The notes under the pieces: generated by a model | Seen by the model: only the letters and a program-made list of their open reading frames with translations | The model's database searches: none | What the model was told of the DNA's origin: nothing | Translations under genes and position numbers: made by a program | DNA from: Saprospiraceae bacterium | GTDB taxonomy: Bacteria > Bacteroidota > Bacteroidia > Chitinophagales > Saprospiraceae | Length of the DNA: 50,116 nt | Assembly: GCA_022841345.1 (NCBI GenBank) | Contig: JALHRR010000008.1 | Span: 96,994-147,109, forward strand | Reading direction: 5' to 3' | In this document: piece after piece, positions 1 to 50,116 of the stretch | Numbering within the stretch: the stretch's first letter is position 1 | Layout of the letters: each line of letters begins with the position of its first letter

Positions 1-89
1 AATTTAATCTTTTGGGCGGATTTTTTGAATTGAAGCAAAAATGCCGCCAAAACGAGTAACTTCGGAATCACACAAAATCAATTAGATTC

Positions 90-305
90 TCAATTCTCCC
101 AATCCGTATCTTCCAGTTCAAATATCTGATCAATACTTGTCTCAAGAACTGCTGCAATTTTCAATGCCAGTACAGCTGAAGGAGCATAGTTACCCTGCTC
201 AATAGCATAAATAGTTTGCCTGCTCACTCCCACCCTCCTTCCTAGTTCCTCCTGCGACCATTCATGCATCTGTCGGTTGATCTTCACTTTATTTTTCATG
301 AGCAA
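90..305 (-). CDS. XRE-family helix-turn-helix transcriptional regulator (Cro/C1-type)
   Basis: 71-aa ORF with the classic HTH_3 signature (WSQEELGRRVGVSRQTIYAIEQG); it pairs with the membrane protein immediately upstream on the same strand. Confidence 0.8.
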   Translation of the reverse strand: MLMKNKVKINRQMHEWSQEELGRRVGVSRQTIYAIEQGNYAPSAVLALKIAAVLETSIDQIFELEDTDWEN

Positions 306-741
306 TAGATCTGTTTATTGAAAGGAATGAAAAACGAAACACCGCATAAACCAGGATTAGAGGAGAAAATAAATGAAATATAGCTGCATAAAAGAAGTAC
401 TCCTGATAGAAAAACAAAAAACTGAGAATCATCAAAATAGTGTTCACAGCCATTCCTCTCTGCCAGCTTTTCAGACGAAGTAATCTGGTAAATTCGTCTT
501 CCTCCTTTAATCTTGCCAGACAAATCATCAAAAGCCCTGTTAGAATTCCAATGCCTAAAATCTCATTCGTGAAGTTTTCATACTGGGGCTTGAGAAAAGA
601 AGCCTCCTCCCGCACCTGAATTTGCAGCACATCAATTTGCCATTCATAAAACAAACTGGCGATCCCAAATGGAATGAAAATGATCAATATGATCCAGCCG
701 ATCATATGATATTTTACCGGTAACTCAAAGTAGGTTTTCAT
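289..741 (-). CDS. small multi-pass membrane protein (DUF2975-like partner of the XRE regulator)
   Basis: 150-aa ORF with about four hydrophobic helices; overlaps the HTH gene by 17 nt, typical of the XRE + membrane-protein two-gene module. Confidence 0.55.
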   Translation of the reverse strand: MKTYFELPVKYHMIGWIILIIFIPFGIASLFYEWQIDVLQIQVREEASFLKPQYENFTNEILGIGILTGLLMICLARLKEEDEFTRLLRLKSWQRGMAVNTILMILSFLFFYQEYFFYAAIFHLFSPLILVYAVFRFSFLSINRSIAHEK

Positions 742-866
742 GGTATTTAATTTTAAACAAATGTAAACTAAACTTTACAATTTGACAAATTTATTTTACA
801 TTTTATTTTAATTTTTTTCACTGCCATATTAGCCCTATTTTCACTTCCATATTTATATCTTTATTT

Positions 867-1547
867 ATGGCATACCGATTACTCTCATTGTGCATATTTA
901 TTATCGTTTCCGCTTCATCAGCAGCACAGGACAAGGCTTCTATCCTAACGATGGGAATAGAAAGAGGATTTGAAAAAAGTAATACCAAGGCTTTTTTAAT
1001 AACAGAGAATGGAGTTGAAAATTTTCTGCCAAAAACACCACATACCTATTGGAGAGTGTATCTGGGGATTCCATTCCAAATTTCAAACCTAAAAATGGAG
1101 GCGGGATTGGGAATTTCCCAGAATCAATTCAAGCAGCATGTTAGTAAATTTTTTGAAGCGCCGGGTACTATTCTGACGGAGCAGTATTCAGTTAGCGGAT
1201 TTGATTTGTTCTTCAAAATTCCTATTGGTATAGGGGAAGACCGATTTGATATGGGCCCCGAATTCAGACAGCAAATCATGATTACAGATCGCCAGGATAC
1301 CAGCGAACCAATATTTCCAACATCTTTAAGCGGAGCACCCGGCAAGGTGAAAGCTTCATACTTTAACATGGGTGTGTTTGCGAATTATATACTATTTCGA
1401 AAACCTCGATTTGAAATGGGACTAAATACTTCATTCGGCTATTCCATTTCAAAATATAGATTTGAATTCCTCACAACTGATAATTTATCATTGTATATGT
1501 ATCTCGGTCTCAACATCACACTATACAGGTCAGAAAAAAATAAATGA
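867..1547 (+). CDS. hypothetical secreted/outer-membrane protein
   Basis: 226-aa ORF with an N-terminal signal-peptide-like segment (LLSLCIFIIVSASSAAQ); no recognisable catalytic motif. Confidence 0.5.
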   Translation: MAYRLLSLCIFIIVSASSAAQDKASILTMGIERGFEKSNTKAFLITENGVENFLPKTPHTYWRVYLGIPFQISNLKMEAGLGISQNQFKQHVSKFFEAPGTILTEQYSVSGFDLFFKIPIGIGEDRFDMGPEFRQQIMITDRQDTSEPIFPTSLSGAPGKVKASYFNMGVFANYILFRKPRFEMGLNTSFGYSISKYRFEFLTTDNLSLYMYLGLNITLYRSEKNK

Positions 1548-1744
1548 ACAGGCCATTTCCCTCACTCTCAGAATTCTGATACCGATTCAATTATTGAATA
1601 CCTGTTCATAATTATTAACTTTATTATTGTGGCTTACCATCCATCACAAAACCCGGCCATTCATCCCTGAGCCTTTACCATCGGGCACATTGCTCGTTTT
1701 GAAAAACAGATTGACTTCATATTTGTGGCAGAAAAAAACACAAT

Positions 1745-2374
1745 ATGGAATCGCTTCTTAAGATCGCTCTCATTCTTCACATTATCGCCGGTATGTCTGC
1801 CTTAGTTTGCGGACTCATTGCATTGTTGCTTCGCAAAGGGAGTTCCGGGCACAAATTGAATGGAAACATATTCTTCTACTCGATGATGGGAGTTGCCATT
1901 ACAGCTTTATTTATTTCAGCATTCAAATCCAATGATTTCCTTTTCTACATTGGACTGTTTTCCTTGTTCATGACCCTAAGTGGGAAAAGAGCCATTCAAA
2001 ATAAAACTTCAACTCCGGGCAAAATTGATATTCTGATTTTAATACTTGGCTTAGGAACAGGAATCTGGATGCTTGCTGAGGCTAATATTGTTTTGCGGGT
2101 ATTCGGAGGACTTTCGCTTTTACTGGCTCTGGGAGATCTCAATGTTTATTATAAAGTGTACAGGAAAATTTCCATTCATGGAAACACCTGGCTAATAAGA
2201 CATATCAGACACATGGTGGGTTCCTATATTTCTACAGCTACTGCATTTCTGGTGGTTAATATTCAGTTCGATCCTGTCTGGATTATGTGGCTCATTCCCA
2301 CCGCCGTTGGAACGCCTGTAATAATTTATTGGATCAGAAAAATCACTCCACAACCAAAAAAGCAATTATCATGA
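1745..2374 (+). CDS. hypothetical integral membrane protein
   Basis: 209-aa ORF with 5-6 predicted TM helices. Confidence 0.5.
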   Translation: MESLLKIALILHIIAGMSALVCGLIALLLRKGSSGHKLNGNIFFYSMMGVAITALFISAFKSNDFLFYIGLFSLFMTLSGKRAIQNKTSTPGKIDILILILGLGTGIWMLAEANIVLRVFGGLSLLLALGDLNVYYKVYRKISIHGNTWLIRHIRHMVGSYISTATAFLVVNIQFDPVWIMWLIPTAVGTPVIIYWIRKITPQPKKQLS

Positions 2375-3615
2375 AGACAGTAATATACAGTACATTACTA
2401 TTTACGATGATGTCTTTTTCCCCGACTGCATGGTCCCAATTGTATGTTGATGGAGGAAAAACCCGTCACAGATTTGCACAAATGCATATCGGAATGGAAA
2501 TGAAAACATTTTCTATTCAAGGTCAAAATCAATCTCTATCTCTAAATGGTGAATGGACAGAATCAAGATTTACAGGACCTGCAGAAGCCAAAATTATTAT
2601 GGGAGGCACTCACTTCTGGGGACATGCAGATTTCTATATTTCCTTTCCGGTTTTTCGGATCGGCAACAAGCAATTTACTTCAGGAGTAGAGACTGCAGCA
2701 CGAATTTTTCCATGGGCTATCAAAAAGGATAAAATCAGGCCCTTTGCAGGTTTTGGACATCTGCCTGTTAGGTTTAAACAAGGTGGTGGAGCAAATGCAA
2801 TCCGGCAAAAACTATTCATTACTACAGGTCTTTCATACCAAAAAGGAAATCACCTCATTGACCTTAATGTGAGTTATTTAACTGGTCCATCTCTGGAATA
2901 TTACTACGCAACCAATTACAAAACAAACACTCAATTACCCCCGATTTCAGTAGGGATTGGATACAGATATTTATTTGATACTACCATTAGTGCTGAAGAA
3001 ACCTGGCAATCCGGAAGAACAAAAATAGTAACAGACACTTTGGCAAAAAGAAAAAAATTAGATGGTTTTACTGTATCTGCAGGACCATCAGTAGCATTCC
3101 ATCTCACTCGATCAGATCGTATGAAAAAGGAATTTGCATATTTGGACAGACATGGGACTTCACAAGTGTTTGCGGATCTTGGATTGGGTTATTACTGGCA
3201 TAAGCCGGACCTACAGGTTAACTTAGCCTATCGGAGTACAAAAGCAGAACAATCAGCATTTGACTATTCGCAATCAATCAAACGCAAATCTCTGGCACTT
3301 GAGTCCTATATTTTCTTCGCTGATTACCACGGATTTGCCCCATTTGCAGGACTAGCCGCAGGACTTGAATGGCTTAATGTAGCAGAAAAATCAAAAGGAA
3401 CAGAAGTCGCTTCGGGACAATTCAGAGGGATAAAGCCCGGGCTTATCTTTGGATGGGATATTCGCCCCAATCGCATCCAAAGCTTTTATCTCCGCACCAA
3501 TCTGCGCTGGTTCCCCAATTTGAAAGTCAATATGCCTGATGGAGGAAATGTTAATCTGGATCAGCTGGAAGTAAATTTTATTCAGCTCGTTGTTTTCCCC
3601 GGAAGAATGTTTTAG
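2371..3615 (+). CDS. outer-membrane beta-barrel protein (porin-like), hypothetical
   Basis: The ORF is called from 2287, but the signal peptide begins at the internal Met ([23 protein letters not shown]) at 2371. It has alternating amphipathic strands and a C-terminal aromatic residue (…FPGRMF), as in OM beta-barrels. Confidence 0.5.
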
Positions 3616-3627
3616 GCAATTTTAATT

Positions 3628-3635
3628 TACCTTTG
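3628..3635 (+). promoter_or_regulatory. Bacteroidota -7 promoter element (TAnnTTTG) upstream of fumC
   Basis: TACCTTTG sits about 20 nt before the ATG at 3657; it falls inside the longer ORF call (3633), which favours the 3657 start. Confidence 0.35.
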
Positions 3636-3656
3636 CGGCCAAAATATAACAAGAAA

Positions 3657-5051
3657 ATGGCCTACAGAATAGAACACGATACAATGGGTGAAGTGCAGGT
3701 ACCTGCTGACAAATATTGGGGAGCTCAGACACAAAGATCGAAACAAAACTTCACTATCGGTGGTCAGTTAATGCCGGTTGAGGTTATTCATGCTTTTGCA
3801 TATTTGAAAAAAGCAGCGGCAATTACTAATCATGAGGCCGGAATATTATCAGAAGAAAAAACAAAACTGATAAGCAGAGTCTGTGAAGAAATCATTCAAA
3901 ATCAGTGGATGGATCAATTTCCTCTTGTGGTGTGGCAAACCGGCTCAGGAACTCAATCCAATATGAACCTGAATGAAGTCATTGCCAACCGCGCACATGT
4001 TTTGAATGGTGGGCAATTATCCGATGACAAAAAATTCATTCATCCCAATGATGATGTCAACAAATCACAATCTTCCAATGACACCTTTCCTACCGCCATG
4101 CATATCGCTGCATATATAAGTGTAGTTGAAAAAGTAATTCCAAATGTCACCCAACTCAGAAATACACTTGAGAGGGTTGCAAATGAAAATATGGGAGTGG
4201 TCAAAATCGGTCGTACGCACCTGATGGATGCTACACCACTGACACTGGGTCAGGAATTTTCTGGTTATGTTTCACAGTTGGATCATGCTTTGAGAGCTAT
4301 CCGTCATACTTTGGATCACCTGAGCGAACTGGCATTGGGTGGGACAGCTGTAGGAACAGGCCTCAATACTCCTCCGGGGTACTCAGAAAACGTAGCAAAA
4401 CATATAGCTGCACTTACCGGGCATCCATTCAAAACTGCAGAAAATAAATTTGAAGCACTTGCATCACATGACGCTATTGTTGAAGCTCATGGAGCGCTCA
4501 AAACACTGGCTGTCAGCCTGATGAAAATTGCAAATGACATCAGATTGCTCGCTTCCGGTCCCCGTTGTGGTATCGGAGAAATCATGATCCCTGAAAATGA
4601 GCCGGGTTCTTCTATTATGCCCGGCAAAGTCAATCCCACTCAGGCGGAAGCTATGACTATGGTTTGCGCACAAGTTCTGGGAAATGATGTAGCTATCAGT
4701 GTGGGTGGCATGAACGGACATTTTGAATTGAATGTCTTCAAACCAGTCATGATATACAATTTCCTTGTTTCAGCAAATTTGTTGGCCGATGCCTGTGATT
4801 CATTTGATAAGCATTGTGCTGTCGGAATACAGCCCAATCATGCCGCTATTCGCGAAAACCTGGAGAACTCTCTGATGCTTGTGACTGCACTGAACCCGCA
4901 CATCGGATATGAAAATGCAGCGAAAATTGCCAAGAAAGCCCATAAAGAGAACTTGACATTAAGAGAAGCTGCTTTGAAACTTGAATTACTGACAAATGAG
5001 CAGTTTGATCAATGGGTCAAACCTGAAGACATGGTCAGCGGATTGAAATAA
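3657..5051 (+). CDS. fumC: class II fumarate hydratase
   Basis: Carries the fumarase/aspartase family signature [17 protein letters not shown]; length and N-terminus ([13 protein letters not shown]) match FumC. Confidence 0.93.
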
Positions 5052-5144
5052 AATTCAGCAATAATGGTAACTTTGGAAAATGTGTGAAATAAAACAAACA
5101 CAAGACTTGTATTTCCAACAGATGATATTATCTTTGCAGTCCTT

Positions 5145-5690
5145 TTGAAAGAAACGCGTATAATGGATCCATTGATGGAATATAACATACCGATCCAAGG
5201 GCTCAATAGTGGGCTCCACAGGTTTGAATTCCGCATAGGAGCTCAGTTCTTTAATCATTTTGAAAATAGTCTTGTAGATCAGGGAAATTTTGAGGTGATT
5301 GTGGAAATGGACAAACGTCCTGACATGTTGGAATGCATATTTACCATAGAAGGTAGCATACCCACAAATTGCGACAGATGCTTAGCTCCGATATCCATGC
5401 CGATCAGTGGAGAACAGACGCTGTTGTTTAAGTACACGGATGATGCACTGGAAGAAGAGGATGAAATTGTTTTTATCCCTTATGGAACCAGCATCCTGGA
5501 TTTAAGTCAGTATATCTACGAAGCAATATCGCTTTCCATTCCACTGGTCAAAATGTATGACTGTGATAATGAGGAAGTTGTACCTTGCAACAAAGAAATG
5601 CTGGAGATTTTGAAAGGAAAAGAAAATGATGAAAATACTGATGGGCCGAATCCAATTTGGGATGCTCTGAAAGGTTTCAACGATAATTAG
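5145..5690 (+). CDS. yceD: YceD/DUF177 family protein (23S rRNA accumulation protein)
   Basis: Has the CDRCLAPISMPISGEQ motif and an acidic C-terminus, and lies immediately upstream of rpmF (conserved yceD-rpmF pair); the start may be the internal Met at 5163. Confidence 0.75.
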   Translation: MKETRIMDPLMEYNIPIQGLNSGLHRFEFRIGAQFFNHFENSLVDQGNFEVIVEMDKRPDMLECIFTIEGSIPTNCDRCLAPISMPISGEQTLLFKYTDDALEEEDEIVFIPYGTSILDLSQYIYEAISLSIPLVKMYDCDNEEVVPCNKEMLEILKGKENDENTDGPNPIWDALKGFNDN

Positions 5691-5714
5691 ATAGAAAAAA
5701 TAAATTGACAAGTA

Positions 5715-5909
5715 ATGGCACATCCTAAGACCAGAATATCCAAACAGCGTAAAAGAAAGCGTCGCACGCACTATAAAGCAGTTGCACCTAATGTAGCTAC
5801 ATGTGCTACAACAGGTACAGCTCATATGTTTCACAGAGCTTATCAGGTAGACGGCGATCTTTACTACAAAGGCCGTGTATTGGTAAAAGGCGAGATCGAA
5901 GAAGTATAG
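5715..5909 (+). CDS. rpmF: 50S ribosomal protein L32
   Basis: 64-aa protein [22 protein letters not shown]…, a typical L32. Confidence 0.9.
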
Positions 5910-6143
5910 TTTCGATCCGGAAAAGATAAACAAAGAGCTCCCATAAGTAATTATGCGGGGCTTTTTGTGTTTTGATACGGCTTTCAACTATTTTCAATCA
6001 GTATTCAATACCATTTCTGATTTCTCAGAATTTTCCAATAAGTTTGCACACTTCTTACTAAAGAAAAGATATAAGTAACCCCGGTATCCGGATTTTTTAT
6101 ACTTGTTTAAGTTTATATTCTTGTAAAAATCAACAATAAAACC

Positions 6144-6527
6144 ATGAAAAAAATAATCCAAACTGCAAATGCTCCGGCACCAATTGGCCCTTATAATCAG
6201 GCTGTTTTATTTGGCAACATCCTGTTTGTTTCTGGTCAAATTGCTATCGATCCGGCTACCGGAAATCTAATCACTGATAATATTGAGGATGAAGCACATC
6301 AGGTTCTTAAGAATGTTGGAGCAATATTGAAAGAAGCAGGTTTGAGTTATGATGATGTATTAAAAGCTTCTGTATTTGTGAAGGACATGGGACTTTTCGC
6401 CAGAATCAATGCTATCTATACTCAATACTTTGGAGAAGAAAATGCACCTGCCAGGGAATTGGTAGAAGTGACAGCCCTCCCCAAATATGTCAATCTTGAA
6501 ATTTCTGTTATCGCAGGTAAAGCATAA
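6144..6527 (+). CDS. ridA: RidA/YjgF family reactive-intermediate (enamine/imine) deaminase
   Basis: 127 aa; has the conserved N-terminus APAPIGPYNQAV and a C-terminal PARE…VEV motif. Confidence 0.85.
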   Translation: MKKIIQTANAPAPIGPYNQAVLFGNILFVSGQIAIDPATGNLITDNIEDEAHQVLKNVGAILKEAGLSYDDVLKASVFVKDMGLFARINAIYTQYFGEENAPARELVEVTALPKYVNLEISVIAGKA

Positions 6528-6536
6528 TTTTCATTT

Positions 6537-7553
6537 ATGGAAAACAAGAAAAAGAACGTTCTTTCAGCCATTCAGCCTACGGGCGATCTTCATTTGGGTA
6601 ACTACTTTGGAGCAGTTAAAAACTGGGTGGCTATTCAGGAAGAATATAATGCTGTCTATGGAGTTGTGAATTATCATACTATGACGATGCCCTATAAATC
6701 AGCACAGTTGCAGGAAGCTACCTGGAAAATGATTTTTATGGTGATGGCTTGCGGAGTTAAAGCTGAGAATTTGTTTATTCAATCTTTGATTCCGGAACAT
6801 GCAGAACTGGCCTGGATATTTGGATGTACCTGTTCATATGGTGAATTATCCCGCATGACTCAGTTCAAAGACAAGGGCGAACAATTGAAAGAAGGAGATA
6901 AAGAAGCATTTGTATCTGCTGGTTTATTCTACTACCCTGTTTTGCAGGCAGCAGATATCTTAATTTATCATGCAGATCTTGTTCCTGTAGGTAAAGATCA
7001 GGAACAGCATCTCGAACTCTCAAGAAATATCGCCGCCAGATTCAACAGACAATTTAACAAAGAATATTTTGTGCACCCCGAGCCTTTGTACACTGAAACT
7101 CCAAAAGTATTATCCCTCGCAGATCCTTCCCGCAAAATGAGCAAGAGTCTCGGTGAAAAGCATTACGTGAATCTATTCGGGGATGCAGACAGAATCAGAA
7201 AACAAGTTCGCTCAGCTGTGACAGATACCGGAGAAAGAACAGATACTATGAGTGCAGGAGTCAGCAACTTGTTTGAGCTCCTCAAAGCCTGTGAAAAGCA
7301 CGATGTGAGAAAATCACTCCTGGATGACTACAGCAGCGGCGCATTGAAATATGCAGATTTAAAAGAAGCAGTTGCGGAGGCACTTGTAGAACTAACAAAG
7401 CCTCTAAAAGAAAATCTAGCTGCCATTCAGGCTGACAAAAAGAATGTAAAATCCCAGATACAAGATAGTTCAGCTGAAATCAGAAAACGGGCTATTCAAA
7501 CTTTAAAAGATGTGAAGGAATTGACTGGGTTGGCGATTCAGAGAGGGTATTGA
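6537..7553 (+). CDS. trpS: tryptophan--tRNA ligase
   Basis: Class I aaRS HIGH variant (HLGNY) and KMSKS motifs; length 338 aa. Confidence 0.92.
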   Translation: MENKKKNVLSAIQPTGDLHLGNYFGAVKNWVAIQEEYNAVYGVVNYHTMTMPYKSAQLQEATWKMIFMVMACGVKAENLFIQSLIPEHAELAWIFGCTCSYGELSRMTQFKDKGEQLKEGDKEAFVSAGLFYYPVLQAADILIYHADLVPVGKDQEQHLELSRNIAARFNRQFNKEYFVHPEPLYTETPKVLSLADPSRKMSKSLGEKHYVNLFGDADRIRKQVRSAVTDTGERTDTMSAGVSNLFELLKACEKHDVRKSLLDDYSSGALKYADLKEAVAEALVELTKPLKENLAAIQADKKNVKSQIQDSSAEIRKRAIQTLKDVKELTGLAIQRGY

Positions 7554-7555
7554 AG

Positions 7556-7625
7556 TGATGGGTTATGAATGCTGAATTATGAGTTATGAGTGAAACAGCC
7601 GTTTATGAGAGATAAGGTGTTAAGA
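7556..7625. repeat. copy of the intergenic modular repeat (AGTTATG heptamers + GAAACAGCCG core, reverse orientation)
   Basis: gagttatgagttatgagtgaaacagccg is the reverse complement of the CGGCTGTTCACTCATAACTCATAACTC units seen at 8375-8614 and 37.9-38.4 kb. Confidence 0.6.
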
Positions 7626-7735
7626 AATAAATTTATGTTATGATTGGCAGGTTGAAAAAACGTTTGTTTAGTGTTCTTTGAAAATCGGATCAGATAATAA
7701 ATAACTTCTTCAAATTCAGCTAAACTATTTATAAT

Positions 7736-7890
7736 GGAAGCAATCACAAATAAGGACTAACTTGATGCTTATCTTCGCAGAGCTTATGAGCTGATGCAGA
7801 AAGATTTAAAGCCAAATTCAAAAGAATCTGATGAATTATAACAACTGAGTATAAGCATTGAAAAATATGAGAGAGAAAACCTGGACATGC
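7736..7890 (+). pseudogene. remnant of a HigA-family antitoxin gene (N-terminal segment only)
   Basis: Reads MEAITNKD*LDAYLRRAYELMQKDLKPNSKESDELYQLSISIEKYERENLDMR**. The xPNSxExDELxxLxxLIExYE pattern matches the N-terminal domain of HigA-type antitoxins, but there is an in-frame TAA at codon 9 and no HTH domain follows. Confidence 0.3.
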
Positions 7891-8002
7891 GATGATAATT
7901 CGATTAAAATTGATGTATAAGTTTCCGAATTTATCATCAAATATATATTTTAGGTTTTGAAAGGAAAAGATAAGTCTGAATACTAATATTAAAGCCAATT
8001 TT

Positions 8003-8362
8003 ATGGGAAATTCAATATTAGTAAAAAAATCCTTTCAGTTCGCAATTCTCACGATTAATACTTATAAAGTACTCGTTTCTGTTTCAAAAGAGTATGTCAT
8101 GAGCAGACAATTACTCAAATCCGGAACATCAGTTGGGGCAAATGTTAGAGAGGCTCAAAATGCAGAAAGTAAGTTGGACTTTATTCATAAATTAGCAATA
8201 GCACAGAAAGAATGTGACGAGACCTTATATTGGCTGGAACTTTTATTTGAAACAGATTTTATCCATGAAGATATTTATCATAATTTACACACTGATGCTG
8301 AAGAGTTAATCAAAATGATTAAAAGTGCCATTATAACTACGAAGCAAAACTATTTAAAATGA
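8003..8362 (+). CDS. four-helix-bundle protein (23S rRNA intervening-sequence protein family)
   Basis: 119 aa with the family-typical SGTSVGANVREAQNAESKLDFIHKLAIAQKECDETLYWLEL motif. Confidence 0.8.
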   Translation: MGNSILVKKSFQFAILTINTYKVLVSVSKEYVMSRQLLKSGTSVGANVREAQNAESKLDFIHKLAIAQKECDETLYWLELLFETDFIHEDIYHNLHTDAEELIKMIKSAIITTKQNYLK

Positions 8363-8374
8363 AATTCAAATAAA

Positions 8375-8614
8375 CAGCTATAGTCCACACCGATAACTCC
8401 AACCGGATGTTCACTCATCATCCATAACTCCTAACTCATAACTCCAACTGGCTGTTAATTCATAACTCATAACTCGTAACTCATAACTCCCACCCGGCTG
8501 TTCACTCATCATTCATAACTCATAACTCATAACTCATAACTCATAACTCGTAACTCGTAACTCCAACTGGCTGTTCACTCATCATTCATAACTCATAATT
8601 CATAACTCCACAAC
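8375..8614. repeat. CATAACT heptanucleotide tandem-repeat array (VNTR) interleaved with GGCTGTTCACTCATCATT core units
   Basis: Runs of up to 6 consecutive CATAACT/CGTAACT units, and three blocks repeat the ACTCCAACTGGCTGTT…CATAACTC structure; the array ends directly at the GTG start of the downstream FAH gene. Confidence 0.8.
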
Positions 8615-9223
8615 GTGAAAATTTTTTGTATCGGTCGAAATTACGCTGAGCACGCAAAGGAATTAAACAATGAAGTCCCGGATGAACCGGTCATATTCAT
8701 GAAGCCGGCGACAGCTTTATTGCTGGAAAATAAACCATTTTTCATGCCTGAATTTTCTAAGGATATTCACCATGAAATCGAGGTGGTCATTCGCATCAGC
8801 AAGAAAGGGAAGCATATTCAGGAGGAATTTGCCGACAGATATTTTGAGCAATTCAGTTTAGGAATTGATTTTACAGCAAGAGATTTGCAATCACATCTAA
8901 AGTCAAAAGGACTCCCCTGGGAGAAAGCTAAAGCATTTGATCATTCAGCTGTACTCGGAAAATGGCTGGACAAAAATGATTATGACCTGAATAAGCTCAA
9001 GTTTGAACTTTACAAAAATGAAACTATCGTCCAGACAGGTGACACAAGCGATATGATATTTTCATTCCATAATTTGATTGCCCAGGTATCAAAATACTTT
9101 ACTCTGGAGCAGGGTGATCTCATCTACTCAGGGACACCTTCGGGTGTAAGTGCTGTTGCAATCGGTGATGTTCTGGTTGGCAGGATTGGGGAGCTGAGAG
9201 TGTTTTCAACAGAGATTAAGTAA
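8615..9223 (+). CDS. fumarylacetoacetate hydrolase (FAH) family protein
   Basis: 202 aa starting MKIFCIGRNYAEHAKEL (GTG start); has the conserved FAH-fold N-terminus and a GDLIYSGTPSGV segment. Confidence 0.8.
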   Translation: MKIFCIGRNYAEHAKELNNEVPDEPVIFMKPATALLLENKPFFMPEFSKDIHHEIEVVIRISKKGKHIQEEFADRYFEQFSLGIDFTARDLQSHLKSKGLPWEKAKAFDHSAVLGKWLDKNDYDLNKLKFELYKNETIVQTGDTSDMIFSFHNLIAQVSKYFTLEQGDLIYSGTPSGVSAVAIGDVLVGRIGELRVFSTEIK

Positions 9224-9229
9224 ATTATA

Positions 9230-10270
9230 TTATCCTATAACTTCATACAGCATCATGGGTTGAATCTTATTTTTAAGCTGTGTTTCACCTACCTTCTTAC
9301 AATCAAAATTTTCTTTTATTTTTTCATAGGCAACTTCATTAATAAGAATCTGGCCCGGAGCAGCTGCTGCCTGCAATCGCTGTGCAGTATTGACAGCATC
9401 GCCAATTACCGTGTAATCCAGCCTTCTTAAGCTTACAGAGCCTATATTTCCTGAAATCATCTCTCCACAATTGATCCCGATGGAAACATTGGGTTTAAAT
9501 GTAAATGATTCTGATAATACCGGAAGCTGGTCAATTTTCGATCTGAGTTCAAGGCTGGCATCTAATGCCCGGTCCAGATGATAATCTCCCCTGAAAACTG
9601 CCATCACCGCGTCTCCTATAAATTTATCTACATATCCATTGTGTGCAATGATCACTTTGACCATTGTATCAAAATAGTTGTTTAACAATTGAACAACATT
9701 CTCAGGTGATTCATTTTCGCTAATGGTTGTGAACGAACAGATGTCTACAAACATAACAGTCGCTTCTACCATCTCAGTTGCATTAACTGAAGATTCAAAT
9801 TCGCGGCCACCCATAAAATTCAAAACCGTCTCATCCACATACATCTTGAGTATGTTATTTTCTTTGATCGCAGCCAAAGTCTTGCGCAATTGGAGCACAT
9901 GATCAGCAGTTTTGTTGATTGTCAATTCCAGGTCCTGAAAATTAACCGGCTTGGTAATGAAGTCAAATGCCCCTCTATTCATTGCTGTACGTATATTTTC
10001 CATATCGCCATAGGCAGAAACAACCACTGCTTTTAAAATAGAATTCAGTTCAGCTACATGAGACAATAATGTGAGCCCATCAATCACCGGCATATTAATG
10101 TCGCTCAGCACTACATCTACATCCAGATGCTGTTCTAAAAGTTCTAATGCGATTTTTCCATTTGCCGCAAAAATAAAATCGTACTCGTTCTCTCTGATTT
10201 TCTTTCTGAATTTCTGCTTGATCAGCATTTCCAGATCAGATTCATCATCGACTACTAATATTTTCGTCAT
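9230..10270 (-). CDS. response regulator with C-terminal class III adenylate/guanylate cyclase domain
   Basis: N-terminal receiver (ILVVDDE…D…SDINMP) plus a CHD domain with metal-binding Asp motifs (MFVDICSFT, IGDAVMAVF) and the NTAQRLQ transition-state motif. Confidence 0.85.
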   Translation of the reverse strand: MTKILVVDDESDLEMLIKQKFRKKIRENEYDFIFAANGKIALELLEQHLDVDVVLSDINMPVIDGLTLLSHVAELNSILKAVVVSAYGDMENIRTAMNRGAFDFITKPVNFQDLELTINKTADHVLQLRKTLAAIKENNILKMYVDETVLNFMGGREFESSVNATEMVEATVMFVDICSFTTISENESPENVVQLLNNYFDTMVKVIIAHNGYVDKFIGDAVMAVFRGDYHLDRALDASLELRSKIDQLPVLSESFTFKPNVSIGINCGEMISGNIGSVSLRRLDYTVIGDAVNTAQRLQAAAAPGQILINEVAYEKIKENFDCKKVGETQLKNKIQPMMLYEVIG

Positions 10271-10271
10271 G

Positions 10272-10643
10272 TTAAAGTGCTTTTAACTTTTCTTTCAATT
10301 GAGTGAAATCAAGCGGCTTGGTCAGAAAATCGTCCGCTCCAAGACGCATTGCTGTGTTGTAATTTTCCTCATCCCCATAAGCTGTAATCATTACAACCTT
10401 AGGCGGTGGGCTGGCTTCCTTTTCTTTTATCTTCTTCAGCAGGTCCAGACCACTCATACCCGGCATATTAATATCTGAAAGAATCAACACGGCTTCCTGT
10501 TGATGTTGTGTCAAATATTGCAGAGCTGCTTCACCTGAAAATGCAAATGCAAATTGAATTTCTTCATTTTTTATTTCCTTCCTGAATCGCTGCTCAAACA
10601 ACAATTTCACATCCTCTTCATCATCAACAACCAATACATTCAT
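10272..10643 (-). CDS. single-domain response regulator (CheY-like receiver)
   Basis: MNVLVVDDEED…LSDINMPGMSGLDLL; the start is set at the internal Met just downstream of the kinase stop, because the longer ORF overlaps the kinase. Confidence 0.8.
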   Translation of the reverse strand: MNVLVVDDEEDVKLLFEQRFRKEIKNEEIQFAFAFSGEAALQYLTQHQQEAVLILSDINMPGMSGLDLLKKIKEKEASPPPKVVMITAYGDEENYNTAMRLGADDFLTKPLDFTQLKEKLKAL

Positions 10644-10668
10644 GACTCTGATTTTTATAATTTTTGTT

Positions 10669-12033
10669 TTAAACTCCTGAAGCTGGCAGAATGACAGTGA
10701 ATTCAGAGCCTTCCCCTTCTTTTGTTTCAACTTTCAATTCACCGCCATGTGCCTGGATGATATCATAACTCATAGAAAGCCCTAATCCAGTGCCCTGACC
10801 GGTGGGCTTAGTTGTAAAAAAAGGCTGGAAAATCTTATCCAATACTGTCTGCGGAATGCCAGAGCCATTGTCCTTCACTGAAATCCGGAGCTGCTCTTCC
10901 TCCTCTCCCGTAGCAGCAATTCTTTTAGTGCTTACAGTTACTGCTGGTTCATATCCTTCCACACCGGACTTTCTCTTCTCATCCACTGCATAAAATGCAT
11001 TAGTGATGAGGTTGAGAATTACCCTCCCGATATCCTGCGCAATGACATTAATGCTACCGGCATTTTCATCAAATTCTGAGTTCAGTATGGCATTAAATGA
11101 TTTGTCCTTAGCTCTCAAACCATGATAAGCCAATCGAAAATATTCATCCGCCAACACATTGATATCAGTCATTTCCTTATGCAAACCACTGCTTCTGCTA
11201 TGTTGCAGCATTCCTTTCACTATAGCATCCGCGCGCTTTCCATGATGATTGATTTTCTGTAAATTTTGCTCTATATCTGCTGCAATTGCCTTCACCTCTT
11301 CCATATCACCCTTGTCCAGTTCTTCTTTCAATTCCAGAAACAATTCATTGTTGACTTCAGAGAAGTTATTGACAAAATTGAGCGGGTTTTGGATTTCATG
11401 TGCAATGCCGGCTGTTAATTCTCCCAGCGAAGCCATTTTTTCAGAATGAATCAACTGTGTCTGGGTTGCCCTCAGATCTTCCAGGGCTTTTTCGAGAGAT
11501 TCTTTCTGACCCATTAACTCTTTGGTGCGCTCTGCAACCTGGACTTCAAGCGCTGCCTTCATGGACTCAGATATCTGTAAGCGTTTCTTATCTTCCAATG
11601 CTTTCTGACGCTCTTTCTCCAGTGCCTTTCTTTGCTTATTATTGACAAATAACATGGCTATCATCCATATAAAAGCAAAGAAAGATGCAGATTCAAATAC
11701 AAATTCCCAATCTTCATAAAATGGCTTGTTTATAGCATCTGTCAAGTCAGACACAAATTCAATCAGTATAAAGGGAATCACCGCATTGACAAGGGGCTTT
11801 ACCGGTTTAAATGCCGGATTCTTCAGACTGAGATAAATTAAATAAAAAATTGCCACATAAGACAACCAGTTAAGGACTACACCTAAGGCGGGTAGCGTGT
11901 ATTGCAATCCAAAGAGAATGAAGGAGACAATCATTCCTCTCACAAAAATTTTGTCCCATTCCGGCAGCAGTGTTTTACTCTCCAGATTCCTTCGGAGGTA
12001 ATACAATATGGCAATCAGCAGCAAAAGATTCAT
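10669..12033 (-). CDS. sensor histidine kinase (membrane-anchored, HisKA + HATPase_c)
   Basis: N-terminal TM helices and a coiled-coil; H-box HEIQNPLNFVNNF; N/G1/G2 boxes (NLITNAFYA, DNGSGIP, GTGLGLS). Confidence 0.88.
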   Translation of the reverse strand: MNLLLLIAILYYLRRNLESKTLLPEWDKIFVRGMIVSFILFGLQYTLPALGVVLNWLSYVAIFYLIYLSLKNPAFKPVKPLVNAVIPFILIEFVSDLTDAINKPFYEDWEFVFESASFFAFIWMIAMLFVNNKQRKALEKERQKALEDKKRLQISESMKAALEVQVAERTKELMGQKESLEKALEDLRATQTQLIHSEKMASLGELTAGIAHEIQNPLNFVNNFSEVNNELFLELKEELDKGDMEEVKAIAADIEQNLQKINHHGKRADAIVKGMLQHSRSSGLHKEMTDINVLADEYFRLAYHGLRAKDKSFNAILNSEFDENAGSINVIAQDIGRVILNLITNAFYAVDEKRKSGVEGYEPAVTVSTKRIAATGEEEEQLRISVKDNGSGIPQTVLDKIFQPFFTTKPTGQGTGLGLSMSYDIIQAHGGELKVETKEGEGSEFTVILPASGV

Positions 12034-12313
12034 AACGCGGGGGTAAGGTGGAATTATTTATACCGGCAAATTAATAATAAAATTTGCACCATGGCCTTCA
12101 ATTGATTCTATTTTTATATCATACCCATATGCTTCTATAAAATTTCTCCCCACACAAATTTTGAATTGAAATACTTAAACAGTTTGATTTCCTGCCGGGA
12201 AACTACCTGAAATACAAGATATTGTGTATTTGAATTATAATCATTCACCTTGTAACTGTGATTAAAGAGGGTTTAAGCAGGCGAATTAATTAAAAAATGT
12301 GGGTAGTCAAAAT

Positions 12314-12353
12314 TTAAAAAAAGCCAGTTCAAAAAAAATTGAACCGGCTTTTT
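12314..12353 (-). terminator. rho-independent terminator downstream of the flotillin gene
   Basis: AGCCAGTTC…GAACCGGCT hairpin with A-run on plus and T-run on minus strand, immediately 3' of the minus-strand gene ending at 12376. Confidence 0.55.
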
Positions 12354-12375
12354 AATTTAAACTGACTTCTTTTAT

Positions 12376-13782
12376 TTACTCCTTCTCTTCTTCCTTCTTC
12401 GTCGTCTCCTCTGCCCTGCTCCCCAAATACTTCGGCAGATCCATACCTGCCATATTGAACAAGTCATTCATTGGAGGAATACTTTTATACATTCCGGAGA
12501 TAAATTTGGACGTTGAATTGCCCTCTCCTTCCTGGCTATTTCCTCCTTCCCATACAGTAACCTTATCAATTTTGATATTCTTGATGGCTTCCACCTGAGT
12601 CTTGACCAGCTCTTCCAGTTTGTCAGCTACCATCATCAAAACAGCATCCTTAGTATTTCCACCGGCTGAAGCGACGATCTTTTGAAAACCCTGGGCTTGC
12701 TTCTCCAGGATCTCGAATAAACCTTTTGCTTCAGCAGATTGCTTCATGAAAATGGCATCAGCTTCACCTTTTGCAAGACGGCGTGTTTTTTCCGCTGTAG
12801 CTTCTGCTTCAATCTCAAGCTTACGCTTGGCAACTTCTGCGTTGATGATTTCATCTGCTTCACGGGAAGCCAATTCACGCTTTGCTCTTGCTTCTTCCGC
12901 TCCGGCTTCAGCTGTGTATGCTTCTTCCAAAGCTTTAGCTGAAGCAATTTTCTCGGCAGCTATCGCGAATCTGTTAGCTTCTGCTTCCTTCACACGTCGG
13001 GAGGCTTCTGATTCCGCAATTAAAACTTTAGATTCGTTTTCACCTTCAGTAGCACGTGCCTGAGCTGTGGCTTCACCAATTTGAGCCGAAGCTTCAGCTT
13101 CAGATACCTGAATACGCTGATCCCGTTTTGCCATGGCTTCACCTATCGATCCGTCTCTATTGCGCTCTGCTACAATTTTCTTGGCATCATTGATCGCTTT
13201 AGCTGCTGCTTCCTTACCCAATGCTTCAATATAGCCTGATTCATCCTGTATATCTGTTACGTTTACATTGATCAGCGTAAGGCCGATTTTTTTCAATTCA
13301 CTTCCCACATTTCCAGCAACATTCGCAAGGAATTTATCTCTGTCCGCATTGATCTCTTCAATGTCCATCGTAGCTACGCTTAGACGAAGCTGACCAAAAA
13401 TAATATCCTTTGCAATATCTCTTATCTCGTCCATGGTTCGTCCCAGCAAACGTTCTGCAGCATTCAGTGTGACTCCTTCTTCATTGGATATCGCTACTGT
13501 AAATCGGGATGGTACACTAACCCTGATATTCTGGCGGCTCAATGCTCCCCGCAGATCAACATCAATGGAAATGGGAGATAGATCGAGATAGGCATAATCC
13601 TGAATGACCGGCCAAACAAACGCTGCACCCCCGGCAAGTGTTTTCGCCGATCCCCGACCCGTGCGTCCATAAATGACCAGAATCTTATCAGATGGGCATC
13701 TCTTATAGCGTGATACCAGCCAGGTCAACATTAAAAAAGCAAGAAGTACTAATCCGGCAACAATAAATATAAATGAATCCAT
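12376..13782 (-). CDS. flotillin / SPFH (band 7) domain protein, YqiK-like
   Basis: N-terminal TM helix and SPFH domain, then a long Ala/Glu-rich coiled-coil (EAEASAQIGEATAQARA…), as in flotillins. Confidence 0.85.
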   Translation of the reverse strand: MDSFIFIVAGLVLLAFLMLTWLVSRYKRCPSDKILVIYGRTGRGSAKTLAGGAAFVWPVIQDYAYLDLSPISIDVDLRGALSRQNIRVSVPSRFTVAISNEEGVTLNAAERLLGRTMDEIRDIAKDIIFGQLRLSVATMDIEEINADRDKFLANVAGNVGSELKKIGLTLINVNVTDIQDESGYIEALGKEAAAKAINDAKKIVAERNRDGSIGEAMAKRDQRIQVSEAEASAQIGEATAQARATEGENESKVLIAESEASRRVKEAEANRFAIAAEKIASAKALEEAYTAEAGAEEARAKRELASREADEIINAEVAKRKLEIEAEATAEKTRRLAKGEADAIFMKQSAEAKGLFEILEKQAQGFQKIVASAGGNTKDAVLMMVADKLEELVKTQVEAIKNIKIDKVTVWEGGNSQEGEGNSTSKFISGMYKSIPPMNDLFNMAGMDLPKYLGSRAEETTKKEEEKE

Positions 13783-13818
13783 AGTTTGAATGAGGTTTTA
13801 AAGTGAAATGAATCGGTA

Positions 13819-14445
13819 TTAAGATGCAAAATCATCGTATGATGAAGGTATTTCATATGTTTCAATCGGTATAACAACAAATGTATTACCATCCAGGATT
13901 TCTACTATTTTAACTTTTTGTCCAGTCTGAATAGATTCTCCTTCTGTTACTGCTTCCATCTCTCTGATGGAGCCACCTAATTTAATCAAAACTTTCCCGA
14001 CACCCTTTCTTCTCTCTGGTATGGGCAAATACACATCTGCAGTAGTAAATAGTGCCTCGTATACATCCGCATTTCCGGATTGTGTAAGTTTTCCAAATAT
14101 GTACATAAGATAGGCGACCAGCAGCATAGCGGCAGAACCAGACAAGAAAGCCATCACTACAGTGAAAAAGGTTCCATTTCCTTTGCTCAAAAGCAAAACA
14201 CCTGTCCACCCAAAGAAAGTAAAGAATGCAATAATACTCCTGACAGAAAGCAGAGCAAATTCTTTGTCCAGGCCAAACCCATGATCATCAATGTCATGTC
14301 CGGCATCATCATCTCCAAATCCTACTCCGAACAAGCTAAGTACAAATTGAATAAAAAACAATACACTGAAAATAATGGAAATGCTCCAAAAAATCTTTTC
14401 AGGATTGCTCATTACTTCCCACCATTCACTCATGAAAATATACAT
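13819..14445 (-). CDS. NfeD-like membrane protein (YqiJ-like partner of flotillin)
   Basis: Multi-TM N-terminus plus a C-terminal OB-fold-like soluble domain; located immediately upstream of the flotillin gene, the conserved NfeD-flotillin operon arrangement. Confidence 0.6.
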   Translation of the reverse strand: MYIFMSEWWEVMSNPEKIFWSISIIFSVLFFIQFVLSLFGVGFGDDDAGHDIDDHGFGLDKEFALLSVRSIIAFFTFFGWTGVLLLSKGNGTFFTVVMAFLSGSAAMLLVAYLMYIFGKLTQSGNADVYEALFTTADVYLPIPERRKGVGKVLIKLGGSIREMEAVTEGESIQTGQKVKIVEILDGNTFVVIPIETYEIPSSYDDFAS

Positions 14446-14677
14446 ACAAGGTGTTTTATACCAAAGTAAACATTTTTAATCATCAATTGACTCCCTGATC
14501 TTGTTTAATTCGACCAGATTCAGGAAATAATCGGTCAAAAGAAAGATATGTACAGTCAGAAACTGCTGTAACATCAGTGTTGAAGTTTGTAATTCAACTA
14601 TTTAGTGAATACAACTCGGTGATATCAGTCGCAACAACCAAATATATTAAATAAATAAATAAATCACTTTTCAATAA

Positions 14678-14685
14678 TGTTAACT
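14678..14685 (+). promoter_or_regulatory. Bacteroidota -7 promoter element TAACTTTG upstream of prs
   Basis: Exact match to TAnnTTTG about 30 nt upstream of the prs ATG. Confidence 0.4.
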
Positions 14686-14715
14686 TTGTGTCACTAACTC
14701 AAACAAAAGGCTAAC

Positions 14716-15648
14716 ATGGTAGATGTAAAACTCTTCTCCGGGACAAACTCCAGATATCTTGCAGAAAGAATTGCAGATTATTATGGACAAGGACTGGGAG
14801 ATCAGACAGTATTAAAATTTTCTGATGGCGAAATGCAGCCCATTATAAATGAATCGGTTCGCGGCGCTTATGTATTCCTGATCCAATCTACCTTTGCACC
14901 TGCGGAGAATCTGATGGAATTATTATTGACTATAGATACGGTAAGAAGAGCTTCCGCAGGCTATATTACTGCCGTTATTCCTTTTTATGGGTATGCCCGC
15001 CAGGACAGAAAAGATAAACCCAGAGTGCCTATTTCCGCCAAGCTTATCGCTAATTTATTACAAGCTGCCGGAGCCAACCGGATCATGACCATGGACTTCC
15101 ATGCTGATCAGATTCAGGGATTCTTTGACATTCCTGTAGACCACTTAAAGTCTGAGGCTATTTATATGCCTTATTTGCAGGATCAAAGTATGGAAAATGT
15201 AATTTTTGCTTCCCCGGACGTGGGGGGTGTAAAAAGAGCCCGTACTTATGCCAAGTATTTCAAAACTGACCTTGTTATTTGTGATAAATATCGTAAAAAA
15301 GCAAATGAAGTAGCGGGTATGACTGTCATAGGGGAGGTTACTGGCAGAGATGTGATTCTGATGGACGATATTGTAGATACTGCAGGCACACTATGTAAAG
15401 CGGCCGATGCATTGATGGAGAAAGGCGCTAAGTCGGTGCAAGCTTTTTGCACACATCCTGTTTTATCTGGCAATGCATATGAAAATATTGAAAAATCTGC
15501 ATTGACTCAGCTTGTAGTAACCGATACTTTGCCTGTAAAGCAAAAATCAGGCAAAATAAAAGTACTGTCTACCGCAAAACTTTTTGCCCGTGCAATTCGC
15601 AATACTCACGAACACAGATCGATTAGTGCGCTCTTCGTTGAAGAATGA
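14716..15648 (+). CDS. prs: ribose-phosphate pyrophosphokinase
   Basis: PRPP synthetase motifs, including the PRPP-binding loop DDIVDTAGT. Confidence 0.93.
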   Translation: MVDVKLFSGTNSRYLAERIADYYGQGLGDQTVLKFSDGEMQPIINESVRGAYVFLIQSTFAPAENLMELLLTIDTVRRASAGYITAVIPFYGYARQDRKDKPRVPISAKLIANLLQAAGANRIMTMDFHADQIQGFFDIPVDHLKSEAIYMPYLQDQSMENVIFASPDVGGVKRARTYAKYFKTDLVICDKYRKKANEVAGMTVIGEVTGRDVILMDDIVDTAGTLCKAADALMEKGAKSVQAFCTHPVLSGNAYENIEKSALTQLVVTDTLPVKQKSGKIKVLSTAKLFARAIRNTHEHRSISALFVEE

Positions 15649-15694
15649 TTAGTTTTTTTTAGAATTATTATTTGGTAGTCTAAAAGCATAAATC

Positions 15695-15702
15695 TATCTT
15701 TG
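15695..15702 (+). promoter_or_regulatory. Bacteroidota -7 promoter element TATCTTTG upstream of rplY
   Basis: Matches TAnnTTTG about 40 nt upstream of the start. Confidence 0.35.
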
Positions 15703-15741
15703 CGAGCATTTTAAAAAAAAAGGGCCAAAAATAACTGTACA

Positions 15742-16320
15742 ATGGAAATCATAGATATCAAAGGGCACGAGAGAAAAGACCTTGGCAAATCAGCTGCCAA
15801 GCGTACCCGCACTGAGGGATTAGTGCCATGTGTTTTATATTCAGGAAATACTGCACTGCACTTCAGCGCGCACCCTCTTGAACTGAGACATATCATATAT
15901 ACCGGAGAATTCAAGCAAGCTGATATAGATATAAATGGCGAAAAACACCGCTGTATCCTTAAAGCTATGCAGTTTAATCCGGTAACTGACGTGGTTACTC
16001 ATGTCGATTTCCTTAAATTGGTTCCGGGCAACTCTATTAAAGTTGAAGTTCCTGTTAAATTCCTGGGAATAGCTCAGGGAGTGAAGGAAGGTGGTAAGCT
16101 TCAGCAAATGTTACGCAAAATTAAGATCAAAACTACTCCTGAGAAAGTACTTAGTGAGATGCAACTGGATGTTACGCATCTTAAACTTGGCCAATCAGTT
16201 CGTGTTCGTGATATAAAAGTAGAAGAGGGAATTGAAATCCTCAATGCACCAAGCATACCTGTGGCTATCATTGAGATTCCACGTGCACTTCGTGGTGCCA
16301 AGGCTGCTGAGAAAAAATAA
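15742..16320 (+). CDS. rplY: 50S ribosomal protein L25 / general stress protein Ctc
   Basis: 192 aa; L25/Ctc beta-barrel N-domain (…RTEGLVPCVLYSG…) followed by a C-terminal extension. Confidence 0.85.
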   Translation: MEIIDIKGHERKDLGKSAAKRTRTEGLVPCVLYSGNTALHFSAHPLELRHIIYTGEFKQADIDINGEKHRCILKAMQFNPVTDVVTHVDFLKLVPGNSIKVEVPVKFLGIAQGVKEGGKLQQMLRKIKIKTTPEKVLSEMQLDVTHLKLGQSVRVRDIKVEEGIEILNAPSIPVAIIEIPRALRGAKAAEKK

Positions 16321-16345
16321 TTCTATTTAGAATCATACCTATTTG

Positions 16346-16376
16346 GGGTGTATCTTTACCGGATACACCCTTTTTA
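16346..16376 (+). terminator. rho-independent terminator after rplY
   Basis: Perfect 9-bp stem GGGTGTATC/GATACACCC with a 7-nt loop followed by TTTTT; it lies inside the long ORF call beginning 16343, which argues for the downstream start. Confidence 0.7.
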
Positions 16377-16381
16377 TTTAT

Positions 16382-17143
16382 ATGAAAATTGGCATGTTAC
16401 AATGGGATCTTACCTGGCAAGATCCATCAGCAAACAGAGATCATATTTCAGAATTTCTGAAAAACAATCCCGCGCCGGAACTTCTGATCTTACCGGAAAT
16501 GTTTAGTACAGGTTTCAGCATGAATGCTGCATCTTTGGCAGAATCAATGTCCGGACCGACCGTGGCCTTTTTAAGTGAAAACGCGGCCCGTTACAGTACT
16601 ATTATTGCAGGCAGTCTTATCATTGAGGAAAATAATTCTTACTTCAATCGCTTCATTTTTGCATTTCCGGATGGTTCCATACAGCATTATAGCAAACACC
16701 ACCTTTTTACATTATCCGGAGAAGATCAATCCTATACACCCGGTTCAGAAATACCGCAGCTTTCTGTTCATTCCTGGAAAGTATGTCCTCAAATATGTTA
16801 TGACCTCAGATTTCCTGAATGGGCACGCGCAGCATTACCATTTGACTTATTAATATATACAGCCTCCTGGCCGGAAAAGCGTGTGGAAGCCTGGTCAGCC
16901 CTTCTCAAAGCAAGAGCTATTGAAAATCAATGTTATGTAATAGGTGTTAATCGTGTGGGTCAGGATGGAAATGGACTCCTTTATAATGGGAGATCTGCAG
17001 TTATTCAGTTTGATGGGGAGCCCATCATACAGGCAAGCGCAGAGGCCGGATATTTCGAATTGACCCTTGATAAACTGGCACAGGACTCTTTCAGAAAATC
17101 TTTACCTTTTCTGCAAGACAGAGACCCAATAACATTTGGTTAA
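16382..17143 (+). CDS. carbon-nitrogen hydrolase family protein (nitrilase/omega-amidase-like)
   Basis: CN-hydrolase catalytic triad context: E in LILPEMF, K in YSKHHLF, and C in ICYDLRFPE. Confidence 0.8.
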   Translation: MKIGMLQWDLTWQDPSANRDHISEFLKNNPAPELLILPEMFSTGFSMNAASLAESMSGPTVAFLSENAARYSTIIAGSLIIEENNSYFNRFIFAFPDGSIQHYSKHHLFTLSGEDQSYTPGSEIPQLSVHSWKVCPQICYDLRFPEWARAALPFDLLIYTASWPEKRVEAWSALLKARAIENQCYVIGVNRVGQDGNGLLYNGRSAVIQFDGEPIIQASAEAGYFELTLDKLAQDSFRKSLPFLQDRDPITFG

Positions 17144-17230
17144 CAAAGTTTCACAGTGTGAATCCCTCTTTGCTTAGTTATTTTTCTAAATTTGCCAACT
17201 GCAACTCGTATTTAACGAATCTACCTATTT

Positions 17231-17812
17231 ATGACGTTAGTTAAAAGCAAGCAATTATCTATATTTACGATAATACTGGTGACTTTAGTTTTCTCCGCCT
17301 TTACCAATGCAAATCACTCCATACCATCACCGGTAATCTCAGGTACAAAATTTGCTTCAGATAATAAACCGGTTTCTATTCTGAATGAAAAAAGAATAGA
17401 GTTAATTAATAAAGCTAAAGAATTTGTTGGGCTAAGATACCGGTACAATGGCACCACCCCAAAAGGATTTGATTGCTCCGGATTTACTTCTTTTCTATAT
17501 AACAAACAACTGGGAATATATCTGGATCACAGCTCCTCAGGTCAGTCAAAGTTTGGAAAAAGAGTACCCCTGGCAGATGCTAAAGAAGGAGATTTATTAT
17601 TTTTCGGGGTAAATGGAAGAATTCATCATGTAGGCATGGTGTATTCTAATGAGGATGATAAATTGTTGATGATTCATAGCTCTACCAGCAGAGGTGTTAT
17701 TATTGAAAATGTCTGGACCTCAGCCTACTGGAGAAAAAGACTTATGTTTGTACGTGATGTTATTTCTTCAGAATTAAAGGAAGAAGTAATAGAGGCAGTA
17801 GAAACATTTTAA
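17231..17812 (+). CDS. NlpC/P60 family (C40) cell-wall peptidase
   Basis: Signal peptide and the catalytic Cys motif GFDCSGFTSFLY, with a downstream His (IHHVGMV). Confidence 0.85.
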   Translation: MTLVKSKQLSIFTIILVTLVFSAFTNANHSIPSPVISGTKFASDNKPVSILNEKRIELINKAKEFVGLRYRYNGTTPKGFDCSGFTSFLYNKQLGIYLDHSSSGQSKFGKRVPLADAKEGDLLFFGVNGRIHHVGMVYSNEDDKLLMIHSSTSRGVIIENVWTSAYWRKRLMFVRDVISSELKEEVIEAVETF

Positions 17813-17829
17813 AGGAATCAATCAACAAC

Positions 17830-18405
17830 ATGCTTAATCTTATACTTTTTGGACCTCCCGGATCTGGAAAAGGCACACAAGCGGAATCACTCGTTAAAAA
17901 ATATGGCTTACTGCATATCTCCACTGGAGATCTGTTCAGATATGAAATGTCTAATGACACTCCTTTAGGATTAGAAGCCAAATCTTACATGGCAAAAGGT
18001 GAGTTGGTTCCCGACAGCATTACTATCGGCATGCTGAAAAATAAAGTAGATGCATTTCCTGATGTGAATGGCTACATTTTCGATGGATTTCCAAGAACTA
18101 TTATCCAGGCAGAAGCATTGGACAATCTGTTAGCAGAAAAGGATCAGTCCATCAGTGGATTAATCGCCCTGAAGGTGGACGAAGAAGAAATCGTTCAGCG
18201 TATCAAAAAAAGAGGTGCAGTCTCCGGTAGAGCAGATGATAATGACGAAAATATTATCAGGAATAGAATTCAGGTGTACCAATCTGAAACCACTCCAGTC
18301 TATGATTATTATAATGCAAAAGGACTTTCACATAGCATTGAAGGAGTAGGATCGATCGAAGAAATCTTCAGGTCCATAACACAAACAGTAGATTCGCTGT
18401 TATAA
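17830..18405 (+). CDS. adk: adenylate kinase
   Basis: P-loop GPPGSGKGTQA; short-form Adk, 191 aa. Confidence 0.92.
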   Translation: MLNLILFGPPGSGKGTQAESLVKKYGLLHISTGDLFRYEMSNDTPLGLEAKSYMAKGELVPDSITIGMLKNKVDAFPDVNGYIFDGFPRTIIQAEALDNLLAEKDQSISGLIALKVDEEEIVQRIKKRGAVSGRADDNDENIIRNRIQVYQSETTPVYDYYNAKGLSHSIEGVGSIEEIFRSITQTVDSLL

Positions 18406-18477
18406 AGCCACAATTTTGTCTATATTTAATGCAGGACCTTATTAAATTCGGTTCTGTTTTCTCATTTATTTTAACTT

Positions 18478-19494
18478 ATGGCTGATCAAAACTTTGTCGA
18501 TTACGTAAAAATCTGTTGCCGTTCAGGTGCAGGTGGTGCAGGTTCTTTACACTTTCACAGAGCCAAATATATTCCGAAGGGTGGCCCTGATGGAGGGAAT
18601 GGAGGTAAAGGCGGTAGTATTTATATTCGTGGCAACAGAAATGTATGGACTTTGCTTCCATTGAAATATCGCAAACATGTGATAGCAGGTGAAGGCAAAA
18701 ATGGTATGTATGATAATATGACCGGGGCCGACGGCGAGGATGTGATTCTGGATGTTCCATTGGGAACTGTTGCAAGAGATGCTGAATCGGGTGAAGTTCA
18801 TTTTGAGATTACGGAAGATGGAGAAACGCGCATCCTTGTTGAAGGAGGACGTGGTGGCAAAGGAAATGCTCATTTTAAATCTTCAACTCACCAAACTCCC
18901 CGTTTTGCACAACCCGGAGAAGAAGGAAAAGAAGAGTGGAAAATTTTGGAATTGAAAGTATTGGCAGATGTTGGCCTGGTCGGATTTCCCAATGCAGGAA
19001 AATCTACACTGCTTGCAGCAGTCACATCAGCAAAGCCTGAGATTGCCGATTATGCTTTCACCACAATTACTCCCAATCTCGGAGTGGTCGAATACAGAGA
19101 GAGCAGGACATTTATCATTGCTGATATTCCGGGAATTATCGAAGGCGCACATACCGGTAAAGGGCTCGGACATCGCTTTCTGAAGCACATAGAAAGAAAT
19201 GCAACACTTCTATTTATGGTACCGTGCAATGCTGATAATATACAGGATGCATATCAAATTCTCTTAGAAGAACTCAAACTTTATAATGAGGAATTACTGG
19301 ATAAACCCAGAATTCTTGCCATCACTAAGTGCGATTTGATCGATAAAGAAATGGAGGAAATGATCACATCAGATCTGAAAATTGATATTCCTATCATATT
19401 CATCTCTGCTGTAACCCAATACCATTTATTGCAACTGAAAGATCTTTTGTGGAAAACAATTGATCGTCAAAAATCCCTTGAATCATTCGAGTAA
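18478..19494 (+). CDS. obg: GTPase Obg/CgtA
   Basis: Obg fold N-domain (glycine-rich GGDGGNGGKGG) followed by a GTPase domain (GFPNAGKSTLL, DIPG). Confidence 0.92.
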   Translation: MADQNFVDYVKICCRSGAGGAGSLHFHRAKYIPKGGPDGGNGGKGGSIYIRGNRNVWTLLPLKYRKHVIAGEGKNGMYDNMTGADGEDVILDVPLGTVARDAESGEVHFEITEDGETRILVEGGRGGKGNAHFKSSTHQTPRFAQPGEEGKEEWKILELKVLADVGLVGFPNAGKSTLLAAVTSAKPEIADYAFTTITPNLGVVEYRESRTFIIADIPGIIEGAHTGKGLGHRFLKHIERNATLLFMVPCNADNIQDAYQILLEELKLYNEELLDKPRILAITKCDLIDKEMEEMITSDLKIDIPIIFISAVTQYHLLQLKDLLWKTIDRQKSLESFE

Positions 19495-20199
19495 ACTCTG
19501 GTGTAATGCTGACTTAAGGCTTTTTACATCAGATGATAATATGGGCTTATAATCACCAAATTGCCCCCCGGCATTCAAAGGTTTTCTGAGAGATGCGTGA
19601 TAAGCAAGCAGATTTGTATGCTTTGCAATATGGCCAATATTGTTCTGATGAATTCCTCCGCCGGCTATGATTTCTATTTGTCCGCCAAAGCGTTCTTTCC
19701 AGATACTTAAATTATCAATGCCATCGGTTGCATTTTTTGTTGCGCCGGATGTAAGAATACTGGTACAACCGGCAGAAATAAGCTGTTCAATGGATTGAAT
19801 AGGATCTCTGGTTAGGTCTATTGCTCTATGAAACGTGACAGGTAATGGTGAAGCTAATTCAATGATCATTTGCATTCTTTTCATGTCAATTTCATTGTCA
19901 TTTGTTAGGATACCAGTCACTATGCCGTCCATATCCAGTTCTTTGCATTGTAGAATGTCAGCTTGCATAGCGAGAAATTCGATGTCTGAGTACACAAAAT
20001 CTCCTCCTCTTGGTCTGATAATTGCTCTAACCTGCATAGCAAGTAAATTCCTTGCCATTTTTAATATTCCATAACTGGGCGTGGTGCCACCCTCCAATGG
20101 ATTAGCACATAGCTCTGCACGATCAGCTCCTCCCATCTGGGCAGCGGTGCAGTCAGCCAGTGAGTAACAGCAAATTTCAATAATCGGTTTTTTTGCCAT
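19483..20199 (-). CDS. cutC: copper homeostasis protein CutC
   Basis: 238 aa; N-terminus IEICCYSLADCTAAQMGGADRAELC is typical of CutC TIM-barrel proteins. Confidence 0.8.
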   Translation of the reverse strand: MAKKPIIEICCYSLADCTAAQMGGADRAELCANPLEGGTTPSYGILKMARNLLAMQVRAIIRPRGGDFVYSDIEFLAMQADILQCKELDMDGIVTGILTNDNEIDMKRMQMIIELASPLPVTFHRAIDLTRDPIQSIEQLISAGCTSILTSGATKNATDGIDNLSIWKERFGGQIEIIAGGGIHQNNIGHIAKHTNLLAYHASLRKPLNAGGQFGDYKPILSSDVKSLKSALHQSLLE

Positions 20200-20256
20200 T
20201 TCAATTAATTAGTCCGGTCCACACATACATTTTCTCAAATTGGATATATCATCCAT

Positions 20257-21309
20257 TCAATCTTCCGGCCATTTATCAAACCAGGAATCTGATTTGAATA
20301 CTTCAGGGGGCTTCCCTGATTGCTGTACTGCATATGAAAATTCAGGCAATGTTGAATAAGCTCCTATTTTACCCGCTTTATTCAAAGCTATGAAGCCCAC
20401 TTGTAATCGGTTAGCCTTATCCCCATTGTGTTTTATAATCCTGCTTATTGCTTCTTTACATGCATCCTCAGGGGATTTTCCACCACGCATTTGCTCTACT
20501 ATCGTATGAGCGCCACAGATTCGTACTACTTCCTCTCCTACTCCGGTTCCCGTTGCGGCGCCTACTTCATTGTCAACAAATAAGCCAGCTCCTATAATTG
20601 GCGAATCACCCACTCTGCCACTTAATTTAAATGCCATTCCGCTGGTACTGCAAGCTCCGCTTATATCTGAATTTTGGTCCATCGCAAGCATTCCAATAGT
20701 ATCATGATTTTCTTTAATTCTCTGCATAATTTTTTCCGGGGTGATAGAGGGATCATATTCAGATTCTTCCAGCCACTCAACCCAGGCTTTTTCACTGCCA
20801 GGTGTTAACAGATTCACTTTTTCAAATCCGTTTTCCAGGGCAAATTTCAAAGCGCCTGAGCCGGCCAACATTACATGCGCTGTCTTTTCCATGACCAATC
20901 TTGCTACTGCAATAGGATGGAGTATATGCTCCAGCGCTAATACAGCACCACAATTGCCCCTGTGGTCCATAATACATGCATCCAGTGTAACATTGCCATC
21001 CCTATCCGGCAAACCCCCTAATCCGACACTGGTATCTTCAGGATCAGCCTCCGGTAGAAAAACACCCCGTTCCACAGCATCTAAAGCTGAACCACCCGAG
21101 GAAAGAACTTCCCATGCCGCAGCGTTTGCCTTCACATTCGGTGCCCATGTTGAAATTACTAGTGGACCTGATACAGTATCTGCTTTAGCAGTCAAAGAAG
21201 ATGCCTCCCCTTCACAGGCACTTTGCGTTAATAGTAATCCTGCTGCCGCCAATGTTGTAGATGCAAGGAATTGTCTTCGGTCCAGACTATGAGGTTTTTC
21301 GTCTTTCAT
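20257..21309 (-). CDS. N-terminal nucleophile aminohydrolase: isoaspartyl peptidase / glycosylasparaginase, Tat-exported
   Basis: Tat motif RRQFLASTTLAAAGLL; autoproteolytic Ntn motif HDTIGMLAMD…GRVGDSPIIGAG…GAATGTG; the start is set at the internal Met abutting the pabA stop. Confidence 0.8.
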   Translation of the reverse strand: MKDEKPHSLDRRQFLASTTLAAAGLLLTQSACEGEASSLTAKADTVSGPLVISTWAPNVKANAAAWEVLSSGGSALDAVERGVFLPEADPEDTSVGLGGLPDRDGNVTLDACIMDHRGNCGAVLALEHILHPIAVARLVMEKTAHVMLAGSGALKFALENGFEKVNLLTPGSEKAWVEWLEESEYDPSITPEKIMQRIKENHDTIGMLAMDQNSDISGACSTSGMAFKLSGRVGDSPIIGAGLFVDNEVGAATGTGVGEEVVRICGAHTIVEQMRGGKSPEDACKEAISRIIKHNGDKANRLQVGFIALNKAGKIGAYSTLPEFSYAVQQSGKPPEVFKSDSWFDKWPED

Positions 21310-21917
21310 TCGCCCCGAAGATAATCTACTTCTGTATCTTTTTTTAAAAGTTTTGACCAATTATTTAACATTAGTTGACCTGACAAAGTAAGTATGGATT
21401 CCGGATGAAATTGAATGCCGGTTACTAACAAATTAGGGTCGCTGATTCCCATAATTAATTGATCGTGAAGCGTCGAAGAAATCACTTGTAAATTAGTGTT
21501 TGCGACGGGCTTTAGCACCAAAGAATGATAACGCATTACTTCTAAAGGGTTGGGAAGCCCTTCAAAAATACCGGTTTCATTATGAATAATCTGGCTTGTT
21601 TTTCCATGAATGGGTATTGGAGCGTGAATAAGCTCCCAACCATATAGTTCACCTATTGCCTGCATTCCCAGACATACACCCAAAATGGGAATTTTGCCAA
21701 TGAATTCCTCCAATGCCCTCAGCATACCCGGATGGTCAGATGGACGCATAGGGCCGGGAGAGATGATTACCCCGTCGAATTGCAAGCTTCCATCCAGTAT
21801 TTCATCAAACGGAATTTCTGTATTGCGGAAAGTCGTCACCTGTAAACCTGCAAGCAATAAATAATGCTCCAGATTGTAAGTGAAGGAGTCAAAATTGTCA
21901 ATTAATAGTACTCTCAT
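21306..21917 (-). CDS. glutamine amidotransferase (anthranilate/aminodeoxychorismate synthase component II)
   Basis: Class I GATase triad context (GVCLGMQ, HPE), 203 aa; trpG/pabA type cannot be distinguished from sequence alone. Confidence 0.8.
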   Translation of the reverse strand: MRVLLIDNFDSFTYNLEHYLLLAGLQVTTFRNTEIPFDEILDGSLQFDGVIISPGPMRPSDHPGMLRALEEFIGKIPILGVCLGMQAIGELYGWELIHAPIPIHGKTSQIIHNETGIFEGLPNPLEVMRYHSLVLKPVANTNLQVISSTLHDQLIMGISDPNLLVTGIQFHPESILTLSGQLMLNNWSKLLKKDTEVDYLRGE

Positions 21918-22106
21918 AATCGGGATAAAGATACAGTTTGCGATGAGAAAAGGTAGAAGTCAGAAGGTGGAAGGTGGATGGTGGAAGGTGGATAAGAAAA
22001 TTATAGAAAATAAAAAACCGGTTGCTTTGATTTCGCAAAACAACCAGTCGCTATTAAGAAGGAGACAAACTACACAATTCCTTCCTTCAAATGCAGGAGC
22101 TGAGTG

Positions 22107-22460
22107 TCATTGCCCACTTGCTGCAGCTGCACCTCCTATCATAAGCAATTCATTCAGTACGATTTCAGTAATGTAGCATTTTTTTCCTGTTTTGTCCTCA
22201 TATGTTCTGTGGACCAGTTTACCTTCTACAGCGATTTCTTTGCCCTTCTCGATGTACTTTTCGATGATGGCTGCTTGTTGGCCCCATGCAATCAGGTTGT
22301 GCCATTGAGTTTCTTTGATACGCTCGCCCTGTGCATTTTTGTAGGTTTCAGATGTGGCCATTACCAGTTGAGCTTTCTTTTTTCCATTGTCAAATACTAC
22401 AATTTTAGGATCATTACCTACATTGCCTACAAGTCTGACGGAATTTCTTAAGTTGTTCAT
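22107..22460 (-). CDS. ssb: single-stranded DNA-binding protein
   Basis: OB-fold SSB N-terminus (NSVRLVGNVGNDP…W…L…WG). Confidence 0.85.
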   Translation of the reverse strand: MNNLRNSVRLVGNVGNDPKIVVFDNGKKKAQLVMATSETYKNAQGERIKETQWHNLIAWGQQAAIIEKYIEKGKEIAVEGKLVHRTYEDKTGKKCYITEIVLNELLMIGGAAAASGQ

Positions 22461-22810
22461 AACGCGAAAAATTTAAATGATTAAAAAGTAAAAAATTTGT
22501 TTGTCACCGATCTGTGGTTGACGATGCAAAGATGTAGGGACCGGTCCGGGGAACTCGGTTATTAATCATTTAAGTCTCGCTTATAGTCGTTTGTAGTCGT
22601 TTAAAAACGAATATATATTCAATTAATTACAATTATAATATATTAATAATTGTTAATCAATGTATTTCATATTGCAATTATATACAATATAAAAAAATGA
22701 TTTTTCATTCTTTTTCAAAAAAAAATACCTGAAATGCGATTGAAGTTTTCAATCGTTCGAATTTCGGATATGTGAGTACAGATTTGCCAAATTTTTGAAA
22801 TTTGCCAAAT

Positions 22811-23344
22811 CTATCTCCCTCTCTTCTCCCCCTCAAACACCTCCCCTGATAATCCCTTTAACTTTTCATTCCACTCCGCACTGCCTTTCACGGCATGGAT
22901 GGTTTTTTCGGCTGTGACGAGAAGTGGTTTTGCAAGGAAGGAATGATCCAGCGTATCTGATGGAATCAACTTTGTATTGTCTACAAAAACTAACAAGCAA
23001 GCAAAGGAAACGGTAAAACTAATGGCCCCTAATAATCCCGTAAATAATGGACTAATCCAACCTGTGTCTTTTTTGACAAAATATGGCTCAAGGAAATTCC
23101 AGATGTACCAGCCAATAAAAAGCCAGATTCCAAGAACTAAAAATATTGCAGGAACGATCAGCCATTCAGACCTTACTTCCATTGACTGATCCAAACTATT
23201 CAATAAAAATGCAGATCCCTTTAGCGTCACCCAGACCGAGGCCAGAATGGATACTAAATACAGGAGCCATTTACTGACTCCAAATTGATACCCAAAATAT
23301 ACTCCACAGAAAATAATCAGCAACAAAACTACATCAATCAGCAT
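22811..23344 (-). CDS. CvpA-family membrane protein
   Basis: 177 aa with four TM helices in the arrangement typical of colicin V production protein CvpA; weak call. Confidence 0.45.
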   Translation of the reverse strand: MLIDVVLLLIIFCGVYFGYQFGVSKWLLYLVSILASVWVTLKGSAFLLNSLDQSMEVRSEWLIVPAIFLVLGIWLFIGWYIWNFLEPYFVKKDTGWISPLFTGLLGAISFTVSFACLLVFVDNTKLIPSDTLDHSFLAKPLLVTAEKTIHAVKGSAEWNEKLKGLSGEVFEGEKRGR

Positions 23345-23444
23345 ACACCTCCATTTGAAGGCAAAAGTAACATATTATAATTATTTATAATAAGAATTTT
23401 TGTCTTCCTGGAACCATCCCATTCAATACTTTATGAATTTGTAA

Positions 23445-23850
23445 TTAATCCGCGTCTATAAAACAATCGGCTGCTTTTCCGGCTGTTTTGAATTCTAAAT
23501 TCTGCCTTCTAACTTCTCAAATCTCCCTTTCTTCGATGGTCGTCCCCAAAGCTTTGGGGATGACTTCGATCCAATATTTCATGAATTTGTAATTCATTTA
23601 CGACTAATCCACTTCAACAAACAAATCGGCTGCTTTCCGGCTGTTCCAAATCTGAAAACTGAAACCTGAAATCTGAAATCTCCTATATAACACTTTTGCA
23701 GAACATTGATATTCAATGATTTAAAAAATTCTAAATTCTACCTTCTAAATTCTAAATTTCAGGCCCCGCCGTGTTATCCTTCATCGAATGGTCCCCAAAG
23801 CTTTGGGGACGGGGACTGAAATCTGAAATCAGGACACTGGGAGTGAATGA
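23445..23850. repeat. cluster of modular intergenic repeats (GTCCCCAAAGCTTTGGGGA palindrome, CATGAATTTGTAATTCAT palindrome, CGGCTGCTTT(T)CCGGCTGTT core, CTGAAATCTGAAATC microsatellite)
   Basis: Two copies of the TCCCCAAAGCTTTGGGGA palindrome, at about 23548 and about 23793, plus the same sub-modules found at 37.9-38.1 kb and 47.5-48.1 kb. Confidence 0.75.
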
Positions 23851-23854
23851 CCTC

Positions 23855-25435
23855 TCAATGCTCGTCAGATAAATGGAAATTAATCTTGGGATGTGCCTCC
23901 TGTACTGTCCTCAAGCTCCATGCAGTTTCTGCAAGGTAGACCAGGCGGTCATGCTTGTCTCTGGCAAGATCTTTTTTTCTACGGCTGATGAATTCACGCA
24001 TAGCTTCTGCATCGGTGGATGTTACCCAGCATGCTTTATGCAAATGCACCGGTTCATAGCGGCAGGAAGCTCCATATTCATGCTCCAGTCTATATTGAAT
24101 CACATCAAACTGCAGCGCACCTACTGTGCCGATGATCTTACGGTTGTTGTCCTCTTTGGTAAACAACTGCGCCAGGCCTTCATCCATCAGCTCAAATAAT
24201 CCTTTATTTAGCTGCTTGGTTTTCATCGGATCAGCATTATTGACATACCTGAACTGTTCAGGTGAGAAACTTGGAATTCCTTTGAAGTGAAGGATTTCTC
24301 CTTCTGTCAATGTATCGCCTATTTTAAAATTACCGGAATCATACAGACCGATCACATCACCCGGATAAGCATCGTCGATAACTGATTTTTTGGAAGCCAT
24401 GAAGCTGGTGGGGTTGGAAAACTTCATGTTTTTTCCCTGTCTCACATGGTAGTAATTCGTATTTCTCTCGAACTGACCGGACACTATGCGGCAAAATGCA
24501 ATTCTGTCCCTGTGCTTTGGATCCATATTTGCGTGAATCTTGAAGATAAATCCTGAGAATTTTTCCTCTTCAGGCTTTACTACTCTTTCTTCTGTCTCGC
24601 GCTCTTTCGGAGTTGGCGCAATTTCTATAAAGCAATCCAGCAATTCTTTGACCCCGAAATTATTCACAGCACTCCCGAAGAAAACCGGGCTTAATTCTCC
24701 CGATCGGTATTTCTCCACCGTGAATTCAGGATAAACAGTTTCGATGATTTCTACCTCGCCTCTAAGTTCATCAGCAGGCTTTTCGCCAATTTTTTTATCC
24801 AGTTCAGGATCAGAAAGATCATTAAATTCGAGGATATCTTCCTCTGTTTGTTTTCCGTGAGGAGAAAACAGGCAAAGTTTTTTCTCATACATATTATACA
24901 CACCCTGAAATCGCGACCCCATGCCGATAGGCCAGGAAAGCGGTCTGACTTTAAGACCCAGTTTGGTTTCTACTTCATCGAGCAAATCCATTGCGTCAAG
25001 ACCTTCCCTGTCCATTTTATTGATGAATACAATAATGGGTGTGCTTCTCATTCTGCAGACTTCCACCAGCTTCTCAGTTTGCTCTTCCACGCCTTTTGCA
25101 ACGTCAATCACAACAATTACACTATCCACAGCAGTCAGCGTACGGAATGTATCCTCTGCAAAGTCCTTGTGACCCGGCGTATCCAGGATATTGATTTGCA
25201 GATTTTCATATTCAAATCCCATCACAGAAGTAGCCACAGAGATCCCCCTTTGCTTCTCGATTTCCATGAAGTCAGAGGTCGCGTGTTTCTTAATCTTATT
25301 GGATTTTACCGCACCTGCAGTTTGAATGGCACCACCAAACAGAAGCAATTTTTCTGTCAGGGTAGTCTTACCCGCATCGGGGTGACTGACGATCCCAAAT
25401 GTGCGTCTGCGCGCTATTTCCTGTAGTCTGTCCAT
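23855..25435 (-). CDS. prfC: peptide chain release factor 3
   Basis: RF3-typical N-terminus ([29 protein letters not shown]) and translational GTPase domains, 526 aa. Confidence 0.92.
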
Positions 25436-25574
25436 GAGTATATTGAGCTGGATTTTTAAAACGGGTGCAAAGATAGGGATTTAGGAAGGAATATATTTAC
25501 TGAGAAAAATACTGTTATATTTCAATTTGTTTTAGGCATCACCCCAAGGTTCAGAAATGGGATGATTGTATATC

Positions 25575-25735
25575 CAATCTTCACATTTCTGCATTCGCGG
25601 CTTGTCCCCAACGCCTTGGTGGATCGCTACGTTGCACCACTCGCTTTTCGCTCGGTACCCATTTACAACTCCACCACAATGCATTGGCGAAAGGCATGGG
25701 GACTGCCTCCCTTTGGACGGCATGGTTTCACATCT
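25575..25735. repeat. diverged copy of the palindromic intergenic repeat (GTCCCCAACGCCTTGGTGGA variant)
   Basis: Palindrome variant plus the CATGGGGACTGCCTCCCTTTGGACGG segment; overlapped only by short opposite-strand ORFs. Confidence 0.4.
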
Positions 25736-26265
25736 AAAGGCTGATGCAATCCCAACTTAAAAGCAACTATTAGAAAATAGAAATCCTTTGTGAAGTTGCT
25801 ACAATCCCGCCTTAGAGAATAATCCGTAAAAAATGGTTTTGAGTGAAGCGACCAAGGCTGTCACTGTGTGAGCAATATGTGAAGCCGGGCAGATATAGAG
25901 ATGACCTGTGAAAAATAAGCAGGAACAAGTAAGGCCAAAAGCGAGTTTGACAGACTTAGCGAAAGGAAAACGCATTTTTAGGATTAGGCTCTACAGCGGG
26001 AATGGTTTTTGTTTACTTTTTGCCATTTCAAAAAGTAAAAGCCCAGCCGGCTTGAGGCGAATTAGAAGTGCTAAATTCCAAAGTATTTTCAAATGAAGAA
26101 CTGAATACATTTTTTTGAAATAAGATTATCTAACAATATAATAGCCATCTTTCATGACTCTCAAGCTGTTCTTCAAAGCTTAAATATTCGGCCTCGAAGA
26201 AAATAATTCTAAGATATTTTGCTCCAGCTATTGTTTTATTCACAAAAGTGATTTAATCTTGCCAC

Positions 26266-26337
26266 ATGAAAACAAATCAATCTATGACATGTTGTTGTTG
26301 TCGTACTGCTCAGAGAGCGGTCGGGACTATGATGTGA
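26266..26337 (+). CDS. Cys-codon-rich mini-ORF 1 (putative leader peptide MKTNQSMTCCCCRTAQRAVGTMM)
   Basis: 23-codon ORF containing four consecutive Cys codons (TGT×4); its stop lies about 35 nt before an intrinsic terminator, upstream of a cysteine-biosynthesis operon. Confidence 0.4.
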   Translation: MKTNQSMTCCCCRTAQRAVGTMM

Positions 26338-26372
26338 TATAGATTAATACAATAAAATCCAGTTTCACAGAA

Positions 26373-26405
26373 AGCCCTTCCGCCAAAATGGAAGGGCTTT
26401 TTTTT
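26373..26405 (+). terminator. intrinsic terminator 1 (AGCCCTTCC–loop–GGAAGGGCT + T8)
   Basis: Perfect 9-bp GC-rich stem with an 8-nt loop followed by TTTTTTTT. Confidence 0.75.
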
Positions 26406-26425
26406 GATCCGATTGAATATAAAAA

Positions 26426-26524
26426 ATGAAAATGTTACATAAATCTTCTTGCTGTTGTCGCTGCTGTTGCCCTGACTGGCACACGGACCCTGGAGGTAAG
26501 AGACATGTAATATTTATCGAATAA
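26426..26524 (+). CDS. Cys-codon-rich mini-ORF 2 (putative leader peptide MKMLHKSSCCCRCCCPDWHTDPGGKRHVIFIE)
   Basis: 32-codon ORF with six Cys codons among seven consecutive codons (CCCRCCC); followed about 28 nt later by a second intrinsic terminator. Confidence 0.4.
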   Translation: MKMLHKSSCCCRCCCPDWHTDPGGKRHVIFIE

Positions 26525-26552
26525 TAGAATAGGTAAATTACATAGAACAAAA

Positions 26553-26587
26553 CCCTTCCGGTCCTCCCGGAGGGGTTTTTTATTTTT
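26553..26587 (+). terminator. intrinsic terminator 2 (CCCTTCCGG–TCCTC–CCGGAGGGG + T-run)
   Basis: 9-bp stem (one G·U) followed by TTTTTTATTTTT, immediately upstream of the peroxiredoxin start at 26613. Confidence 0.7.
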
Positions 26588-26612
26588 CACACCATCACAA
26601 ATCAAAATTATC

Positions 26613-27269
26613 ATGAGCGACTTACTTCAAAATTCAACTTCACTTCCAAAAATCGGCGATCCGGCACCGGATTTCACAGCCCAAACCACAAAAGGAACAT
26701 TTAAATTCAGTGAATGGCGGGCCGACAAATGGACAATCTTCTTTTCCCATCCTGCAGATTTTACTCCGGTTTGCACAACTGAATTAATAGAATTTGCCAG
26801 AGAATCTGACTGGTTTGCCGCCAGAAATACTCAGTTAATTGGTCTCAGTATTGACAGCATTCACGCACATCTTGCCTGGGTTCTTAATGTCAAAGAGAAA
26901 ACTGGAGTACTACTTGATTTTCCTTTGATTGCTGATCTCGATGGTTCCGTAGCAAATGCTTATGGCATGCTTCATCCGGGTGCCAGCTCCACTGCAACTG
27001 TACGTGCGGTTTTCATCATTGATCCGAAAGGCATTGTAAGATTATTGATCTATTATCCATTGAATATAGGACGTGGAATAGAAGAAATCAAAAGAGTGAT
27101 GGAAGCTTTACAAACCGCAGATCAATACAGTGTAGCGCTTCCTGTCAACTGGAAGAAAGGTGAAAATGTAGTGGTTCCTGCACCTAAGACACTCGCAGAA
27201 ATTGAGAAAAATGAGGCAGCAGGCTATGAAGAAAGAATTGATTTTTATTTGCAAAAAAGAAGTCTCTAA
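26613..27269 (+). CDS. 1-Cys peroxiredoxin (Prx6-like, AhpC/TSA family)
   Basis: Peroxidatic Cys motif FTPVCTTE; 218 aa with a C-terminal extension containing PVNWKKGE, typical of the 1-Cys Prx subfamily. Confidence 0.88.
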   Translation: MSDLLQNSTSLPKIGDPAPDFTAQTTKGTFKFSEWRADKWTIFFSHPADFTPVCTTELIEFARESDWFAARNTQLIGLSIDSIHAHLAWVLNVKEKTGVLLDFPLIADLDGSVANAYGMLHPGASSTATVRAVFIIDPKGIVRLLIYYPLNIGRGIEEIKRVMEALQTADQYSVALPVNWKKGENVVVPAPKTLAEIEKNEAAGYEERIDFYLQKRSL

Positions 27270-27280
27270 AGACACAAATC

Positions 27281-28213
27281 ATGGTAGCACAGCAAACAAA
27301 TCAGGGGCAATATCAGCTGCTTAAACAGCTCAATCAATTGCAAAAATTTATTGGCAATACACCATTGTATCCCATTTCAAGGGTCTGGTCCAAGCCCGGG
27401 GTGCAGGTGTATGCCAAGTTGGAGTGGTATCAGCTGGGCGGGAGTATAAAGTCCCGCCCGGCTTTCCACATCATCAAGGCTGCATTGACTGATATCAACT
27501 GGACGAGTGGAAAGCGCTTACTGGACGCCACTAGTGGGAATACCGGAATAGCTTATGCAGCCATTAGTTCCGCACTGGGATTGCCTCTGACGCTGTGTAT
27601 ACCCGAAAATGCATCCAAAGAGCGCATAGATATATTGCGTTCACACCAGACGGATCTGGTTTTTACTTCCAGATTTGAAGGGACAGATGGAGCACAGGAA
27701 GTAGCCAAAAGAATGCAGCTTGAAAAACCTGAGGAATATATCTTGCTGGATCAATATAGCAATTGCGCTAACTGGCAGGCACATATCAGGACTACTGCTC
27801 CTGAGATTTGGGCACAGACACAGGGCCAGGTTACGCACTTTGTAGCAGGGCTGGGCACCACCGGGACTGTGACAGGAACTTCAAAAGGATTGAAGGCATT
27901 CAATTCACGCATCAAAGTAATTGGTCTTCAGCCTGATTCTCCGATGCACGGATTGGAAGGCTGGAAGCATTTGGAGACTGCAATTATACCTCCGATTTAT
28001 AAGCCACAGGCACATGACGAGCTTTTGGAAATCAATACAGAAGAGGCCATTGATCTAATGAAAAAAGTAGCTATCAAGGAAGGTTTGCAAATCAGTCCTT
28101 CCAGTGCTGCCAATCTCCTTGGAGCCATCAAAGTAGCAGAAAAATTAAGTTCAGGAACGGTCGTCACCACATTTGCAGACGACGCATCCAAGTATCGTGA
28201 AATCTGGAATTAA
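27281..28213 (+). CDS. PLP-dependent cysteine synthase (CysM-like; candidate CysO-thiocarboxylate-dependent O-phosphoserine/O-acetylserine sulfhydrylase)
   Basis: Beta-substituted alanine synthase fold with a PLP-lysine motif (GGSIKSRPA) and a glycine-rich loop (GLGTTGTVTG); sits in the cluster with the sulfur carrier, JAMM protease and E1. Confidence 0.8.
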   Translation: MVAQQTNQGQYQLLKQLNQLQKFIGNTPLYPISRVWSKPGVQVYAKLEWYQLGGSIKSRPAFHIIKAALTDINWTSGKRLLDATSGNTGIAYAAISSALGLPLTLCIPENASKERIDILRSHQTDLVFTSRFEGTDGAQEVAKRMQLEKPEEYILLDQYSNCANWQAHIRTTAPEIWAQTQGQVTHFVAGLGTTGTVTGTSKGLKAFNSRIKVIGLQPDSPMHGLEGWKHLETAIIPPIYKPQAHDELLEINTEEAIDLMKKVAIKEGLQISPSSAANLLGAIKVAEKLSSGTVVTTFADDASKYREIWN

Positions 28214-28225
28214 ACAACAAACAAC

Positions 28226-28678
28226 ATGAGCACACACATTAAAACATCGACCTTGCAATTATCAGCTTCCGGACTGGAGGTGGTCAGAAAAGACGCCGTC
28301 AAAGCCTATCCGGATGAATGCTGCGGATTTCTTTTTGGCACCGAAACAGAAGGACGCAAAATCACATTAGCGGTCCCGGTGACTAATCACAAGGATGGAG
28401 ATAAAAGAAGAAGATTTGAAATTCATCCTCAGGATTATTTGAGAGCTGAACGACTTGCTGCTGAAATCGGACTGGATCTTTTGGGAGTGTACCACTCACA
28501 TCCGGAACATCCTGCACTTCCTTCATTGACCGATCTCGAAATGGCACTACCTTACTTTTCGTATGTAATCGTTTCGGTAAAATCAGGTAAAGTAGTGGAC
28601 GAGCGCTCCTGGAAACTCAATGAATCTCTGGGACTTTTTGAAGAAGAATTTATTATGCAACCTATACATTTATCGTAA
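28226..28678 (+). CDS. Mov34/MPN+ (JAMM) zinc metalloprotease, Mec+-like
   Basis: JAMM motif E…HSHPEHPALPSLTD (HxHx7Sx2D), 150 aa. Confidence 0.85.
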   Translation: MSTHIKTSTLQLSASGLEVVRKDAVKAYPDECCGFLFGTETEGRKITLAVPVTNHKDGDKRRRFEIHPQDYLRAERLAAEIGLDLLGVYHSHPEHPALPSLTDLEMALPYFSYVIVSVKSGKVVDERSWKLNESLGLFEEEFIMQPIHLS

Positions 28679-28680
28679 TC

Positions 28681-28965
28681 ATGGCAACTATTATCATACC
28701 AACACCGCTCAGAAAATTTACCGGAAATCAATCCACTTTCAAAGTGAATGATGCCGGAACAATCTCCGAAGCGATACATTCCCTGACAGATCAGTACACA
28801 GATTTAAAGAAACACGTGATAGACGAGGAGGGAAAAATCCGTTCATTCGTCAGATTGTATCTCGGCGATGAAGATGTCTCAGCATTGGATCAAAAAGCTG
28901 AAACCCGCATCAAAGAATCAGATGTGATTTCAATAGTACCTGCCATTGCGGGAGGTAAAATCTAA
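28681..28965 (+). CDS. ThiS/MoaD-family sulfur-carrier protein (CysO-like) with C-terminal Gly-Gly followed by a 2-residue extension
   Basis: 94-aa beta-grasp protein ending …VPAIAGGKI; the GG-KI terminus implies processing by the adjacent JAMM protease to expose the GG for adenylation and thiocarboxylation. Confidence 0.8.
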   Translation: MATIIIPTPLRKFTGNQSTFKVNDAGTISEAIHSLTDQYTDLKKHVIDEEGKIRSFVRLYLGDEDVSALDQKAETRIKESDVISIVPAIAGGKI

Positions 28966-28984
28966 AGACTTAAAAAACAAAAGT

Positions 28985-30124
28985 ATGTCAGACATCAAAT
29001 TTTCTCCTGAAGAACTCTCCCGATACAGCCGGCATATCATCATTCCGGAATTTAATCTGGAAGGCCAGAAAAAGTTGAAGGCAGCTAAAGTTCTGGTAAT
29101 CGGAAGCGGGGGGCTGGGAAGTCCTTTATTGCTTTATTTGGCAGCAGCCGGCGTTGGAACTATCGGAATTGTTGACTTTGATACTATCGATGACAGCAAC
29201 TTGCAAAGGCAGATTCTCTTCACAACAGATGATGTGGGAAAATTAAAAGCAAGCACTGCAGCGGAACGGATCAAAGCATTGAATCCATTCATACAGGTGA
29301 ATGTGCACAACACACATTTAACAAGTCAAAACGCTCTGGAAATCATCAAAGACTACGATGTCGTAGCAGATGGAACTGATAATTTTCCGACAAGATATTT
29401 GGTTAATGACGCTTGTGTTTTGCTGGATAAGGTAAATGTATATGCCTCCATATATCGGTTTGAAGGGCAATTGTCCGTTTTCAATCTTCCGCTCCCGGAT
29501 GGCAGGAGAGGGCCGAACTATCGGGACTTATTTCCTGAACCGCCACCTCCGGGATTAGTGCCCAGTTGTGCAGAGGGAGGAGTTTTGGGAGTGCTTCCGG
29601 GAATACTGGGCTCACTTCAGGCTGCGGAGGTCATCAAAGTAATCAGCAAAGTGGGTGAGCCATTGAGTGGAAAATTATTCACAATAGATGTGGCAGATTT
29701 TCAAACCCGAACTTTGAAAATTCACAAGCAGGAGAGTACCAAAATTGAGAAACTAATAGATTATGAATTATTCTGTGGACTAAAAAATGAAAATATGAGC
29801 AGCGAAGTAAAAGAAATAACGGTTGGACAACTGGCAGAATGGATTGAATCAGGCAAAGATTTTCAGTTGATCGATGTCAGAGAACCCCATGAATATGAGA
29901 TTGCGGAGATAGGCGGATTACTCATCCCATTGGCGCAAGTAATAGAAAATGCAGACAAAATATCGCAGGAAAAGCCGGTGGTCATCCACTGCAGAAGTGG
30001 TGTAAGAAGTGCAAAGGCGATCAGAGAATTGCAGGAATTGCATGGATGGGATCATCTGTACAATCTGAAAGGCGGCATTCTTGCCTGGGCTGATGAGATT
30101 GATCAGCTGGTTACGAAATATTGA
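28985..30124 (+). CDS. MoeZ-type E1: ThiF/MoeB adenylyltransferase fused to a C-terminal rhodanese domain
   Basis: Nucleotide-binding GSGGLGSP motif and two CxxC-like pairs in the E1 domain; C-terminal rhodanese with the active-site loop IHCRSGVRS; start taken at MSDIKFSPEEL (28985), downstream of the cysO stop. Confidence 0.85.
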   Translation: MSDIKFSPEELSRYSRHIIIPEFNLEGQKKLKAAKVLVIGSGGLGSPLLLYLAAAGVGTIGIVDFDTIDDSNLQRQILFTTDDVGKLKASTAAERIKALNPFIQVNVHNTHLTSQNALEIIKDYDVVADGTDNFPTRYLVNDACVLLDKVNVYASIYRFEGQLSVFNLPLPDGRRGPNYRDLFPEPPPPGLVPSCAEGGVLGVLPGILGSLQAAEVIKVISKVGEPLSGKLFTIDVADFQTRTLKIHKQESTKIEKLIDYELFCGLKNENMSSEVKEITVGQLAEWIESGKDFQLIDVREPHEYEIAEIGGLLIPLAQVIENADKISQEKPVVIHCRSGVRSAKAIRELQELHGWDHLYNLKGGILAWADEIDQLVTKY

Positions 30125-30160
30125 ATAATGTAAGTTGACAATAATTAACAAGTAAATATA

Positions 30161-30176
30161 ACCCCGAACGGGGTTT
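30161..30176 (+). terminator. weak hairpin (CCCCGAACGGGG + TTT) after moeZ
   Basis: Short GC stem and short T-run; may mark the operon end. Confidence 0.3.
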
Positions 30177-30254
30177 ACCAATCGTTAGCCCCGGATGAAA
30201 ATCAGGGTTCAATAAATAACAGCATCTGTTTTGGCGGCATTTTTGCCCGATGCA

Positions 30255-30292
30255 AAAATGACATGTCCCCAAAGCTTTGGTGGATGACAAAA
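30255..30292. repeat. partial copy of the GTCCCCAAAGCTTTGG palindromic repeat
   Basis: ACATGTCCCCAAAGCTTTGGTGGATGAC matches the repeat core. Confidence 0.5.
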
Positions 30293-30567
30293 CAAAGTTG
30301 ATGTAAGGAAAGAGTTTGTTCAAAGAAACTAATCCGTTAGGGTCGGAGTAGATAAGTATTTTTTATAAAGTTATGTTGATCTGTGAATTTTTGGTAGAAG
30401 GAGTTCTTCAATGGAAGGGCTCCTTTTTAAGAAGGCAAGAATGGGTTAAGGTTGATTAGAATTAAAAGGTTTAAGCCAAGCTAAATAGAAAGCATTTTTC
30501 ATAAATAACTGAAGATGTTTTGTAACAATAAATAATGTTTCTATATTTGGAAACCCATTGCAAGAAT

Positions 30568-30945
30568 ATGGCAAATATGGAAAAACCTATTGAAGTAATA
30601 TTCCTGAAACAGGCAGAAGAATTTACAGAGTCTATTGAAGAAAATCCCAAAAAGAAACTATTTCAGGCAATCCGAAAAACCAAAGAACGATTATTCGGAC
30701 AATGGTTTACTAAATTGAAAAGTAGTGACGGTATATTTGAGTTTCGAGTGGATGACAGTGGAAAATTTTATCGGCTTTTTGCATTTTGGGATACAGAAGA
30801 AGACGAAGAGACCTTGGTTGTGGCTACTCATGGCCTAATCAAAAAGACCAATAAAACACCACAATCGGAAATTCGGAAAGCAGAGCAGATAAAACGGGAC
30901 TACTTCGAAGAAAAGAAAAATGATAAAAAGAATAAATCAAAGTAA
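30568..30945 (+). CDS. type II toxin, RelE/ParE superfamily (HigB-like / phage Gp49-like addiction-module killer)
   Basis: The motif series IFEFRVDDSGKFYRLFAFWDTEE…LVVATHGLIKKTNKTPQSEIRKAEQIKRDY is characteristic of the Gp49/HigB-type toxin family, and an HTH antitoxin lies immediately downstream; start at MANMEKP. Confidence 0.7.
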   Translation: MANMEKPIEVIFLKQAEEFTESIEENPKKKLFQAIRKTKERLFGQWFTKLKSSDGIFEFRVDDSGKFYRLFAFWDTEEDEETLVVATHGLIKKTNKTPQSEIRKAEQIKRDYFEEKKNDKKNKSK

Positions 30946-30951
30946 ATAGCA

Positions 30952-31275
30952 ATGGCAACAAAAAAATATAAAACATTAGGTGAACTGGAAGATAGATTTT
31001 TCGGTGAACGTGGCACTTCTGTGAGAGAACAATATGAATTTGAACTCAGCATGGAGATATTGGGAGAAAAACTCAAGCAAATCCGGAAAGAAAAGCAATT
31101 GACCCAGGATGAGTTGGGGAAATTAATAGGAGTTCAAAAAGCCCAGATTTCAAAACTGGAGAACGGAGCAAGCAGTGCGACAGTTTCGACCATTTTGAAA
31201 GTGTTCAAAGCATTAAATGCCAAAGTGAAATTCCAGATTGAGATAGAAGATGGATACCAATTGGCCGTTTCATGA
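30952..31275 (+). CDS. HigA-like antitoxin, XRE-family HTH protein
   Basis: 107 aa with an HTH_3 motif (LTQDELGKLIGVQKAQISKLENG); starts 7 nt after the toxin. Confidence 0.75.
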   Translation: MATKKYKTLGELEDRFFGERGTSVREQYEFELSMEILGEKLKQIRKEKQLTQDELGKLIGVQKAQISKLENGASSATVSTILKVFKALNAKVKFQIEIEDGYQLAVS

Positions 31276-31353
31276 GTAAGGAAGTAAGCAAGTAATATCT
31301 TAACAAGCAATTCGAATGTAAATTGGGAATCGCGAATACTAAATGACAAAATT

Positions 31354-31661
31354 ATGAGCAAATTGAAAGATAAGAACTTGATGACACTTGAGGAGTTCAT
31401 AGTAAAAAACTACGGCAAAAATGGGATAAAACAGCGTGACGAATTAGAAGCAGGTTATGAAGCATTCAAAATCGGGGCGTTGATCCACGACCTCGTATCG
31501 ACATGGGGATGACACAAGAACAACTTGCACAAAAAGTGGGAACAACCAAATCTTACATTTCTAAAATCGAGAACGATATAAAAGAAGCACGCATTTCGAC
31601 CCTTCAAAAAATCATTGAACTTGGGTTTGGTGGGCGACTTGAATTGAATATAAAACTCTGA
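31354..31661 (+). pseudogene. second HigA-like XRE HTH gene interrupted by a 1-nt frameshift (or sequencing error)
   Basis: Frame 1 gives MSKLKDKNLMTLEEFIVKNYGKNGIKQRDELEAGYEAFKIGALIHDLVSTWG*. A shift near 31492 continues it as …MGMTQEQLAQKVGTTKSYISKIENDIKEARISTLQKIIELGFGGRLELNIKL*, and the joined product is a paralog of the 30952 antitoxin. Confidence 0.5.
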
Positions 31662-31756
31662 TGCGGTCGGCTTGAATAAAACCTTCTGTAGCGACATTTA
31701 CAGGTAAGCAGATAATAGTAAAGCGTTCGCATATTCAATCCACTTGAAAATATTCT

Positions 31757-31823
31757 CTTGCGGTGAAAAAATCAAATATTCACCGCAATTATGCGGTAAA
31801 TAAATTGTATATTTGCCGCATAG
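31757..31823 (+). promoter_or_regulatory. two operator-like inverted repeats upstream of the Fic gene
   Basis: TTGCGGTGAA–12 nt–TTCACCGCAA, then TATGCGGTAAAT–10 nt–ATTTGCCGCATA, ending 14 nt before the Fic ATG. Confidence 0.5.
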
Positions 31824-31836
31824 TTGATTTTGAACC

Positions 31837-32940
31837 ATGGCAAAATACATTTACGAACATAAAAACTGGCCAGACTTTACCTGGGATGATAAAGTCATCA
31901 ATTCGGTATTTGGTGAAGTTCGCTTAATGCAGGGCAAAATCATTGGACAAATGAACGCTCTTGGGTTTTCTGCTAAAGAGGAAGCGACACTGAACGCTTT
32001 GACCTTAGACATCGTCAAATCATCTGAAATAGAAGGCGAATTGCTCAACTATGATCAGGTACGTTCATCCATTGCAAGACGCCTAGGAATCAACACTGCA
32101 GGGCTTGTACCGGGTAGCCGGCACATAGAAGGCATTGTAGAAATGATGCTGGATGCTACTCAACGCTACAAATTACCTATAACCGAAAAACGTTTGTGTG
32201 GTTGGCACGCAGCACTTTTTCCCACAGGATATAGCGGGCCTTACAAGATAGAAGTGGGTAGATATCGTACAGGTGAAATGCAGGTAGTTTCCGGAGCCAT
32301 GGGTAAAGAAAAAGTACATTACGAAGCAGTAAAACCTGCACTTGTAAAAGCGGAAATGGACAAATTAATAAATTGGTTCAACAATGACACTACACTTGAT
32401 CCTGTGCTAAAAGCTGCCATCGCTCACTTTTGGTTTATCATCATCCACCCCTTTGATGACGGAAACGGCCGGATTGCCAGGGCTATAAGCGATATGTTGC
32501 TTGCCCGTTCCGAAAATAGTGGCGAACGATTTTACAGTATGTCTAACCAAATTTTAGCAGAACGCAAACGCTATTACGAAATATTGCAAAAAGTACAACA
32601 CAGCTCAGGCGACATTACCGGATGGATCGAATGGTTTTTACATTGCCTGAAAAACGCAATACTTGCCACCGAACAAACGACACAAAAAATATTGCGTAAA
32701 GCTGAATTTTGGAAGCGGCATGAACAGACATCCATCAACGAACGACAGCGCATTATGCTCAACAAACTTTTTGACGGATTTGAAGGGAAATTGCAAACCT
32801 CCAAATGGGCAAAAATCACCAAAACCTCTACTGATACCGCATTACGGGATATAAAAGACCTGATAGAAAAAGGTATTTTACAACAAACAGACGAAGGTGG
32901 GCGAAGCGTTAATTATGAATTGACAGACTTTAAACGTTAG
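31837..32940 (+). CDS. Fic-family protein (class II, AMPylation-type) with C-terminal winged-helix domain
   Basis: Complete Fic motif HPFDDGNGRIARA; N-terminal inhibitory-helix motif SSEIEG ([ST]xxxE[GN]) upstream of the core. Confidence 0.88.
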   Translation: MAKYIYEHKNWPDFTWDDKVINSVFGEVRLMQGKIIGQMNALGFSAKEEATLNALTLDIVKSSEIEGELLNYDQVRSSIARRLGINTAGLVPGSRHIEGIVEMMLDATQRYKLPITEKRLCGWHAALFPTGYSGPYKIEVGRYRTGEMQVVSGAMGKEKVHYEAVKPALVKAEMDKLINWFNNDTTLDPVLKAAIAHFWFIIIHPFDDGNGRIARAISDMLLARSENSGERFYSMSNQILAERKRYYEILQKVQHSSGDITGWIEWFLHCLKNAILATEQTTQKILRKAEFWKRHEQTSINERQRIMLNKLFDGFEGKLQTSKWAKITKTSTDTALRDIKDLIEKGILQQTDEGGRSVNYELTDFKR

Positions 32941-33239
32941 TAATCATGAAAAATCAAAACTTCAGATTCCAAACCAATTAGCACTTTTAACGCATCATAT
33001 ATTAAAACTCAGTCGTATCTGGTAGATAGCTTGGGAAGTATTCCGCTTCAATCAATCATCTTATAGCACCAGAGCAATGAAAACATTAATCATCACTTCT
33101 ATACTTATTCTTCTTTCCTTTGGTGGTAATGTCGTTGACTTGGAGTTTTTTACAGAAATGAATAATTGATATAAACAATGGAATACTGAAAAAATAAGTG
33201 CAGAAGATAGATGTTTTTCCCCATTTTTAAAATCTAAAA

Positions 33240-33653
33240 TTGAACCAGAATAGGAAATATTATTACTTTCCAGGATTAATAAGTTTGGTCCTAATTCCCC
33301 TCATGTGTATTTGGTTTATTTACACTAATATTGGCTTTATGCAAGAGAGAGTTATTGAGTTCAATTTGTCAAGGAGAGGACTACCGGAGAGAAATTATGA
33401 AAAGTTTGTTGTTGATAGTGATTCATCAAAAACGAACCAACAATTAGATTCTGTAAGGCAAAGAATGAAATCCATATTGGAAAAAAATGACACAATAAAT
33501 GGAGTCAATCTCAACTTTTCAAGTTCAGCCAGCTATAATTCATTTATAAAATCTTTAGATATGATTTCAGAAAATGATTATAAATATTGGGCAGTTGAAG
33601 CAAACAATATTTGGATACTAGACCTCCCAAAAAATAAAGGAAAAATATCCTGA
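33240..33653 (+). CDS. hypothetical membrane-anchored protein
   Basis: 137-aa ORF with a single N-terminal TM helix in a very AT-rich region; no recognisable domain. Confidence 0.35.
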   Translation: MNQNRKYYYFPGLISLVLIPLMCIWFIYTNIGFMQERVIEFNLSRRGLPERNYEKFVVDSDSSKTNQQLDSVRQRMKSILEKNDTINGVNLNFSSSASYNSFIKSLDMISENDYKYWAVEANNIWILDLPKNKGKIS

Positions 33654-34116
33654 AATAGAAAATAAATTTTTTTCCTGTGGAACGGGAAGGTTTAATACAG
33701 AGCCTGAAATTAGTTTGAAGGATTTTATTCTATTAGAAGTGAGTATATACAGGGAGCATTGTTTTGTTCTTTTAGGCTACGAGATGTTGTTAATAATTTC
33801 AATATGGAAAATGATAAGAAATGCTTCCAATATTTTATAGTGTCAGTACCAGATGATTCGCTAGTAGGACATTATTCAACTTTCGAAATGCATCGCTGTA
33901 ATCCCAAATTTGAAATTTAACGCATTACTTAAAACTTTCGTAGTGTGAGCAAATTCAATTGAGCTATAGTAAAATCATAACTATGCCATAAGCTCATTCA
34001 ATGTTAATCTGATTCCCCAAACCCCCGTTTCACAAATTTCCCAGCCATAATTAGTGATAAACAACATATCCGCTTATATTTGGCTGGTTCAATTCCAATC
34101 CAAATAAAGTACAGAC

Positions 34117-35712
34117 ATGACACTTACTACGCTCGATCTGGTGATTTTTATCAGCTACATCATTGCGATGATGTCCATTGGTCTTTTAATGGCCCGAAGC
34201 AAGAAGACGGAGAATTCTGAAGATTATTTTCTTGCCGGTAAAGAGCTCCCCTGGTGGGCGGTGGGTGGCTCATTGATTGCATCCAATATCTCCGCAGAAC
34301 AGATGATTGGTATGGCAGGATCCGGGTTTGTGATCGGGATGGCTATTTCATCTTATGAGCTGATGGCAGCTGCGACATTGCTGGTGGTGGCCAAGTTTTT
34401 TCTTCCCGCATTTGTCAAAAATAAAATCACAACCATGCCTCAGTTTGTCGAGCGCAGGTTCGATGGTCGCGTCCGGACAGGGCTGGCAGTGTTCTGGGTG
34501 ATGCTTTTCATATTTGTAAACATTACTTCTTTGTTTTATTTGGGTGGTCTGGCTATTTCAAAAATCATGGATGTTCCATTGACTTTTGCTATTGTCGGTC
34601 TTGCCATTTATTCAGCTTCATTCTCCATTTTCGGTGGCTTAAGAGTTGTGGTTTGGACGGATGTGATTCAGGTGATCGTACTGGTTCTAGGAGGGACAAT
34701 GGCATCTTATATGGCGCTCAATGCGCTCAGCGGAGGAGAGGGTGTCATGGCAGGAATGCAGGAACTGTTCCAGAGAGCGCCGGAAAAATTCAACATGATC
34801 TTTGAAAAGGACGATACCTATGTGGACATTCAGACAGGAAAAACGGAATCTTCCTATGCCTTGCTTCCCGGTATTGCGGTACTGATAGGCGGTATGTGGA
34901 TTGCCAATTTATACTATTGGGGGATCAATCAATACATTATTCAAAGAGCATTAGCGGCCAAGAGTATTCAGGAAGCACAAAAGGGATTGGTATTTGCTGC
35001 ATTTATAAAAGTTTTTATGCCATTCATTGTGGTACTTCCGGGTATTGTGGCATTTGTCATGCAGGCAGATATTCAAAAAGCTGATGAAGCTTATCCATGG
35101 ATTCTGAGTAATTATGTGACGAGTGGATTCAGGGGAATTGCATTGGCGGCATTGGTTGCGGCTATCGGTTCATCTATCAGTTCTATGGCCAATAGTGCAT
35201 CGACAATCTATACTTTAGATATCCACAGAGTTTTGATCAGAAGAAATGTGAGTGAAAAATCTCTGGTGAAAATCGGACAAATTACTGCGGGCGCAACTCT
35301 GGTAATCGGTGTATTAATGACTCCATTGCTGGAGAATTTTGGACAAGTATTCCAGTTTATTCAGGAGTATACTGGATTTGTGAGCCCGGGTATTCTGTGC
35401 ATTTTCATGTTTGGTTTGTTCTGGAAACGGACCACTACCAATGCCGCATTAGTTGTACTGACAATCTCCATTCCATTGTCGTTGGCCCTTAAGTTTTTCT
35501 TCCCGGAATGGGCATTCCTGAACAGAATGGGCGTTTCCTTCCTGCTTCTTTCATTCCTTATGATTGTGATTTCATACATGGGTAAGCCACCGTCCGAACA
35601 ACAAAAAGAGATGGTAACTGATCCTTCATATTATAAGACCACCAATAGTTTCAACATCTTAAGCATCATTTTATTAAGTATCCTGGCTGCCATTTATGCT
35701 ATTTTGTGGTAG
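34117..35712 (+). CDS. sodium:solute symporter (SSS) family transporter
   Basis: 531 aa, 13-14 TM helices, SSS-family N-terminal pattern (LAGKELPWWAVGGSLIASNISAEQMIGMAGSG). Confidence 0.85.
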   Translation: MTLTTLDLVIFISYIIAMMSIGLLMARSKKTENSEDYFLAGKELPWWAVGGSLIASNISAEQMIGMAGSGFVIGMAISSYELMAAATLLVVAKFFLPAFVKNKITTMPQFVERRFDGRVRTGLAVFWVMLFIFVNITSLFYLGGLAISKIMDVPLTFAIVGLAIYSASFSIFGGLRVVVWTDVIQVIVLVLGGTMASYMALNALSGGEGVMAGMQELFQRAPEKFNMIFEKDDTYVDIQTGKTESSYALLPGIAVLIGGMWIANLYYWGINQYIIQRALAAKSIQEAQKGLVFAAFIKVFMPFIVVLPGIVAFVMQADIQKADEAYPWILSNYVTSGFRGIALAALVAAIGSSISSMANSASTIYTLDIHRVLIRRNVSEKSLVKIGQITAGATLVIGVLMTPLLENFGQVFQFIQEYTGFVSPGILCIFMFGLFWKRTTTNAALVVLTISIPLSLALKFFFPEWAFLNRMGVSFLLLSFLMIVISYMGKPPSEQQKEMVTDPSYYKTTNSFNILSIILLSILAAIYAILW

Positions 35713-35767
35713 TCAAATGATATACTGAACACAAAGTATCAGTATCTTTTCCAAACAGAACTGACTC

Positions 35768-36877
35768 ATGGATCTTGTGTTCATTCTTATACTATCGGTC
35801 ATTGCAGGCTTCTATGTTATCATGCAGGCTGTCTATGCATGGGCCTGGCTGACTTATCCTCGTCAGAATTCAAAGTCTTTGGAAGAGTATCCGGCAGTTA
35901 CTGTTCTCATTGCTTTTAGAAATGAGGCAAAGCATTTGGGAGTATGCATTCAGGGGATTTTGAATCAAAACTATCCTGCTGAAAAACTGAATATCCTACT
36001 TTTGAATGACCATTCTGCTGATGATTCAGTCAAATCTATCTCAGTTTATTTGCAATATCCGAATGTCAGGTTGATTGATATGCCACCTCAAATTCAGGGG
36101 AAAAAGCAGAGTATTGCCTTTGGATTAAGTGAAGTGCAAACAGCCTATGTGTTATTCACAGATGCTGATTGTGTGGGGGGGCCAGGGTGGATCAATCATA
36201 TGATGGAAGCAATGATTTCCTCCAATGCGCATGCCATTTGTGGGCCTGTGGAGGTGCGCAATGAGTCAAATTTGCTGGAACAATTTCAGGCACTGGATTT
36301 CGCCGGGATGATGGCCATCACCGCAGTATCCATGAGGTATAAATGGTTTTACCTCGCGAATGGCGCAAACATGCTGATTCGAAGGGAAGCATTGGATATG
36401 GCTAATATATCCTGGCAGGAAGCATATGCTTCGGGAGATGATATGTCTCTTATTTCTCATCTTCAAAAAAAGCACTCAACGATTCAATTTGCCAAAGATA
36501 AATCTGCCATTGTGCGTACTGCTGCTCAATCCAATTTGCCGGACTTCTTTCATCAAAGGTTACGCTGGGGCACAAAAAACAAAAGCAGCACAAGCAAGTT
36601 TATGTTGATTCAGCTTGGACTGGCTTATATAGTATCGGTAATTTCACTCGCTTCGCTCACAGCTCTGATTTTCGAACCTTTCCTTATCTTCATTATCTTA
36701 CTCAAGCTTACAGGTGATTTGATACTATTAACCGCAGTGTCTCCTTTCTTCAGAAAACAGGCACATTTGATAAAAATACCTGTTTTCTCTATCATGCATA
36801 GTACGTATATTGCTGTGATTGGGACACTCAGTTTGCTGCCTCTGCGTTATCAGTGGAAGGGTAGAATTGTGAAATGA
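35768..36877 (+). CDS. family 2 glycosyltransferase, membrane-integrated (processive type with QxxRW motif)
   Basis: GT-A fold motifs (DHSADDS, TDADC) and QRLRWGTK, followed by C-terminal TM helices. Confidence 0.8.
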   Translation: MDLVFILILSVIAGFYVIMQAVYAWAWLTYPRQNSKSLEEYPAVTVLIAFRNEAKHLGVCIQGILNQNYPAEKLNILLLNDHSADDSVKSISVYLQYPNVRLIDMPPQIQGKKQSIAFGLSEVQTAYVLFTDADCVGGPGWINHMMEAMISSNAHAICGPVEVRNESNLLEQFQALDFAGMMAITAVSMRYKWFYLANGANMLIRREALDMANISWQEAYASGDDMSLISHLQKKHSTIQFAKDKSAIVRTAAQSNLPDFFHQRLRWGTKNKSSTSKFMLIQLGLAYIVSVISLASLTALIFEPFLIFIILLKLTGDLILLTAVSPFFRKQAHLIKIPVFSIMHSTYIAVIGTLSLLPLRYQWKGRIVK

Positions 36878-36901
36878 TGTTTAATTAATAATGAAATCCG
36901 G

Positions 36902-37417
36902 ATGATCACACTGTTTGATATAAAAATAGAAACTCCTATCGGCATGCTGGAAGCCAGCACTACTGATAATGGAATTTACCGGATTCATTTTTTGGACGAC
37001 ACACCTGACGAAGAAGTTAATCCGATCATCCTCACCAAAAAAGCGGAATCCAGGCATCATGTGCATCCATATCTCCATGAACTTCAAATTCAAATGGAAG
37101 CCTACTTTTCCAGAAAGCAAACGAGTTTTAATCTTCCCCTAGACTTTCAGGGAACTCCTTTCCAGAAAAAAGTTTGGAATGAGTTATTAAAGATTCCATA
37201 CGGTAAAACCCGGTCTTATCTTGAACAAACTAAGGCTCTGGGTGATCCACTTGCGATCAGAGCAGTAGCAAGTGCAAATGGTAAAAATCCTATTGCCATT
37301 GTGGTGCCTTGCCACCGGGTAATTGGTTCTGATGGAAGCCTCACAGGATATGCTGGTGGATTGCAGAGGAAGAGGTGGTTGCTGGATTTTGAGTTTGGAC
37401 AGATGAGTATGTTGTGA
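36902..37417 (+). CDS. ogt: methylated-DNA--protein-cysteine methyltransferase
   Basis: Active-site motif VPCHRVIGSDGSLTGY (PCHRV). Confidence 0.9.
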   Translation: MITLFDIKIETPIGMLEASTTDNGIYRIHFLDDTPDEEVNPIILTKKAESRHHVHPYLHELQIQMEAYFSRKQTSFNLPLDFQGTPFQKKVWNELLKIPYGKTRSYLEQTKALGDPLAIRAVASANGKNPIAIVVPCHRVIGSDGSLTGYAGGLQRKRWLLDFEFGQMSML

Positions 37418-37519
37418 TAAATTCAGCTAGTCCTACTGTTCTTAAGTCGACAACTTTGCAGTATCGCTTTGATATAAGCTTCTTTTACTTTTGTCTTGAT
37501 ACAAAAGTAACAATCCCCT

Positions 37520-37545
37520 CCCCAAAGCTTTGGGGATTGGGGACA
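37520..37545. repeat. palindromic repeat copy TCCCCAAAGCTTTGGGGATTGGGGACAAGG
   Basis: Exact match to the palindrome core. Confidence 0.6.
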
Positions 37546-37864
37546 AGGCTGTTTAAACTTTCCTTGTTTTCTACGCTGATCTCCACCCAGCGCATGCAAA
37601 GCCGCTCGCCTATTAGTTTCTGTTGTGGATTTAAGAAGTTTTTATCAGAACAAAATCTGGCGAGGGACGAAACTCTCTCCTTAGCTCGACTTCTGTGCCT
37701 GCTTGCTAGAGTAATCAGTGTTGCCTCCTCAGAGCGCTCGAGAGACCGAGCTTCTTCGTCGGTTCGCTTCCTTGTAAAGTACATTTAGTACTTTCCTGCG
37801 TCGCTCATGGAAATTTTAAAAGGCCAAATAAAACCGCCCTCAAAAGCCGATGGTCTAAGTCTGT

Positions 37865-38395
37865 GACTTAGATCCCATAAATCATGAATTTGTAATTCAT
37901 CTACGACACATCCACCTCTTAAAACAAAATGGCTGTTAACTCATCATTCATAACTCCCCCAGCTGTTCACTTAGACCTGATCCTTTATACCTTATGCCTT
38001 CTTTGAAATCTTAATACTCCGATGGTCGTCCCCAAAGCTTTGGGGAGCGACTTCGATCCAATATCTCATGAATTTGCAATTCATCTACGACACATCCACT
38101 TCTACATACCCATCGGCTGTTATTGGCTGTTGCCGGCTGATTACTAAACTTCTAATCTTCTAAACTCCTCGACTAATCTCCCCCATAACTCCCACTGGCT
38201 GTTCACTTATGCCTAATGCCTTACACCTTATTCCAGTAGTTCTCATCTCTCATATCTGGCTGTGTTTCACTCATCATTCACCGCGAGGTTCCGCTTTGCT
38301 TCACTACGAGGTCCTGCGGATAACTCATCATTCATAACTCCGCCCCGTCTGTCATCTCATCTCTTATCTCTCATCTCTAAATACCTCTTCTGAAT
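37865..38395. repeat. two consecutive copies of the modular intergenic repeat (CATGAATTTG(T/C)AATTCATCTACGAC palindrome, GTCCCCAAAGCTTTGGGGA, GGCTGTT…CATAACTC modules)
   Basis: 37870-37990 and 38030-38150 share about 90% identity in the palindrome + ATCATGAATTTG…CATCTACGACACATCCAC segment; heptamer-type units (TCATAACTCC) recur at 37950 and 38330. Confidence 0.75.
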
Positions 38396-38418
38396 TACTA
38401 TTTTCTACATTTGCATCC

Positions 38419-39318
38419 ATGAAACCACAGCTTCCAGAGGAAAAGAGTTTGAGTACGTTTGCTGCATGGCTGGCATTGCTGGCAATAGGTGCAACATGGG
38501 GGAGCAGTTATTATGTTATTAAGAAGGCATTGCTGGCGTTCGAGCCCTCGCAGATAGCGGCGATGAGGGTGAGTATTGCTTTTATATGTTTCCTGCCTAT
38601 GCTGTTTCTCAACCGAAAGAAAATTCAAAGAAAGCATATCAAGTATCTTATAATCGTTGGCGTTTGTGGAAGCGGGCTTCCCGCCATTTTATTTCCGCTG
38701 GCACAGACGCAGTTGACCAGCAGTTTTACGGGGATCTTGAGTTCAAGTACTCCGATTTTTACATTGAGTATTGGGGCTTTATTTTTCGGATTGATGCTTT
38801 CCAGGAGCAAATTAATTGGCGTACTTATAGGATTTGCTGGTGCAATTATGTTAGCTATTTTTTCTGGAAGCGGCGAAATCAGTGGAAATCCGTGGTATGC
38901 TTTGCTTGTATTACTTGCTACTGCATTTTACGGAATCAGCACAAACACCATCAATACATTTCTGAAGGAACTGGACACATTTACGATCAGTTCTTTTGCA
39001 TTTATGGTTATAGGAATTCCATCAATAATATATCTGTTCTCGGGTGATTTTGTGCATACTTTGACCACACATCCACAAGGTTGGTATTCATTTACACATG
39101 TTGCGATATTGGCGGTGGCAGGTACTTTTTTAGCTACTTTGTTTTTCTTTCAATTGATCAAATCCGCCGGAGTTGTATTTGCCTCAACCGTGAGTTATAT
39201 CATACCATGTGTAGCAGTTTTGCTGGGATTCCTGGATGGAGAGACGCTCAGTTTCTGGCATTTGATTGGAATGAGTTTGATTATTTGGGGAGTTTATATG
39301 ACGAGCAGAAGAACCTAA
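38419..39318 (+). CDS. DMT-superfamily (EamA-like) transporter
   Basis: 299 aa, 10 TM helices, duplicated EamA-domain architecture. Confidence 0.8.
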   Translation: MKPQLPEEKSLSTFAAWLALLAIGATWGSSYYVIKKALLAFEPSQIAAMRVSIAFICFLPMLFLNRKKIQRKHIKYLIIVGVCGSGLPAILFPLAQTQLTSSFTGILSSSTPIFTLSIGALFFGLMLSRSKLIGVLIGFAGAIMLAIFSGSGEISGNPWYALLVLLATAFYGISTNTINTFLKELDTFTISSFAFMVIGIPSIIYLFSGDFVHTLTTHPQGWYSFTHVAILAVAGTFLATLFFFQLIKSAGVVFASTVSYIIPCVAVLLGFLDGETLSFWHLIGMSLIIWGVYMTSRRT

Positions 39319-39400
39319 GATTTTAGGTTTCAGTTTTCAGATTTTAGATTTTAGATTTTAGATTTGAAACAGCCGTATTTAATTGAAAGTTGAAAGTTGA
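39318..39400. repeat. microsatellite/repeat copy (TTTAGAT×4, GAAACAGCCG, GAAAGTT×2)
   Basis: tttcagttttcagattttagattttagattttagatttgaaacagccg mirrors the repeat modules at 49925+. Confidence 0.6.
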
Positions 39401-39478
39401 GAGCTGACTTCAATAAGAATTTTATTTTTCACAAATTACACAAAGGGACACGAATAGATTTAAATAAATCCCGGGTGA

Positions 39479-39682
39479 TTAATGGAGTTGTTTCCCTACC
39501 TCTATACAGATATCTAAATAGTCATCTACTGCCTCCTCAAAAGCTGTTTTTAATAAATCTGATGAGTTAGCTTCATAGGTTATCAAGTCATTTATTCCTT
39601 CAATTTTCCCATAAAAGACTCCATCTTCTTCAGAAAAATTTACCGACCCGATAAATTCCTTGTAATTGATTGTGTCGTTCAT
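39479..39682 (-). CDS. HicB-like antitoxin N-terminal domain protein (short, orphan)
   Basis: The 67-aa ORF has the HicB N-domain pattern (YKEFIGSVNFSEEDGVFYGKIEGINDLITYEANSSDLLKTAFEEAVDDYL) but lacks the C-terminal DNA-binding domain, and no hicA is adjacent. Confidence 0.45.
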   Translation of the reverse strand: MNDTINYKEFIGSVNFSEEDGVFYGKIEGINDLITYEANSSDLLKTAFEEAVDDYLDICIEVGKQLH

Positions 39683-39764
39683 ATTTTCTCTATTTAATTC
39701 TACTCTTCATTATTTTCAATAAGACAAGCACTTAATCTGCTCTCACGCACTCACTCGCGTATGT

Positions 39765-39835
39765 AAAATTGGCTGTTGCATAGGCTGCTGGCTGTTTCAT
39801 TCGCCAATTCGCCAATTCACCAATTCGCTAATTTG
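39765..39835. repeat. GGCTGTT core + GCCAATTC×4 tandem octamer
   Basis: ggctgttgcataggctgctggctgtttcattcgccaattcgccaattcaccaattcgctaatt. Confidence 0.5.
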
Positions 39836-39875
39836 TTAATCGTAATTTTTTCACCCTCTACCTGCTCTGTCAATC

Positions 39876-40238
39876 TCAACTCTTCTTCCCGATCCAACCC
39901 AGATGTGTATGCTTAAAATCGTCTTTGTATTTTAGTCCGTATCCCAGGATTCTATCCATAGCGCTATGGCTGAAAAGAATAATACCTGCCAGATACATCC
40001 AGGGAGTGAAGCTCATAAAGCCCAAAACTGCTATTGCAATTCCGAATGCTTTGTGATGGACAAAATTGTATGTGAATGCGCCTATTGCAGGATTGATCAA
40101 ATATCCAATCATTGAAAGATCAGGCAGTAAAATTAATGCCGGAAAATACCACCAGGGATTTCCGGTATCGCTGAACAAATATATTCCCAAAGCAAATTGT
40201 GCTATTTCCTCTAATTGAAGCAATAATTTCATAGACAT
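39876..40238 (-). CDS. DUF4260-like small membrane protein
   Basis: 120 aa with four TM helices; hypothetical. Confidence 0.45.
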   Translation of the reverse strand: MSMKLLLQLEEIAQFALGIYLFSDTGNPWWYFPALILLPDLSMIGYLINPAIGAFTYNFVHHKAFGIAIAVLGFMSFTPWMYLAGIILFSHSAMDRILGYGLKYKDDFKHTHLGWIGKKS

Positions 40239-40328
40239 ATCTGATATTATTTTGCCTCAAGATAAGACACTGAAGCAAATACCTCCCAGAGATTCAGTAA
40301 AATCAACTCAAAAATCAGTATTTTCTGA

Positions 40329-41195
40329 TTATTGCCCTACTATGAGCTTTGTTGTTGCAGACTTTGCACCGGAAGTAGCCTGCATAATATATATTCCGGG
40401 AATCCATACTGAAACATCGGTTGTAAGGATCTCTCCGGGACTCAGCACTTTTTGTAGAATGACAGCTCCCATCATATTATAAAATGTGAGATGAATTTTT
40501 TCATTGATCCCACTATACTCGACAATATATTGATCTTTGGCAGGATTGGGGTAAGTTCTGATATTTACTTTTGCCAGCTCGGTGGTACTGAGAGTTATAC
40601 ATTCAAAGTCAAACTCAACAATTGGAAAATCCTGAACCTCATAACTTAGTAATGGACCTGTACCCGGATCGCAAACCGGACTCATTGGAAAGAAACACCT
40701 TGTTGAACCAAAATCTTCAATCATAATTTCTCCCCATTCCGCCCAGTGCTCATTATTCTCTGATGCAATTGTATTGATATATTGAATTATTTTGTCTTCT
40801 CCATTGAAGTTGATAATTCCGACTGAGTCAATCCCTACATAAATTGTGTCAAATTCATTTCTAACAACTTTTAAGGTATCGCCTGCCTGTAATGAAAAGT
40901 CATAAAGCAAATACTTGACATCATCCCTGTAATAGTAAATCTTATCCTCCTCCTTTCTGATATAACGGGGAGATATATCTCCACATGTGCAATCCCCTGC
41001 AATGACAAAAGCTTGTTCACCATTAATCAGAGTATCGCCTGTGATTTGAATTGTCTTTAATGTGTTGAAAGGAAAGCCAATATGTATCTGACAATAAGTC
41101 CATTCTGTCCCTAAGCCCAATTCAAATGATTGTGCGTTTACATTGTAATTAAAGAATAAAAATGCAGCAAAAATTAAGGGTAAAATTTGTCTCAT
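40329..41195 (-). CDS. secreted protein with type IX secretion system C-terminal sorting domain
   Basis: N-terminal signal peptide (MRQILPLIFAAFLFFNYNVNAQS); the C-terminal ~80 aa match a T9SS CTD (…VWIPGIYIMQATSGAKSATTKLIVGQ). Confidence 0.75.
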   Translation of the reverse strand: MRQILPLIFAAFLFFNYNVNAQSFELGLGTEWTYCQIHIGFPFNTLKTIQITGDTLINGEQAFVIAGDCTCGDISPRYIRKEEDKIYYYRDDVKYLLYDFSLQAGDTLKVVRNEFDTIYVGIDSVGIINFNGEDKIIQYINTIASENNEHWAEWGEIMIEDFGSTRCFFPMSPVCDPGTGPLLSYEVQDFPIVEFDFECITLSTTELAKVNIRTYPNPAKDQYIVEYSGINEKIHLTFYNMMGAVILQKVLSPGEILTTDVSVWIPGIYIMQATSGAKSATTKLIVGQ

Positions 41196-41322
41196 AAGGC
41201 AGGTTTTTAGAAAAAGGATTGAAGTATGTGTATCTAAAATACTCCATTAATTCTAAATCTGCTGCGTAAAAACAAATTAAAATAAAAAATTTAACATTTT
41301 CCTCAACCTTAACCCTCCATCC

Positions 41323-42081
41323 TTACAACCACTTTCGGAATTCTGACGCTTTTTCTTTGCTGACGGTGACAGATGGGAGCAAATCGTCTTTTACAAATAC
41401 TTCCAGTTTACCGCTTTCCAGCGTTTTAAAGCCGTGAATGAATGGCAAATGTAAAATGCTTTGCCTGTTTGTTCTGAAGAATTTAGCAGGATCCAAAATA
41501 TCATCCAATTCATCCAGTGATCTGTAATCAGTACTATATTTTTGGCCATTTACATCTACGAGAAAAATGATTTCCTGCTTCACAAATCCAACCACATCCA
41601 CCAAAGGAATCAGTAACATTTTCAAGCCCTGATGGACCATGAAACGCTCCTTGAATAATTTACCGGAATGCCCGGTTTGCAGCATTTGTTTTACCTGTCC
41701 CCAGTATTCAGAGTTCTCATATTTGGATACTACTTTTGAATATTTCTCCATGGCCTGTTGCAGGTCTTCTATGCTGACAGGCTTCAATAAATAGTCGATA
41801 CTGAATACTTTAAATGCCTTCAAAGCATATTCATCAAAGGCAGTGATAAATATTATCGGACAAGCCTGGGCCATTTCTGAAAGCGCATCAAAACTAACTC
41901 CATCGGATAACTGAATATCTGAGAAAATCAGATCAGGCAAATCATTTTTCTGAAACCATTCGCGGATTTCCCGATTGCTGGACAATGGACCTGCAATGGT
42001 CGCATCAGGATTTAAAGACCTCAGGTCATGCATCAATCCTGCCGCGATCAGAGATTCATCTTCTATGACCAGTAGTCTCAT
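41323..42081 (-). CDS. LytR/AlgR-family response regulator (receiver + LytTR DNA-binding domain)
   Basis: Receiver domain (LLVIEDE…D…SDIQLSDG) plus a C-terminal LytTR domain. Confidence 0.85.
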   Translation of the reverse strand: MRLLVIEDESLIAAGLMHDLRSLNPDATIAGPLSSNREIREWFQKNDLPDLIFSDIQLSDGVSFDALSEMAQACPIIFITAFDEYALKAFKVFSIDYLLKPVSIEDLQQAMEKYSKVVSKYENSEYWGQVKQMLQTGHSGKLFKERFMVHQGLKMLLIPLVDVVGFVKQEIIFLVDVNGQKYSTDYRSLDELDDILDPAKFFRTNRQSILHLPFIHGFKTLESGKLEVFVKDDLLPSVTVSKEKASEFRKWL

Positions 42082-43106
42082 AGTAAGGGAATTTTGACCC
42101 TGAAAATGTCTTCTGTTTCCTCCACCAACAAAGGTTCCTGACTAAGAAAATGATACAATTGAGTCAATTGAGCAAGGCCTTGCTGATTGGAATCCTGTAT
42201 ACTTTGTTTCAATTGCTTATTATTTTCTATAATCAAATATTCGCCTTCATCAAAGATACGAATGCTCAATGGTTTTGATAAATGGACTTCATTGTGCTTA
42301 ATAGCATTGTCAATCATAGTTTGAAGTGTAATCATCACAATTCCCTTGTCAAGTGAATCATCTTTCACATTTATATTAATGCTGAGGGCATTTCCAAATC
42401 GTATTTTCTGCAGCTCGACATATTCATTTATAAATTCCAGCTCTGTTTCCAGATTGACGACTTCATTCTCTTTATGCTGCAGCACGTAGCGGTACACTTT
42501 TGACATGTGTTTGACGAATCGGGAAGCCAGGGCCGGATCTGTCCTGATCAAATTATCCAGAGAGCTCAGGGAGTTGAATAACAGATGCGGATTAACCTGA
42601 TTCTTCAGCTGCTGATATTTCAAAGTGGCCTGTTCCCTTTGAAGCCTTTCAGCTTTCAGAGCATTTTCCTGCCATCGTTTGATAAAATATGAACTGATAA
42701 AGCCAAGGTTAATGGCAAAGGAAGCAAAAATGTCTGCCACAATCAGAAATACATAATGCTGCTTATTAAATTGAAATCCAAATGTTTCTCCAAAATAGTA
42801 AAGAGCTGTCTGTCTGCTTATCAGGAAAATCAAAGATCCTATTATTAGCTGAACTGTAATCCGGATGGCGATGCTCTTCTCAAAAGGTAATTTATTGTTT
42901 AGAAATTGATGGATTCGAATGAATAATTCCCAGTAAAGATAAATTGCGACTATAGAGAATAATGTAAGTGGTAACTCCCAATTGGCGGGCATTCTGAAGC
43001 CTACAACTTTCCTTGCAAAAATTCCCCCAAATGAAATGCAGAGAATGATGATTAATTTCATTCTCCAATACACGGGGACGGGAATTCCAAGGACTTTTTC
43101 TTTCAT
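42078..43106 (-). CDS. LytS/YehU-type sensor histidine kinase (PF06580-like) with N-terminal 4-TM intramembrane sensing region
   Basis: H-box context QVNPHLLFNSLSSL typical of His_kinase PF06580; no extracytoplasmic domain; 4-nt overlap with both neighbours. Confidence 0.8.
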   Translation of the reverse strand: MKEKVLGIPVPVYWRMKLIIILCISFGGIFARKVVGFRMPANWELPLTLFSIVAIYLYWELFIRIHQFLNNKLPFEKSIAIRITVQLIIGSLIFLISRQTALYYFGETFGFQFNKQHYVFLIVADIFASFAINLGFISSYFIKRWQENALKAERLQREQATLKYQQLKNQVNPHLLFNSLSSLDNLIRTDPALASRFVKHMSKVYRYVLQHKENEVVNLETELEFINEYVELQKIRFGNALSININVKDDSLDKGIVMITLQTMIDNAIKHNEVHLSKPLSIRIFDEGEYLIIENNKQLKQSIQDSNQQGLAQLTQLYHFLSQEPLLVEETEDIFRVKIPLL

Positions 43107-43786
43107 GTCATGCTGATAATTTTTCCATCCATCATTTCTATTACATTATCACTTTGAGCTGCAATATCCAGATCATGCGTTACAGTGATTATTGTCTGCC
43201 CATTTTCATGGGCCAATTTCATGAAAATATCGACAATACTGCGACTATTATTTTGGTCAAGATTTCCGGTGGGTTCGTCTCCCATGATAATGGACGGATC
43301 ATTGATCAATGCTCTTGCAATTGCGACTCTCTGTTGCTGTCCTCCGGATAATTTGGAAGCTGGTTTCAGAGCGTGTTCTGCCATATCAACAAGTTTAAGT
43401 TTGGCATAAGCTCTGTCCTCTATTTCTGAACCGGAATATTTTCCCAATCTCATTGCAGGAAGCATGATGTTTTTCAGCACAGAAAATTCAGGCAAAAGAA
43501 AGTGAAATTGAAACACAAATCCCAGGTGTTCATTTCTGAATCTTGCCAGTTCATTCTGACTTTGTCCGGTGACCACTTTTCCATTGAGCTCCAGTGTTCC
43601 CTGGTAGTCGGTGTCCATTGTAGACAAGATATACAACAAGGTAGATTTGCCACATCCTGACTTGCCGATGATGCTGTAAAACTTTGATTTCTCTATTTCA
43701 AATGAAATGTCCTTCAGAACTTCGAAAGTTACAGGATCATGAAATGACTTGGTGATATGATTGGCCTTGAGTGCTAAAGTTGACAT
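43103..43786 (-). CDS. ABC transporter ATP-binding protein (MacB/LolD-like)
   Basis: Walker A GKSGCGKST, signature LSGGQQQRVAIARAL, Walker B IIMGDEPTGNLD. Confidence 0.9.
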   Translation of the reverse strand: MSTLALKANHITKSFHDPVTFEVLKDISFEIEKSKFYSIIGKSGCGKSTLLYILSTMDTDYQGTLELNGKVVTGQSQNELARFRNEHLGFVFQFHFLLPEFSVLKNIMLPAMRLGKYSGSEIEDRAYAKLKLVDMAEHALKPASKLSGGQQQRVAIARALINDPSIIMGDEPTGNLDQNNSRSIVDIFMKLAHENGQTIITVTHDLDIAAQSDNVIEMMDGKIISMT

Positions 43787-43798
43787 GTTTAATATTTT

Positions 43799-45058
43799 TT
43801 ACCCGCGAATAATTTCTACAGGATCCACCTTCGCCGCCTTTCTTGAAGGAAACCAACCTGCAAACAGCGTAGTAACCACTCCGAAAACGATCCCAAGTGT
43901 ATAATGGAAGGGTTTAAAATTAACAGGGAATGTGTCAATATTGATAAAATCATTTTGCGGAAATGGCACCTGATTAATACCTGAACTAAAAATAAATCCC
44001 AGTAATAAACCCAGTATTCCACCAAGGCATCCAATGATCATGGATTGATACAGGAAAATCTTGCTCACATCTGAACCTTCGAAACCCGTCGCTTTCAAAA
44101 TGGCAATATCCCTCATCTTATTGATGATATTCATATTCATGATATTATAAATCCCAAAACCTGCAACGATCAACATAGTAATGGACACCACATAAGTCAT
44201 AGTATTCCTTATGATTTCTCCCACCAAAACTGCTTCGTTTGCGGTCTCCCAATCCTCCGCTTTGTAGCCGTAAGATTCTTCCAGTCTGACTCCCAGATTC
44301 TTCGCTTCATTGTAATCCTTCATCTTGATATGAATATCCGTGATATAGGAAGGATCAACCTGCAATAACTTTTGAACTGTTGAAATAGAGGCATAGCTTC
44401 GGGAATCATCAATCGCTCCCATTCCGAAAGCAAAAATCCCCATCACTCTGAAAAAAAATGTCTGCCCTTCAGGTGTAGTAAGCGATACTCTGTCACCGAC
44501 TGATGCTCCTAATTTTTTCGCCAGGCCCAGACCCATTAGTATTCCATCCTGATATGTCAGGAGATCTGTAATATTTCCTTCAATCATTTTCTCTGTCAGA
44601 TTGTATAGTTCATTTTCTTTCAGAATATCTGTACCTACAACCATACCGGGGAATTTCACAGGCCCATTGTTGTAAAACACTTGAGAAGAGACTTGAGAAA
44701 GCGCTCCTGATACTTCCGGCAATGAACTGATTTCTTCCAGAATTATATGGCCATCTTTCAGTTTAGGCAGTTCGTTTTTGGGCTTCGGATGATGCAGAAC
44801 CGTCATCCGGGCACTTGCAGCAAATGAATCCATTGCTACAGTCTTATTCTCAATCGGATGATAAATCTTGACATGGGGTGAACCGTCCAGTGTCAGTTCC
44901 ATCATAAACTCATTGACTCCGGTCATGAAGCTGATCATCGTAATGAACATAGAAATTCCGAATGTCACACCCATCATGGCGACAAATGTCTGCTTCTTTT
45001 TGGACAGCAAATGCGTCAAAGCAATATCCAGATTGACTGATTTTTTAAATAGTCGCAT
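43799..45058 (-). CDS. ABC transporter permease, FtsX/MacB-type with large periplasmic domain
   Basis: 419 aa; an N-terminal TM helix, a ~250-aa periplasmic domain, then three C-terminal TM helices with an FtsX fold. Confidence 0.85.
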   Translation of the reverse strand: MRLFKKSVNLDIALTHLLSKKKQTFVAMMGVTFGISMFITMISFMTGVNEFMMELTLDGSPHVKIYHPIENKTVAMDSFAASARMTVLHHPKPKNELPKLKDGHIILEEISSLPEVSGALSQVSSQVFYNNGPVKFPGMVVGTDILKENELYNLTEKMIEGNITDLLTYQDGILMGLGLAKKLGASVGDRVSLTTPEGQTFFFRVMGIFAFGMGAIDDSRSYASISTVQKLLQVDPSYITDIHIKMKDYNEAKNLGVRLEESYGYKAEDWETANEAVLVGEIIRNTMTYVVSITMLIVAGFGIYNIMNMNIINKMRDIAILKATGFEGSDVSKIFLYQSMIIGCLGGILGLLLGFIFSSGINQVPFPQNDFINIDTFPVNFKPFHYTLGIVFGVVTTLFAGWFPSRKAAKVDPVEIIRG

Positions 45059-45064
45059 ACGGAA

Positions 45065-46171
45065 TTATTTTAATATGATTTCATCATCTTCCAGCAAGCC
45101 TTCTACGATCTCAACTCTGTCCACATTCCGGATGCCGGTGACAACGTGGATAGTTGTGTCCGTTCCTTTTCTTTTTATCTTCAGGCTGTCTCCATTTTGC
45201 AATGCCTGACGTGGAATGGTGAGCACAGAAGGTTTTGAATCGATGAGAATATTTGCCTCCAGATTCAGACCATAGATACCTTTCTGCAAAGGTTCATCAA
45301 AAACAGCTTCAGCATAAAATGATTGCTCGGCGCGATTCAACTTGGGTAATATTCGTGATATTTTTCCTTTAAATGTTTTGCCCGGAAACGCATCCAGCTG
45401 AATGAAGACTGATTGTCCTTCAGTGACTCTGCTGAAATCTCTCTCATCAATTGTCAGGCGGGCTATCCAGTTGTCTTTCAATCCTCCCAGAGCAATGGGT
45501 TCATTTACATTGACACGTTCACCATTTTTCTTATAGATTTCAAAAATCACCCCATCCATAGCTCCTTTCACTTGTCCGTCAATATTCTGTGCCTGTAAGG
45601 TACGGTATTGATTCTCCGCTTGCTGAGATTCCATTTTGGTCTGAAGGAGAATGTTTTGTTTTTGTGTTTGCAATCCCATCCATTCATTTTTGGAGGCATC
45701 CCATTGAAGTTTTGCTCTTTCCCATTCAGACTTAGCCACTGCATCTTTTGCAAGTAATGCGTCAAGGCGTGAGAATTGCAGACTGTCGTTTGCTTTTTTC
45801 GAGGCAGCCGTTTTTATTCTGATATCCAATTCCTGCAGGGCAGGTGATTCTGACCCGGCTCTTGTACGGGCAGTTTCATAGATATTTCCCAGTAAACCTT
45901 CCTGTACTTTGCGGGTATTGGTTTCTATTCTAAACAACGGCTGACCTTTGCGGAAAGAATCATTTTCAATGACAAGCGACTGCACCAGGATGCCGTCGGT
46001 ATTGGCAAAGATTTTGTATTCCTGCCCGGGAATAAGCATACCTGAAGCATAAACAGCCTCAGCTATTTCAGTGCGTTCGGGTAAAATTGTTTCCTGTTTT
46101 GTTCCGCAGCTGAATAATAGTAATGGCATCAAAAATGCCGGGATAAGAAGTTTACAATTGAAGTAATGCAT
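45065..46171 (-). CDS. efflux periplasmic adaptor (membrane fusion protein, HlyD/MacA family)
   Basis: Lipoprotein-like N-terminus, long coiled-coil hairpin and a C-terminal beta-barrel domain. Confidence 0.85.
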   Translation of the reverse strand: MHYFNCKLLIPAFLMPLLLFSCGTKQETILPERTEIAEAVYASGMLIPGQEYKIFANTDGILVQSLVIENDSFRKGQPLFRIETNTRKVQEGLLGNIYETARTRAGSESPALQELDIRIKTAASKKANDSLQFSRLDALLAKDAVAKSEWERAKLQWDASKNEWMGLQTQKQNILLQTKMESQQAENQYRTLQAQNIDGQVKGAMDGVIFEIYKKNGERVNVNEPIALGGLKDNWIARLTIDERDFSRVTEGQSVFIQLDAFPGKTFKGKISRILPKLNRAEQSFYAEAVFDEPLQKGIYGLNLEANILIDSKPSVLTIPRQALQNGDSLKIKRKGTDTTIHVVTGIRNVDRVEIVEGLLEDDEIILK

Positions 46172-47447
46172 GATACAAATGCAAGTTTAGTCGGTTTTGA
46201 AAAAATGCCTGAGCGGCAGAGCTATAGTCCTGATAGACCTGAAAATATTCATCCAATGGGCTGTAACCTTCATTGAGTCTTAGCAATGCAAGTTCGAGGT
46301 TATTTTGAGTCAACTCAAATCTGCGGGTAGTAATTTCATAATTGGCCTGAGCTTCATTCAGAGATGAGGACCACTGAGCAATTTGAGAACCAGCTTCCCG
46401 AATGGTGTTGTCATATTGATATTGAGATTGCTTTAATTGGATGTTGGCTTTCTCCATCTGACGATGTTTCAAACCTCCGGAGAAAATTTGCCATTGTAAA
46501 CTAAGCCCTACTGTTCCATAATCGAATCCTATATACTGGCTACCATCAAACAGATCGCCGCTCTGCCATTGAAACTGGTAGCGGCCAACTGCGGAGAGCG
46601 TAGGATACAAGCCGGCTTTACGGGCATTTACTTTTGAAATCGACCAGTCTTTTTGTGCCTGAGCGAGCAATACAGCGGGTCTTCGTGAAGCTTCGGTTTG
46701 AGACGGATCAGTCAACAGCATTTGATTCAGGCTATCAGTGATGATGATTTGCTGATCTTCCGGAATTTGAAGGCTTGCTTTCAATTGCAAATAAGCCATT
46801 TCCTTTTGGTGGGTTGCATCTACAATTTGCTGATAAATTTGCTGACGAAGCGCCTCTACTCTGTTCAAGTCAAATGCTGAGATGATAGATTGTTCTTTTT
46901 TATCCTCAGCCACTCTGTAAAGTGAATCCGCCTGAGAGCGAAGTTCAGTCAGGTATGGCAGATAAGCTTCCCAAAATAAAGCCTGATAATATCTCTGCAA
47001 CACCGTGCTTTTCAATTGTTCCAGCTCCAATTTTTCTCTTAAAGGACCTTGAGTGGCTGCAATGCGTGCGGATTGAATGTCTCTCCATTTTTCAATCTGA
47101 ATGAGAGGCCATTGAATATCAATGCCGGCTCCCAATACCCATGGCTGGCCAAACTGAACTCTTTGAAAGGTTCCCGGAGGACCTCCAAAAATCTCTGCCG
47201 GAATTAGCTGAACCGGTAGATTGAGATTATAATCAGCATTGCTGTTGAGTCTCACTGTGGGCCACATACCGGCTTTTTGAATGCCAATCTCATTGTTCAA
47301 TTCTTCAGATTGAGAAGCAACAAGTTTGACTTTCGAATGCTGGGTTTCCAACAATCGGTAAGCATCATCCAGTGACTGGAATGTCACCTGAGCACTCAGA
47401 TTATGCTGAATCAAAAAACACAATGCAATTAATGTCCAAATCTTCAT
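46152..47447 (-). CDS. TolC-family outer-membrane efflux protein
   Basis: 431 aa with a signal peptide and duplicated OEP repeats. Confidence 0.85.
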   Translation of the reverse strand: MKIWTLIALCFLIQHNLSAQVTFQSLDDAYRLLETQHSKVKLVASQSEELNNEIGIQKAGMWPTVRLNSNADYNLNLPVQLIPAEIFGGPPGTFQRVQFGQPWVLGAGIDIQWPLIQIEKWRDIQSARIAATQGPLREKLELEQLKSTVLQRYYQALFWEAYLPYLTELRSQADSLYRVAEDKKEQSIISAFDLNRVEALRQQIYQQIVDATHQKEMAYLQLKASLQIPEDQQIIITDSLNQMLLTDPSQTEASRRPAVLLAQAQKDWSISKVNARKAGLYPTLSAVGRYQFQWQSGDLFDGSQYIGFDYGTVGLSLQWQIFSGGLKHRQMEKANIQLKQSQYQYDNTIREAGSQIAQWSSSLNEAQANYEITTRRFELTQNNLELALLRLNEGYSPLDEYFQVYQDYSSAAQAFFQNRLNLHLYHALLQL

Positions 47448-47539
47448 CGCAGTAAATTTTAATAAGTGGTTCAGACCACTCTAATTGTGAGCCAAAGTTA
47501 TCATCGTGTAAGCTATAAAAATCGGTGGAAATATGGAAG

Positions 47540-48078
47540 CCGCGGAAATGAGCGCTGAAGCGGAGAAAAATGCAGGGAAGCGGAGAGAGGGGTGGTAATA
47601 ATCGTAATGTGGAATCAATTTTTTTCGCTCCTCCACAGGAAAGCAAAGATTTGAGATTTCAGTCCCCAAAGCTTTGGGGATCAGTAGTTTCAGATTTCAG
47701 ATTGAACAGCCGAATAGCAGCCGATTTTTTTGTACGGATCAGATATTTCGTAGATGAATTTAAAATTCATGAAATATGGGATCGAAGTTATAAACTTCGA
47801 CCATCGGGGGCCGCGGAAATGAGAGCTGAAGCGGAAGAAAATGCAGGGAAACGGTGGGAATCTAGGTAGTAATTGTATTATTAAAGGAACTTGTTGCTCT
47901 TCAACAGGAAAGCAATGATCAGATTTCAGGTTTCAGTCCTAAAAGCTTTGGGGATCAGATTTCAGATTGAACAGCCGAATAGCAGCCGATTTTTTTGTAT
48001 GGATCGGATATTTCGGAGATGAATTAAAAATTCATGAAATATGGGATCGAAGTTATAAACTTCGACCTTCGGGGACCT
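47540..48078. repeat. tandem duplication (2 × ~270 bp) of a composite palindromic repeat unit
   Basis: Unit 1 spans 47540-47810 and unit 2 spans 47811-48078. Each unit carries CCGCGGAAATGAG(C/A)GCTGAAGCGGA…GTCC(C/T)(C/A)AAAGCTTTGGGGATCAG…GATTGAACAGCCGAATAGCAGCCGATTTTTTTGTA…GATGAATT(T/A)AAAATTCATGAAATATGGGATCGAAGTTATAAACTTCGACC(A/T)TCGGGG. The units are about 90% identical and contain four internal palindromes. Confidence 0.85.
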
Positions 48079-48359
48079 CAGGCAATGGCAGTAGAAGTGG
48101 AAAATAAGGGTAGGGAGCAGAGCAAAGATCATCTTATATTCGCCTTTCCGAACACGATTCGAAAAATTAAGACTTATTCAAATATGAATGTCGTATGTTA
48201 GAAGGGGTTACTATAAACCAGCTTATTGATTTATTATATCTTTATCAGCTTCATTGAATGAAGAACATGAAAATCAAATTATAAGGTAATCTAAATTCAG
48301 AAAATGAAGTTTTGAATTACCCCACCAATAGTTTTTAATCCATCATAGAATCTCAGCTT

Positions 48360-48950
48360 ATGAGTATACATCAACCATTTTCAAGGCGCTTCTTCCTCAA
48401 GACCACTTCCTTCACTGCTGCACTGGCATTTATACCCAAAGGTGTCAGGTCGATATATGAAGAGGTGAAGAGATTTATCGTCCCTGCTAAAGACGTGATT
48501 CCTTTAAAGGTTTCTATCAATAAAAAAGAGTACTCCATCCAGGCGGATACACGTACGACTTTGCTGGATCTGCTTAGAGAAGATTTGCAACTTACGGGCA
48601 CCAAGAAAGGATGTGATCACGGGCAATGTGGCGCTTGCACAGTGCATATAGATGGCGAAAGAGCATTGAGCTGTTTGACGCTGGCAGCTATGATTCCCGG
48701 CAAAGAAATTACCACTATAGAAGGACTTGCAGATGGAGACAAATTACATCCCATGCAGGAAGCATTTCTCGAGTGTGATGGCTTTCAGTGTGGGTATTGT
48801 ACGCCCGGACAGATCATGTCTGCTGTATCCTGTGTGAAGGAAGGTCATACAGGATCAGTCTCCGAAATCAAAGAATTCATGAGCGGTAATTTGTGTCGTT
48901 GCGGAGCTTACAACGGCATTGTTGAATCCATTCAAAAAGTAGCAAAATGA
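48360..48950 (+). CDS. (2Fe-2S)-binding small subunit of a xanthine-dehydrogenase-family molybdoenzyme, Tat-exported (PaoA-like)
   Basis: Tat signal (RRFFLKTTSFTAALAF); plant-type ferredoxin cluster (CDHGQCGACTV) and a second 4-Cys cluster (CGYCTPG…CRCGAY). Confidence 0.85.
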   Translation: MSIHQPFSRRFFLKTTSFTAALAFIPKGVRSIYEEVKRFIVPAKDVIPLKVSINKKEYSIQADTRTTLLDLLREDLQLTGTKKGCDHGQCGACTVHIDGERALSCLTLAAMIPGKEITTIEGLADGDKLHPMQEAFLECDGFQCGYCTPGQIMSAVSCVKEGHTGSVSEIKEFMSGNLCRCGAYNGIVESIQKVAK

Positions 48951-49927
48951 GACCATTTACATTTAACAAAGCCGAAAGCATTCATAAAGCATTGTCGGGA
49001 AGAAAGGTAACTGCTCAGTATATCGCAGGCGGAACGAACCTGCTGGACCTGATGAAAAAACATATTTCCCAGCCGGAATCATTGGTGGATGTCACATCAG
49101 TGCTTTCAAATAAAATTGAAACTGATAAAAAGGGTATCAGCATAGGTGCTATGGTACGCAACAGTGCACTGACTCTTGACAAAAACATATTAGATGATTT
49201 CCCTCTGCTGGCAAAAGCAATTCTGGCCGGAGCTTCTCCGCAGATCAGAAACATGGCTTCTACCGGAGGCAATATATTGCAACGGACTCGTTGTCCCTAC
49301 TTTTATGATGTCACGACGCCCTGCAATAAGAGAAATCCCGGAAGTGGCTGCAGCGCAATTAAAGGTGAAAATCGAATGAGTGCCATTGTAGGATACAGTG
49401 AACAATGCGTTGCTGTACATCCATCAGATATGAGTGTGGCATTGGCGGCATTGGATGCAAATGTGCTCATCATTGATAAAAATCAAAAAGAGCAAATTAT
49501 CCCCTTCAAAGACTTTCACAGATTGCCGGGAGACAGGCCGGAACTGGACAATAATCTTCCGCCAGGAGCGCTGATACAGTCGATCGAAATACCCCGAAAC
49601 GCATTCGCAAAAAACTGTGCATATCTCAAGGTCAGAGACAGGGATTCGTATGCATTTGCATTGGTATCGGTAGCGGCAGCTTTGGAATTATCGGGAGGAA
49701 AAATCAGAGCGGCAAGACTGGCATCCGGTGGAGTGGCCCACAAACCCTGGCGATGGTATGAAGCGGAGGAGTTTTTAAAAGGCAAGGAAGCGAATATTAA
49801 GAATTTTGAAGAGGCAGCTGAAATAGCGTTGAAAGGAGTTAAGCCTTTGTCGGGGAATGGATTTAAGGGGCCGATGCTGAAGGGGGCGATTGTGACGGGG
49901 TTGAAACAGTGCGTAGAAATGCAATAG
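48947..49927 (+). CDS. FAD-binding medium subunit of molybdopterin dehydrogenase (PaoB/CoxM-like)
   Basis: FAD_binding_5 domain (AGGTNLLDLMK) and the CO-dehydrogenase flavoprotein C-domain; the large Mo subunit is expected beyond the window end. Confidence 0.82.
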   Translation: MRPFTFNKAESIHKALSGRKVTAQYIAGGTNLLDLMKKHISQPESLVDVTSVLSNKIETDKKGISIGAMVRNSALTLDKNILDDFPLLAKAILAGASPQIRNMASTGGNILQRTRCPYFYDVTTPCNKRNPGSGCSAIKGENRMSAIVGYSEQCVAVHPSDMSVALAALDANVLIIDKNQKEQIIPFKDFHRLPGDRPELDNNLPPGALIQSIEIPRNAFAKNCAYLKVRDRDSYAFALVSVAAALELSGGKIRAARLASGGVAHKPWRWYEAEEFLKGKEANIKNFEEAAEIALKGVKPLSGNGFKGPMLKGAIVTGLKQCVEMQ

Positions 49928-50116
49928 ATTTCAGTTTTCAGATGTCAGTTTTCAGATTTTAGATTTGGAACAGCCGTAGCAGCCGATATTTTGTAAAGGG
50001 TGAATTTGTCGTAGACTTCGTTTGTAGGGAGTCGTTTGGTGGAGGTGTTTAGAAGTTTAGGATACAGCCTGATAGCAGCCGAATGGTTTATAGAAGTGAA
50101 TATGTCGTAGATTAAT
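49925..50116. repeat. repeat copy at window edge (TTTCAGA microsatellite, GGAACAGCCGTAGCAGCCGAT core ×2)
   Basis: tttcagttttcagatgtcagttttcagattttagatttggaacagccgtagcagccgat… and …gatagcagccgaatgg, matching the 47.7/48.0 kb units. Confidence 0.65.

Follow-up and report, generated by a model that had tools for sequence, protein, structure and literature searches.

Ribosome-mediated attenuators of the Yanofsky type, such as those of trp, his, leu, thr, ilv, and pheA, combine a short open reading frame (ORF) that carries a run of codons specifying the amino acid end product with the pairings 1:2, 2:3, and 3:4 and an intrinsic terminator, and they are located directly 5' of a biosynthetic operon. 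For cysteine, a 2005 study by Seliverstov et al. predicted actinobacterial leader peptides (PMC1262725), and experimental evidence for a translational mechanism in mycobacteria followed in 2020 from Canestrari et al. (10.1101/834739). The mycobacterial "Cys ribulon" comprises unannotated, leaderless poly-Cys mini-ORFs at the 5' ends of cysteine-metabolism operons, at up to several loci per genome, which sense Cys-tRNA through ribosome stalling; the dissected element acts by releasing a sequestered Shine-Dalgarno sequence, with no terminators detected (10.1101/834739). In Rhodobacterales, the Cys-codon uORF upstream of cysS, uORFC-8-2, was predicted by Brewer et al. in 2021 to be an attenuator, with a first stem that contains Cys codons and a subsequent U-run terminator (PMC8632094). 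It is a single predicted alphaproteobacterial unit that contains two adjacent Cys codons near codon 14-15 and controls cysteinyl-tRNA synthetase rather than cysteine synthesis. Given these precedents, the first-pass annotation of the DNA analyzed here overstated its case in calling cysteine-specific leader attenuators "essentially undescribed." Two sensing modules in series within one leader are a feature of tandem riboswitches and T-boxes. Tandem attenuators have also been described for the Salmonella mgtCBR operon, in which two short ORFs respond to different signals and the output depends on both (PMC3641672). A search of the freely accessible literature for a cysteine attenuator in Bacteroidota returned only the actinobacterial and rhodobacterial precedents, and no Rfam or protein family covering a Bacteroidota version was found. 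Such an element appears to be undescribed for this phylum.

The window, a 50,116-nt stretch of Saprospiraceae DNA to which all positions refer, contains two short ORFs with runs of Cys codons, each followed by a hairpin, upstream of a predicted cysteine-biosynthesis operon. We consider it very probable that they represent two ribosome-mediated transcription attenuators in series, which would sense charged tRNA-Cys and gate the operon. The leader region is composed of the following elements.

26231-26261, + strand: predicted Bacteroidetes-type sigma-A promoter, with the -33 TTG at 26231-26233 and the -7 box TAATCTTG at 26254-26261
26266-26337, + strand: leader ORF1, MKTNQSMTCCCCRTAQRAVGTMM plus stop, 23 codons, putatively translated
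26371-26405, + strand: intrinsic terminator 1 (regions 3:4), with a 12-bp stem, a 6-nt loop, and T8
26426-26524, + strand: leader ORF2, MKMLHKSSCCCRCCCPDWHTDPGGKRHVIFIE plus stop, 32 codons, putatively translated
26549-26587, + strand: intrinsic terminator 2, AAAACCCTTCCGG/TCCTC/CCGGAGGGGTTTT and then TTATTTTT

The regulatory Cys codons of ORF1 (TGT x4) are located at 26290-26301. ORF2, for which 26432 is an alternative start, encodes CCCRCCC at 26450-26470 and thus carries six Cys codons. Terminator 1 consists of AAAGCCCTTCCG/CCAAAA/TGGAAGGGCTTT followed by T8, with a folding energy of -18.2 kcal/mol, and terminator 2 reaches -19.5 kcal/mol; the hairpins have CCCTTCCG in common. The start codon of the first structural gene, at 26613, is about 25 nt past the U-run of terminator 2. 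Both ORFs with their Cys runs, the strong GC hairpin plus T-run after each of them, the common half-stem, and the spacing of about 25 nt before the operon had been recorded in the first-pass annotation and were all recovered. Its ORF-to-hairpin distance of 30 to 35 nt holds for unit 1, with 33 nt between stop codon and terminator start, but in unit 2 the hairpin is slightly closer (24 to 25 nt). A consensus scan of 25400-27000 identified 8 terminator-like sites compared to 1.3 ± 1.5 in shuffled sequences, and both this count and the density of Cys-run mini-ORFs 5' of cysM are higher than expected by chance. Within the 50-kb window, ORF1 and ORF2 are the sole mini-ORFs of the Cys-run type. The only other match of the scan, a 62-amino-acid ORF with three consecutive Cys codons at 43221-43409, had no terminator context. 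In the closest genome (L001), ORF2 is 100% identical and the spacers on either side of it diverge, and terminator 2 shows a compensatory change from A-U to G-C.

Compared to the Yanofsky-type attenuators, with which it shares its general layout, the window element differs in the amino acid, in having two full units in series, and in a first ORF that is predicted to lie at the 5' end of the transcript. The Bacteroid-trp family (Rfam RF01692), itself of the Yanofsky type, scored 21 bits on the window, compared to a gathering score of 49. As in mycobacteria, the window mini-ORFs are unannotated, encode poly-Cys, and precede a cysteine-metabolism operon; they would likewise sense Cys-tRNA through ribosome stalling, and the leaderless state observed for the mycobacterial ORFs is predicted for ORF1. 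In contrast to the translational arrangement of the dissected mycobacterial element, each window unit has a canonical intrinsic terminator and a predicted antiterminator, and the two types probably originated independently in different phyla. The locus also differs from uORFC-8-2 in its downstream genes (a peroxiredoxin gene and cysM), its runs of 4-6 Cys codons, and its Saprospiraceae host. Unlike the short ORFs of mgtCBR, the two window units would both respond to one and the same signal, and each has its own terminator. In this respect, the window element is closer to tandem same-ligand riboswitches than to mgtCBR but would be ribosome based.

The operon downstream of the leader is made up of the following genes.

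26613-27269, + strand: 1-Cys peroxiredoxin (Prx), the first structural gene (Pfam AhpC-TSA and 1-cysPrx_C; NCBIfam NF009668 above cut-off)
27281-28213, + strand: CysM-like cysteine synthase, a PLP enzyme (Pfam and NCBIfam family match)
28226-28678, + strand: JAB/Mec-like metalloprotease (Pfam Prok-JAB)
28681-28965, + strand: ThiS/MoaD-fold sulfur carrier, CysO-like (Pfam ThiS; NCBIfam SAMP1/MoaD-family match)
28946-30124, + strand: MoeZ-like adenylyltransferase/sulfurtransferase with ThiF and rhodanese domains (Pfam and NCBIfam; start codon uncertain)

The initial assignment as a peroxiredoxin–cysteine synthase–JAMM–CysO–MoeZ operon was borne out by Pfam and NCBIfam. Since its score was below the NCBIfam equivalog cut-off, the CysM-like enzyme owes its name to the family match and the operon context. 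As predicted from these families, the gene set serves the making and handling of cysteine, the very amino acid that the leader would sense. The same operon was found at other loci. At locus L041, a Prx gene likewise follows the leader according to Pfam, and the spacing between leader and cysM at loci L060, L061, and L068 resembles that at L041. At locus L007, the ORF between leader and cysM contains the 1-cysPrx_C domain alone. When metagenomes were scanned with the Prx protein for closer relatives of the window leaders, only two distant loci were recovered, neither of which has a leader.

The -7 box of the predicted promoter corresponds to TAnnTTTG with one mismatch and ends 4 nt 5' of the ORF1 ATG. 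In F. psychrophilum, the promoter box occupies positions -12 to -5 (PMC9723704). Transcription of the window leader probably starts at or adjoining A26266 of the ORF1 start codon. The stretch homologous to the closest genome begins at 26227. A promoter box ending 4-11 nt 5' of the ATG was present in 36 of 67 first units compared to 2.5% of all ATGs, and in none of the 26 second units. Since the Bacteroidetes-type promoter is located directly 5' of the first ORF only, the ORF1 mRNA is predicted to be leaderless or near-leaderless. The start of ORF2 is just 20 nt past the U-run of terminator 1, so that ORF2 would be reachable only via read-through. Unit 2 has no promoter of its own, and the operon would therefore be transcribed only when both terminators are bypassed.

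As a check of its reading, the first-pass annotation had proposed looking for Cys-run mini-ORFs upstream of cysM homologues in related Bacteroidota. They were found together with their terminators: Cys-codon runs were present 5' of cysM at 72 of 77 evaluable loci, which are related to one another and therefore do not count as independent events. An ATG-started mini-ORF was identified at 66 of the 77 loci, and a Cys run without ATG at 6 more. Mini-ORFs with at least 4 consecutive Cys codons occurred at 2.02 per kb 5' of cysM, about 150-fold more often than in the background sequence of related loci (0.0136 per kb). The resulting family set comprises 93 units from 66 species-level genomes and the window. 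Among the carriers is a cultured species, Flexithrix dorotheae DSM 6795 (L004), and the Chitinophaga pinensis locus included in the analysis (L066) belongs to a metagenome-assembled genome. A strong terminator was present in 89 of the 93 units, 39-84 nt past the end of the run (median, 62 nt). Its helix was 95.4% paired and showed compensatory double changes at 11 of 11 pairs, a level reached by 0 of 500 shuffles. Using a covariance model that was built without the window and without L001, the two window units were matched at 73.1 and 50.5 bits, and the next best match reached 23 bits. A weak match of the model at 10486-10576 was dismissed on inspection. Rfam yielded no match in the whole window at the gathering threshold and only subthreshold, terminator-driven matches in 26150-26700 at an E value of ≤10. 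Exact look-up of 8 leader peptides found none of them in a collection of 15 billion proteins.

The conservation pattern also bears on the idea that the mini-ORFs encode functional Cys-rich peptides (RiPP precursors or peptides for metal or redox binding) and that the hairpins are merely their terminators. The very high Cys content would suit such a function, as would the presence of a peroxiredoxin and sulfur-transfer proteins in the operon. However, the peptides range in length from 15 to more than 40 residues and their Cys runs from 3 to 8, and residues outside the Cys run are conserved only where their codons form RNA pairing segments. The recurring "TIP..RKGG" motif, for example, corresponds to CCAUUCC and GGAAAGG. 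The units always lie immediately 5' of a cysM operon and combine a terminator at fixed spacing with a complementary antiterminator. Neither Pfam nor NCBIfam matched the leader peptides, and no maturation or export genes are located nearby. The metal-binding and RiPP alternatives that the first-pass annotation had listed thus gained no support, and we regard a peptide function as extremely unlikely.

An attenuator read by the ribosome should also be distinguished from an RNA switch that is not, in which the UGY repeats and hairpins would control the terminators as the binding site of a metabolite or of a protein that acts like TRAP or PyrR. The terminator/antiterminator logic would be identical, the translation of the leaders is itself a prediction, and triplet repeats can serve as protein-binding sites. 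The triplets in the leaders are, however, contiguous, and among TGY runs an in-frame ATG, located a median of 9 codons 5', accompanies 94% of Cys frames, compared to 33% of Leu frames and 14% of Val/Ala frames. The Leu frame was considered because YTG also codes for Leu; on these rates, both the Leu and the Val/Ala reading of the repeat were rejected. The median distance from the stop codon of the ORFs to the terminator is 26 nt, and the transcript start predicted from the promoter coincides with the ATG. Furthermore, the repeat number varies between 3 and 8, single-codon interruptions (R, S, T, or A) are tolerated, and no Rfam riboswitch or protein-binding leader was matched. These features argue for reading by a ribosome and make a nonribosomal switch very unlikely.

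Transcription attenuation by a stalled ribosome requires alternative RNA folds, for which the following segments of the two window units are candidates.

26279-26345, + strand: unit 1 anti-antiterminator hairpin (regions 1:2), formed in minimum-energy folds
26317-26327, + strand: unit 1 region 2, GCGGTCGGGAC, pairing with the terminator 5' arm GCCCTTCCGC to give the predicted antiterminator
26441-26454, + strand: unit 2 region 1, AAATCTTCTTGCTG, which in the unstalled fold is the partner of region 2 and of its extension
26485-26502, + strand: unit 2 region 2, GGACCCTGGAGG plus TAAGAG, predicted antiterminator segment

In unit 1, the 5' arm of hairpin 1:2 (26279-26311) comprises the Cys codons and CGTACTGCTC, and its 3' arm (26315-26345) contains region 2. 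When folding was constrained by a ribosome footprint on the Cys codons, with the 3' arm still unmade, the antiterminator appeared. The stalled-state gain was -14.4 kcal, compared to -4.1 ± 2.4 kcal in shuffled sequences (z, -4.2). Region 2 of this unit differs from that of L001 at a single position, which is located in an internal loop. In unit 2, GGACC and GGAGG pair with CCTTC and GGTCC of the 5' arm and loop of terminator 2, and this antiterminator was present in every stalled-ribosome fold, with a gain of -11.4 kcal compared to -6.1 ± 2.9 kcal in shuffles (z, -1.8; p, 0.035). The antiterminator alternatives for which the first-pass annotation had suggested a search thus emerged in the footprint-constrained folds of both units. 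For the two window units alone, a simple test for duplex formation between region 2 and the terminator arm was not significant (p, 0.09 and 0.40). As the terminator is always part of the full-length minimum-energy fold, the attenuation model depends on co-transcriptional kinetics, which is the case for all attenuators.

Similar relationships were observed throughout the family. The position of region 2 is fixed, at a median of 13 nt past the Cys run, and the region was paired into the zone of the stalled ribosome in 82 of 89 units and in both window units (a count without a null model). Compared to shuffles, the optimal pairing of the post-run segment with the terminator 5' arm reached p ≤ 0.05 in 66% of units, and the stalled-state gain test did so in 72% of all units. 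On fixed columns of a MAFFT alignment, 73% of antiterminator positions were paired compared to 70.9% in shuffles, and 61.7% of helix 1:2 positions compared to 58.7%, with weak covariation in both cases because the register of region 2 shifts between lineages. For this reason, an alignment-free swap test was used in place of the fixed-column counts; it showed a pairing advantage of 2.5 kcal for a unit's own arm over foreign ones. Rare terminator cores, CCUCACC, CCAUUCC, CAGUCGG, CUGCCGG, and CUUCUC, have a matching region 2. Judging by these comparisons, region 2 changes together with the terminator arm across lineages, as would be expected of an antiterminator. Taken with the conservation of the units, the folding tests support the reading as cysteine-sensing leader-peptide attenuators.

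We propose that transcription would start at the ORF1 start codon or no more than a few nucleotides away. Region 1, the segment just past the Cys codons in either unit, would pair with region 2, which would leave the terminator (3:4) free to fold and stop RNA polymerase. This terminating state would result from smooth translation across the Cys codons or from no translation at all. If Cys-tRNA were scarce, the ribosome would stall on the four (unit 1) or six (unit 2) Cys codons and mask region 1, whereupon region 2 and the terminator 5' arm could form the antiterminator and permit read-through. In unit 2, the stop codon is 26 nt past region 2, so that a terminating ribosome would not directly mask region 2; here, the 1:2 pairing is assumed to re-form. 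Two terminators in series would lower the basal level and steepen the presumed response to cysteine.

Stalling on Cys codons could, in principle, be sensed with another output, namely, translational control of the first gene or Rho-dependent polarity, and the hairpins would then act mainly as stabilizers or pause sites. In favor of such an output, the only Cys attenuator that has been dissected experimentally is translational (10.1101/834739), and terminator 2 ends only about 25 nt 5' of the Prx start codon. Against it, the nearest structural gene start is more than 200 nt away from unit 1, which therefore cannot influence how translation of the operon is initiated, and Shine-Dalgarno sequences, which could be sequestered, are not used by Bacteroidota (PMC9723704). 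Each unit has, moreover, a canonical GC-rich stem and U-run, covarying and at a fixed distance. A nontermination output is thus very unlikely, and transcription attenuation is the preferred reading.

Besides the window, a tandem layout was found at 24 other loci. The second unit contained more Cys codons than the first in 22 of the 25 tandem cases, with means of 4.2 in first and 5.7 in second units. On a broader scale, the chances appear evenly balanced that the Bacteroidota independently evolved a phylum-wide "cysteine ribulon," including a two-stage ultrasensitive gate in Saprospiraceae and other lineages. Leaderless poly-Cys mini-ORFs and intrinsic terminators would then control the CysO-type pathway, some lineages would have a Cys/Met PLP enzyme under the same control, and the tandem version would employ graded Cys-codon numbers in two attenuators in series. 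Such a gate would be the ribosome-based counterpart of tandem riboswitches and convergent with the mycobacterial leaderless poly-Cys ORFs.

If the attenuation model is correct, it would represent the first clear case of terminator-based attenuation of a cysteine-biosynthesis operon by Cys codons and would explain how the little-studied CysO/CysM pathway is regulated in a large group of Bacteroidota. As the mechanism is textbook, this would extend known biology without overturning it. The element is well defined (93 units) and could enter RNA family libraries and genome annotation, from which the ORFs are now missing. With its conserved tandem, predicted leaderless first ORF, and Cys-richer second unit, it offers a natural system for response curves of serial attenuators. 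The occurrence at several loci per genome known from mycobacteria has a parallel at L041, L060, and L068, which contain an extra Cys-run unit 3' of the operon. At L041, the only one of the three that is annotated in this respect, the extra unit precedes a gene for a Cys/Met PLP enzyme.

The first-pass annotation had placed two short reading frames with runs of Cys codons, each followed by a hairpin and a T-run, in front of a cysteine-biosynthesis operon. All of these elements are present in the sequence, and each frame with its own terminator is treated here as one unit.

Features of the leader region (window coordinates)
26254-26261, + strand: predicted promoter box TAATCTTG, ending 4 nt before the ORF1 ATG
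26266-26337, + strand: ORF1, peptide MKTNQSMTCCCCRTAQRAVGTMM, with TGT x4 at 26290-26301
26371-26405, + strand: terminator 1, AAAGCCCTTCCG-CCAAAA-TGGAAGGGCTTT followed by T8, 33 nt past ORF1
26426-26524, + strand: ORF2, peptide MKMLHKSSCCCRCCCPDWHTDPGGKRHVIFIE, with six Cys codons at 26450-26470
26549-26587, + strand: terminator 2, AAAACCCTTCCGG-TCCTC-CCGGAGGGGTTTT followed by TTATTTTT, about 25 nt past ORF2

The structural genes begin at 26613. The gene identities proposed for the operon were borne out by Pfam and NCBIfam, which assigned its products as a 1-Cys peroxiredoxin, a CysM-like PLP cysteine synthase, a JAB-domain protease, a ThiS-fold carrier, and a ThiF-plus-rhodanese (MoeZ-like) enzyme. 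Since the upstream neighbor, prfC, lies on the opposite strand, the hairpins are not terminators of an upstream gene. The region contains 8 terminator-like sites, compared with 1.3 expected, and folds far more strongly than shuffled sequence (z = -5.7).

A scan with the CysM protein, in which each GTDB species was represented by one genome, yielded 80 loci (CysM identity, 51 to 64%) from Saprospiraceae, Chitinophagales, Cytophagales, Flavobacteriales, Balneolaceae, and other taxa. A near-identical relative, L001, places the window in a Saprospiraceae genome. Conservation of the Cys-run mini-ORFs upstream of cysM in Bacteroidota, suggested as a check by the first-pass annotation, was found: ATG-started mini-ORFs with runs of 3 to 8 Cys codons occurred on the cysM strand in 66 of the 77 loci with enough upstream sequence, a further six carried Cys runs that lacked an ATG, and the other five had no upstream Cys run. 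The density of mini-ORFs with at least 4 consecutive Cys codons was 2.02 per kb within 450 nt upstream of cysM, compared with 0.0136 per kb in the remaining sequence of both strands. A strong hairpin with a U-run was present in 89/93 units, starting 39 to 84 nt (median, 62 nt) past the Cys run; its median distance from the stop codon was 26 nt. The same operon followed the leaders in the loci checked, with the peroxiredoxin present or absent. Four loci from Microscillaceae and Cytophagaceae (L009, L010, L021, and L056) contain double Cys runs (e.g., AAACCCCVAVACCCMP) in an open frame without an upstream ATG, approximately 210 to 440 nt before cysM; translation there may begin at a non-ATG codon, or the leader may be built differently.

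Read in its other frames, a TGY repeat encodes Leu (YTG) or Val/Ala (GYT). Among 88 unselected runs of at least four TGY codons, an in-frame ATG before any stop was found in 94% for the Cys frame (median, 9 codons upstream) versus 33% for the Leu and 14% for the Val/Ala frame. The window also contains an overlapping +2-frame ORF (26288-26341; product MLLLSYCSESGRDYDVI) that reads the TGT repeat as Leu codons, its ATG beginning with the base that immediately precedes the Cys run, and such a Leu-frame ORF recurs in about one-third of units. It was disfavored because the in-frame ATG statistics of the family favor the Cys frame.

In a MAFFT alignment of 85 units, from which the window and L001 were left out, the consensus order was the Cys run, ACCATTCC, GGAAGGG, a spacer, AAAGCCTTTCC, a loop, and GGAAAGGCTTTTTT. 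The terminator helix was 95.4% paired, with compensatory changes at 11 of 11 pairs, a result reached by none of 500 shuffles. Output through translation alone or through Rho is unlikely, as these canonical terminators covary and unit 1 lies far from any structural gene. The stretch complementary to the terminator 5' arm (region 3) begins a median of 13 nt past the last Cys codon, and pairing of this post-run segment (region 2) with the arm exceeded that of dinucleotide shuffles in 66% of units (P ≤ 0.05). In a test of the energy won when the 5' arm joins the RNA not covered by a stalled ribosome, the gain was significant at the same level in 72%. Swapping the terminator arms showed that a unit's own arm paired better, by a mean of 2.5 kcal, than arms of units with a different core, and the unusual cores CCUCACC, CCAUUCC, CAGUCGG, CUGCCGG, and CUUCUC had a matching complement in the same lineages. 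Regions 2 and 3 thus covary, as is required of an antiterminator; pair counts in fixed alignment columns gave a weakly positive result, region 2 being displaced in register from one lineage to another. In the terminator-less leader, region 2 paired with the Cys run or the next 12 nt in 82/89 units (counted without a null model), a zone that would be covered by a stalled ribosome. That the ORFs encode a Cys-rich peptide with a function of its own, or a RiPP precursor, is also improbable: beyond the Cys run, conservation of the peptide sequence is confined to positions that encode RNA pairing segments, and no maturation genes lie nearby.

Antiterminator alternatives, for which RNA folding had been proposed as a check, were found in both units of the window by the gain test and by folds constrained with a ribosome footprint on any Cys codon and a transcript ended before the terminator 3' arm. 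In unit 1, GCGG..GGG.AC (26317-26327) paired with GC.CCC..CCGC of the terminator arm, with a gain of -14.4 kcal versus -4.1 ± 2.4 for shuffles (z = -4.2); in unit 2, GGACC..GGAGG (26485-26496) paired with CCTTC.GGTCC, gaining -11.4 kcal versus -6.1 ± 2.9 (P = 0.035). In ribosome-free folds, region 2 paired with the Cys-codon region and the terminator formed. A covariance model built from other loci and run on the 50-kb window gave 26281-26408 (73.1 bits) and 26438-26586 (50.5 bits) as its top two matches, the next scoring 23 bits. Comparison with L001 showed an ORF2 identical over its full length but divergent spacers, a compensatory A-U to G-C change in terminator 2, and a single change in region 2 of unit 1, located in a predicted internal loop.

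Two complete units were present in 24 other loci, mostly Saprospiraceae. In 22 of 25 cases, which are not phylogenetically independent, the second unit exceeded the first in its number of Cys codons (means, 5.7 and 4.2). In the 21 tandem cases with an unambiguous start, the second ORF began 15 to 67 nt past the first hairpin, four cases with overlapping, extended ORFs being left out; ORF2 of the window starts 20 nt past the first U-run. In the Bacteroidetes-type promoter, TTG is followed by a spacer of about 20 nt and a TAnnTTTG-like box. A box of this kind, ending 4 to 11 nt before the ATG, preceded 36/67 first or only units and 0/26 second units, versus 2.5% of all ATGs. An untranslated protein- or ligand-binding RNA is unlikely, being opposed by the frame, start, stop, and promoter statistics. 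Given the 4-nt distance in the window and a box at -12 to -5 in Flavobacterium psychrophilum (PMC9723704), the transcript is predicted to begin at the first base (A) of the ORF1 ATG and would thus be leaderless. In that case, only read-through of terminator 1 would give access to unit 2, so that the two units would act in series. The conserved series arrangement and the predicted leaderless first ORF go somewhat beyond standard attenuator design.

The conserved Cys-run ORFs, covarying terminators, and antiterminators support the proposed cysteine-sensing attenuation, and the mechanism is very probably that of a classical leader-peptide attenuator; the cysteine response itself is predicted. The accompanying statement that cysteine-specific leader attenuators are essentially undescribed was too strong. 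Cys-rich leader peptides have been predicted in front of actinobacterial cys operons, there without terminators (PMC1262725), whereas each unit of the window has one. Leaderless poly-Cys ORFs of Mycobacterium smegmatis were shown to confer cysteine-responsive control by a translational mechanism (10.1101/834739), and Rhodobacterales cysS has an upstream uORF with two Cys codons and a terminator (PMC8632094). The tandem attenuators of Salmonella mgtCBR sense different signals (PMC3641672). The Bacteroidota element matched no Rfam family and its leader peptides no Pfam or NCBIfam model, none of eight leader peptides was found among 15 billion proteins, and no paper on a Bacteroidota cysteine attenuator was found in the freely available literature searched.

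Further poly-Cys mini-ORFs (e.g., MNQYTQTMMCCCCCPPRQPDRYWCM) occur 3' of the cysM operon in L041 (7267-7344), L060 (7232-7309), and L068 (7242-7319). In L041, the sole annotated locus of the three, the extra unit lies just before a gene for a Cys/Met-metabolism PLP enzyme. These units suggest a multi-locus cysteine regulon.

Between prfC and the leader promoter, about 790 nt (25436-26227) are without a clear gene and are shared with L001 in parts only, homology resuming exactly at the predicted promoter at 26227. Within this stretch, a segment of about 280 bp (25791-26068) is inverted relative to L001 2229-2504 (85% identity), with both flanks collinear. It holds no convincing ORF or Rfam match, contains a minus-strand hairpin with a T-run (26053-26039), and is flanked by short imperfect inverted repeats (25769-25779 and 26084-26094). 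Immediately past the cysteine operon, two adjacent genes (30535-31275) encode a Gp49/HigB-like protein together with a Cro/C1-type HTH protein, probably a toxin-antitoxin module. A DUF4172 plus Fic/DOC domain protein is encoded at 31837-32940.

Follow-up and report, generated by a model that had tools for sequence, protein, structure and literature searches.

The sulfur carriers of the QbsE/QbsD system (thioquinolobactin) and of the HcyS/HcyD system (methionine in Wolinella) are made with capped C-termini, which are trimmed before adenylation by JAMM peptidases encoded by adjacent genes; HcyS is also the carrier precedent for homocysteine and methionine formation via MetY. The CysM enzyme of enteric bacteria uses free sulfide or thiosulfate. 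In Mycobacterium tuberculosis, a cysteine pathway comprising CysO, CysM, Mec+ and MoeZR was reportedly described by Burns et al. in 2005. The chemistry of this reference pathway is documented (PMC3227635, PMC11361707). Iyer, Burroughs & Aravind catalogued an operon type 4c, in which ThiS/MoaD, E1-rhodanese, JAB and cysteine synthase genes occur together, with 'Srub' as a Bacteroidetes/Chlorobi example (PMC1779556). Here we describe an operon in a window of 50,116 nucleotides (the whole stretch of DNA that was analysed) from a Saprospiraceae bacterium. It is quite probably self-contained and encodes a protein-thiocarboxylate route to cysteine like the CysO/CysM/Mec+/MoeZ pathway of M. tuberculosis, with a peroxiredoxin gene placed first and two tandem ribosome-mediated attenuators that read cysteinyl-tRNA.

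Gene cluster and its conservation

Five open reading frames were present on the + strand at 26613-30124, with intergenic gaps of 11, 12, 2 and 19 nt, and their products gave Pfam E-values from 3e-10 to 3e-78:

26613..27269, + strand, 1-Cys peroxiredoxin (Prx6-type), 218 aa; Pfam AhpC-TSA (6.6e-33) and 1-cysPrx_C
27281..28213, + strand, CysM-like fold-type II PLP enzyme, 310 aa; Pfam PALP (2e-60)
28226..28678, + strand, JAMM/MPN+ metallopeptidase (Mec+/QbsD/HcyD-like), 150 aa; Pfam Prok-JAB (2e-24)
28681..28965, + strand, CysO-like ThiS/MoaD beta-grasp sulfur carrier, 94 aa; Pfam ThiS (2.8e-10)
28985..30124, + strand, MoeZR-type E1 with ThiF/MoeB adenylation and C-terminal rhodanese domains; Pfam ThiF (2.9e-78) and Rhodanese (3.7e-13)

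The mechanically called E1 ORF has TTG 28946 as its start codon, inside the carrier gene; its real start is ATG 28985, which is conserved and aligns with the start in a close relative (locus L001).

The initial annotation had described a nearly gap-free, same-strand cluster of five genes, and all the ORFs and motifs that it quoted were found in place. It had also called this organisation not typical for Bacteroidota, which was contradicted by our comparison. The order CysM-JAMM-carrier-E1 was found again in 19 other genomes (L001-L019), 16 from Bacteroidota and three from Planctomycetota, Spirochaetota and Desulfovibrio, so the clustering is not fortuitous. The 16 Bacteroidota copies are species representatives from five lineages, and the operon type, including a Bacteroidetes/Chlorobi example, had been tabulated in 2006 (PMC1779556). 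Thus, it is of a known kind and not atypical for this phylum.

Components of the predicted pathway

As judged from sequence, the core assignment of the initial annotation, a CysO-type pathway, was borne out by a CysO-like carrier, a PLP enzyme scoring best with CysM, a MoeZR-type E1 and an intact JAMM motif. The product of the gene at 27281, annotated as a cysteine synthase to be compared with CysM and CysK, scored 282 bits with NCBIfam cysM (TIGR01138; family cutoff 394) and 218 bits with cysK. Its best PDB matches were the CysM structures 2jc3 and 2bht, and both the catalytic Lys and the TSGNTG loop are intact. The E. coli/Salmonella CysM structures matched at ~190 bits and M. tuberculosis CysM at 132 bits. 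A signature, HGLEGWKH, marks its divergent subfamily within the cysteine synthase B family, and K229-H230 occupy the position of the phosphate-binding R220 of M. tuberculosis CysM.

The carrier, annotated as a beta-grasp protein, has CysO proteins as its best solved relatives (4n6e_B, and 3dwg_C from M. tuberculosis), both of which stop at GG. Its own C-terminus, ...PAIAGG-KI, carries the annotated two-residue cap beyond the diglycine. Tails after GG were present in all 20 operon copies, and among the 120 closest homologues of the carrier, 115 have short, hypervariable ones; we therefore infer that a cap needing removal is a trait of the clade, the adjacent JAMM protein being the putative trimmer. 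In some homologues the tail is a single Cys (GG-C), identical to the carrier-Cys intermediate that the JAMM enzyme must cleave anyway. The peptidase retains its motif HSHPEHPALPSLTD (HxHx7SxxD) together with the upstream Glu in PDECCGF, in agreement with its Mov34/JAMM annotation, and its best PDB match was 2kcq ('Mov34/MPN/PAD-1 family', 103 bits).

The ThiF/MoeB-rhodanese E1 was found to keep its adenylation motifs (GSGGLGS, NLQRQ, DGTDN), the Cys of SCAEGG and the rhodanese Cys (HCRSGVRS, within IHCRSGVRS). Both CxxC motifs are missing, which places it with MoeZR by the criterion of PMC3227635. Its scores of 488.6 bits with PRK07411 and 470.2 bits with PRK07878 were both below cutoff, and its best solved relative was Uba4 (6yub). 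Since the PLP enzyme, the E1 and the carrier do not reach the NCBIfam equivalog cutoffs (cysM, MoeZ/MoeB and SAMP1, respectively), they are, on their sequences, a divergent subfamily. The leading gene, 11 nt 5' of the CysM gene, encodes a true 1-Cys peroxiredoxin as annotated: its sole Cys is C54, inside an FTPVCTTE motif, it scored 264.7 bits with PRK13189 (cutoff 211), and each of the six orthologues linked to the operon has exactly one Cys.

The carrier, E1 and JAMM protein could instead form a ubiquitin-like protein modification system of the SAMP/TtuB/Urm1 type, with the JAMM protein as deconjugase, the peroxiredoxin as a possible target and cysteine synthesis secondary or absent. The best NCBIfam matches would fit: the carrier with SAMP1 (54.6 bits), the JAMM protein with desampylase (65.5 bits) and the E1 with SAMP-activating E1 (279.5 bits). 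All of these scores, however, were below the family cutoffs. Uba4 is the activator of Urm1, and the oxidised peroxiredoxin Ahp1 reacts with Urm1-thiocarboxylate (PMC9574740). The peroxiredoxin gene leads the operon in 6 of the 20 copies, yet it is missing from most, whereas a CysM-type PLP gene invariably adjoins the other three genes in L001-L019. No E2-like domain was found, PADLOC matches were weak and at domain level only, and the leaders described below couple expression to cysteine supply. We consider protein modification unlikely and the CysO-type reading preferable.

Tandem poly-Cys leaders and terminators

Two tandem leader-terminator modules, overlooked in the earlier reading of the sequence, occupy positions 26266-26588, and the terminator behind each leader is a strong one:

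26266..26337, + strand, leader ORF L1, 23 aa (MKTNQSMTCCCCRTAQRAVGTMM), opening MKTNQSMTCCCCRT, with four consecutive Cys codons at 26290-26301
26370..26405, + strand, L1 intrinsic terminator, 13-bp stem (AAAGCCCUUCCGC / loop / ...GGAAGGGCUUU) and T-run
26426..26524, + strand, leader ORF L2, 32 aa (MKMLHKSSCCCRCCCPDWHTDPGGKRHVIFIE), opening MKMLHKSSCCCRCCCP, with six Cys codons in 26450-26470
26549..26588, + strand, L2 intrinsic terminator, 13-bp stem, 5-nt loop and T-run

The Cys tracts read CCCC in L1 and CCCRCCC in L2. The 5' arm of the L1 terminator (26374-26383) has an alternative, antiterminator partner at 26317-26327 (GCGG..GGG), and that of L2 (~26552-26563) has one at ~26486-26496 (GGAC..GGAGG). 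L001 and L016 have tandem modules as well; in L001, L1 is conserved, L2 is 100% identical, and a compensatory G insertion and T-to-C change lengthen the stem of the L2 terminator. Poly-Cys leaders with a terminator were found 5' of the first operon gene in ~15 of the 16 Bacteroidota loci and were absent from the three non-Bacteroidota operons. In 477 kb, 21 runs of at least four TGY codons were counted where 0.6 would be expected; 17 of the 21 lay at leader positions. The leaders had no match in Rfam and no description in the literature searched; no promoter could be assigned.

Folding of truncated transcripts gave a stall-dependent antiterminator for both leaders of the window, as a stall on the Cys codons freed a segment that pairs with the terminator 5' arm. 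For 17 leaders, the mean upstream-pairing probability of this arm was 0.74 with a stalled ribosome; it was 0.44 when the ribosome had reached the stop codon, and shuffled spacers gave 0.45. The observed value was reached by at most 5 of 100 shuffles in 10 of the 17 leaders; those of L003 and L016, and L2 of L001, did no better than shuffles. Equilibrium folds always kept the terminator, and the antiterminator formed only in kinetic, truncated-transcript models. In these models, the two tandem units appear to switch the operon on during cysteine shortage.

Could the mini-ORFs instead encode functional Cys-rich peptides (metal-binding, or RiPP precursors), or be fortuitous, with hairpins that merely end upstream transcripts? 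The failure of several leaders to beat the shuffle control would fit, as would the well conserved peptide of L007, L008, L009 and L013 (MN..TQAMNNMMCCCCCCF..GGQGALYLCR). Between lineages, however, the peptides are unrelated apart from the Cys run, and their position is fixed, on the same strand 87-363 nt upstream, each time followed by a terminator with no gene between. The 5' arm of the L1 terminator, GCCCUUCCGCC, is nearly identical in the same four loci, and the conserved GGQGA codons are precisely the strand that complements the terminator arm, thereby indicating constraint at the RNA level. The antiterminator strand GGCGGACAGGGUGC and this arm are kept at nucleotide level across orders; conservation was seen, covariation was not. 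The same device also precedes a metY-type operon, and Cys-sensing uORFs have precedents (10.1101/834739, PMC8632094). We regard a peptide function or chance occurrence as very improbable, and attenuation as the better explanation.

The leaders also bear on the product. The carrier thiocarboxylate might serve another sulfur product (homocysteine or methionine via MetY, as in Wolinella, Moco or a thio-metabolite), with the CysM-like enzyme working independently on free sulfide or thiosulfate. This would agree with the closer likeness of the PLP enzyme to enteric than to M. tuberculosis CysM, and with the metY-metX-hom-type operon that immediately follows the E1 gene in L007, L008 and L013, preceded by an extra poly-Cys leader of its own. 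M. tuberculosis MoeZR, moreover, serves both CysO and MoaD (PMC3227635). Nevertheless, no MetY, MoaE or siderophore genes were found in the window within ~10 kb, the CysM-JAMM-carrier-E1 order is strictly kept across 20 copies, the carrier most resembles CysO, and the codons sensed are Cys, not Met. Another product is thus improbable. The leaders link expression to the supply of cysteine and provide the strongest independent support for cysteine as the product.

Proposed mechanism

Transcription would begin upstream of 26266. With ample Cys-tRNA, ribosomes would move through the Cys tracts, the antiterminator strand would be held by either the ribosome itself or the Cys-codon segment, and the terminators at ~26370-26405 and 26549-26588 would halt RNA polymerase. 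With scarce Cys-tRNA, ribosomes would stall at the Cys codons and leave the downstream strand free to pair with the terminator 5' arm, and polymerase could pass both modules into the genes. The JAMM peptidase would then cut off the KI cap and expose the GG end of the carrier, which the E1 would adenylate and, through its rhodanese persulfide, convert into a thiocarboxylate. The CysM-like enzyme is predicted to form aminoacrylate from O-phospho- or O-acetylserine, for attack by the carrier thiocarboxylate. After an S-to-N acyl shift, JAMM hydrolysis of the carrier-GG-Cys amide would yield cysteine and regenerate the carrier. The co-induced peroxiredoxin probably guards the cell, or the thiol chemistry, when cysteine-derived thiols run low.

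Comparison with known systems

The capped carriers QbsE and HcyS serve siderophore or homocysteine synthesis, whereas here a CysM-type enzyme and cysteine are involved, and the tails are of 1-2 residues and hypervariable. The M. tuberculosis CysO-CysM-Mec+-MoeZR system has the same four protein types, and the inferred chemistry is alike (PMC3227635, PMC11361707). In contrast to that system, in which moeZ is unlinked and CysO ends in GG, the E1 gene lies inside the operon and the carrier has a cap (GG-KI). The PLP enzyme is a member of another subfamily, with Lys-His at R220 and O-phosphoserine as only a candidate substrate; ClpS and the helical protein are absent, a 1-Cys peroxiredoxin is added, and the poly-Cys attenuator is terminator-based.

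The four-gene core is identical to operon type 4c, but that catalogue describes neither leader peptides nor a peroxiredoxin linkage, and it does not present the capped GG as a trait of the clade (PMC1779556). The Urm1-Uba4/Ahp1 system likewise combines a Uba4-like E1-rhodanese, a Ubl thiocarboxylate and a peroxiredoxin (PMC9574740). There, the peroxiredoxin is a Prx5-type 2-Cys enzyme; here, it is a Prx6-type 1-Cys enzyme, linked by gene adjacency alone in 6 of 20 operon copies.

Among regulatory devices, the mycobacterial polycysteine uORFs of the 'Cys ribulon' (Canestrari et al., bioRxiv 10.1101/834739) likewise sense Cys-tRNA through Cys-codon runs and control several cysteine-metabolism operons, as the present device is shared by CysO-type and metY-type operons. 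The characterised mycobacterial uORF is leaderless and translational, sequestering a ribosome-binding site (10.1101/834739), and actinobacterial Cys leaders are without terminators (PMC1262725), whereas each leader here has a canonical intrinsic terminator and a competing antiterminator, two in tandem. Closer in design are uORFC-8-2 upstream of Rhodobacterales cysS (PMC8632094) and the classical trp/his/phe attenuators, in which the tandem regulatory codons of a short ORF lie in a stem, an intrinsic terminator follows, and the ribosome thereby mediates transcription attenuation. Unlike uORFC-8-2, the present leaders belong to another phylum, precede a biosynthetic CysO-type operon, carry 4-6 rather than 2 Cys codons and match no Rfam family. 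Thus, the pathway type was already known from M. tuberculosis, while the tandem poly-Cys leaders with terminators, as an apparent switch, and the placement of a peroxide-detoxifying enzyme first under that switch are new.

Organisation and conservation of the operon

All five same-strand ORFs of the initial annotation were present, and two tandem leader ORFs rich in Cys codons, L1 and L2, each followed by a terminator, were found upstream of them.

Features of the operon and its leader region
26266-26337, plus strand: leader ORF L1, MKTNQSMTCCCCRTAQRAVGTMM, with the Cys run CCCC
~26370-26405, plus strand: terminator after L1, hairpin and T-run
26426-26524, plus strand: leader ORF L2, MKMLHKSSCCCRCCCPDWHTDPGGKRHVIFIE, with the Cys run CCCRCCC
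26549-26588, plus strand: terminator after L2, hairpin and T-run
26613-27269, plus strand: peroxiredoxin (Prx), 218 aa; Pfam AhpC-TSA and 1-cysPrx_C
27281-28213, plus strand: CysM-like PLP enzyme, 310 aa; Pfam PALP, 2e-60
28226-28678, plus strand: JAMM peptidase, 150 aa; Pfam Prok-JAB, 2e-24
28681-28965, plus strand: CysO-like carrier, 94 aa, C-terminus PAIAGGKI; ThiS PF02597, 2.8e-10
28985-30124, plus strand: E1; Pfam ThiF and Rhodanese

The E1 gene was taken to start at ATG 28985, 19 nt past the carrier stop codon, a start conserved in the alignment with L001, the locus of a close relative; the mechanically called start, TTG 28946, would overlap the carrier gene. Proteins of the window were 93-100% identical to those of the Saprospiraceae MAG contig JADJJU010000005.1.

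A scan of the genome collection with the JAMM protein as query gave 33 loci. The gene order CysM-JAMM-carrier-E1 was kept throughout L001-L019, the related loci that carry a homologous operon, which span Saprospiraceae, Microscillaceae, Sphingobacteriales, Chitinophagales and Flavobacteriales and include single loci of Planctomycetota, Spirochaetaceae and Desulfovibrio. The JAMM gene adjoined the carrier gene in all 20 operon copies. This operon type was tabulated earlier by Iyer, Burroughs and Aravind (2006) as row 4c (ThiS/MoaD, E1-rhodanese, JAB, cysteine synthase), and their Bacteroidetes/Chlorobi example bears the abbreviation 'Srub' (PMC1779556). The organisation had initially been called atypical for Bacteroidota, a claim that is not supported, given its recurrence in L001-L019 and the 2006 tabulation.

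None of cysE, cysK or the sulfate-assimilation genes was found within ~10 kb on either side of the operon. The strict synteny, and the lack of other sulfur genes over the same ~10 kb on either side, speak against the carrier supplying sulfur to some product other than cysteine. Directly past the operon come genes for a Gp49/HigB-like toxin and an HTH_3 antitoxin-like protein (30535-31275); after two small ORFs without annotation (31354-31661), a gene for a DUF4172-Fic/DOC protein follows (31837-32940). We regard this toxin-antitoxin and Fic patch (30535-32940) as unrelated to the operon.

Identity of the enzymes and the carrier

Comparison of the PLP enzyme with CysM and CysK, proposed in the initial annotation, favoured CysM, the NCBIfam cysM model scoring 282.1 bits and cysK 218, although the cysM score lay under the equivalog cutoff of 394.2 bits. 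Its best solved relatives were CysM of Salmonella and E. coli (~190 bits), followed by CysM of M. tuberculosis (132 bits), and both the catalytic Lys (GSIKSR) and the ATSGNTG loop were intact. We aligned the operon-linked enzymes of 21 loci (the window, L001-L019 and L021) with M. tuberculosis CysM, the reference being an exact match to residues 3-325 of PDB 3dwg_A. At the site of the phosphate-binding R220 of M. tuberculosis CysM (R210 in Salmonella CysM) a Lys (K229)-His pair was invariant in 21/21 enzymes, so that the charge is retained but the residue is different; the substrate may be O-phosphoserine or O-acetylserine. This pair forms part of the signature (P/A)(M/L/F)HG(L/I)EGxKH(L/M), by which the operon-linked PLP enzymes appear as a distinct CysM subfamily. 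The signature would serve as a practical marker of CysM enzymes that depend on a carrier; public databases now label these generically.

The top PDB matches of the carrier were CysO structures, 4n6e_B (46.9 bits) and M. tuberculosis CysO 3dwg_C (44 bits). The alignment extends through ...PA(I/V)AGG, where both CysO proteins end, whereas the window carrier continues with KI. The JAMM protein had the full E...HxHx7SxxD site (PDECCGF and HSHPEHPALPSLTD), its best solved relative being 2kcq, described as 'Mov34/MPN/PAD-1 family'.

For the E1 the best PDB alignment was to Uba4. The initial reading depended on its adenylation residues and rhodanese Cys, and the motifs GSGGLGS, NLQRQ, DGTDN, SCAEGG and HCRSGVRS were all present. 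NYRD stands in place of the first CxxC and the second CxxC is also absent; absence of CxxC distinguishes MoeZ/MoeZR from MoeB/MoeBR (PMC3227635). With its adenylation motifs, conserved Cys and rhodanese Cys, and without CxxC pairs, the E1 is of the MoeZR type. It scored 470.2 bits against MoeZ PRK07878, under the equivalog cutoff of 647 bits; by their scores, the CysM-like enzyme and the E1 form a divergent subfamily rather than equivalogs of the curated models.

In the pathway of M. tuberculosis, CysO is thiocarboxylated by MoeZR; CysM then brings in O-phosphoserine, and Mec+ splits the resulting CysO-cysteine adduct by hydrolysis (PMC3227635, PMC11361707). The assignment of the present locus as a CysO-type cysteine operon, ordinary in its core, is well supported at the sequence level, and we infer its enzymology from this likeness. 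Ubiquitin-like conjugation may be a secondary activity of carrier, E1 and JAMM, but the NCBIfam scores for such a system were sub-threshold, and the linkage to CysM together with the Cys leader argues for biosynthesis. A defence module (CBASS Cap2/Cap3 or 6A-MBL) was rejected: the E1 carries a rhodanese domain and not an E2-like one; PADLOC models matched only the nucleotide-binding region (<=68 bits) and the generic JAB domain (<=33 bits), with no match on the carrier; and the neighbouring genes are unrelated, where such modules have associated effector or cyclase genes.

Residues after the diglycine of the carrier

The GG-KI tail noted in the initial annotation was present, and residues after GG were found in 20/20 operon copies. 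The tails after PAIAGG were KI, IY, SL, SF, CC, CI, SC, LF, K, C, Y, KD and RRG, a few carriers having longer ones. Among the closest 120 of ~2,000 database homologues of the carrier, 115 had a tail; here the modal length was 2, with at least 60 distinct sequences. Such a cap, short and without sequence constraint, is how a propeptide destined for removal would look. Even L001, despite near-identity to the window, has IY in place of KI.

Carriers of the QbsE/HcyS type have extra residues past GG and share their operon with a JAMM gene, and the window carrier does both. Some tails start with Cys (GGC in L013, GGCC in L007, GGCI in L008), and the single-Cys cap, GG-C, was seen in L013 and in 5 of the 120 closest homologues. 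Such a GG-C precursor is chemically identical to the carrier-GG-Cys intermediate that JAMM would have to cleave, which makes it plausible that one JAMM enzyme both matures the carrier and frees cysteine. Diglycine capping is the rule in this clade, and it predicts a dual role of JAMM in carrier maturation and product release.

On the 3' side of E1, the window has an interspersed repeat of ~100 nt (30156-30249, plus strand), with a partial copy at 35-54 (minus strand); in L001 the same repeat occurs at ~8745-8865, between the carrier and E1 genes and directly past the carrier, whose tail is also the one that differs (IY). It has two GC-rich hairpins (AACCCCGAACGGGGTT; AGCCCCGGATGAAAATCAGGG) and a terminal TGTTTTGGCGGCATTTTTGC, and looks like a REP/MITE-like mobile element.

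Poly-Cys leader ORFs and terminators

L1 and L2 sit in the 1.2-kb gap between prfC (RF3, minus strand) and the Prx gene, and the terminator stems that follow them have folding energies of -19.8 and -18.9 kcal/mol, each with a T-run. L001 keeps the tandem two-module layout (96% identity), and a compensatory change there makes the second stem longer; tandem modules recur independently in L016, a Flavobacteriales locus.

Poly-Cys ORFs on the same strand, lying 87-363 nt ahead of the first gene of the operon, were found in L001, L006-L009, L011-L013, L015 and L016. A scan for mini-ORFs with ATG starts alone misses the leaders of Microscillaceae and of L010; a codon-run search allowing TTG and ATG starts recovered leaders with TTG or short ATG starts in L002-L005 and L010. 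Altogether the leader was present in ~15/16 Bacteroidota loci and in 0/3 non-Bacteroidota loci. The exception, L014, has an upstream mini-ORF (1289-1400, MINKNFVRCRFNIFEGEGL) with a single Cys codon and the terminator kept, which may be an attenuator that has degenerated or been re-tuned. Runs of at least four Cys codons numbered 21 in 477 kb, compared with 0.6 in shuffled sequence, and 17 of them were at leader positions. An intrinsic terminator lay between the leader and the first gene in every leader-bearing locus. The mini-ORFs might instead encode functional Cys-rich peptides, but the peptide sequences are lineage-specific, and this together with the fixed position and the terminators disfavours that explanation and points to leaders.

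At the gathering threshold, neither the window nor 7 related loci matched any Rfam family; at E <= 1, only terminator-like sub-threshold matches were obtained in 25436-26640, the best being Phe_leader (24 bits, E = 0.2). The tRNA/tmRNA scan of the window gave no hits. Between prfC and L1 (25436-26260) there are ~800 nt without a convincing ORF, tRNA or Rfam match. The Bacteroidota promoter motif TAnnTTTG was not found upstream of L1, where the only match was sigma-70-like (26115-26142).

Folding of the leader transcripts

Equilibrium MFE folding under ribosome masks retained the terminator in every case and was uninformative. Therefore, we folded truncated transcripts that end before the 3' arm of the terminator, with the ribosome footprint placed on the Cys codons. 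In the unstalled truncated fold the stretch with the Cys codons is paired to a segment further downstream, leaving the 5' arm of the terminator free; in the stalled fold of both window leaders, it is the 5' arm that this downstream segment pairs with. The antiterminator pairing joins GCGG..GGG (26317-26327) with CCC..CCGC (26374-26383) in L1, and GGAC..GGAGG (~26486-26496) with CCUUC..GGUC (~26552-26563) in L2.

Over 17 leaders, the mean probability of the 5' arm being paired upstream was 0.74 for a stalled ribosome and 0.44 for one at the stop codon, and dinucleotide-shuffled spacers gave 0.45; for 10/17 leaders the observed pairing was reached by no more than 5 of 100 shuffles. In L007, L008, L009 and L013 the leader ORF itself contains the antiterminator strand GGCGGACAGGGUGC, which codes for a conserved GGQGA. 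Since this strand complements the invariant arm GCCCUUCCGCC, itself nearly identical to the window L1 terminator arm, a constraint at the RNA level can be argued. Covariation analysis of the antiterminator gave no signal because the strands are invariant among the sequences compared. The folding models thus predict a mutually exclusive antiterminator favoured by stalling, and from sequence, synteny and these models we infer that the poly-Cys attenuator would regulate the operon.

The leader also provides regulation-based evidence, independent of homology, that genes generically annotated as 'MoaD/ThiS family' and 'MoeB' would make cysteine.

Peroxiredoxin as the first gene of the operon

Prx, a 1-Cys peroxiredoxin of the Prx6 subfamily, passed the NCBIfam PRK13189 cutoff, with PF00578 and PF10417. 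Its single, peroxidatic Cys lies in PVCTTE and there is no resolving Cys, exactly one Cys being present in 6/6 operon-linked orthologues. The gene occurs in 6/20 operon copies (window, L001, L007, L008, L013 and L016), in all of which it is the first gene past the leader and terminator. Therefore, its expression is predicted to be under the control of cysteine supply. The simplest reading is that peroxide defence is co-induced when cysteine-derived thiols run low, which fits the up-regulation of mec, cysO, cysM and moeZ in M. tuberculosis under oxidative stress (PMC11361707). A 1-Cys Prx placed first under a cysteine sensor would tie thiol supply to peroxide defence.

We consider it very improbable that Prx is a functional partner of the carrier, a proposal made by analogy with the reaction of Urm1 and Ahp1 (PMC9574740). 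Here, the carrier thiocarboxylate would resolve or reduce the sulfenylated Cys of Prx through an acyl-disulfide, giving persulfidated or carrier-conjugated Prx; the modification would be reversed by the JAMM enzyme of the operon itself, and the tandem poly-Cys attenuators would sense cysteine starvation and induce the whole module. If true, bacteria would have a counterpart of the Urm1-Ahp1 reaction.

The spacer between the Prx and CysM genes holds a conserved hairpin of ~48 nt in L007 (~6810-6858), L008 (~6746-6794) and L013 (~6795-6843). Its loop, CUGGUUCGAAAGGAUAC, is invariant, and the three sequences alone show 4 compensatory base-pair changes. The hairpin lacks a T-run, matches no Rfam family and is absent from the window, where the gap is 11 nt; it may act in RNA processing, stability or regulation.

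A possible sulfur amino-acid regulon and comparison with known Cys leaders

A second poly-Cys leader (e.g. MIQYTQNMMCCCCCQPRQPDSYWCR) was found just past the E1 gene in L007 (10224-10301), L008 (10173-10250) and L013 (10228-10305). Annotation of the genes further downstream covered L007, in which this leader precedes Cys_Met_Meta_PP, alpha/beta-hydrolase and homoserine-dehydrogenase genes, identified by these domains as a metY-metX-hom-type operon. Therefore, the poly-Cys leaders seem to coordinate sulfur amino-acid synthesis as a small cysteine/methionine regulon, and the carrier possibly also serves MetY.

Upstream ORFs (uORFs) with Cys codons are established in mycobacteria, where they are translational and leaderless (bioRxiv 10.1101/834739), and are predicted, without terminators, in other Actinobacteria (PMC1262725); in Rhodobacterales, cysS is preceded by a two-Cys uORF with a terminator (PMC8632094). 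In the literature we found no Cys leader for Bacteroidota or for CysO-type operons, and those of Bacteroidota are unmentioned in Naville & Gautheret 2010 and Korolev 2016. As Cys uORFs are established elsewhere, the poly-Cys leader belongs to a known regulatory kind. Unlike the translational mycobacterial and the terminator-less actinobacterial Cys uORFs, the window leaders are terminator-based, and such a poly-Cys attenuator, sometimes tandem, appears to be widespread in Bacteroidota, a phylum in which amino-acid regulation is poorly charted.

Follow-up and report, generated by a model that had tools for sequence, protein, structure and literature searches.

An exchangeable AT-rich cargo slot between moeZ and an SSS transporter gene in a Saprospiraceae bacterium carries a fic gene with a conserved candidate operator

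The window analysed here is a stretch of 50,116 nucleotides from a Saprospiraceae bacterium, which is reproduced exactly by three assemblies. Between its cysM-JAMM-moaD-moeZ operon and the gene for an SSS transporter lies an islet in which all genes are encoded on one strand: a toxin-antitoxin (TA) pair, a broken second antitoxin gene (HTH2), a class II fic gene preceded by two inverted repeats, and a frameshifted gene (Table 1). An earlier note, made from the sequence alone, had proposed an accessory islet at 30300-34116; a variable region is indeed found there, but the exact span had to be revised, because the breakpoints in relatives place the islet proper at 30429-34025 (no strand applicable). 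The islet boundaries can now be given exactly.

Table 1. Features of the islet and its anchors (window coordinates)
Feature	Position	Strand	Remarks
Left anchor of the hotspot	30322..30428	+	Conserved 107-nt block; 3' end is the terminator hairpin GGAGTTCTTCAATGGAAGGGCTCC+T5
Variable cargo segment	30429..34025	.	No homology to L165, L169, L170 or L172; only HTH2 and fic parts common with L164
higB-like toxin gene (Gp49/RelE superfamily), apparently intact	30568..30945	+	PF05973, E 2.6e-13, profile positions 6-88 of 90
higA-like HTH_3 antitoxin gene, apparently intact	30952..31275	+	PF01381, E 4.6e-13; 6 nt downstream of toxin
HTH2 pseudogene (second antitoxin)	31354..31661	+	ORFs 31354-31512 and 31503-31661, frames 1 and 3; cognate toxin missing
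Candidate fic operator	31759..31820	.	TGCGGT 31759-64, ACCGCA 31782-87, TGCGGT 31792-97, GCCGCA 31815-20; spacing 17/4/17
-7 promoter box TATATTTG, Bacteroidetes type (putative)	31808..31815	+	Conserved block GTATATTT; TAnnTTTG scan; in second inverted repeat
Class II fic gene, DUF4172-Fic-wHTH	31837..32940	+	Pfam DUF4172 (PF13776) E 3e-33, Fic E 6e-19
Frameshifted pseudogene, uncharacterised family of about 200 aa, N- and C-terminal TM	33240..33840	+	137-aa ORF is the first two thirds
Right anchor of the hotspot, SSS gene promoter/leader	34026..34116	+	Conserved; homology to L164, L165, L169, L170 and L172 returns at 34014-34032

Pfam matches bear out the earlier assignment of a Gp49/HigB-type toxin and its HTH antitoxin, and the two genes apparently form an intact type II TA pair of a putative toxin and a putative antitoxin. 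The order read from the sequence, a RelE-type toxin gene first and an HTH antitoxin gene on the same strand after a gap of 6 nt, is that of HigBA-type modules, as are the Gp49/RelE fold and the HTH_3 domain, but the antitoxin scores below the HigA equivalog cut-off (20 versus 47.7 bits), and the toxin matched no NCBIfam family. Given a TAnnTTTG box at 30542-30549, the toxin gene probably starts at 30568 and not at 30535. The second HTH gene had been thought to be frameshifted by one nucleotide, and the intact 99-aa orthologue in the close relative L164 locates a 1-nt deletion near 31487; three independent Logan assemblies show the identical break. In L164 this orthologue follows its own Gp49 toxin gene, and the likeliest reading of the broken copy is an antitoxin gene left without a partner when its cognate toxin was lost.

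The DNA downstream of fic (32941-34116) had been described as very AT-rich with a 137-aa orphan as its only ORF. The composition is as described (31.4% GC, the lowest 1.2-kb stretch of the 50 kb), but the ORF is not an orphan: although a word-indexed protein search returned just the ORF itself, an exhaustive HMMER search found 385 homologues at E ≤ 1e-3, mostly 200-225 aa in length. Residues 3-132 of P0242 match 33246-33623 in frame 0 (E 8e-31) and residues 147-199 match 33670-33834 in frame +1; because the missing C-terminus is encoded there, 33240-33840 is a frameshifted pseudogene. Its protein matched no Pfam family. Together with HTH2, this second pseudogene agrees with the earlier suggestion of an eroding acquisition.

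The composition of the islet differs from that of its flanks, as had been anticipated: its GC content of 36.3% is below that of every other 3.6-kb window (40.2 ± 1.5%, minimum 36.9%). The description as AT-rich is valid for the islet and its tail, but not for fic itself (41.9%). Close relatives were reached through the SSS protein cluster, and six genomes with SSS proteins at least 90% identical have differing cargos (the window, L164, L165, L169, L170/L171 and L172). It should be noted that the sequences of the relatives are contigs from MAGs or metagenomes, any single one of which may be misassembled. All five relatives retain both flanks, between which they carry other AT-rich cargo, comprising different TA pairs, Abi_2 and unknown genes. 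The left anchor, which on folding forms two hairpins (z = -2.8), is at least 90% identical to L165, L169, L170 and L172, and all four homologies stop exactly at 30428; the right breakpoint falls at 34014-34032. The SSS leader contains a further TATATTTG box at 34075 (TAnnTTTG scan). The islet had been described as flanked on the left by a copy of a palindromic repeat at 30255, but the hairpin in question (30236-30262) lies outside the islet and not at its edge, in conserved flank DNA that is prone to indels, and a search allowing up to three mismatches found it only once in the window.

Every cargo, in the window and the relatives, has 32-36% GC, compared with about 40-41% in the flanks. Blocks of cargo are shared as a mosaic: Abi_2 is 87% identical between L164 and L170, the HigB_toxin/HTH pair 91-93% among L165, L169 and L172, and fic 92.5% between the window and L164. 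The dS of fic between the latter two is 0.32, compared with 0.56-1.44 for the flanking genes, and codon constraint could be part of the cause of the low value. No site without cargo was found among the relatives, the smallest cargo being 979 nt, and a search of the islet's AT-rich tail for remains of genes carried by the relatives (Abi_2, LRR, o190, o290 and HigB_toxin) found none. In distant GTDB genomes with MoeZ proteins 62-72% identical, the operon is kept and neither SSS nor fic adjoins moeZ; with the operon alone kept and nothing downstream, synteny via MoeZ was uninformative about the islet itself. The earlier note had asked whether moeZ directly adjoins the SSS gene elsewhere, and had held a native composition and the same gene order in distant relatives to be incompatible with an islet. 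The relatives have the same flanks with other cargo, the two genes are apart in distant genomes and the GC content is deviant, so that the proposal of an accessory islet survives both the synteny and the composition test. The islet is real: an AT-rich slot for exchangeable cargo, bordered by two conserved housekeeping genes. Like the core-flanked defence or accessory hotspots at fixed chromosomal sites, it combines constant breakpoints and conserved flanks with a mosaic of AT-rich cargo in which TA, Abi and Fic genes predominate, but it is small (1-6 kb) and without mobility genes, and the defence role of its cargo is putative.

The fic product carries the active-site motif H204-PFDDGNGRIAR215 (32446-32481), which fits HxFx(D/E)GNGRxxR, and, N-terminal to the Fic core in the same chain, the inhibitory motif S62-SEIE66-G67 (32020-32037), which fits (S/T)xxxE(G/N). 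With its Pfam domains and its alignment to CbFic2, both motifs support the previous identification as a class II Fic protein with its own SSEIEG inhibitory helix. CbFic2 of Coxiella burnetii (PDB 8CIL; PMC10628234) is the closest solved relative, with 47% identity over residues 1-362, i.e. full length (E 2e-102). The motif positions are the same in the two proteins (TSAIEG 62-67, which aligns with the inhibitory motif, and HPFDDGNGRIGR 205-216), and the alignment extends through residues 304-369, the wHTH of CbFic2. CbFic2 dimerises via its DUF4172 helix and binds DNA via the wHTH; it is the closest studied member and is switched by DNA binding (PMC10628234). Unlike the islet protein, it was studied as a host-directed histone AMPylase.

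Two further Fic proteins invite comparison. CccR of Yersinia pseudotuberculosis (PDB 7XUX) is also a DUF4172-Fic-wHTH protein, the dimer of which binds by its C-terminal HTH to a widely spaced palindrome over its own -35 and -10 boxes and represses its own gene, while the Fic domain is a growth-arresting AMPylase acting on FtsZ (PMC9755527). However, the sequence match is weak (E 2e-08), its operator is a single AGATAATCAT-N26-ATGATAATCT rather than two TGCGGT-N17-ACCGCA units, and CccR is a T6SS effector, whereas the islet Fic has no evident secretion context. SoFic of Shewanella oneidensis AMPylates EF-Tu and binds its own promoter DNA, the first 100 bp upstream (bioRxiv 10.64898/2026.07.09.737422). 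The islet Fic matches the PADLOC model of the SoFic anti-phage defence system (E 6e-49), but phmmer aligns the C-terminal half only (E 4e-13), and with 71 bits against the NCBIfam SoFic equivalog cut-off of 550 it is probably not a SoFic orthologue.

As the earlier note had observed, two operator-like inverted repeats precede fic. They occupy 31759-31787 and 31792-31820, are of the type TGCGGT-N17-ACCGCA, and enclose the -7 box, which overlaps the right half-site of the second repeat by one base. With up to two mismatches 0.56 matches would be expected by chance in the window; four were found, a number that none of 100 shuffles reached, and the operator pattern occurs in the window at this site only. 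Promoter -7 boxes of the Bacteroidetes type are well established, and on this basis the TATATTTG box at 31808-31815 is regarded as the probable promoter element of fic. The operator is conserved in about 70 non-redundant homologous loci with differing neighbours, where most half-site columns are at least 90% conserved and the 17/4/17 spacing is present in 46 of the 49 upstream regions with the full pattern. The same motif precedes 8 of 11 plasmid homologues. Homologues from other phyla with 49-58% identity, on proteobacterial plasmids, have it among unrelated neighbours, and it is absent upstream of homologues with 40% identity or less. Upstream of Vibrio and Pantoea homologues from this latter range, other repeated motifs were noted by eye.

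The comparison set comprised 81 metagenomic fic loci (that of the window and 80 others), and among their 641 ORFs fic is the only cluster common across loci. To judge from these loci, the Fic unit is self-contained and the repeats belong to fic and not to the adjoining HTH genes. Relatives of fic were found on 446 plasmids, and phage genomes yielded no match. The family has a median amino acid identity of 85% at a saturated pS of 0.62, revealing very strong purifying selection, which is unusual for a defence gene and may indicate a housekeeping-like regulatory role. Like known autoregulators of this architecture, the islet unit combines DUF4172, Fic and wHTH domains with a palindromic site over its own promoter. 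Fic most likely represses its own transcription via the upstream repeats, because the operator travels with the gene regardless of its neighbours, and because autorepression is shown for CccR and suggested for SoFic. Against this counts that CbFic2 bound random DNA with high affinity.

TA antitoxins are DNA-binding repressors, and two HTH genes stand directly upstream of fic on the same strand, so that the repeats could instead be operators for HigA, HTH2 or a host factor, with Fic as regulated but not self-regulated cargo. This is very improbable: HTH2 is broken, in L164 an opposite-strand TA pair separates it from fic, neither HTH gene accompanies fic in the 80 other loci although the operator does, and the proteobacterial plasmid genes share the motif in unrelated surroundings. 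Hardly more credible is the view that the region is ancestral and that the relatives differ by differential loss alone, with no acquisition site. Two pseudogenes attest to ongoing decay and a mobility gene is absent, as this view would have it, but the cargos share no homology outside the mosaic blocks, all of them deviate in composition, the dS of fic is below that of the flanks, and fic relatives occur on plasmids and beside attC-like repeats; nor do the SSS gene or fic adjoin moeZ in the genomes with MoeZ 62-72% identical.

The route by which cargo enters the slot left few traces. As the earlier note had stated, no integrase or tRNA is visible: no integrase or recombinase domain was found among the islet ORFs scanned, and no tRNA gene in the 50 kb. 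Rfam gave no match either, apart from a chance snoRNA-like one (E 0.2) at a permissive threshold. No IS or target-site duplication marking the islet was found, and candidate flanking direct or inverted repeats matched at chance level only; a tRNA-targeted genomic island was rejected on the lack of a tRNA in the 50 kb and of flanking direct repeats. A decayed integron-type cassette array, or cassettes at a secondary site, would be a further origin, the fic unit having arrived by integrase/attC recombination and its attC having since eroded. Integrons have been reported in Bacteroidota (PMC8618304, PMC9668308), and TA and defence genes abound among integron cassettes (bioRxiv 10.1101/2024.07.02.601686). 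Repeats of about 130 nt resembling attC (start ..TAAC, end GTTA..) lie beside or among the fic unit in 29 of the 81 loci, at least two in same-strand arrays in 11 of them, their stem shows compensatory changes in 10 of 12 pairs, and 80 control moeZ loci gave no match, although the nhmmer model had been assembled manually from the very loci that it then searched. L165 has a weak remnant (E 0.005) after one of its cargo genes, and the single strand of the islet genes also fits. Nevertheless, an integron origin of this islet is unlikely: the model finds nothing in the window or in L164 even at E = 10, neither the cassette leader GTTATAGCCAATGG nor the tail CCACTGGCTATAAC occurs around fic in the window, and the ±6 kb about each array showed no integron integrase. 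A home-made palindrome scan found nothing inside the islet; a home-made attC scanner that relied on complementary arms failed to distinguish fic loci from controls and was replaced by the nhmmer model; and AACGTTAG at the fic 3' end, considered as a fused R' box running into a known next cassette, had no significant similarity. The frequent position of the fic unit beside or inside attC-like arrays in Bacteroidota suggests one route for such genes into hotspots.

We therefore consider it probable that a recombination hotspot, reaching from the operon terminator to the SSS promoter, holds 30429-34025 as its cargo, which consists of a HigBA pair, a decayed orphan antitoxin, a self-contained autorepressing Fic unit and a frameshifted membrane-protein gene. 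Relatives holding both anchors would exchange AT-rich modules (TA pairs, Abi_2, Fic and unknown genes) as a mosaic. Most likely the modules were acquired horizontally and then exchanged by homologous recombination via the conserved flanks, a mechanism that we infer, because the islet bears no mark of an integrase, tRNA, IS, attC-like site or target-site duplication. HTH2 would have lost its toxin first, before a 1-nt deletion disrupted the antitoxin gene. The Fic dimer most likely binds the two repeats by its C-terminal winged HTH and thereby represses its own transcription, while the intramolecular SSEIEG helix would restrain AMPylation; release of either brake might yield a growth-arresting or defence-type AMPylase.

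A more far-reaching interpretation, which we regard as possible but doubtful, is that TGCGGN-N17-NCCGCA is the specific operator of a cross-phylum DUF4172-Fic-wHTH subfamily including the CbFic2 branch, i.e. of a portable one-gene "DNA-tethered toxin-regulator". The operator-bound dimer would be a transcriptionally silent, deAMPylating state, and loss of the tether, through a change in copy number, competition from foreign DNA or disappearance of the element, would free an AMPylating monomer. If true, this would explain the independence of the Fic unit from a partner gene, its spread on its own, as a promoter-bearing cassette by attC-like repeats and on plasmids, and a conservation far above that of the housekeeping protein MoeZ over the same taxa.

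The islet is a textbook small accessory or defence hotspot, the chief value of which is for annotation, including two unrecognised pseudogenes. A new by-product is a concrete putative DNA site, the tandem TGCGGT-N17-ACCGCA, for a Fic subfamily that is both large and very conserved, and the islet fic operator is a candidate for the specific DNA site of CbFic2.

The earlier note's reading of an accessory islet between moeZ and the SSS transporter gene proved essentially right, since the same flanks enclose different cargo in close relatives: the islet is a hotspot of a familiar type, short and flanked by core genes, whose toxin-antitoxin (TA) and Fic cargo is decaying. The relatives (loci L164, L165, L169, L170/L171 and L172) were obtained through the 90% cluster of the SSS protein; four of them show the left as well as the right flank, and the L164 contig begins within the cargo and thus shows only the right flank. 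The housekeeping genes of the window are closest to Saprospiraceae MAGs, with at most 72% identity for MoeZ. In 80 GTDB genomes with MoeZ 62-72% identical, the four-gene operon is kept and no downstream gene is conserved, and one genome with an SSS protein 72% identical has different neighbours. The toxin, HTH, split HTH and Fic genes that had been read from the sequence were all recovered by ORF listing and Pfam.

Features of the islet and its surroundings, cargo of the relatives, and attC-like copies at one metagenomic fic locus (window positions unless a locus is named)
Feature	Position	Description
cysM-JAMM-moaD-moeZ operon	ends 30124	left neighbour of islet
Gp49/HigB-type toxin gene (higB)	30568-30945	PF05973, E 2.6e-13 (ORF listing, Pfam)
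HTH_3 protein gene	30952-31275	ORF listing, Pfam
Split HTH gene (HTH2)	31354-31512 + 31503-31661	second half matches HTH_3, E 6e-13
Inverted repeat 1	31759-31787	TGCGGT-N17-ACCGCA
Inverted repeat 2	31792-31820	TGCGGT-N17-GCCGCA, 4 nt from repeat 1
Bacteroidetes -7 box	31808-31815	TATATTTG, within repeat 2
fic	31837-32940	367 aa, DUF4172 + Fic (ORF listing, Pfam)
137-aa ORF	33240-33653	ORF listing
SSS transporter gene	starts 34117	right neighbour of islet
L164 cargo		Gp49 toxin + intact 99-aa HTH; opposite-strand Panacea-type TA; fic (94% aa); Abi_2; LRR protein
L165 cargo		unknown genes of 190 and 290 aa; opposite-strand HigB_toxin (PF09907)/HTH_3 pair
L169 cargo (Saprospiraceae MAG GCA_016706365.1)		HigB_toxin/HTH_3 pair only, 979 nt
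L170/L171 cargo		Abi_2 only
L172 cargo		several small unknown genes
L087 attC-like copies	658-794, 1271-1404, 1881-2012, 2781-2908, 4757-4890, 6130-6260	positions in L087

The homology breakpoints place the islet at 30429-34025, a correction of the previously proposed extent of 30300-34116. On the left, homology to the window stops exactly at 30428, directly after a terminator hairpin, in L165, L169, L170 and L172; on the right it is back at 34014-34032, some 90 nt before the SSS gene begins. The GC content of the islet is 36.3%, compared with a mean of 40.2 +/- 1.5% and a minimum of 36.9% for the other 3.6-kb windows of the 50 kb (overall about 40%), and the tail at 32941-34116 has the lowest GC content (31.4%) of all 1.2-kb stretches. 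The islet as a whole is thus AT-rich, as had been claimed, but fic alone is not (41.9%). In every relative the cargo has 32-36% GC, and the flanks have about 40-41%.

Modules are shared in a mosaic fashion, i.e., Abi_2 by L164 and L170, the HigB_toxin/HTH pair by L165, L169 and L172, and fic by the window and L164. Between the latter two, dS of fic (0.32) is below that of the flanking SSS (0.80), MGMT (0.56) and GT (1.44) genes, as would be expected if the fic module had been exchanged more recently. No tRNA genes or Rfam families were found in the window, and no repeats, IS, integrase or attC-like sites at the islet junctions, in agreement with the earlier impression that neither tRNA nor integrase is visible; cargo exchange through the conserved flanks is therefore what we infer. 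An IS element (HTH_Tnp_1 + rve), absent from the window, lies downstream of the MGMT gene in L170 (9497-10770) and L171 (5859-6892).

The hotspot is bordered directly on its left by a non-coding block of 107 nt (30322-30428), whose conservation of 90% or more among all close relatives exceeds that of the coding flanks. Its fold comprises two hairpins and a terminator (z = -2.8), and the block could represent an sRNA or a 3'UTR or serve as a recombination anchor. Between moeZ and this block, some 196 nt rich in hairpins (30126-30321, including a palindrome at 30236-30262) form an indel, which is present with sub-indels in the window, L165 and L169 and missing from L170 and L172. The supposed copy of a palindromic repeat at 30255 is a single-copy sequence, located where the conserved flank is prone to indels. 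The family that was meant is probably a repeated element of about 70-90 nt with a ATGAATTTGTAATTCAT palindromic core, found in several copies elsewhere in the window (23561-23632, 37848-37937, 38049-38121 and 47742-47806; also in L165) and absent from 30255. In L172 the moaD/moeZ portion of the operon is mostly deleted (1967-2905), leaving a 109-aa rhodanese remnant, so rearrangements can reach into the left flank.

The view of an eroding islet gained support from two pseudogenes. Alignment of HTH2 with its intact L164 orthologue confirmed the 1-nt frameshift, a deletion near 31487. The window sequence from 29753 to 35838, split gene included, recurs with 100% identity in three independent Logan assemblies, so the frameshift is not a one-off assembly error. 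In L164 the orthologue sits after its own Gp49 toxin, which is absent from the window; the HigB/HigA pair 78 nt upstream of HTH2 is a different one, sharing only 36% and 31% identity with that of L164. Most simply, HTH2 would be an antitoxin whose own toxin was lost when a module was replaced, after which it could decay freely. At 30537-30554, a TATATTTG -7 box before higB is flanked by a short GTTTC/GAAAC inverted repeat, possibly a HigA operator; since this box lies downstream of the ATG at 30535, the start at 30568 is favoured.

The 137-aa ORF had been taken for an orphan, and a word-indexed search indeed matched only itself, but exhaustive HMMER gave 385 homologues, mostly of 200-225 aa and aligning from residue 3, so that both the TTG start and the TM segment at the N-terminus are confirmed. 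The final 53 residues of the best homologue, which comprise a conserved xCG motif and a hydrophobic segment at the C-terminus, find their match in the +1 frame at 33670-33834. By this alignment, 33240-33840 is a frameshifted member of an uncharacterised family without a Pfam match, and the ORF is its front part. At another locus (L168, 1218-2958), the best intact homologue of this two-TM family adjoins a RhuM-family gene between housekeeping genes, which suggests that this family is also accessory cargo.

The Fic protein has the expected class II layout, with S62-SEIE66-G67 N-terminal to H204-PFDDGNGRIAR215 in one chain. It is 47% identical to Coxiella CbFic2 (8CIL) over the full length, including the C-terminal winged HTH (E 2e-102); it matches the PADLOC SoFic model (E 6e-49) and scores 71 bits against the NCBIfam SoFic equivalog, below its cut-off of 550. 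In the L164 protein (2153-3253) the motif reads HPFDDGYGR, with Tyr replacing the conserved Asn; this copy may be catalytically impaired, or the Tyr could stem from an assembly error. The family is very large (at least 8000 candidates, each with E <= 1e-20), and the best matches listed, whose names come from several Bacteroidota orders, have 83-100% identity. Homologues have a median of 85% amino acid identity to the window copy (pS 0.62, saturated; pN 0.08), and MoeZ is less conserved in comparable taxa (62-72%). A presumed toxin or defence gene is not usually so conserved. There are 446 plasmids with homologues, e.g., Haliscomenobacter pHALHY03 (85.5%), and none were found in phage genomes.

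The two operator-like inverted repeats before fic are real and conserved across 70 non-redundant upstream regions: most half-site columns are at least 90% conserved, and the spacing is 17/4/17 in 46 of the 49 regions having the full pattern. The motif has no further occurrence in the window, and homology to L164 begins at 31758, exactly at the first half-site. TGCGGN-N17-NCCGCA also precedes plasmid-borne homologues of 49-58% identity in Alpha-, Beta- and Gammaproteobacteria and in Hymenobacter (8 of 11 plasmid homologues examined). It is absent upstream of homologues of at most 40% identity (Vibrio, Pantoea, Agrobacterium); the Vibrio and Pantoea regions contain, by eye, different repeated motifs. 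Since the operator accompanies fic in different phyla and differs between protein subfamilies, Fic itself would be the binding protein. By analogy, a CccR dimer binds AGATAATCAT-N26-ATGATAATCT over its own promoter in autorepression (PMC9755527), SoFic binds the first 100 bp upstream of its own gene (bioRxiv 10.64898/2026.07.09.737422), and DNA binding by CbFic2 via its wHTH acts as a switch (PMC10628234).

Among 81 metagenomic loci with 641 neighbouring ORFs, fic is the only common cluster; the conserved unit starts with GTTATAGCCAATGG, some 115-145 nt upstream of fic, in about 35 loci and ends just past the stop codon with the reverse complement, CCACTGGCTATAAC, in 37. Around it lie imperfect palindromes of about 130 nt (start ..TAAC, end GTTA..). 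An nhmmer model built from 19 such sites found 47 copies in 29 fic loci, 11 of which have at least two and one (L087) six, all but one hit on the fic strand, and zero copies in 80 control loci, the window and L164. From 24 non-redundant copies RNAalifold derived a stem of 12 pairs, 10 of which show compensatory changes. The repeats form attC-like cassette arrays; in loci of the L084-L163 range they lie between unrelated ORFs of the same strand, fic being one of the cassettes, and within +/-6 kb no integrase was seen. A weak attC-like remnant follows a cargo gene in L165. This suggests attC-like arrays as a possible source of hotspot cargo; the window copy of fic has no such repeats beside it. 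What is added to the known picture is an operator of Fic that is conserved across phyla, together with the finding that the fic unit is packaged like a cassette.

Follow-up and report, generated by a model that had tools for sequence, protein, structure and literature searches.

A Saprospiraceae operon encoding a MacB-type tripartite pump together with its own PF06580/LytTR two-component system

We examined if six closely packed genes of a Saprospiraceae bacterium form one operon in which an exporter is encoded along with the two-component system (TCS) that may control it, and how such a system might perceive its signal. The window was the whole 50,116-nucleotide stretch analysed; all features below lie on its minus strand. 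The six genes run from 47447 to 41323 in the order outer-membrane factor (OEP), periplasmic adaptor (MFP), FtsX permease, ABC ATPase, sensor kinase (HK) and response regulator (RR). These ORFs, and a seventh coding for a T9SS protein, were found where they had first been annotated. The OEP and MFP genes overlap by 20 nt, gaps of 6 and 12 nt stand between MFP and FtsX and between FtsX and ABC, and the ABC/HK and HK/RR junctions are each 4-nt overlaps of the ATGA type; 127 nt separate the RR and T9SS genes. The domains, the junctions and the conserved linkage agree with the initial annotation of a single compact operon for a MacB-type tripartite pump and its own PF06580/LytTR TCS.

The first gene (46152..47447) codes for an outer-membrane factor of the TolC/OEP family, 431 aa with an N-terminal signal peptide, that matched PF02321 (OEP) in two stretches (E 3e-29) and scored under cutoff with every TolC/NodT NCBIfam model; close relatives all had the gene at this place, as did 16 of 34 orthologous cassettes. 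The MFP, of HlyD/RND_mfp type (45065..46171; 368 aa; PF16576 and PF13437), reads from its sequence as a lipoprotein (lipobox LFSC, Cys22), and its 103 bits against the NCBIfam model TIGR01730 RND_mfp exceeded the cutoff of 94.9. The MacB-type (type VII ABC) permease (43799..45058; 419 aa; PF12704 MacB_PCD and PF02687 FtsX) is laid out as TM1, the periplasmic MacB_PCD and TM2-4 (FtsX), and its closest solved structures were LolF, LolC, LolE and MacB (E 1e-22 to 1e-15). The ABC ATPase (43103..43786; 227 aa; PF00005, ABC_tran, E 3e-32) is a separate polypeptide with Walker A GKSGCGKST at residues 41-49, for which the top NCBIfam model was LolD-like (240.6 bits, under the 307.75 cutoff). Identity was 49-59% for the permease across orthologous cassettes and 60-72% for the ATPase among orthologues. 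Scores of the pump proteins with the MacA, MacB, DevA and DevB NCBIfam models were all far under cutoff; the Pfam and NCBIfam domains agree with the annotated tripartite MacB-type pump, having a split ATPase and FtsX permease.

The HK (42078..43106; 342 aa; PF06580, E 5e-24) is an intramembrane-type sensor with four TM helices, a DHp with His174 and a compact catalytic (CA) domain. The absence of any extracytoplasmic domain, noted initially, was evident by hydropathy and agreed with the AlphaFold2 model (mean pLDDT 79.7), where helices were predicted at 13-35, 41-72, 79-105 and from 115 onward, the last running on into the DHp (phospho-accepting dimerisation) helix; the top Foldseek match of the model was the GanS kinase domain (6swj, E 2e-9). 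HATPase_c was unmatched in the Pfam search even at E<=10 and the G1/G2 motifs of the CA domain are non-canonical, so that catalytic competence is assumed from the fold alone. Five TM residues (R32, P74, R82, Q86, N133) are specific to the HK clade, where they are kept whatever the exporter type, and vary in unlinked HK paralogues. The LytTR-family RR (41323..42081; 252 aa; PF00072, Response_reg, and PF04397, LytTR) has all its receiver residues intact (D8, D55, T80, K100), with BtsR and LytR as its top NCBIfam models, each under cutoff.

Co-occurrence was assessed from both ends of the cassette. Among HK-orthologue loci, drawn from Chitinophagales, Saprospirales and Cytophagales, 35 of the 41 assessable had MFP-FtsX-ABC-HK-RR colinear on one strand. 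In the reciprocal, permease-anchored test HK and RR were present at 24/52 metagenome loci: at 14/14 where permease identity was at least 53%, and at 0/13 where it was 46.2% or less. The linkage of pump and TCS is conserved in Bacteroidota, as had been anticipated. ABC and HK genes overlapped or lay within 30 nt of one another at 21/33 loci, and HK and RR genes at 50/57; in Cytophagales ABC and HK were split by 130-340-nt gaps or additional genes, and the operon of some cassettes in this order also includes a FAD monooxygenase and a GNAT acetyltransferase. The pump-linked loci comprised no Flavobacteriia or Bacteroidia, many Bacteroidota lack the cassette, and a large sister clade of MFP-FtsX-ABC pumps without a TCS is widespread in the phylum. 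The cassette occurs in unrelated genomic surroundings, and in no context looked at was a biosynthetic, peptide or precursor gene conserved beside it. The HK clade is mostly pump-linked; within it, the HK-RR pair also adjoins ABC-2-type pumps structurally unrelated to the MacB-type pump (L009, L010, L033), only an OMP gene (L003, L086) or only a FAD monooxygenase (L005), and in-clade loci, L005 and L086 included, keep the clade-specific TM residues.

LytTR-type direct repeats were then sought upstream of 47447, as the annotation had suggested, and were present and conserved in orthologues. The putative operator (47536..47584) has three direct repeats with start-to-start spacings of 20 and 21 nt: box 1 TCCGCTTC (47584-47577), box 2 TCCGCTTC (47564-47557) and box 3 GCGGCTTC (47543-47536). 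It holds the sole 16/16 box pair on both strands of the window, and the pattern search gave 2 matches where 0.08 were expected. A direct repeat of at least 8/10 at exactly 21 nt was seen at 15/34 orthologous loci compared to about 1.8 in shuffles; other spacings were each seen at 0-4 loci, and the shuffle maximum at any spacing was 7. Boxes were about 100-fold enriched within 200 nt 5' of the cassette, and those of at least 14/16 occurred at 9/19 TCS-linked promoters as against 2/23 promoters of TCS-less sister pumps (Fisher p=0.011); by simple box scoring, boxes were weak or unrecognised at about half of the orthologous promoters. The operator was kept at the three ABC-2 pump loci and the two OMP-gene loci, and was not found at L005. 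A putative Bacteroidota -7 element, TAACTTTG (47493..47500), lies 35 nt 3' of the proximal box and 45 nt 5' of the ATG; it matches TAnnTTTG exactly, which we take to be the Bacteroidota -7 consensus, and TTTG stood exactly 39 or 38 nt past the proximal box in 18/29 orthologous promoters. The operator is conserved, has a fixed phasing to the promoter and co-occurs with the HK-RR pair, and from this co-occurrence and the geometry we infer that the boxes belong to the RR. Published LytTR sites are two or three direct repeats of 9-11 nt with 11-13-nt spacers (PMC4847170), and AgrA sites are direct repeats immediately upstream of its promoters (PMC4227749); the repeat geometry seen here fits both. 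A second, degenerate operator copy (47828..47855; box pair 15/16) sits in a tandem duplication of about 270 nt (47539-47809 / 47810-48080), has a degenerate third box with no -7 element after it, and is probably a relic.

The T9SS gene (40329..41195) codes for a beta-rich protein of 288 aa with a T9SS type-A C-terminal sorting domain (Por_Secre_tail / TIGR04183), which had been suggested to be a regulated cargo, exported substrate or immunity factor of the system. This was not borne out. The LytTR repeats looked for upstream of 41195 were not found, the best pair (12/16) being at background; the gene is an indel of about 1.05 kb, absent from the closest relative (HK 93% identical), and no counterpart was seen in more distant cassette loci. 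No conserved gene was found downstream of the RR in other cassette loci, where the gene after the RR was on the opposite strand in 26/54. A search of 5.8 billion proteins gave only 11 homologues; around the distant homologues are further T9SS cargo genes and no pump. No convincing terminator was seen between the RR and T9SS genes. The gene does not belong to the operon; it is a lineage-specific passenger, an accessory gene outside the conserved module.

On balance, the operon is probably an autoregulated, inducible tripartite efflux/detoxification module. The MacB-type exporter, the separate ATPase, the lipoprotein MFP and the TolC-like OEP would act jointly to export across the outer membrane a compound that is periplasmic or partitions into the membrane. 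The HK would phosphorylate the LytTR RR, which would bind the 21-nt-phased repeats T(C/A)C(G/A)CTTC abutting the -33/-7 promoter and switch on transcription of all six genes; its own gene is one of these, so the circuit would have positive feedback. Binding of the RR to the boxes, its action as an activator and not a repressor, and the nature of the signal are what we infer; the most likely signal would be a membrane-active or hydrophobic toxic compound perceived directly by the TM bundle of the HK. The FAD monooxygenase and GNAT of some Cytophagales cassettes give a detoxification flavour, counted in favour of this module, and the independence of the clade-specific TM residues from exporter type was counted for intrinsic sensing. 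By analogy we think that the HK senses directly within the membrane, as proposed for ChrS/HrrS, and that a readout of transporter activity is less likely; an intramembrane ligand-sensing kinase governing a MacB-type exporter has precedent (PMC5812335). The tight translational coupling of ABC and HK would also fit a stoichiometric complex of transporter and kinase.

Such a complex is central to Bce-like flux sensing, where an HK without stimulus binding of its own reports the activity or conformational cycling of the MacB-type transporter and expression is matched to need. We consider this sensing via the transporter somewhat disfavoured, and unlikely as an account of the operon, even though the HK lacks an extracytoplasmic domain, its clade is mainly pump-linked, its gene overlaps or adjoins that of the ATPase here and in many orthologues, and MacB and BceB have the same type VII fold. 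BceS of the BceAB-S complex was among the Foldseek matches, at the generic HK level only (TM-score 0.30). Against it, the same HK clade accompanies ABC-2 pumps, or no pump gene but a FAD monooxygenase or OMP gene, with the TM residues kept and the operator kept at all of these but L005; ABC and HK are parted in Cytophagales; and the defining Bce parts, namely a 10-TM large-loop permease, an OmpR-type RR and a Firmicute host, are missing (PMC3023708).

The best family and structure matches of the permease and ATPase, LolC/E/F and LolD, would fit a regulated housekeeping envelope exporter, moving an endogenous lipid, lipoprotein, pigment or exopolymer precursor, with the TCS tuned to envelope stress and not to a xenobiotic. 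The unrelated genomic contexts without biosynthetic neighbours would suit this, and the TCS-less sister clade is so large and widespread that a general cellular role of the pump family is suggested. It is nevertheless improbable: every Lol equivalog score was under cutoff, an MFP and OEP are foreign to Lol systems, the patchy occurrence of the cassette in Bacteroidota speaks against it, and autoregulated, operator-controlled expression and accessory enzymes of drug-modifying type suit inducible detoxification better. LytTR regulators are also classical controllers of peptide quorum sensing and bacteriocin loci, the ATPase gave 187 bits, under cutoff, with the NCBIfam model for lactococcin-972-type bacteriocin export, and the T9SS gene follows that of the RR after 127 nt with no convincing terminator in between. 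A circuit in which the pump exports, or protects from, a self-made peptide or toxin, with the nearby T9SS protein as its regulated product, is however very improbable, given the lack of a conserved peptide, precursor or biosynthetic gene beside the cassette, the passenger status of the T9SS gene and the frequent opposite-strand gene after the RR.

The efflux/detoxification module that we favour may be compared with known systems. BceRS-BceAB of Firmicutes likewise pairs a type VII ABC exporter with an adjacent TCS, which has a kinase without an extracytoplasmic sensor domain and induces the transporter genes; in the Saprospiraceae operon such induction is a proposal. BceB has 10 TM with a large extracellular loop, and the system, with its OmpR-type RR and no MFP/OEP, is Firmicutes-specific (PMC3023708), whereas here there are a 4-TM MacB_PCD permease, a PF06580 4-TM kinase, a LytTR RR and a tripartite pump. 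MacAB-TolC of E. coli, DevBCA-HgdD and YknXYZ share the 4-TM FtsX permease with periplasmic MacB_PCD, the HlyD-type adaptor and the TolC-family channel; the ATPase is fused to the permease in MacB but separate here, as in DevCA and YknYZ. We know of no dedicated TCS encoded in the same operon as MacAB. ChrSA-HrtBA and HssRS-HrtAB (haem detoxification; Actinobacteria, Firmicutes) do combine a split MacB-type exporter, in which the ATPase and the 4-TM FtsX permease are separate, with an adjacent dedicated TCS, their genes being usually divergent and not one fused operon. Their kinases and regulators are of families other than PF06580/LytTR, with six TM as against four, they lack the MFP and outer-membrane channel present here, and nothing in the Saprospiraceae operon points to haem. 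ChrS and HrrS, which control HrtBA, are multi-TM kinases without extensive loops, for which ligand sensing within the membrane was proposed (PMC5812335).

A PF06580 DHp kinase, LytTR output and a direct-repeat operator just upstream of the promoter are held in common with LytSR, BtsSR/YpdAB and AgrCA-type systems (PMC4847170, PMC4227749), although the published YpdB motif, GGCATTTCAT, does not resemble box TCCGCTTC (PMC4847170). The HK differs from LytS-type kinases in having no 5TMR-LYT or GAF sensor domain, no Pfam HATPase_c match and altered G1/G2, the RR scored far under the BtsR and LytR equivalog cutoffs, and a tripartite ABC pump is the presumed target here. NatKR-NatAB of Bacillus subtilis, where a small multi-TM kinase and a LytTR regulator control an adjacent ABC exporter, is a lead only; NatAB is an ABC-2-type Na+ exporter of a Gram-positive host, with MFP and OEP absent. 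The literature search found no published description of the pump-TCS architecture; it is, however, abundant in genomes and functionally analogous to known MacB-type exporters under TCS control, ChrSA-HrtBA being one example. The operon is a widespread version of a familiar inducible-efflux design.

ORF listing confirmed the seven consecutive minus-strand genes of the initial annotation, and Pfam/NCBIfam searches assigned them, in order of transcription, as a TolC-family outer-membrane efflux protein (OEP; PF02321, 46152-47447, 431 aa), a HlyD/RND_mfp periplasmic adaptor (MFP; 45065-46171, 368 aa), a permease with MacB_PCD and FtsX domains (43799-45058, 419 aa), an ABC ATPase encoded as a separate ORF (43103-43786, 227 aa), a PF06580 histidine kinase (HK; 42078-43106, 342 aa), a response regulator with receiver and LytTR domains (RR; 41323-42081, 252 aa) and a protein with a type-A T9SS C-terminal sorting domain (40329-41195, 288 aa). 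The OEP and MFP genes overlap by 20 nt, gaps of 6 nt and 12 nt separate MFP from permease and permease from ATPase, and the ATPase/HK and HK/RR junctions are each 4-nt ATGA overlaps. The genes being in place, with overlaps or gaps of no more than 12 nt between all six, the proposal of a compact six-gene operon is supported; the T9SS gene follows the RR gene after 127 nt. Scans of 39300-48500 for sigma-70 promoters (31 found, 26 expected) and intrinsic terminators (7 found, 6.1 expected) gave background levels, and both are uninformative for a Bacteroidota genome; no Rfam family reached its gathering threshold anywhere in the window.

The permease has the MacB topology, i.e., four TM helices with a large periplasmic MacB_PCD domain between TM1 and TM2 (PF12704 at residues 24-251, PF02687 at 290-413; hydropathy places TM1 at 24-42 and the remaining TM helices after residue 286). 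The MFP scored 103 bits with TIGR01730, above cutoff; reading of the sequences showed a lipobox LFSC with Cys22 in the MFP and an intact Walker A motif in the ATPase. As in MacAB-TolC systems, a cognate HlyD-type adaptor and a TolC-family channel are both encoded in the operon. In MacB the ATPase is fused N-terminally to the permease, whereas here it is a separate 227-aa ORF; because of this split, and because permease (62 bits) and ATPase (182 bits) score far below the cutoff of 966 for the MacB equivalog NF007826, the permease is placed outside that equivalog. Membership of LolCDE was rejected, since scores with TIGR02212 for LolC/E (168.8 bits, cutoff 362.45) and TIGR02211 for LolD (240.6 bits, cutoff 307.75) were too low and since LolCDE has no MFP or OEP partners, whereas both are present in this operon. 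DevBCA was likewise discarded, the DevA/DevB models TIGR02982 (170 bits, cutoff 295.8) and TIGR02971 (33 bits, cutoff 129) remaining below cutoff. The solved structures nearest to the permease were LolF, LolC, LolE and MacB.

The kinase (PF06580, E 5e-24) has its closest homologue, at 93% identity, in a Saprospiraceae MAG, which assigns the window to Bacteroidota. Its phospho-accepting His174 shows no substitution across sets of 31 and of 69 relatives. The earlier description of a four-TM kinase without a periplasmic domain held up: hydropathy gave four hydrophobic helices and no extracytoplasmic domain, and the AlphaFold2 model (pLDDT 79.7) places helices at 13-35, 41-72 and 79-105, with a fourth that continues into the phospho-accepting dimerisation (DHp) helix, followed by a compact catalytic domain. 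The best structural match of the model was the GanS kinase core 6swj (E 2e-9), a DHp-CA-like fold. The RR (PF00072 and PF04397) retains receiver residues D8, D55, T80 and K100. PF06580 and LytTR domains are common to this pair and to LytSR/BtsSR. LytS, BtsS and YpdA, however, have a 5TMR-LYT membrane sensor; that domain (PF07694) was not found in the window kinase even at E<=10, there being only four TM helices, and no Pfam HATPase_c match was obtained for it at E<=10; the 69 relatives examined likewise have no such match. At residues 293-311, conserved ENNxQ and SNxQGL motifs, only about 10 residues apart and common to the kinase and the 69 relatives, replace the G1 (DxGxG) and G2 (GxGxGL) ATP-lid boxes. 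This replacement is a family-wide oddity, and the modelled fold is still predicted to be kinase-like.

We examined if the pump and the two-component system (TCS) are linked in other genomes. A 31-sequence HK alignment was used to retrieve 80 loci from species-representative genomes, onto which the window proteins were mapped; 45 of these match the kinase nearly full-length including the TM region, and 41 of the 45 were assessable. MFP, FtsX permease, ATPase, HK and RR were colinear in 35/41, with identities of 60–72% (ATPase), 49–59% (permease), 36–47% (HK) and 38–49% (RR), in Chitinophagales, Saprospirales and many Cytophagales genera; an OEP gene adjoins the cassette in 16 loci and is absent from a Cytophagales subset. 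Culturable carriers of the cassette include Spirosoma fluviale, Emticicia aquatica, Arundinibacter roseus and Chryseolinea lacunae. The whole six-gene set recurs in the closer relatives (HK 93, 85, 58 and 49% identical) in three distinct genomic settings, so that the cassette behaves as an independent unit. In a neighbor-joining tree the pump-linked kinases formed one large clade, with kinase-core-only paralogues without pumps as the outgroup. With the permease as anchor and metagenome loci as the material, a reciprocal search found HK and RR downstream in 24 of 52 assessable loci: in 14/14 where permease identity was at least 53%, and in 0/13 where it was 46.2% or less. This makes the TCS-linked pumps a subclade within a wider Bacteroidota MFP-FtsX-ABC family, and the linkage predicted for other genomes was found from both anchors.

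In one Cytophagales clade, of the Chryseolinea/Ohtaekwangia type, the cassette holds additional genes. Between ATPase and HK there is an FAD-dependent monooxygenase scoring above the NF005243 cutoff (monooxygenase genes at L007 8601-9761, L015 8750-9907, L016 8468-9625, L047 8696-9841, L005 8824-9975), a GNAT-like acetyltransferase of about 174 aa lies between HK and RR (L002 10906-11427, L007 10916-11446, L016 10986-11504, L034 10993-11517), and the L016 cassette also carries a DUF2834 protein. The insertion of monooxygenase and acetyltransferase genes in some cassettes suggests, from gene content, a detoxification role.

When the upstream regions of the window operon and four relatives were aligned, a CCGCTTC-like repeated motif was seen. 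The LytTR-type repeats anticipated upstream of 47447 were thus found, as three minus-strand boxes (47584-47577, 47564-47557 and 47543-47536; start-to-start spacing 20 and 21 nt). Within the 50 kb a degenerate two-box pattern matched only this operator and its duplicated copy (0.08 expected), and the operator upstream of the operon was the sole 16/16 box pair of a scoring scan of the window. Every spacing from 11 to 44 nt was then scored for a direct repeat of at least 8/10 in 34 orthologous promoters, with shuffled controls; a single sharp peak appeared at 21 nt (15/34 loci; other spacings 0–4), whereas the shuffles averaged 1.8 and no spacing in them exceeded 7, so the 21-nt spacing is conserved among orthologues. 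The consensus of 28 sites was tTCCgcTTC-N12/13-TCCGCTTCg, and (T)ACACTTC replaced CCGCTTC in one Cytophagales clade, to which that variant is confined. The predicted operator defined for the large PF06580/LytTR clade is T(C/A)C(G/A)CTTC-N13-T(C/A)C(G/A)CTTC, 11 nt upstream of a -33 element. Boxes were about 100-fold denser in the 200 nt preceding the cassette than in the remainder of the 2.6 Mb of locus sequence; no convincing boxes, as for internal promoters, were seen in the ABC-to-HK gaps of the Cytophagales relatives.

In 18/29 orthologous promoters the distance from the proximal box to the start of a downstream TTTG is exactly 39 or 38 nt, and a further TTTG is often present at +11 from that box. 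The Bacteroidota promoter consensus has TTTG at -33 and TAnnTTTG at -7, and both positions fit such a promoter; in the window the putative -7 element is TAACTTTG (47500-47493, minus strand), 45 nt before the ATG. Described LytTR sites consist of 9–11-nt repeats with 11–13-nt spacers directly upstream of the promoter (PMC4847170; PMC4227749). The window operator shares this hallmark geometry: its direct repeats are phased and precede the promoter of the operon, forming a predicted site to which the RR would bind.

The operator was also found where HK-RR pairs of the same clade have other neighbours. At three loci (L009, L010 and L033, from Mucilaginibacter and a Bacteroidetes MAG) the pair adjoins a tripartite exporter of unrelated structure, an ABC-2 type made up of OEP, HlyD, two ATPases and two ABC-2 permeases, at two (L003 and L086, from Chitinophaga deserti and Anseongella) beside a gene for a CarboxypepD_reg/Plug outer-membrane protein, and at L005 beside an FAD monooxygenase only. 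In the ABC-2 and outer-membrane protein cases a box pair scoring 15–16/16 precedes the first gene of the neighbouring operon by 77–104 nt; it has the form TCCG(C/T)TTC-N13-TCCG(C/T)TTC and lies at L009 11762-11790, L010 11888-11916 and 9850-9878, and L033 3837-3865 before the ABC-2 pumps, and at L003 6703-6731 and L086 5642-5670 before the outer-membrane protein genes. Conversely, boxes of at least 14/16 occurred in 2/23 promoters of TCS-less sister pumps versus 9/19 of TCS-linked ones (Fisher p=0.011). By this sequence comparison the predicted operator goes with the HK-RR pair and not with the pump. We infer, chiefly from this co-occurrence of boxes and HK-RR, that the LytTR regulator binds the repeats and that the window operon is autoregulated.

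Part of the 900-nt spacer upstream of the operon is duplicated in tandem, in units of about 270 nt (47539-47809 and 47810-48080, 83% identical), with a second operator copy at 47855-47828, in which the third box is degenerate and no -7 element follows. Small ORFs within the spacer were considered as signal peptides and rejected, because they lie in repeats and because the corresponding spacer in L082, a close relative, measures no more than about 380 nt. In each 270-nt unit the distal part consists of a copy of a dispersed intergenic REP/MITE-like repeat family built on the palindrome TCCCCAAAGCTTTGGGGA, with copies at 23457-23830, 30265-30287, 37519-37537, 37847-37906, 38028-38131, 47662-47809, 47937-48077 and 49945-49995; related pieces are present in L082 and in L081, the closest relative. 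Divergent from the operon is a xanthine-dehydrogenase-type cluster (48360-49927, plus strand, and beyond) with 2Fe-2S and FAD-binding subunits, joined in relatives by a molybdopterin subunit, and conservation of this neighbourhood is limited to the closest relatives, L081, L082 and L088. At the other end, a 67-aa ORF without a family match (39479-39682) is separated from a DUF4260 gene by a spacer in which the octamer GCGAATTG/GTGAATTG forms a short tandem array (39799-39826).

The product of the T9SS gene (40329-41195) has the features of type-A T9SS cargo, namely an N-terminal signal peptide and a C-terminal Por_Secre_tail with an Ig-like fold; fold searching identified the sorting domain and was uninformative for the rest (moderate model, pLDDT 70). 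The initial annotation had linked this gene to the operon as possible regulated cargo, and this link is rejected. The gene is a ~1.05-kb indel, missing from L081, where the RR gene is followed directly by the DUF4260 gene; none of the more distant cassette loci has a counterpart, and its protein has only 11 homologues among 5.8 billion proteins, a distant one of which is encoded in a group of further T9SS cargo genes where there is no pump. Where relatives have the gene the proteins are 54–84% identical, and in L082 identity is 58% versus 85% for the kinase. What follows RR differs from one TCS-linked locus to the next: in a set of 54 the downstream genes are unrelated to one another, and in 26 of these loci the next gene lies on the opposite strand. 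The LytTR box sought upstream of 41195 was not found (best score 12/16, equal to background), and repeat finding in 41150-41400 returned short chance-level inverted repeats only. The RR/T9SS spacer showed no significant folding (z -0.95); as there is no convincing terminator in these 127 nt, the T9SS gene may be read through from the operon. A small hairpin (AAUCAG...CUGAUU) with a U-run lies right after its stop (40239-40335), in a region whose folding is more stable than that of shuffled sequences (z -2.8), and might terminate such read-through. The T9SS gene is not a conserved component of the module.

How the kinase perceives its signal was considered in two ways. In one reading, which develops the Bce-like logic of the initial annotation, the system would be a Bacteroidota counterpart of the Firmicutes Bce modules, arrived at convergently from other parts: the sensor-less four-TM PF06580 kinase, with its non-canonical ATP-binding site, would be complexed with the tripartite MacB-type pump and would report transport activity (need-based flux sensing) to the LytTR regulator. 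If so, such a logic would be common across Chitinophagia, Saprospiria and Cytophagia. The kinase does lack a sensor domain, and the ATPase and HK genes are translationally coupled in the window and overlap or lie within 30 nt in 21/33 orthologues; in some Cytophagales cassettes, however, gaps of 130–340 nt or a monooxygenase gene intervene between them. Moreover, the same HK clade and operator also occur beside ABC-2 pumps or beside no pump, and the clade-defining TM-bundle residues R32, P74, R82, Q86 and N133 are conserved whatever the exporter and are variable in unlinked paralogues. Every defining Bce part is absent: BceB is a 10-TM permease with a large TM7-TM8 extracellular loop, whereas the window permease is of 419 aa with the 4-TM MacB topology; and Bce modules use a 2-TM BceS-type kinase and an OmpR-family regulator and are restricted to Firmicutes (PMC3023708), whereas here a 4-TM PF06580 kinase is paired with a LytTR regulator in a Saprospiraceae host. 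A Bce-like mechanism is possible but not favoured, and we regard it as unlikely.

Because of these points of clade context, TM residues, gaps and absent Bce parts, we favour direct intramembrane perception, in which the kinase would sense a membrane-partitioning compound or a membrane perturbation within the membrane itself. This mechanism has already been put forward for ChrS/HrrS, which regulate HrtBA, an exporter of the MacB type (PMC5812335).

Literature on LytTR with FtsX, MacB, Bacteroidota/Flavobacterium and Bce-like systems in Bacteroidetes yielded no description of the arrangement, and none of the operator. PF06580/LytTR pairs are among the commonest two-component systems in Bacteroidota; no study of such a pair, or of its target, was found in the literature searched. 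Since TCS-controlled efflux pumps are well known, no new principle is involved; the cassette is an abundant, uncharacterised Bacteroidota version of what is probably a TCS-controlled, autoregulated efflux/detoxification pump. The most useful products are a defined operator and a clear way to separate intramembrane from transporter-coupled sensing. For one large PF06580/LytTR clade the analysis names a specific predicted target, the tripartite ABC pump operon to which the pair itself belongs, and with the operator, regulon prediction becomes feasible in hundreds of environmental Bacteroidota genomes, which might shed light on how soil, wastewater and aquatic communities come to show inducible tolerance to antimicrobials or membrane-active compounds.

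Follow-up and report, generated by a model that had tools for sequence, protein, structure and literature searches.

A tandem repeat in an intergenic spacer of a Saprospiraceae genome: probable local duplication of a resident copy of a REP/BIME-like mosaic family

Relation to described repeat families

In REP sequences, the tetranucleotide GTAG or GTGG stands unpaired 0-2 nt 5' of the foot of a hairpin whose basal stem of 7-20 nt is fully paired and whose loop has 2-5 nt (PMC6006769; PMC3733652), and at least three of the first four stem bases are G or C (PMC3733652; PMC6006769). REP dimers, or REPINs, are inverted (HH/TT), the head-to-tail arrangement being rare (PMC3733652; PMC6006769). REPs number from tens to thousands in a genome and flank the gene of a cognate RAYT, a Y1 HUH transposase; within a BIME cluster, successive hairpin units alternate in orientation. 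A survey from 2013 reported no GTAG-type REPs from Bacteroidetes (PMC3733652); the RAYT subclasses 2.4 and 2.6 do occur in this phylum, the latter with 'atypical' hairpins (PMC6006769). The family described here comes from a 50,116-nt stretch of Saprospiraceae DNA, referred to as a whole as the window. It resembles REPs and BIMEs in that it is extragenic, occurs in either orientation and forms a mosaic of a small hairpin and conserved linker motifs, in that an unpaired GTAG immediately precedes the hairpin foot (stem 7 bp, loop 3 nt), and in that its modules often lie directly past stop codons. It differs in that the hairpin foot is AT-rich (ATGA, one of four bases G or C) rather than GC-rich, all four of its pairs are head-to-tail with units of one orientation and no alternation within a cluster, the conserved unit has ~110 nt instead of the 20-40 nt of REPs, and it carries microsatellite arms and has no RAYT linked to it.

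SDRs are hairpins of about 21-27 nt that sit inside arrays of heptamers or inside hairpins formed by larger repeats, may be nested and show presence/absence polymorphism; together with the heptameric STRR repeats, these 'very small mobile elements' were reportedly described from Nostocales cyanobacteria by Elhai and co-workers in 2008 (Genome Res 18:1484). The present family is STRR-like in its intergenic tandem heptamers of several sequence types, and SDR-like in the ~20-30-nt hairpins found in its heptamer array (47663) and terminal hairpins (23543, 38029), in a mini-palindrome nested in its own kind (37519) and in its presence/absence differences. It differs in being found in Bacteroidota, in its sequences and in arrays anchored on a fixed AACAGCC, and strict membership in STRR/SDR is unlikely because the host belongs to the Saprospiraceae. 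The 2008 study is cited in PMC3116915. The family is best filed as REP/BIME-like, with parallels to the cyanobacterial STRR/SDR repeats.

BOX elements of Streptococcus pneumoniae are built as boxA-boxB(n)-boxC, with the 45-nt boxB in tandem. Our family is likewise modular, intergenic and hairpin-capable, has an internal module in tandem in variable number and encodes no transposase, although its sequence and host are unrelated and it has a microsatellite of 7-mers or a unit of 45-73 nt as its internal repeat. With MITEs such as Correia/NEMIS and Nezha it shares a small size, lack of coding function and dispersed intergenic location. The MITE reading, which the earlier note had entertained beside the REP/BIME one, did not withstand the comparison: there are no terminal inverted repeats of at least 10 bp (only the 5-nt CCGAT/ATCGG closes the core) and no short target-site duplication of 2-10 bp, filled and empty sites differing by one copy of a 30-55-nt repeat; MITEs derive from a related IS that mobilises them, and the sampled DNA holds none; and identity between copies, the dimer left aside, reaches only 57-84%.

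Composition and range of the family

The unit that is duplicated at 47.5-48.1 kb consists of a direct repeat, L, and a longer part, R, which is a nest of three kinds of repeat: a heptamer run with its anchor, a core of ~110 nt and a mini-palindrome. Coordinates are collected in the table.

In the first of these, a 7-mer microsatellite abuts the anchor AACAGCC(G-N3-5-AGCAGCCGAT). AACAGCC has 21 sites in the window where 5.4 are expected, and at 7 of the 21 the motif, read as GGCTGTT, is followed by a run with a period of 7 or 8 nt, an arrangement found at 0.45% of random positions. With eight sites of CATGAATTTGTAATTCAT against 0.36 expected and seven of the mini-palindrome TCCCCAAAGCTTTGGGGA at up to 3 mismatches against 0.05, the dense modular repeats described in the earlier note are well above chance expectation. 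TRF reported period-7 arrays at 7554, 8423, 23648, 23726, 39318, 47688 and 49926. Altogether, about 15 intergenic AACAGCC modules and 8 core copies lie in 50 kb, and every site that the note had listed as intergenic is outside ORFs with Pfam or NCBIfam support. Heptamer runs abut the ends of the TrpRS, EamA, FAD-subunit and GAF kinase genes, and the array at 8399-8608, conserved in the related locus L089, ends 7 nt before the start codon of an FAA-hydrolase gene. Inverted arrays of the CATAACT type flank a four-helix-bundle '23S rRNA IVS protein' gene in three independent Bacteroidota loci. A small ORF at 39479-39682 on the reverse strand looks HicB-like by eye and has no Pfam match.

The core consists of GTAG directly 5' of a hairpin with a 7-bp stem and a 3-nt loop (ATGAATT-N3-AATTCAT), followed by a terminal hairpin, GGTCG...CGAYC, whose tip varies between copies. 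A profile search with nhmmer detected 8 copies in the window; they form pairs of like orientation, one in each of four spacers (23.4-23.65, 37.84-38.13, 47.7-48.08 and 49.97-50.12 kb). Of 12 copies, 7 have GTAG immediately before ATGAATT and the remaining ones GTAA (n = 2), GGAG, GCGG or TTAG; the ATGAATT stem is complete in 8 of the 10 copies aligned, with one mismatch in each of the other two. Across the core copies, two short hairpins are common and a single compensatory event is seen. The palindrome TCGAAGTTATAAACTTCGA, which had been proposed as a module of the family, proved to be one variant of the variable terminal hairpin: it is confined to the two dimer units and is replaced by other palindromes in the relatives L077 and L078 and in copies C, D and E. 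The core does not code for protein: copy B has a stop as its third codon, the reading frames are not the same from copy to copy, and Pfam gives no match; the translations of all core copies had no match in a set of 5.8 billion proteins.

The mini-palindrome, C4AAAGCTTTG4 (18-31 nt), can be part of the microsatellite or of the tip of a terminal hairpin, and it also occurs by itself. In unit 1, as read from the sequence, removal of 22 nt containing it restores the heptamer register. Three copies of a Saprospiraceae repeat (L012, L027 and L049) differ by the presence or absence of 30 and 31 nt, in one case in a hairpin loop. Of the listed copies of the family, the one at 25575-25735 is partly borne out: a degenerate mini-palindrome is there, and nothing else of the family. 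When genome contigs were scanned with the mini-palindrome, one Chloroflexota MAG dominated among the matches listed; there, the palindrome is part of an unrelated GC-rich element.

Features of the repeat family in the 50,116-nt window (positions in window coordinates; L076-L079 and L089, related loci; palindrome (a), the mini-palindrome)
Feature	Position	Strand	Basis or remark
(AGTTATG)n + AACAGCC, 1 nt past TrpRS stop; left inverted arm of IVP gene cassette	7554-7600	+	
Four tandem GGCTGTT + (CATAACT)n units, 45-73 nt spacing; right inverted arm of IVP cassette	8399-8608	-	
Core copy H, without terminal hairpin	23404-23490	-	nhmmer E 6e-13
Core copy C, with AACAGCC anchor and (AGATTTC)n run	23529-23681	-	nhmmer E 3e-32
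Palindrome (a) nested in terminal hairpin of copy C	23543-23560		
Stand-alone palindrome (a)	23792-23809	.	
Palindrome (a), 2 mismatches	30266-30283		
Palindrome (a) inside second C4/G4 palindrome	37519-37536		
Core copy E	37843-37939	-	profile search; ortholog in L078 at 214-310
Further GGCTGTT + 7/8-mer modules	37925-38390	-	
Core copy D, palindrome (a) at 38029-38046	38013-38131	-	profile search
(AGATTTT)n + AAACAGCC module, from EamA stop codon	39318-39374	+	kept in L078 and L079
GGCTGTT-GGCTGCT-GGCTGTT + (ATTCGCCA)n, 40 nt past DUF4260 stop	39771-39835	-	in L079, not L078
L1, first 30-55-nt direct repeat bounding the duplicated unit (…GCCGCGGAAATGAGCGCTGAAGCGGAGAAAAATGCAGGGAAGCGG)	47527-47583	+	alignment with relatives
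Unit 1 of dimer (L1 + R1)	47539-47809	+	alignment, BLAST, repeat search
Left part of R1, local and non-dispersed	47584-47645	+	BLAST; R2 counterpart 47854-47918
(AGATTTC)n heptamer run of unit 1, broken by palindrome (a)	47647-47703	+	TRF/sequence
Palindrome (a) TCCCCAAAGCTTTGGGGA, unit 1	47663-47680	.	mutated unit 2 copy 47937-47954
Core copy A (~110 nt)	47702-47814	+	nhmmer E 9e-29
Anchor AACAGCCGAATAGCAGCCGAT, CAGCCGA direct repeat 11 nt apart	47705-47725	+	unit 2 copy 47970-47990
GTAG-footed hairpin of unit 1, GTAG + ATGAATT-TAA-AATTCAT	47750-47770	+	alignment
Terminal hairpin variant TCGAAGTTATAAACTTCGA	47782-47800	.	unit 2 copy 48047-48065
L2, second L copy, at unit junction	47806-47853	+	alignment with relatives
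Unit 2 of dimer (L2 + R2)	47810-48074	+	alignment, BLAST, repeat search
Core copy B	47967-48079	+	nhmmer E 1e-28
Hairpin of unit 2, GGAG + ATGAATT-AAA-AATTCAT	48015-48035	+	alignment
L3, degenerate third L after unit 2 (…GTAGAAGTGGAAAATAAGGGTAGGGAGCAG)	48071-48121	+	alignment; ortholog of L' in L078
Heptamer run from FAD-subunit stop codon, then AACAGCCGTAGCAGCCGAT and partial cores F and G	49925-50116	+	profile search
Partial core F	49966-50015	+	
Partial core G, cut by window end	50063-50116	+	

As the earlier note had suspected, the family is restricted to one lineage and is modular and REP/BIME-like: the window and four relatives at the genus level (L076-L079) are the only places where it was detected, and a relative with 75% amino-acid identity lacks it, as do the other Saprospiraceae MAG loci. 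The closest named relative is a Saprospiraceae MAG (GCA_016706365.1), and the RF3 gene is 74% identical to that of another Saprospiraceae MAG. A scan of metagenome contigs with the core hairpin gave three loci, among them L077 and L076, the latter a non-syntenic contig with one copy. Further modules beyond the range of the window lie in L078 (15.8 kb), L079 (16.7 kb) and L076, and abundance of the family genome-wide would be an extrapolation from about 115 kb. It also agrees with the note's remark on a family not formally described that we found no description of it in the literature, Rfam, or plasmid or phage collections: a literature search for the palindrome returned nothing, the plasmid and phage collections held no family match, and Rfam gave no match on the window at the gathering score and none on the repeats up to an E value of 1, with only two sub-threshold matches elsewhere in the window (12.3 and 42.3 kb). 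Two family patterns had no match in viral contigs, and 59 matches there to the anchor pattern were set aside; no heptamer run or core adjoins any of them, so that they look like chance. About 115 kb of DNA, made up of the window and ~65 kb from related loci, showed no transposase or RAYT, and there is no Y1 transposase in the window, L078, L079 or L089.

Cores are 57-80% identical between paralogs, 76-85% between orthologs and 93% between the two dimer units, and between species the core is about as conserved as the flanking genes. Most copies occupy orthologous positions in relatives that are ~83-88% identical. The family is old and for the most part static. What changes there are come from duplication or deletion between direct repeats of the copies themselves, from swaps of hairpin tips and from gain or loss of the mini-palindrome. 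The family may first have spread as single-stranded hairpin DNA with the help, in trans, of a RAYT/IS200-type HUH tyrosine transposase, as for REPs, a suggestion that we make only weakly.

The tandem dimer and its alleles in relatives

The dimer is located in a divergent spacer that has a TolC-like outer-membrane gene on one side and the gene of a paoA-like Fe-S subunit on the other, and the ~270-bp head-to-tail duplication reported for the 47540-48078 region is indeed present there, with a tandem period of 265-271 nt. By BLAST, its units align at 82% identity including gaps (E 5e-77 to 3e-79), and they are mismatched at ~10-18% of positions, with three indels in addition. The ~90% identity given by the earlier note is matched by the 90% mean column identity of a MAFFT alignment (47536-47806 against 47807-48080), an average that is unevenly made up, the left parts being 77% and the right cores 96% identical. 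The description of the whole 270-bp unit as a scattered repeat has likewise to be divided: the right ~150 nt recur elsewhere (heptamers, AACAGCC...AGCAGCCGAT and core), but the left ~110 nt are unique in the window by BLAST. L2 resembles L1 along almost its entire length, and BLAST found no further occurrence of the L motif within the window. A scan of the dimer for sigma-70 promoters and terminators gave none above the shuffled background, and ORFs crossing it have no Pfam match.

We compared the spacer with syntenic loci on related Saprospiraceae contigs that are 83-88% identical in flanking genes, as the earlier note had proposed, and three alleles were seen: the dimer in the window, a monomer in L077 and L078, and an empty site in L079. 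The arrangement in the window is L-R-L-R-L'. L077, syntenic with the window at 82.7%, has an R monomer; in L078, on a contig that spans both sides, a single unit stands between two direct repeats of 30-55 nt, L and L'; L079 has one L and no R. R is ~215-400 nt long in the monomer relatives, and its left part is found in L077 and L078 and missing in L079. The left part of unit 2 is 83% identical to its L077 ortholog, against 77% to unit 1.

Since one relative has a monomer bounded by L and L' and another an empty allele with a single L, the dimer most likely arose by unequal recombination at L and not by transposition. We consider it probable, on the comparison of these alleles, that a copy already resident in the spacer, of a mosaic repeat that is non-coding, lineage-specific and REP/BIME-like, was duplicated locally in tandem. 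An exchange between L and L', by unequal homologous recombination or by replication slippage, would have produced the dimer, and the same exchange would produce the deletion allele; the exchange point lies at the very edge of the L homology, so that slippage at microhomology fits as well as a crossover. Later gene conversion probably held the right cores at 96% identity as the left parts diverged to 77%. The suggestion of recent amplification is not sustained, as the relatives' alleles indicate a local duplication between flanking direct repeats and the left halves are already 23% diverged. The same direct-repeat process acts elsewhere in the unit, where a segment of ~115 nt between two (AGATTTC)n-AACAGCC modules is present in L077 and L078 and missing in the window.

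With respect to polarity, L079 is nearest to the window (88%) and L077 farthest from all by the distances in HlyD and OEP, which makes the filled state most parsimoniously ancestral. Identity between the window and L079 is discordant across the spacer, however (88% on the left side and 79% on the right), and since the polarity of the L079 allele rests on such discordant pairwise distances, R might, though less probably, have been inserted with a long flanking duplication.

Competing explanations and meaning of the repeats

It is very unlikely that the dimer represents two adjacent insertions of an active, recently amplified MITE-like element, a reading of the dimer that we regard as largely refuted. 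The many intergenic copies in both orientations, the absence from L078 of copy D together with the ~370-nt block around it (about 38000-38385), and the copy on the non-syntenic contig L076 speak for such an element. Against it stand the 30-55-nt flanking direct repeats, of which the empty site has one, and the left ~110 nt of each unit, a local sequence that recurs in the orthologous monomers; in addition, relatives have most of the copies at orthologous positions, and the window and related loci contain no transposase. Another possibility is that R is a miniature integrative element with attL- and attR-like sites in L and L' and a site-specific recombinase acting in trans. L079 would then be the product of a precise excision, and the dimer that of integration in tandem. 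Elements with att sites typically form tandem arrays, which the arrangement of the dimer fits, and L-R-L' against a single L is the exact pattern of integration and excision; we nevertheless hold this highly improbable, as no recombinase lies nearby, the L motif is nowhere else in the window, the other family copies are without L-like flanks, L and L' have already diverged, and homologous recombination is a simpler source of the same pattern. That the dimer is an artefact of assembly is scarcely credible: short-read contigs of the same species do break within these repeats, those in Logan with exact protein matches being 1-2 kb long and ending inside them, but the mismatches and indels between the units are unlike a collapsed or doubled repeat, and L2 at the junction is a coherent copy of L1.

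The modules might also be kept by selection, with the dimer as a neutral by-product. It is rather unlikely, though conceivable by analogy with E. coli REPs, for which roles as stabilisers, processing sites and terminators have been proposed, that they function as RNA elements in 3' UTRs and in the spacers of operons. At several independent gene ends, and across species, heptamer runs start at most 7 nt from, or overlap, the upstream stop codon on the same strand; the hairpins fold better than shuffled sequences (z from -1.4 to -4.0); G.U pairs would form on one strand only (CGGCUG/CGGCUG and GGUCG/CGAUC); and conservation of the core at the level of the flanking genes is in agreement with such a function. 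On the other hand, copies lie either way round relative to genes, some of them upstream of start codons (8399-8608, 37843-38390 and 47640-48080), R is dispensable, being absent from L079, the dimer contains no terminator-like site and no Rfam match, and hairpin 2 is without covariation, the one compensatory event being the only one overall. Another reading takes the modules for arrays of sites bound by a regulatory or nucleoid-associated protein. Its contacts with the GGCTG(T/C)T direct repeats, spaced at 10-11 bp, would be on one face of the helix, and the ATGAATT-N3-AATTCAT palindrome (7-3-7) would serve as the operator of a dimer. Conservation of the primary sequence rather than of pairing, the three GGCTGTT at a 10-bp period at 38113-38139 and the two at 11 bp in AACAGCCGAATAGCAGCCGAT are consistent with this, as is the binding of IHF and gyrase by E. 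coli BIMEs (PMC6006769). There is no candidate protein, however, copies are found at 3' ends as often as at promoters, and the promoter-proximal flanking sequence is unchanged in L079, which is without the element; we think this reading distinctly improbable.

We therefore keep to local duplication of a resident copy as the probable origin of the dimer. A much broader joint reading of the family, which we consider unlikely, would combine an independent system of nested micro-mobile DNA, cassettes with heptamer ends and the first RAYT-tied GTAG REP family of Bacteroidota. If it were true, hairpins of 18-31 nt (C4AAAGCTTTG4) would insert into hairpin loops and microsatellites, in a system that arose independently of cyanobacterial STRR/SDR; the heptamer arrays would be inverted termini of small cassettes and not plain products of slippage; the cassettes, such as that of the '23S rRNA IVS protein' gene, would come to lie precisely in the gap from a stop codon to the start codon that follows; and with the GTAG-footed core, a GTAG-type REP family would for the first time be linked to a RAYT of the Bacteroidota.

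The dimer and its family are a fairly ordinary kind of bacterial genome feature. The significance of the dimer itself is small, as a clean natural case in which direct repeats have given rise to duplication and deletion alleles at one locus in sister lineages. The family adds REP/BIME-like repeats with STRR/SDR-like nested micro-repeats to the Bacteroidota, where such families have barely been described, and its repeats break short-read assemblies of a lineage that is abundant in activated sludge. Moreover, the arrays that abut stop and start codons and stand inverted around four-helix-bundle genes offer a lead on the spread of common 'orphan' genes and of heptamer repeats.

A tandem unit and its likely origin

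The window is ordinary chromosome, with a G+C content of about 40%, genes for fumarase, TrpRS, PRPP synthetase, L25, Adk, Obg, SSB and RF3, and no tRNA genes detected within it. Reading 47200-48400 confirms the tandem duplication that an earlier note had placed at 47540-48078, two head-to-tail units being visible between a TolC-like outer-membrane (OEP) gene and a paoA-like Fe-S subunit (Fer2) gene. The claimed unit identity of about 90% holds as a mean column value (MAFFT, 47536-47806 against 47807-48080), but BLAST with gaps counted gives 82% (E 5e-77 to 3e-79), and the similarity is uneven, the left parts being 77% and the right parts 96% identical. A repeat finder gave a period of 271 nt at 75% identity for the left part (family D7) and of 265 nt at 95% identity for the right part (family D6).

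Each unit begins with L, a direct repeat of 30-55 nt (…GCTGAAGCGGAAGAAAATGCAGGGAAGCGG), and continues through about 65 nt of local sequence, an (AGATTTC)n run broken by the 18-nt palindrome TCCCCAAAGCTTTGGGGA, and AACAGCCGAATAGCAGCCGAT to a core of about 110 nt. In the core, GTAG stands immediately 5' of ATGAATT-N3-AATTCAT, and the end is a hairpin closed by GGATCG…CGACCATCGG. A further palindrome, previously taken as a module of the family, is merely the version of this variable terminal hairpin found at the dimer locus, other copies having as tips TCTAAGTCACAGACTTAGA, TCGTACCCAAAGCTTTGGGTACGA or the 18-nt palindrome itself. Dispersal, which had been claimed for the whole unit, applies to its right ~150 nt, which match elsewhere in the window, and not to its left ~110 nt.

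The comparison of syntenic loci that had been called for finds the spacer with a monomer in L077 and L078, empty in L079 and with the dimer in the window. L077 (82.7% identical over 3.5 kb) has a single unit that includes the local left part, L078 (about 83% identical) has a single unit with an L motif on both sides, and L079 (88% identical in HlyD and OEP) has one L, flanked by conserved promoter-proximal sequence, and no unit. With R as the repeat between L copies, the window reads L1-R1-L2-R2, then a degenerate L3 orthologous to the second motif of L078, L'. Exchange between direct repeats would convert a parental L-R-L' into L-R-L-R-L' by duplication and into L by deletion, and because the parent, duplication and deletion alleles all match this expectation we attribute the dimer to such an exchange. 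We regard the duplication step, by unequal recombination or slippage between L repeats, as probable. Both L077 and L078 carry an extra ~115 nt, lacking in the window, between two (AGATTTC)n-AACAGCC modules; this within-unit difference is the same kind of event.

In the HlyD and OEP genes no two loci are closer than the window and L079, and L077 is furthest from all; the filled state is therefore most parsimoniously ancestral, L079 having lost R. This polarity is favoured rather than proven, because the distances on the Fer2/FAD side are discordant: left of the spacer (44196-47447) the window is 88% identical to L079 and 84% to L078, and right of it (48360-49927) 79% and 85%, respectively. The spacer with the repeats, or DNA close to it, probably contains a recombination breakpoint. 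The dimer is not recent, contrary to the recent amplification that had been suggested. Against L077, the left part is 83% identical in unit 2, which thereby stands nearer to L077 than to its partner unit, and 72% in unit 1, and the right cores are 82-84% identical. We infer that the duplication is old, that one left part has drifted faster and that gene conversion has evened out the right part.

Census and range of the repeat family

The unusual density of modules claimed for the window stands well above shuffled sequence for TCCCCAAAGCTTTGGGGA (7 sites, 0.05 expected), CATGAATTTGTAATTCAT (8, 0.36 expected) and AACAGCC (21, 5.4 expected), and every site listed by the earlier note, which had called them all intergenic, lies between ORFs with Pfam or NCBIfam support. 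A core profile built from 10 copies and searched against the window and related DNA found eight copies in the window (A to H), always paired in the same orientation within one spacer (H+C, E+D, A+B, F+G), and four more in related DNA, of which L078 has two and L077 and L076, the latter a non-syntenic metagenome contig, have one each. Core identity is 57-80% between paralogs and 76-85% between orthologs; for copies A and B it reaches 93% over the aligned copy and 95% within the conserved core. A looser module, commoner than the core, consists of GGCTGTT and a 7- or 8-mer microsatellite whose sequence varies by site (AGATTTC, CATAACT, ATTCGCCA, CTAAACTT and others); a periodic run follows GGCTGTT at 7 of 21 sites, compared with 0.45% of random positions.

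Searches of a relative sharing 75% amino-acid identity (L080, L081) and of eight further Saprospiraceae MAG loci turned up neither module, and the family is therefore roughly genus-wide; the lineage specificity proposed for it is borne out among the loci searched, both modules being confined to genus-level relatives. For orientation, the FAD-subunit protein has a 100% identical counterpart among NCBI proteins and its next match, at 86%, in Saprospiraceae bacterium GCA_016706365.1 (the source of L078), and the RF3 gene is 74% identical in nucleotides to that of another Saprospiraceae MAG. The family is mostly static and locally restless. Several modules occupy orthologous sites in two or three species; a ~370-nt block carrying copy D occurs only in the window among the species compared, a GGCTGTT-octamer module at 39.8 kb is present in L079 and absent from L078, and at one orthologous site the same GCTGTTCA is followed by different microsatellites.

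Several neighbouring features were recorded (see table). A ~280-nt non-coding segment upstream of RF3 recurs at 77% identity in the relative L089, there between fumarase and yceD, a position at which the window has no more than a 94-nt spacer. This is a second dispersed element, unrelated to the first, and its end is the hairpin TACTTTTTGCCATTTCAAAAAGTA. Two tandem small ORFs with many cysteine codons (MKTNQSMTCCCCRTAQ… and MKMLHKSSCCCRCCCPDW…), both with a G+C hairpin and a T-run behind them, precede an AhpC-PALP-JAB-ThiS-ThiF cluster and resemble leader-peptide attenuators that would sense Cys for a sulfur-carrier cysteine pathway. A Por_Secre_tail gene is shared with L079 and not with L078. 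Most of a 442-aa ORF without a Pfam match falls in a region unmatched in L089; in L089 a radical-SAM gene pair instead follows the FAA hydrolase as an insertion. A 67-aa ORF between inverted AACAGCC modules is conserved in L078 and L079; it seemed HicB-like by eye, and Pfam gave no match. Long poly-G, poly-C and poly-A runs in L078 are probably a local artefact of long-read assembly or polishing.

Coordinates of the repeats and neighbouring features (window unless a locus is named)
Feature	Position	Remarks
L motif of L078	L078 8708	…GTTGAAGCGGAAGAAAATGCAGGGAAGCAG
L' motif of L078	L078 9157	…GTTGAAGCGGAAGAAAATAAAGGGAAGCAG
Orthologous module		after EamA stop codon
Orthologous module		after FAD-subunit stop codon
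Orthologous modules		after TrpRS stop codon; before FAA-hydrolase start codon
Orthologous module		core copy E
Short-read (Logan) contig ends	~23801, 25820, 48038, 8.5 kb	L001, L082-L088
Hairpin, AACAA and TCCCCAAAGCTTTGGGGA	37485-37540	counterparts L012 5107-5155; L027 769-820; L049 6795-6860
Palindrome-adjoining stretches	37560-37790; 25620-25660	similar segment L044 5461-5520
GC-rich element of OZ241335.1		…CCCCACCCCCGGCCCC, palindrome, GGGGAG…; centred on TCCCCAAAGCTTTGGGGA
TCCCCAAAGCTTTGGGGA loci (among L002-L074)	e.g. L029 38-7787; L020 7136; L007 6606	
PF05635 gene with arrays	7554-8608; L151 9752-10497; L152 9904-10499; L089 9625-10594	
~280-nt segment	25805-26081	L089 6583-6864
Cys-rich small ORFs	26267-26338; 26427-26511	
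Por_Secre_tail gene	40329-41195	region 40269-41316
442-aa ORF	2287-3615	2349-3611 unmatched in L089
67-aa ORF	39479-39682 (-)	inverted modules 39318-39374 and 39771-39835
Homopolymer runs	L078 1-120	window counterpart 37.6-37.8 kb

Classification and alternative readings

A coding role was rejected, as codon 3 of copy B is a stop, frames vary between copies and ORFs over the dimer have no Pfam match. The MITE-like reading does not hold: terminal inverted repeats and a short target-site duplication are lacking, and no transposase lies nearby (Pfam on the window; gene lists of related loci). The nested architecture resembles that found in Nostocales, with their STRR heptamers and SDR mini-elements, reportedly treated by Elhai and colleagues in 2008, a study cited in PMC3116915. 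In its working the family is most like REP/BIME clusters, and to that extent the REP/BIME-like label stands. The GTAG foot, 7-bp stem and 3-nt loop of the core fit the operational definition of a REP, and Bacteroidetes commonly carry RAYTs of subclasses 2.4 and 2.6, 2.6 with 'atypical' hairpins (PMC6006769). Against REP-type spread, the foot is AT-rich, the core pairs are head-to-tail whereas REP pairs are inverted (PMC3733652), and no RAYT was seen in the window or the related loci sampled. We infer only that the first spread of the family may have been REP-type. The family does not qualify as a canonical REPIN or as a MITE and is therefore filed as a new lineage-specific member of the bacterial interspersed mosaic repeats, outside any named family.

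Heptamer runs start at most 7 nt from, or overlap, stop codons at several independent gene ends, as would suit 3'-UTR RNA elements, but their orientation is inconsistent and R is dispensable. Across copies the consensus fold keeps only a 7-bp hairpin, invariant and devoid of covariation, together with the terminal hairpin's 5-bp base, which shows one compensatory event; the few G.U pairs are on one strand, and there is no clear conserved RNA fold. Rfam gave no match to the repeats, whether at gathering score or with E relaxed to 1. Putative arrays of protein-binding sites, an att-type mini-integrative element and an assembly artefact were the other readings weighed. Same-species short-read Logan contigs (99.7% identity) all stop within repeats, so that repeats fragment short-read assemblies of this lineage. 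Taken as a whole, the statement that a resident REP/BIME-like mosaic repeat was doubled between its flanking L repeats is the best supported reading, held with moderate confidence.

An insertion-like palindrome and a gene between heptamer arrays

The 18-nt mini-palindrome is a separate, insertion-like element. In the dimer units it lies within the heptamer run, and subtracting 22 nt leaves a perfect AGGTTTC-AGATTTC register; in copies C and D it is the tip of the terminal hairpin, and at 37519 it sits inside another C4/G4 palindrome. Three copies of a ~250-nt repeat in two other Saprospiraceae MAGs differ by insertions of 30 and 31 nt (CCTG-C7-9-AAAGCWTT-G6-TGG), one in a hairpin loop. The exact 18-mer occurs at more than 73 loci in the species-representative genome set, compared with about 9 expected in 596 Gb by our own arithmetic. 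At least 45 listed loci belong to one Phototrophicaceae (Chloroflexota) MAG, OZ241335.1, within an unrelated GC-rich element; some of the other listed matches form the tips of hairpins, in Psychroflexus, Saprospiraceae, Marinoscillum and a Nostoc MAG. In the Nostoc MAG the 18-mer is the middle of a perfect palindrome of 50 nt, and in Psychroflexus and Mesohalobacter that of GACCTCACAG…CTGTGAGGTC hairpins; thus the same tiny palindrome recurs across phyla.

In the window, a hairpin ACTTTTGT-CTTGAT-ACAAAAGT followed by AACAA and the palindrome is common to the ~250-nt repeat, and similar hairpin-plus-palindrome pairs occur in Psychroflexus (L042, L065). Stretches adjoining palindrome copies (…CTACGCTGATCTCC…GCCGCTCGCC… and …TCGCTACGTTGCACCACTCGCTTTTCGCTCGGTACC…) resemble a palindrome-adjoining segment of another Saprospiraceae MAG. 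ORFs called over 37414-37788 have no Pfam match.

A four-helix-bundle gene at 8003-8362 (PF05635, '23S rRNA IVS protein') has inverted repeats of heptamer modules on both sides (33-42 nt, 76-85% complementary). Two independent homologs, 67% and 62% identical, lie within polysaccharide gene clusters of other Bacteroidota, and both are flanked by mutually inverted CATAACT-type heptamer arrays, complementary at 73% over 48 nt in one locus and by eye in the other. The arrays span from the upstream stop codon to within 6-7 nt of the next start codon, and in three independent Bacteroidota loci the left array is AGTTATG or GATGAAT and the right CATAACT. From its layout this looks like a small gene cassette with heptamer arrays as arms. 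We found no prior description of a PF05635 gene so flanked in the literature, and this association with inverted heptamer arrays may be worth more than the dimer itself.
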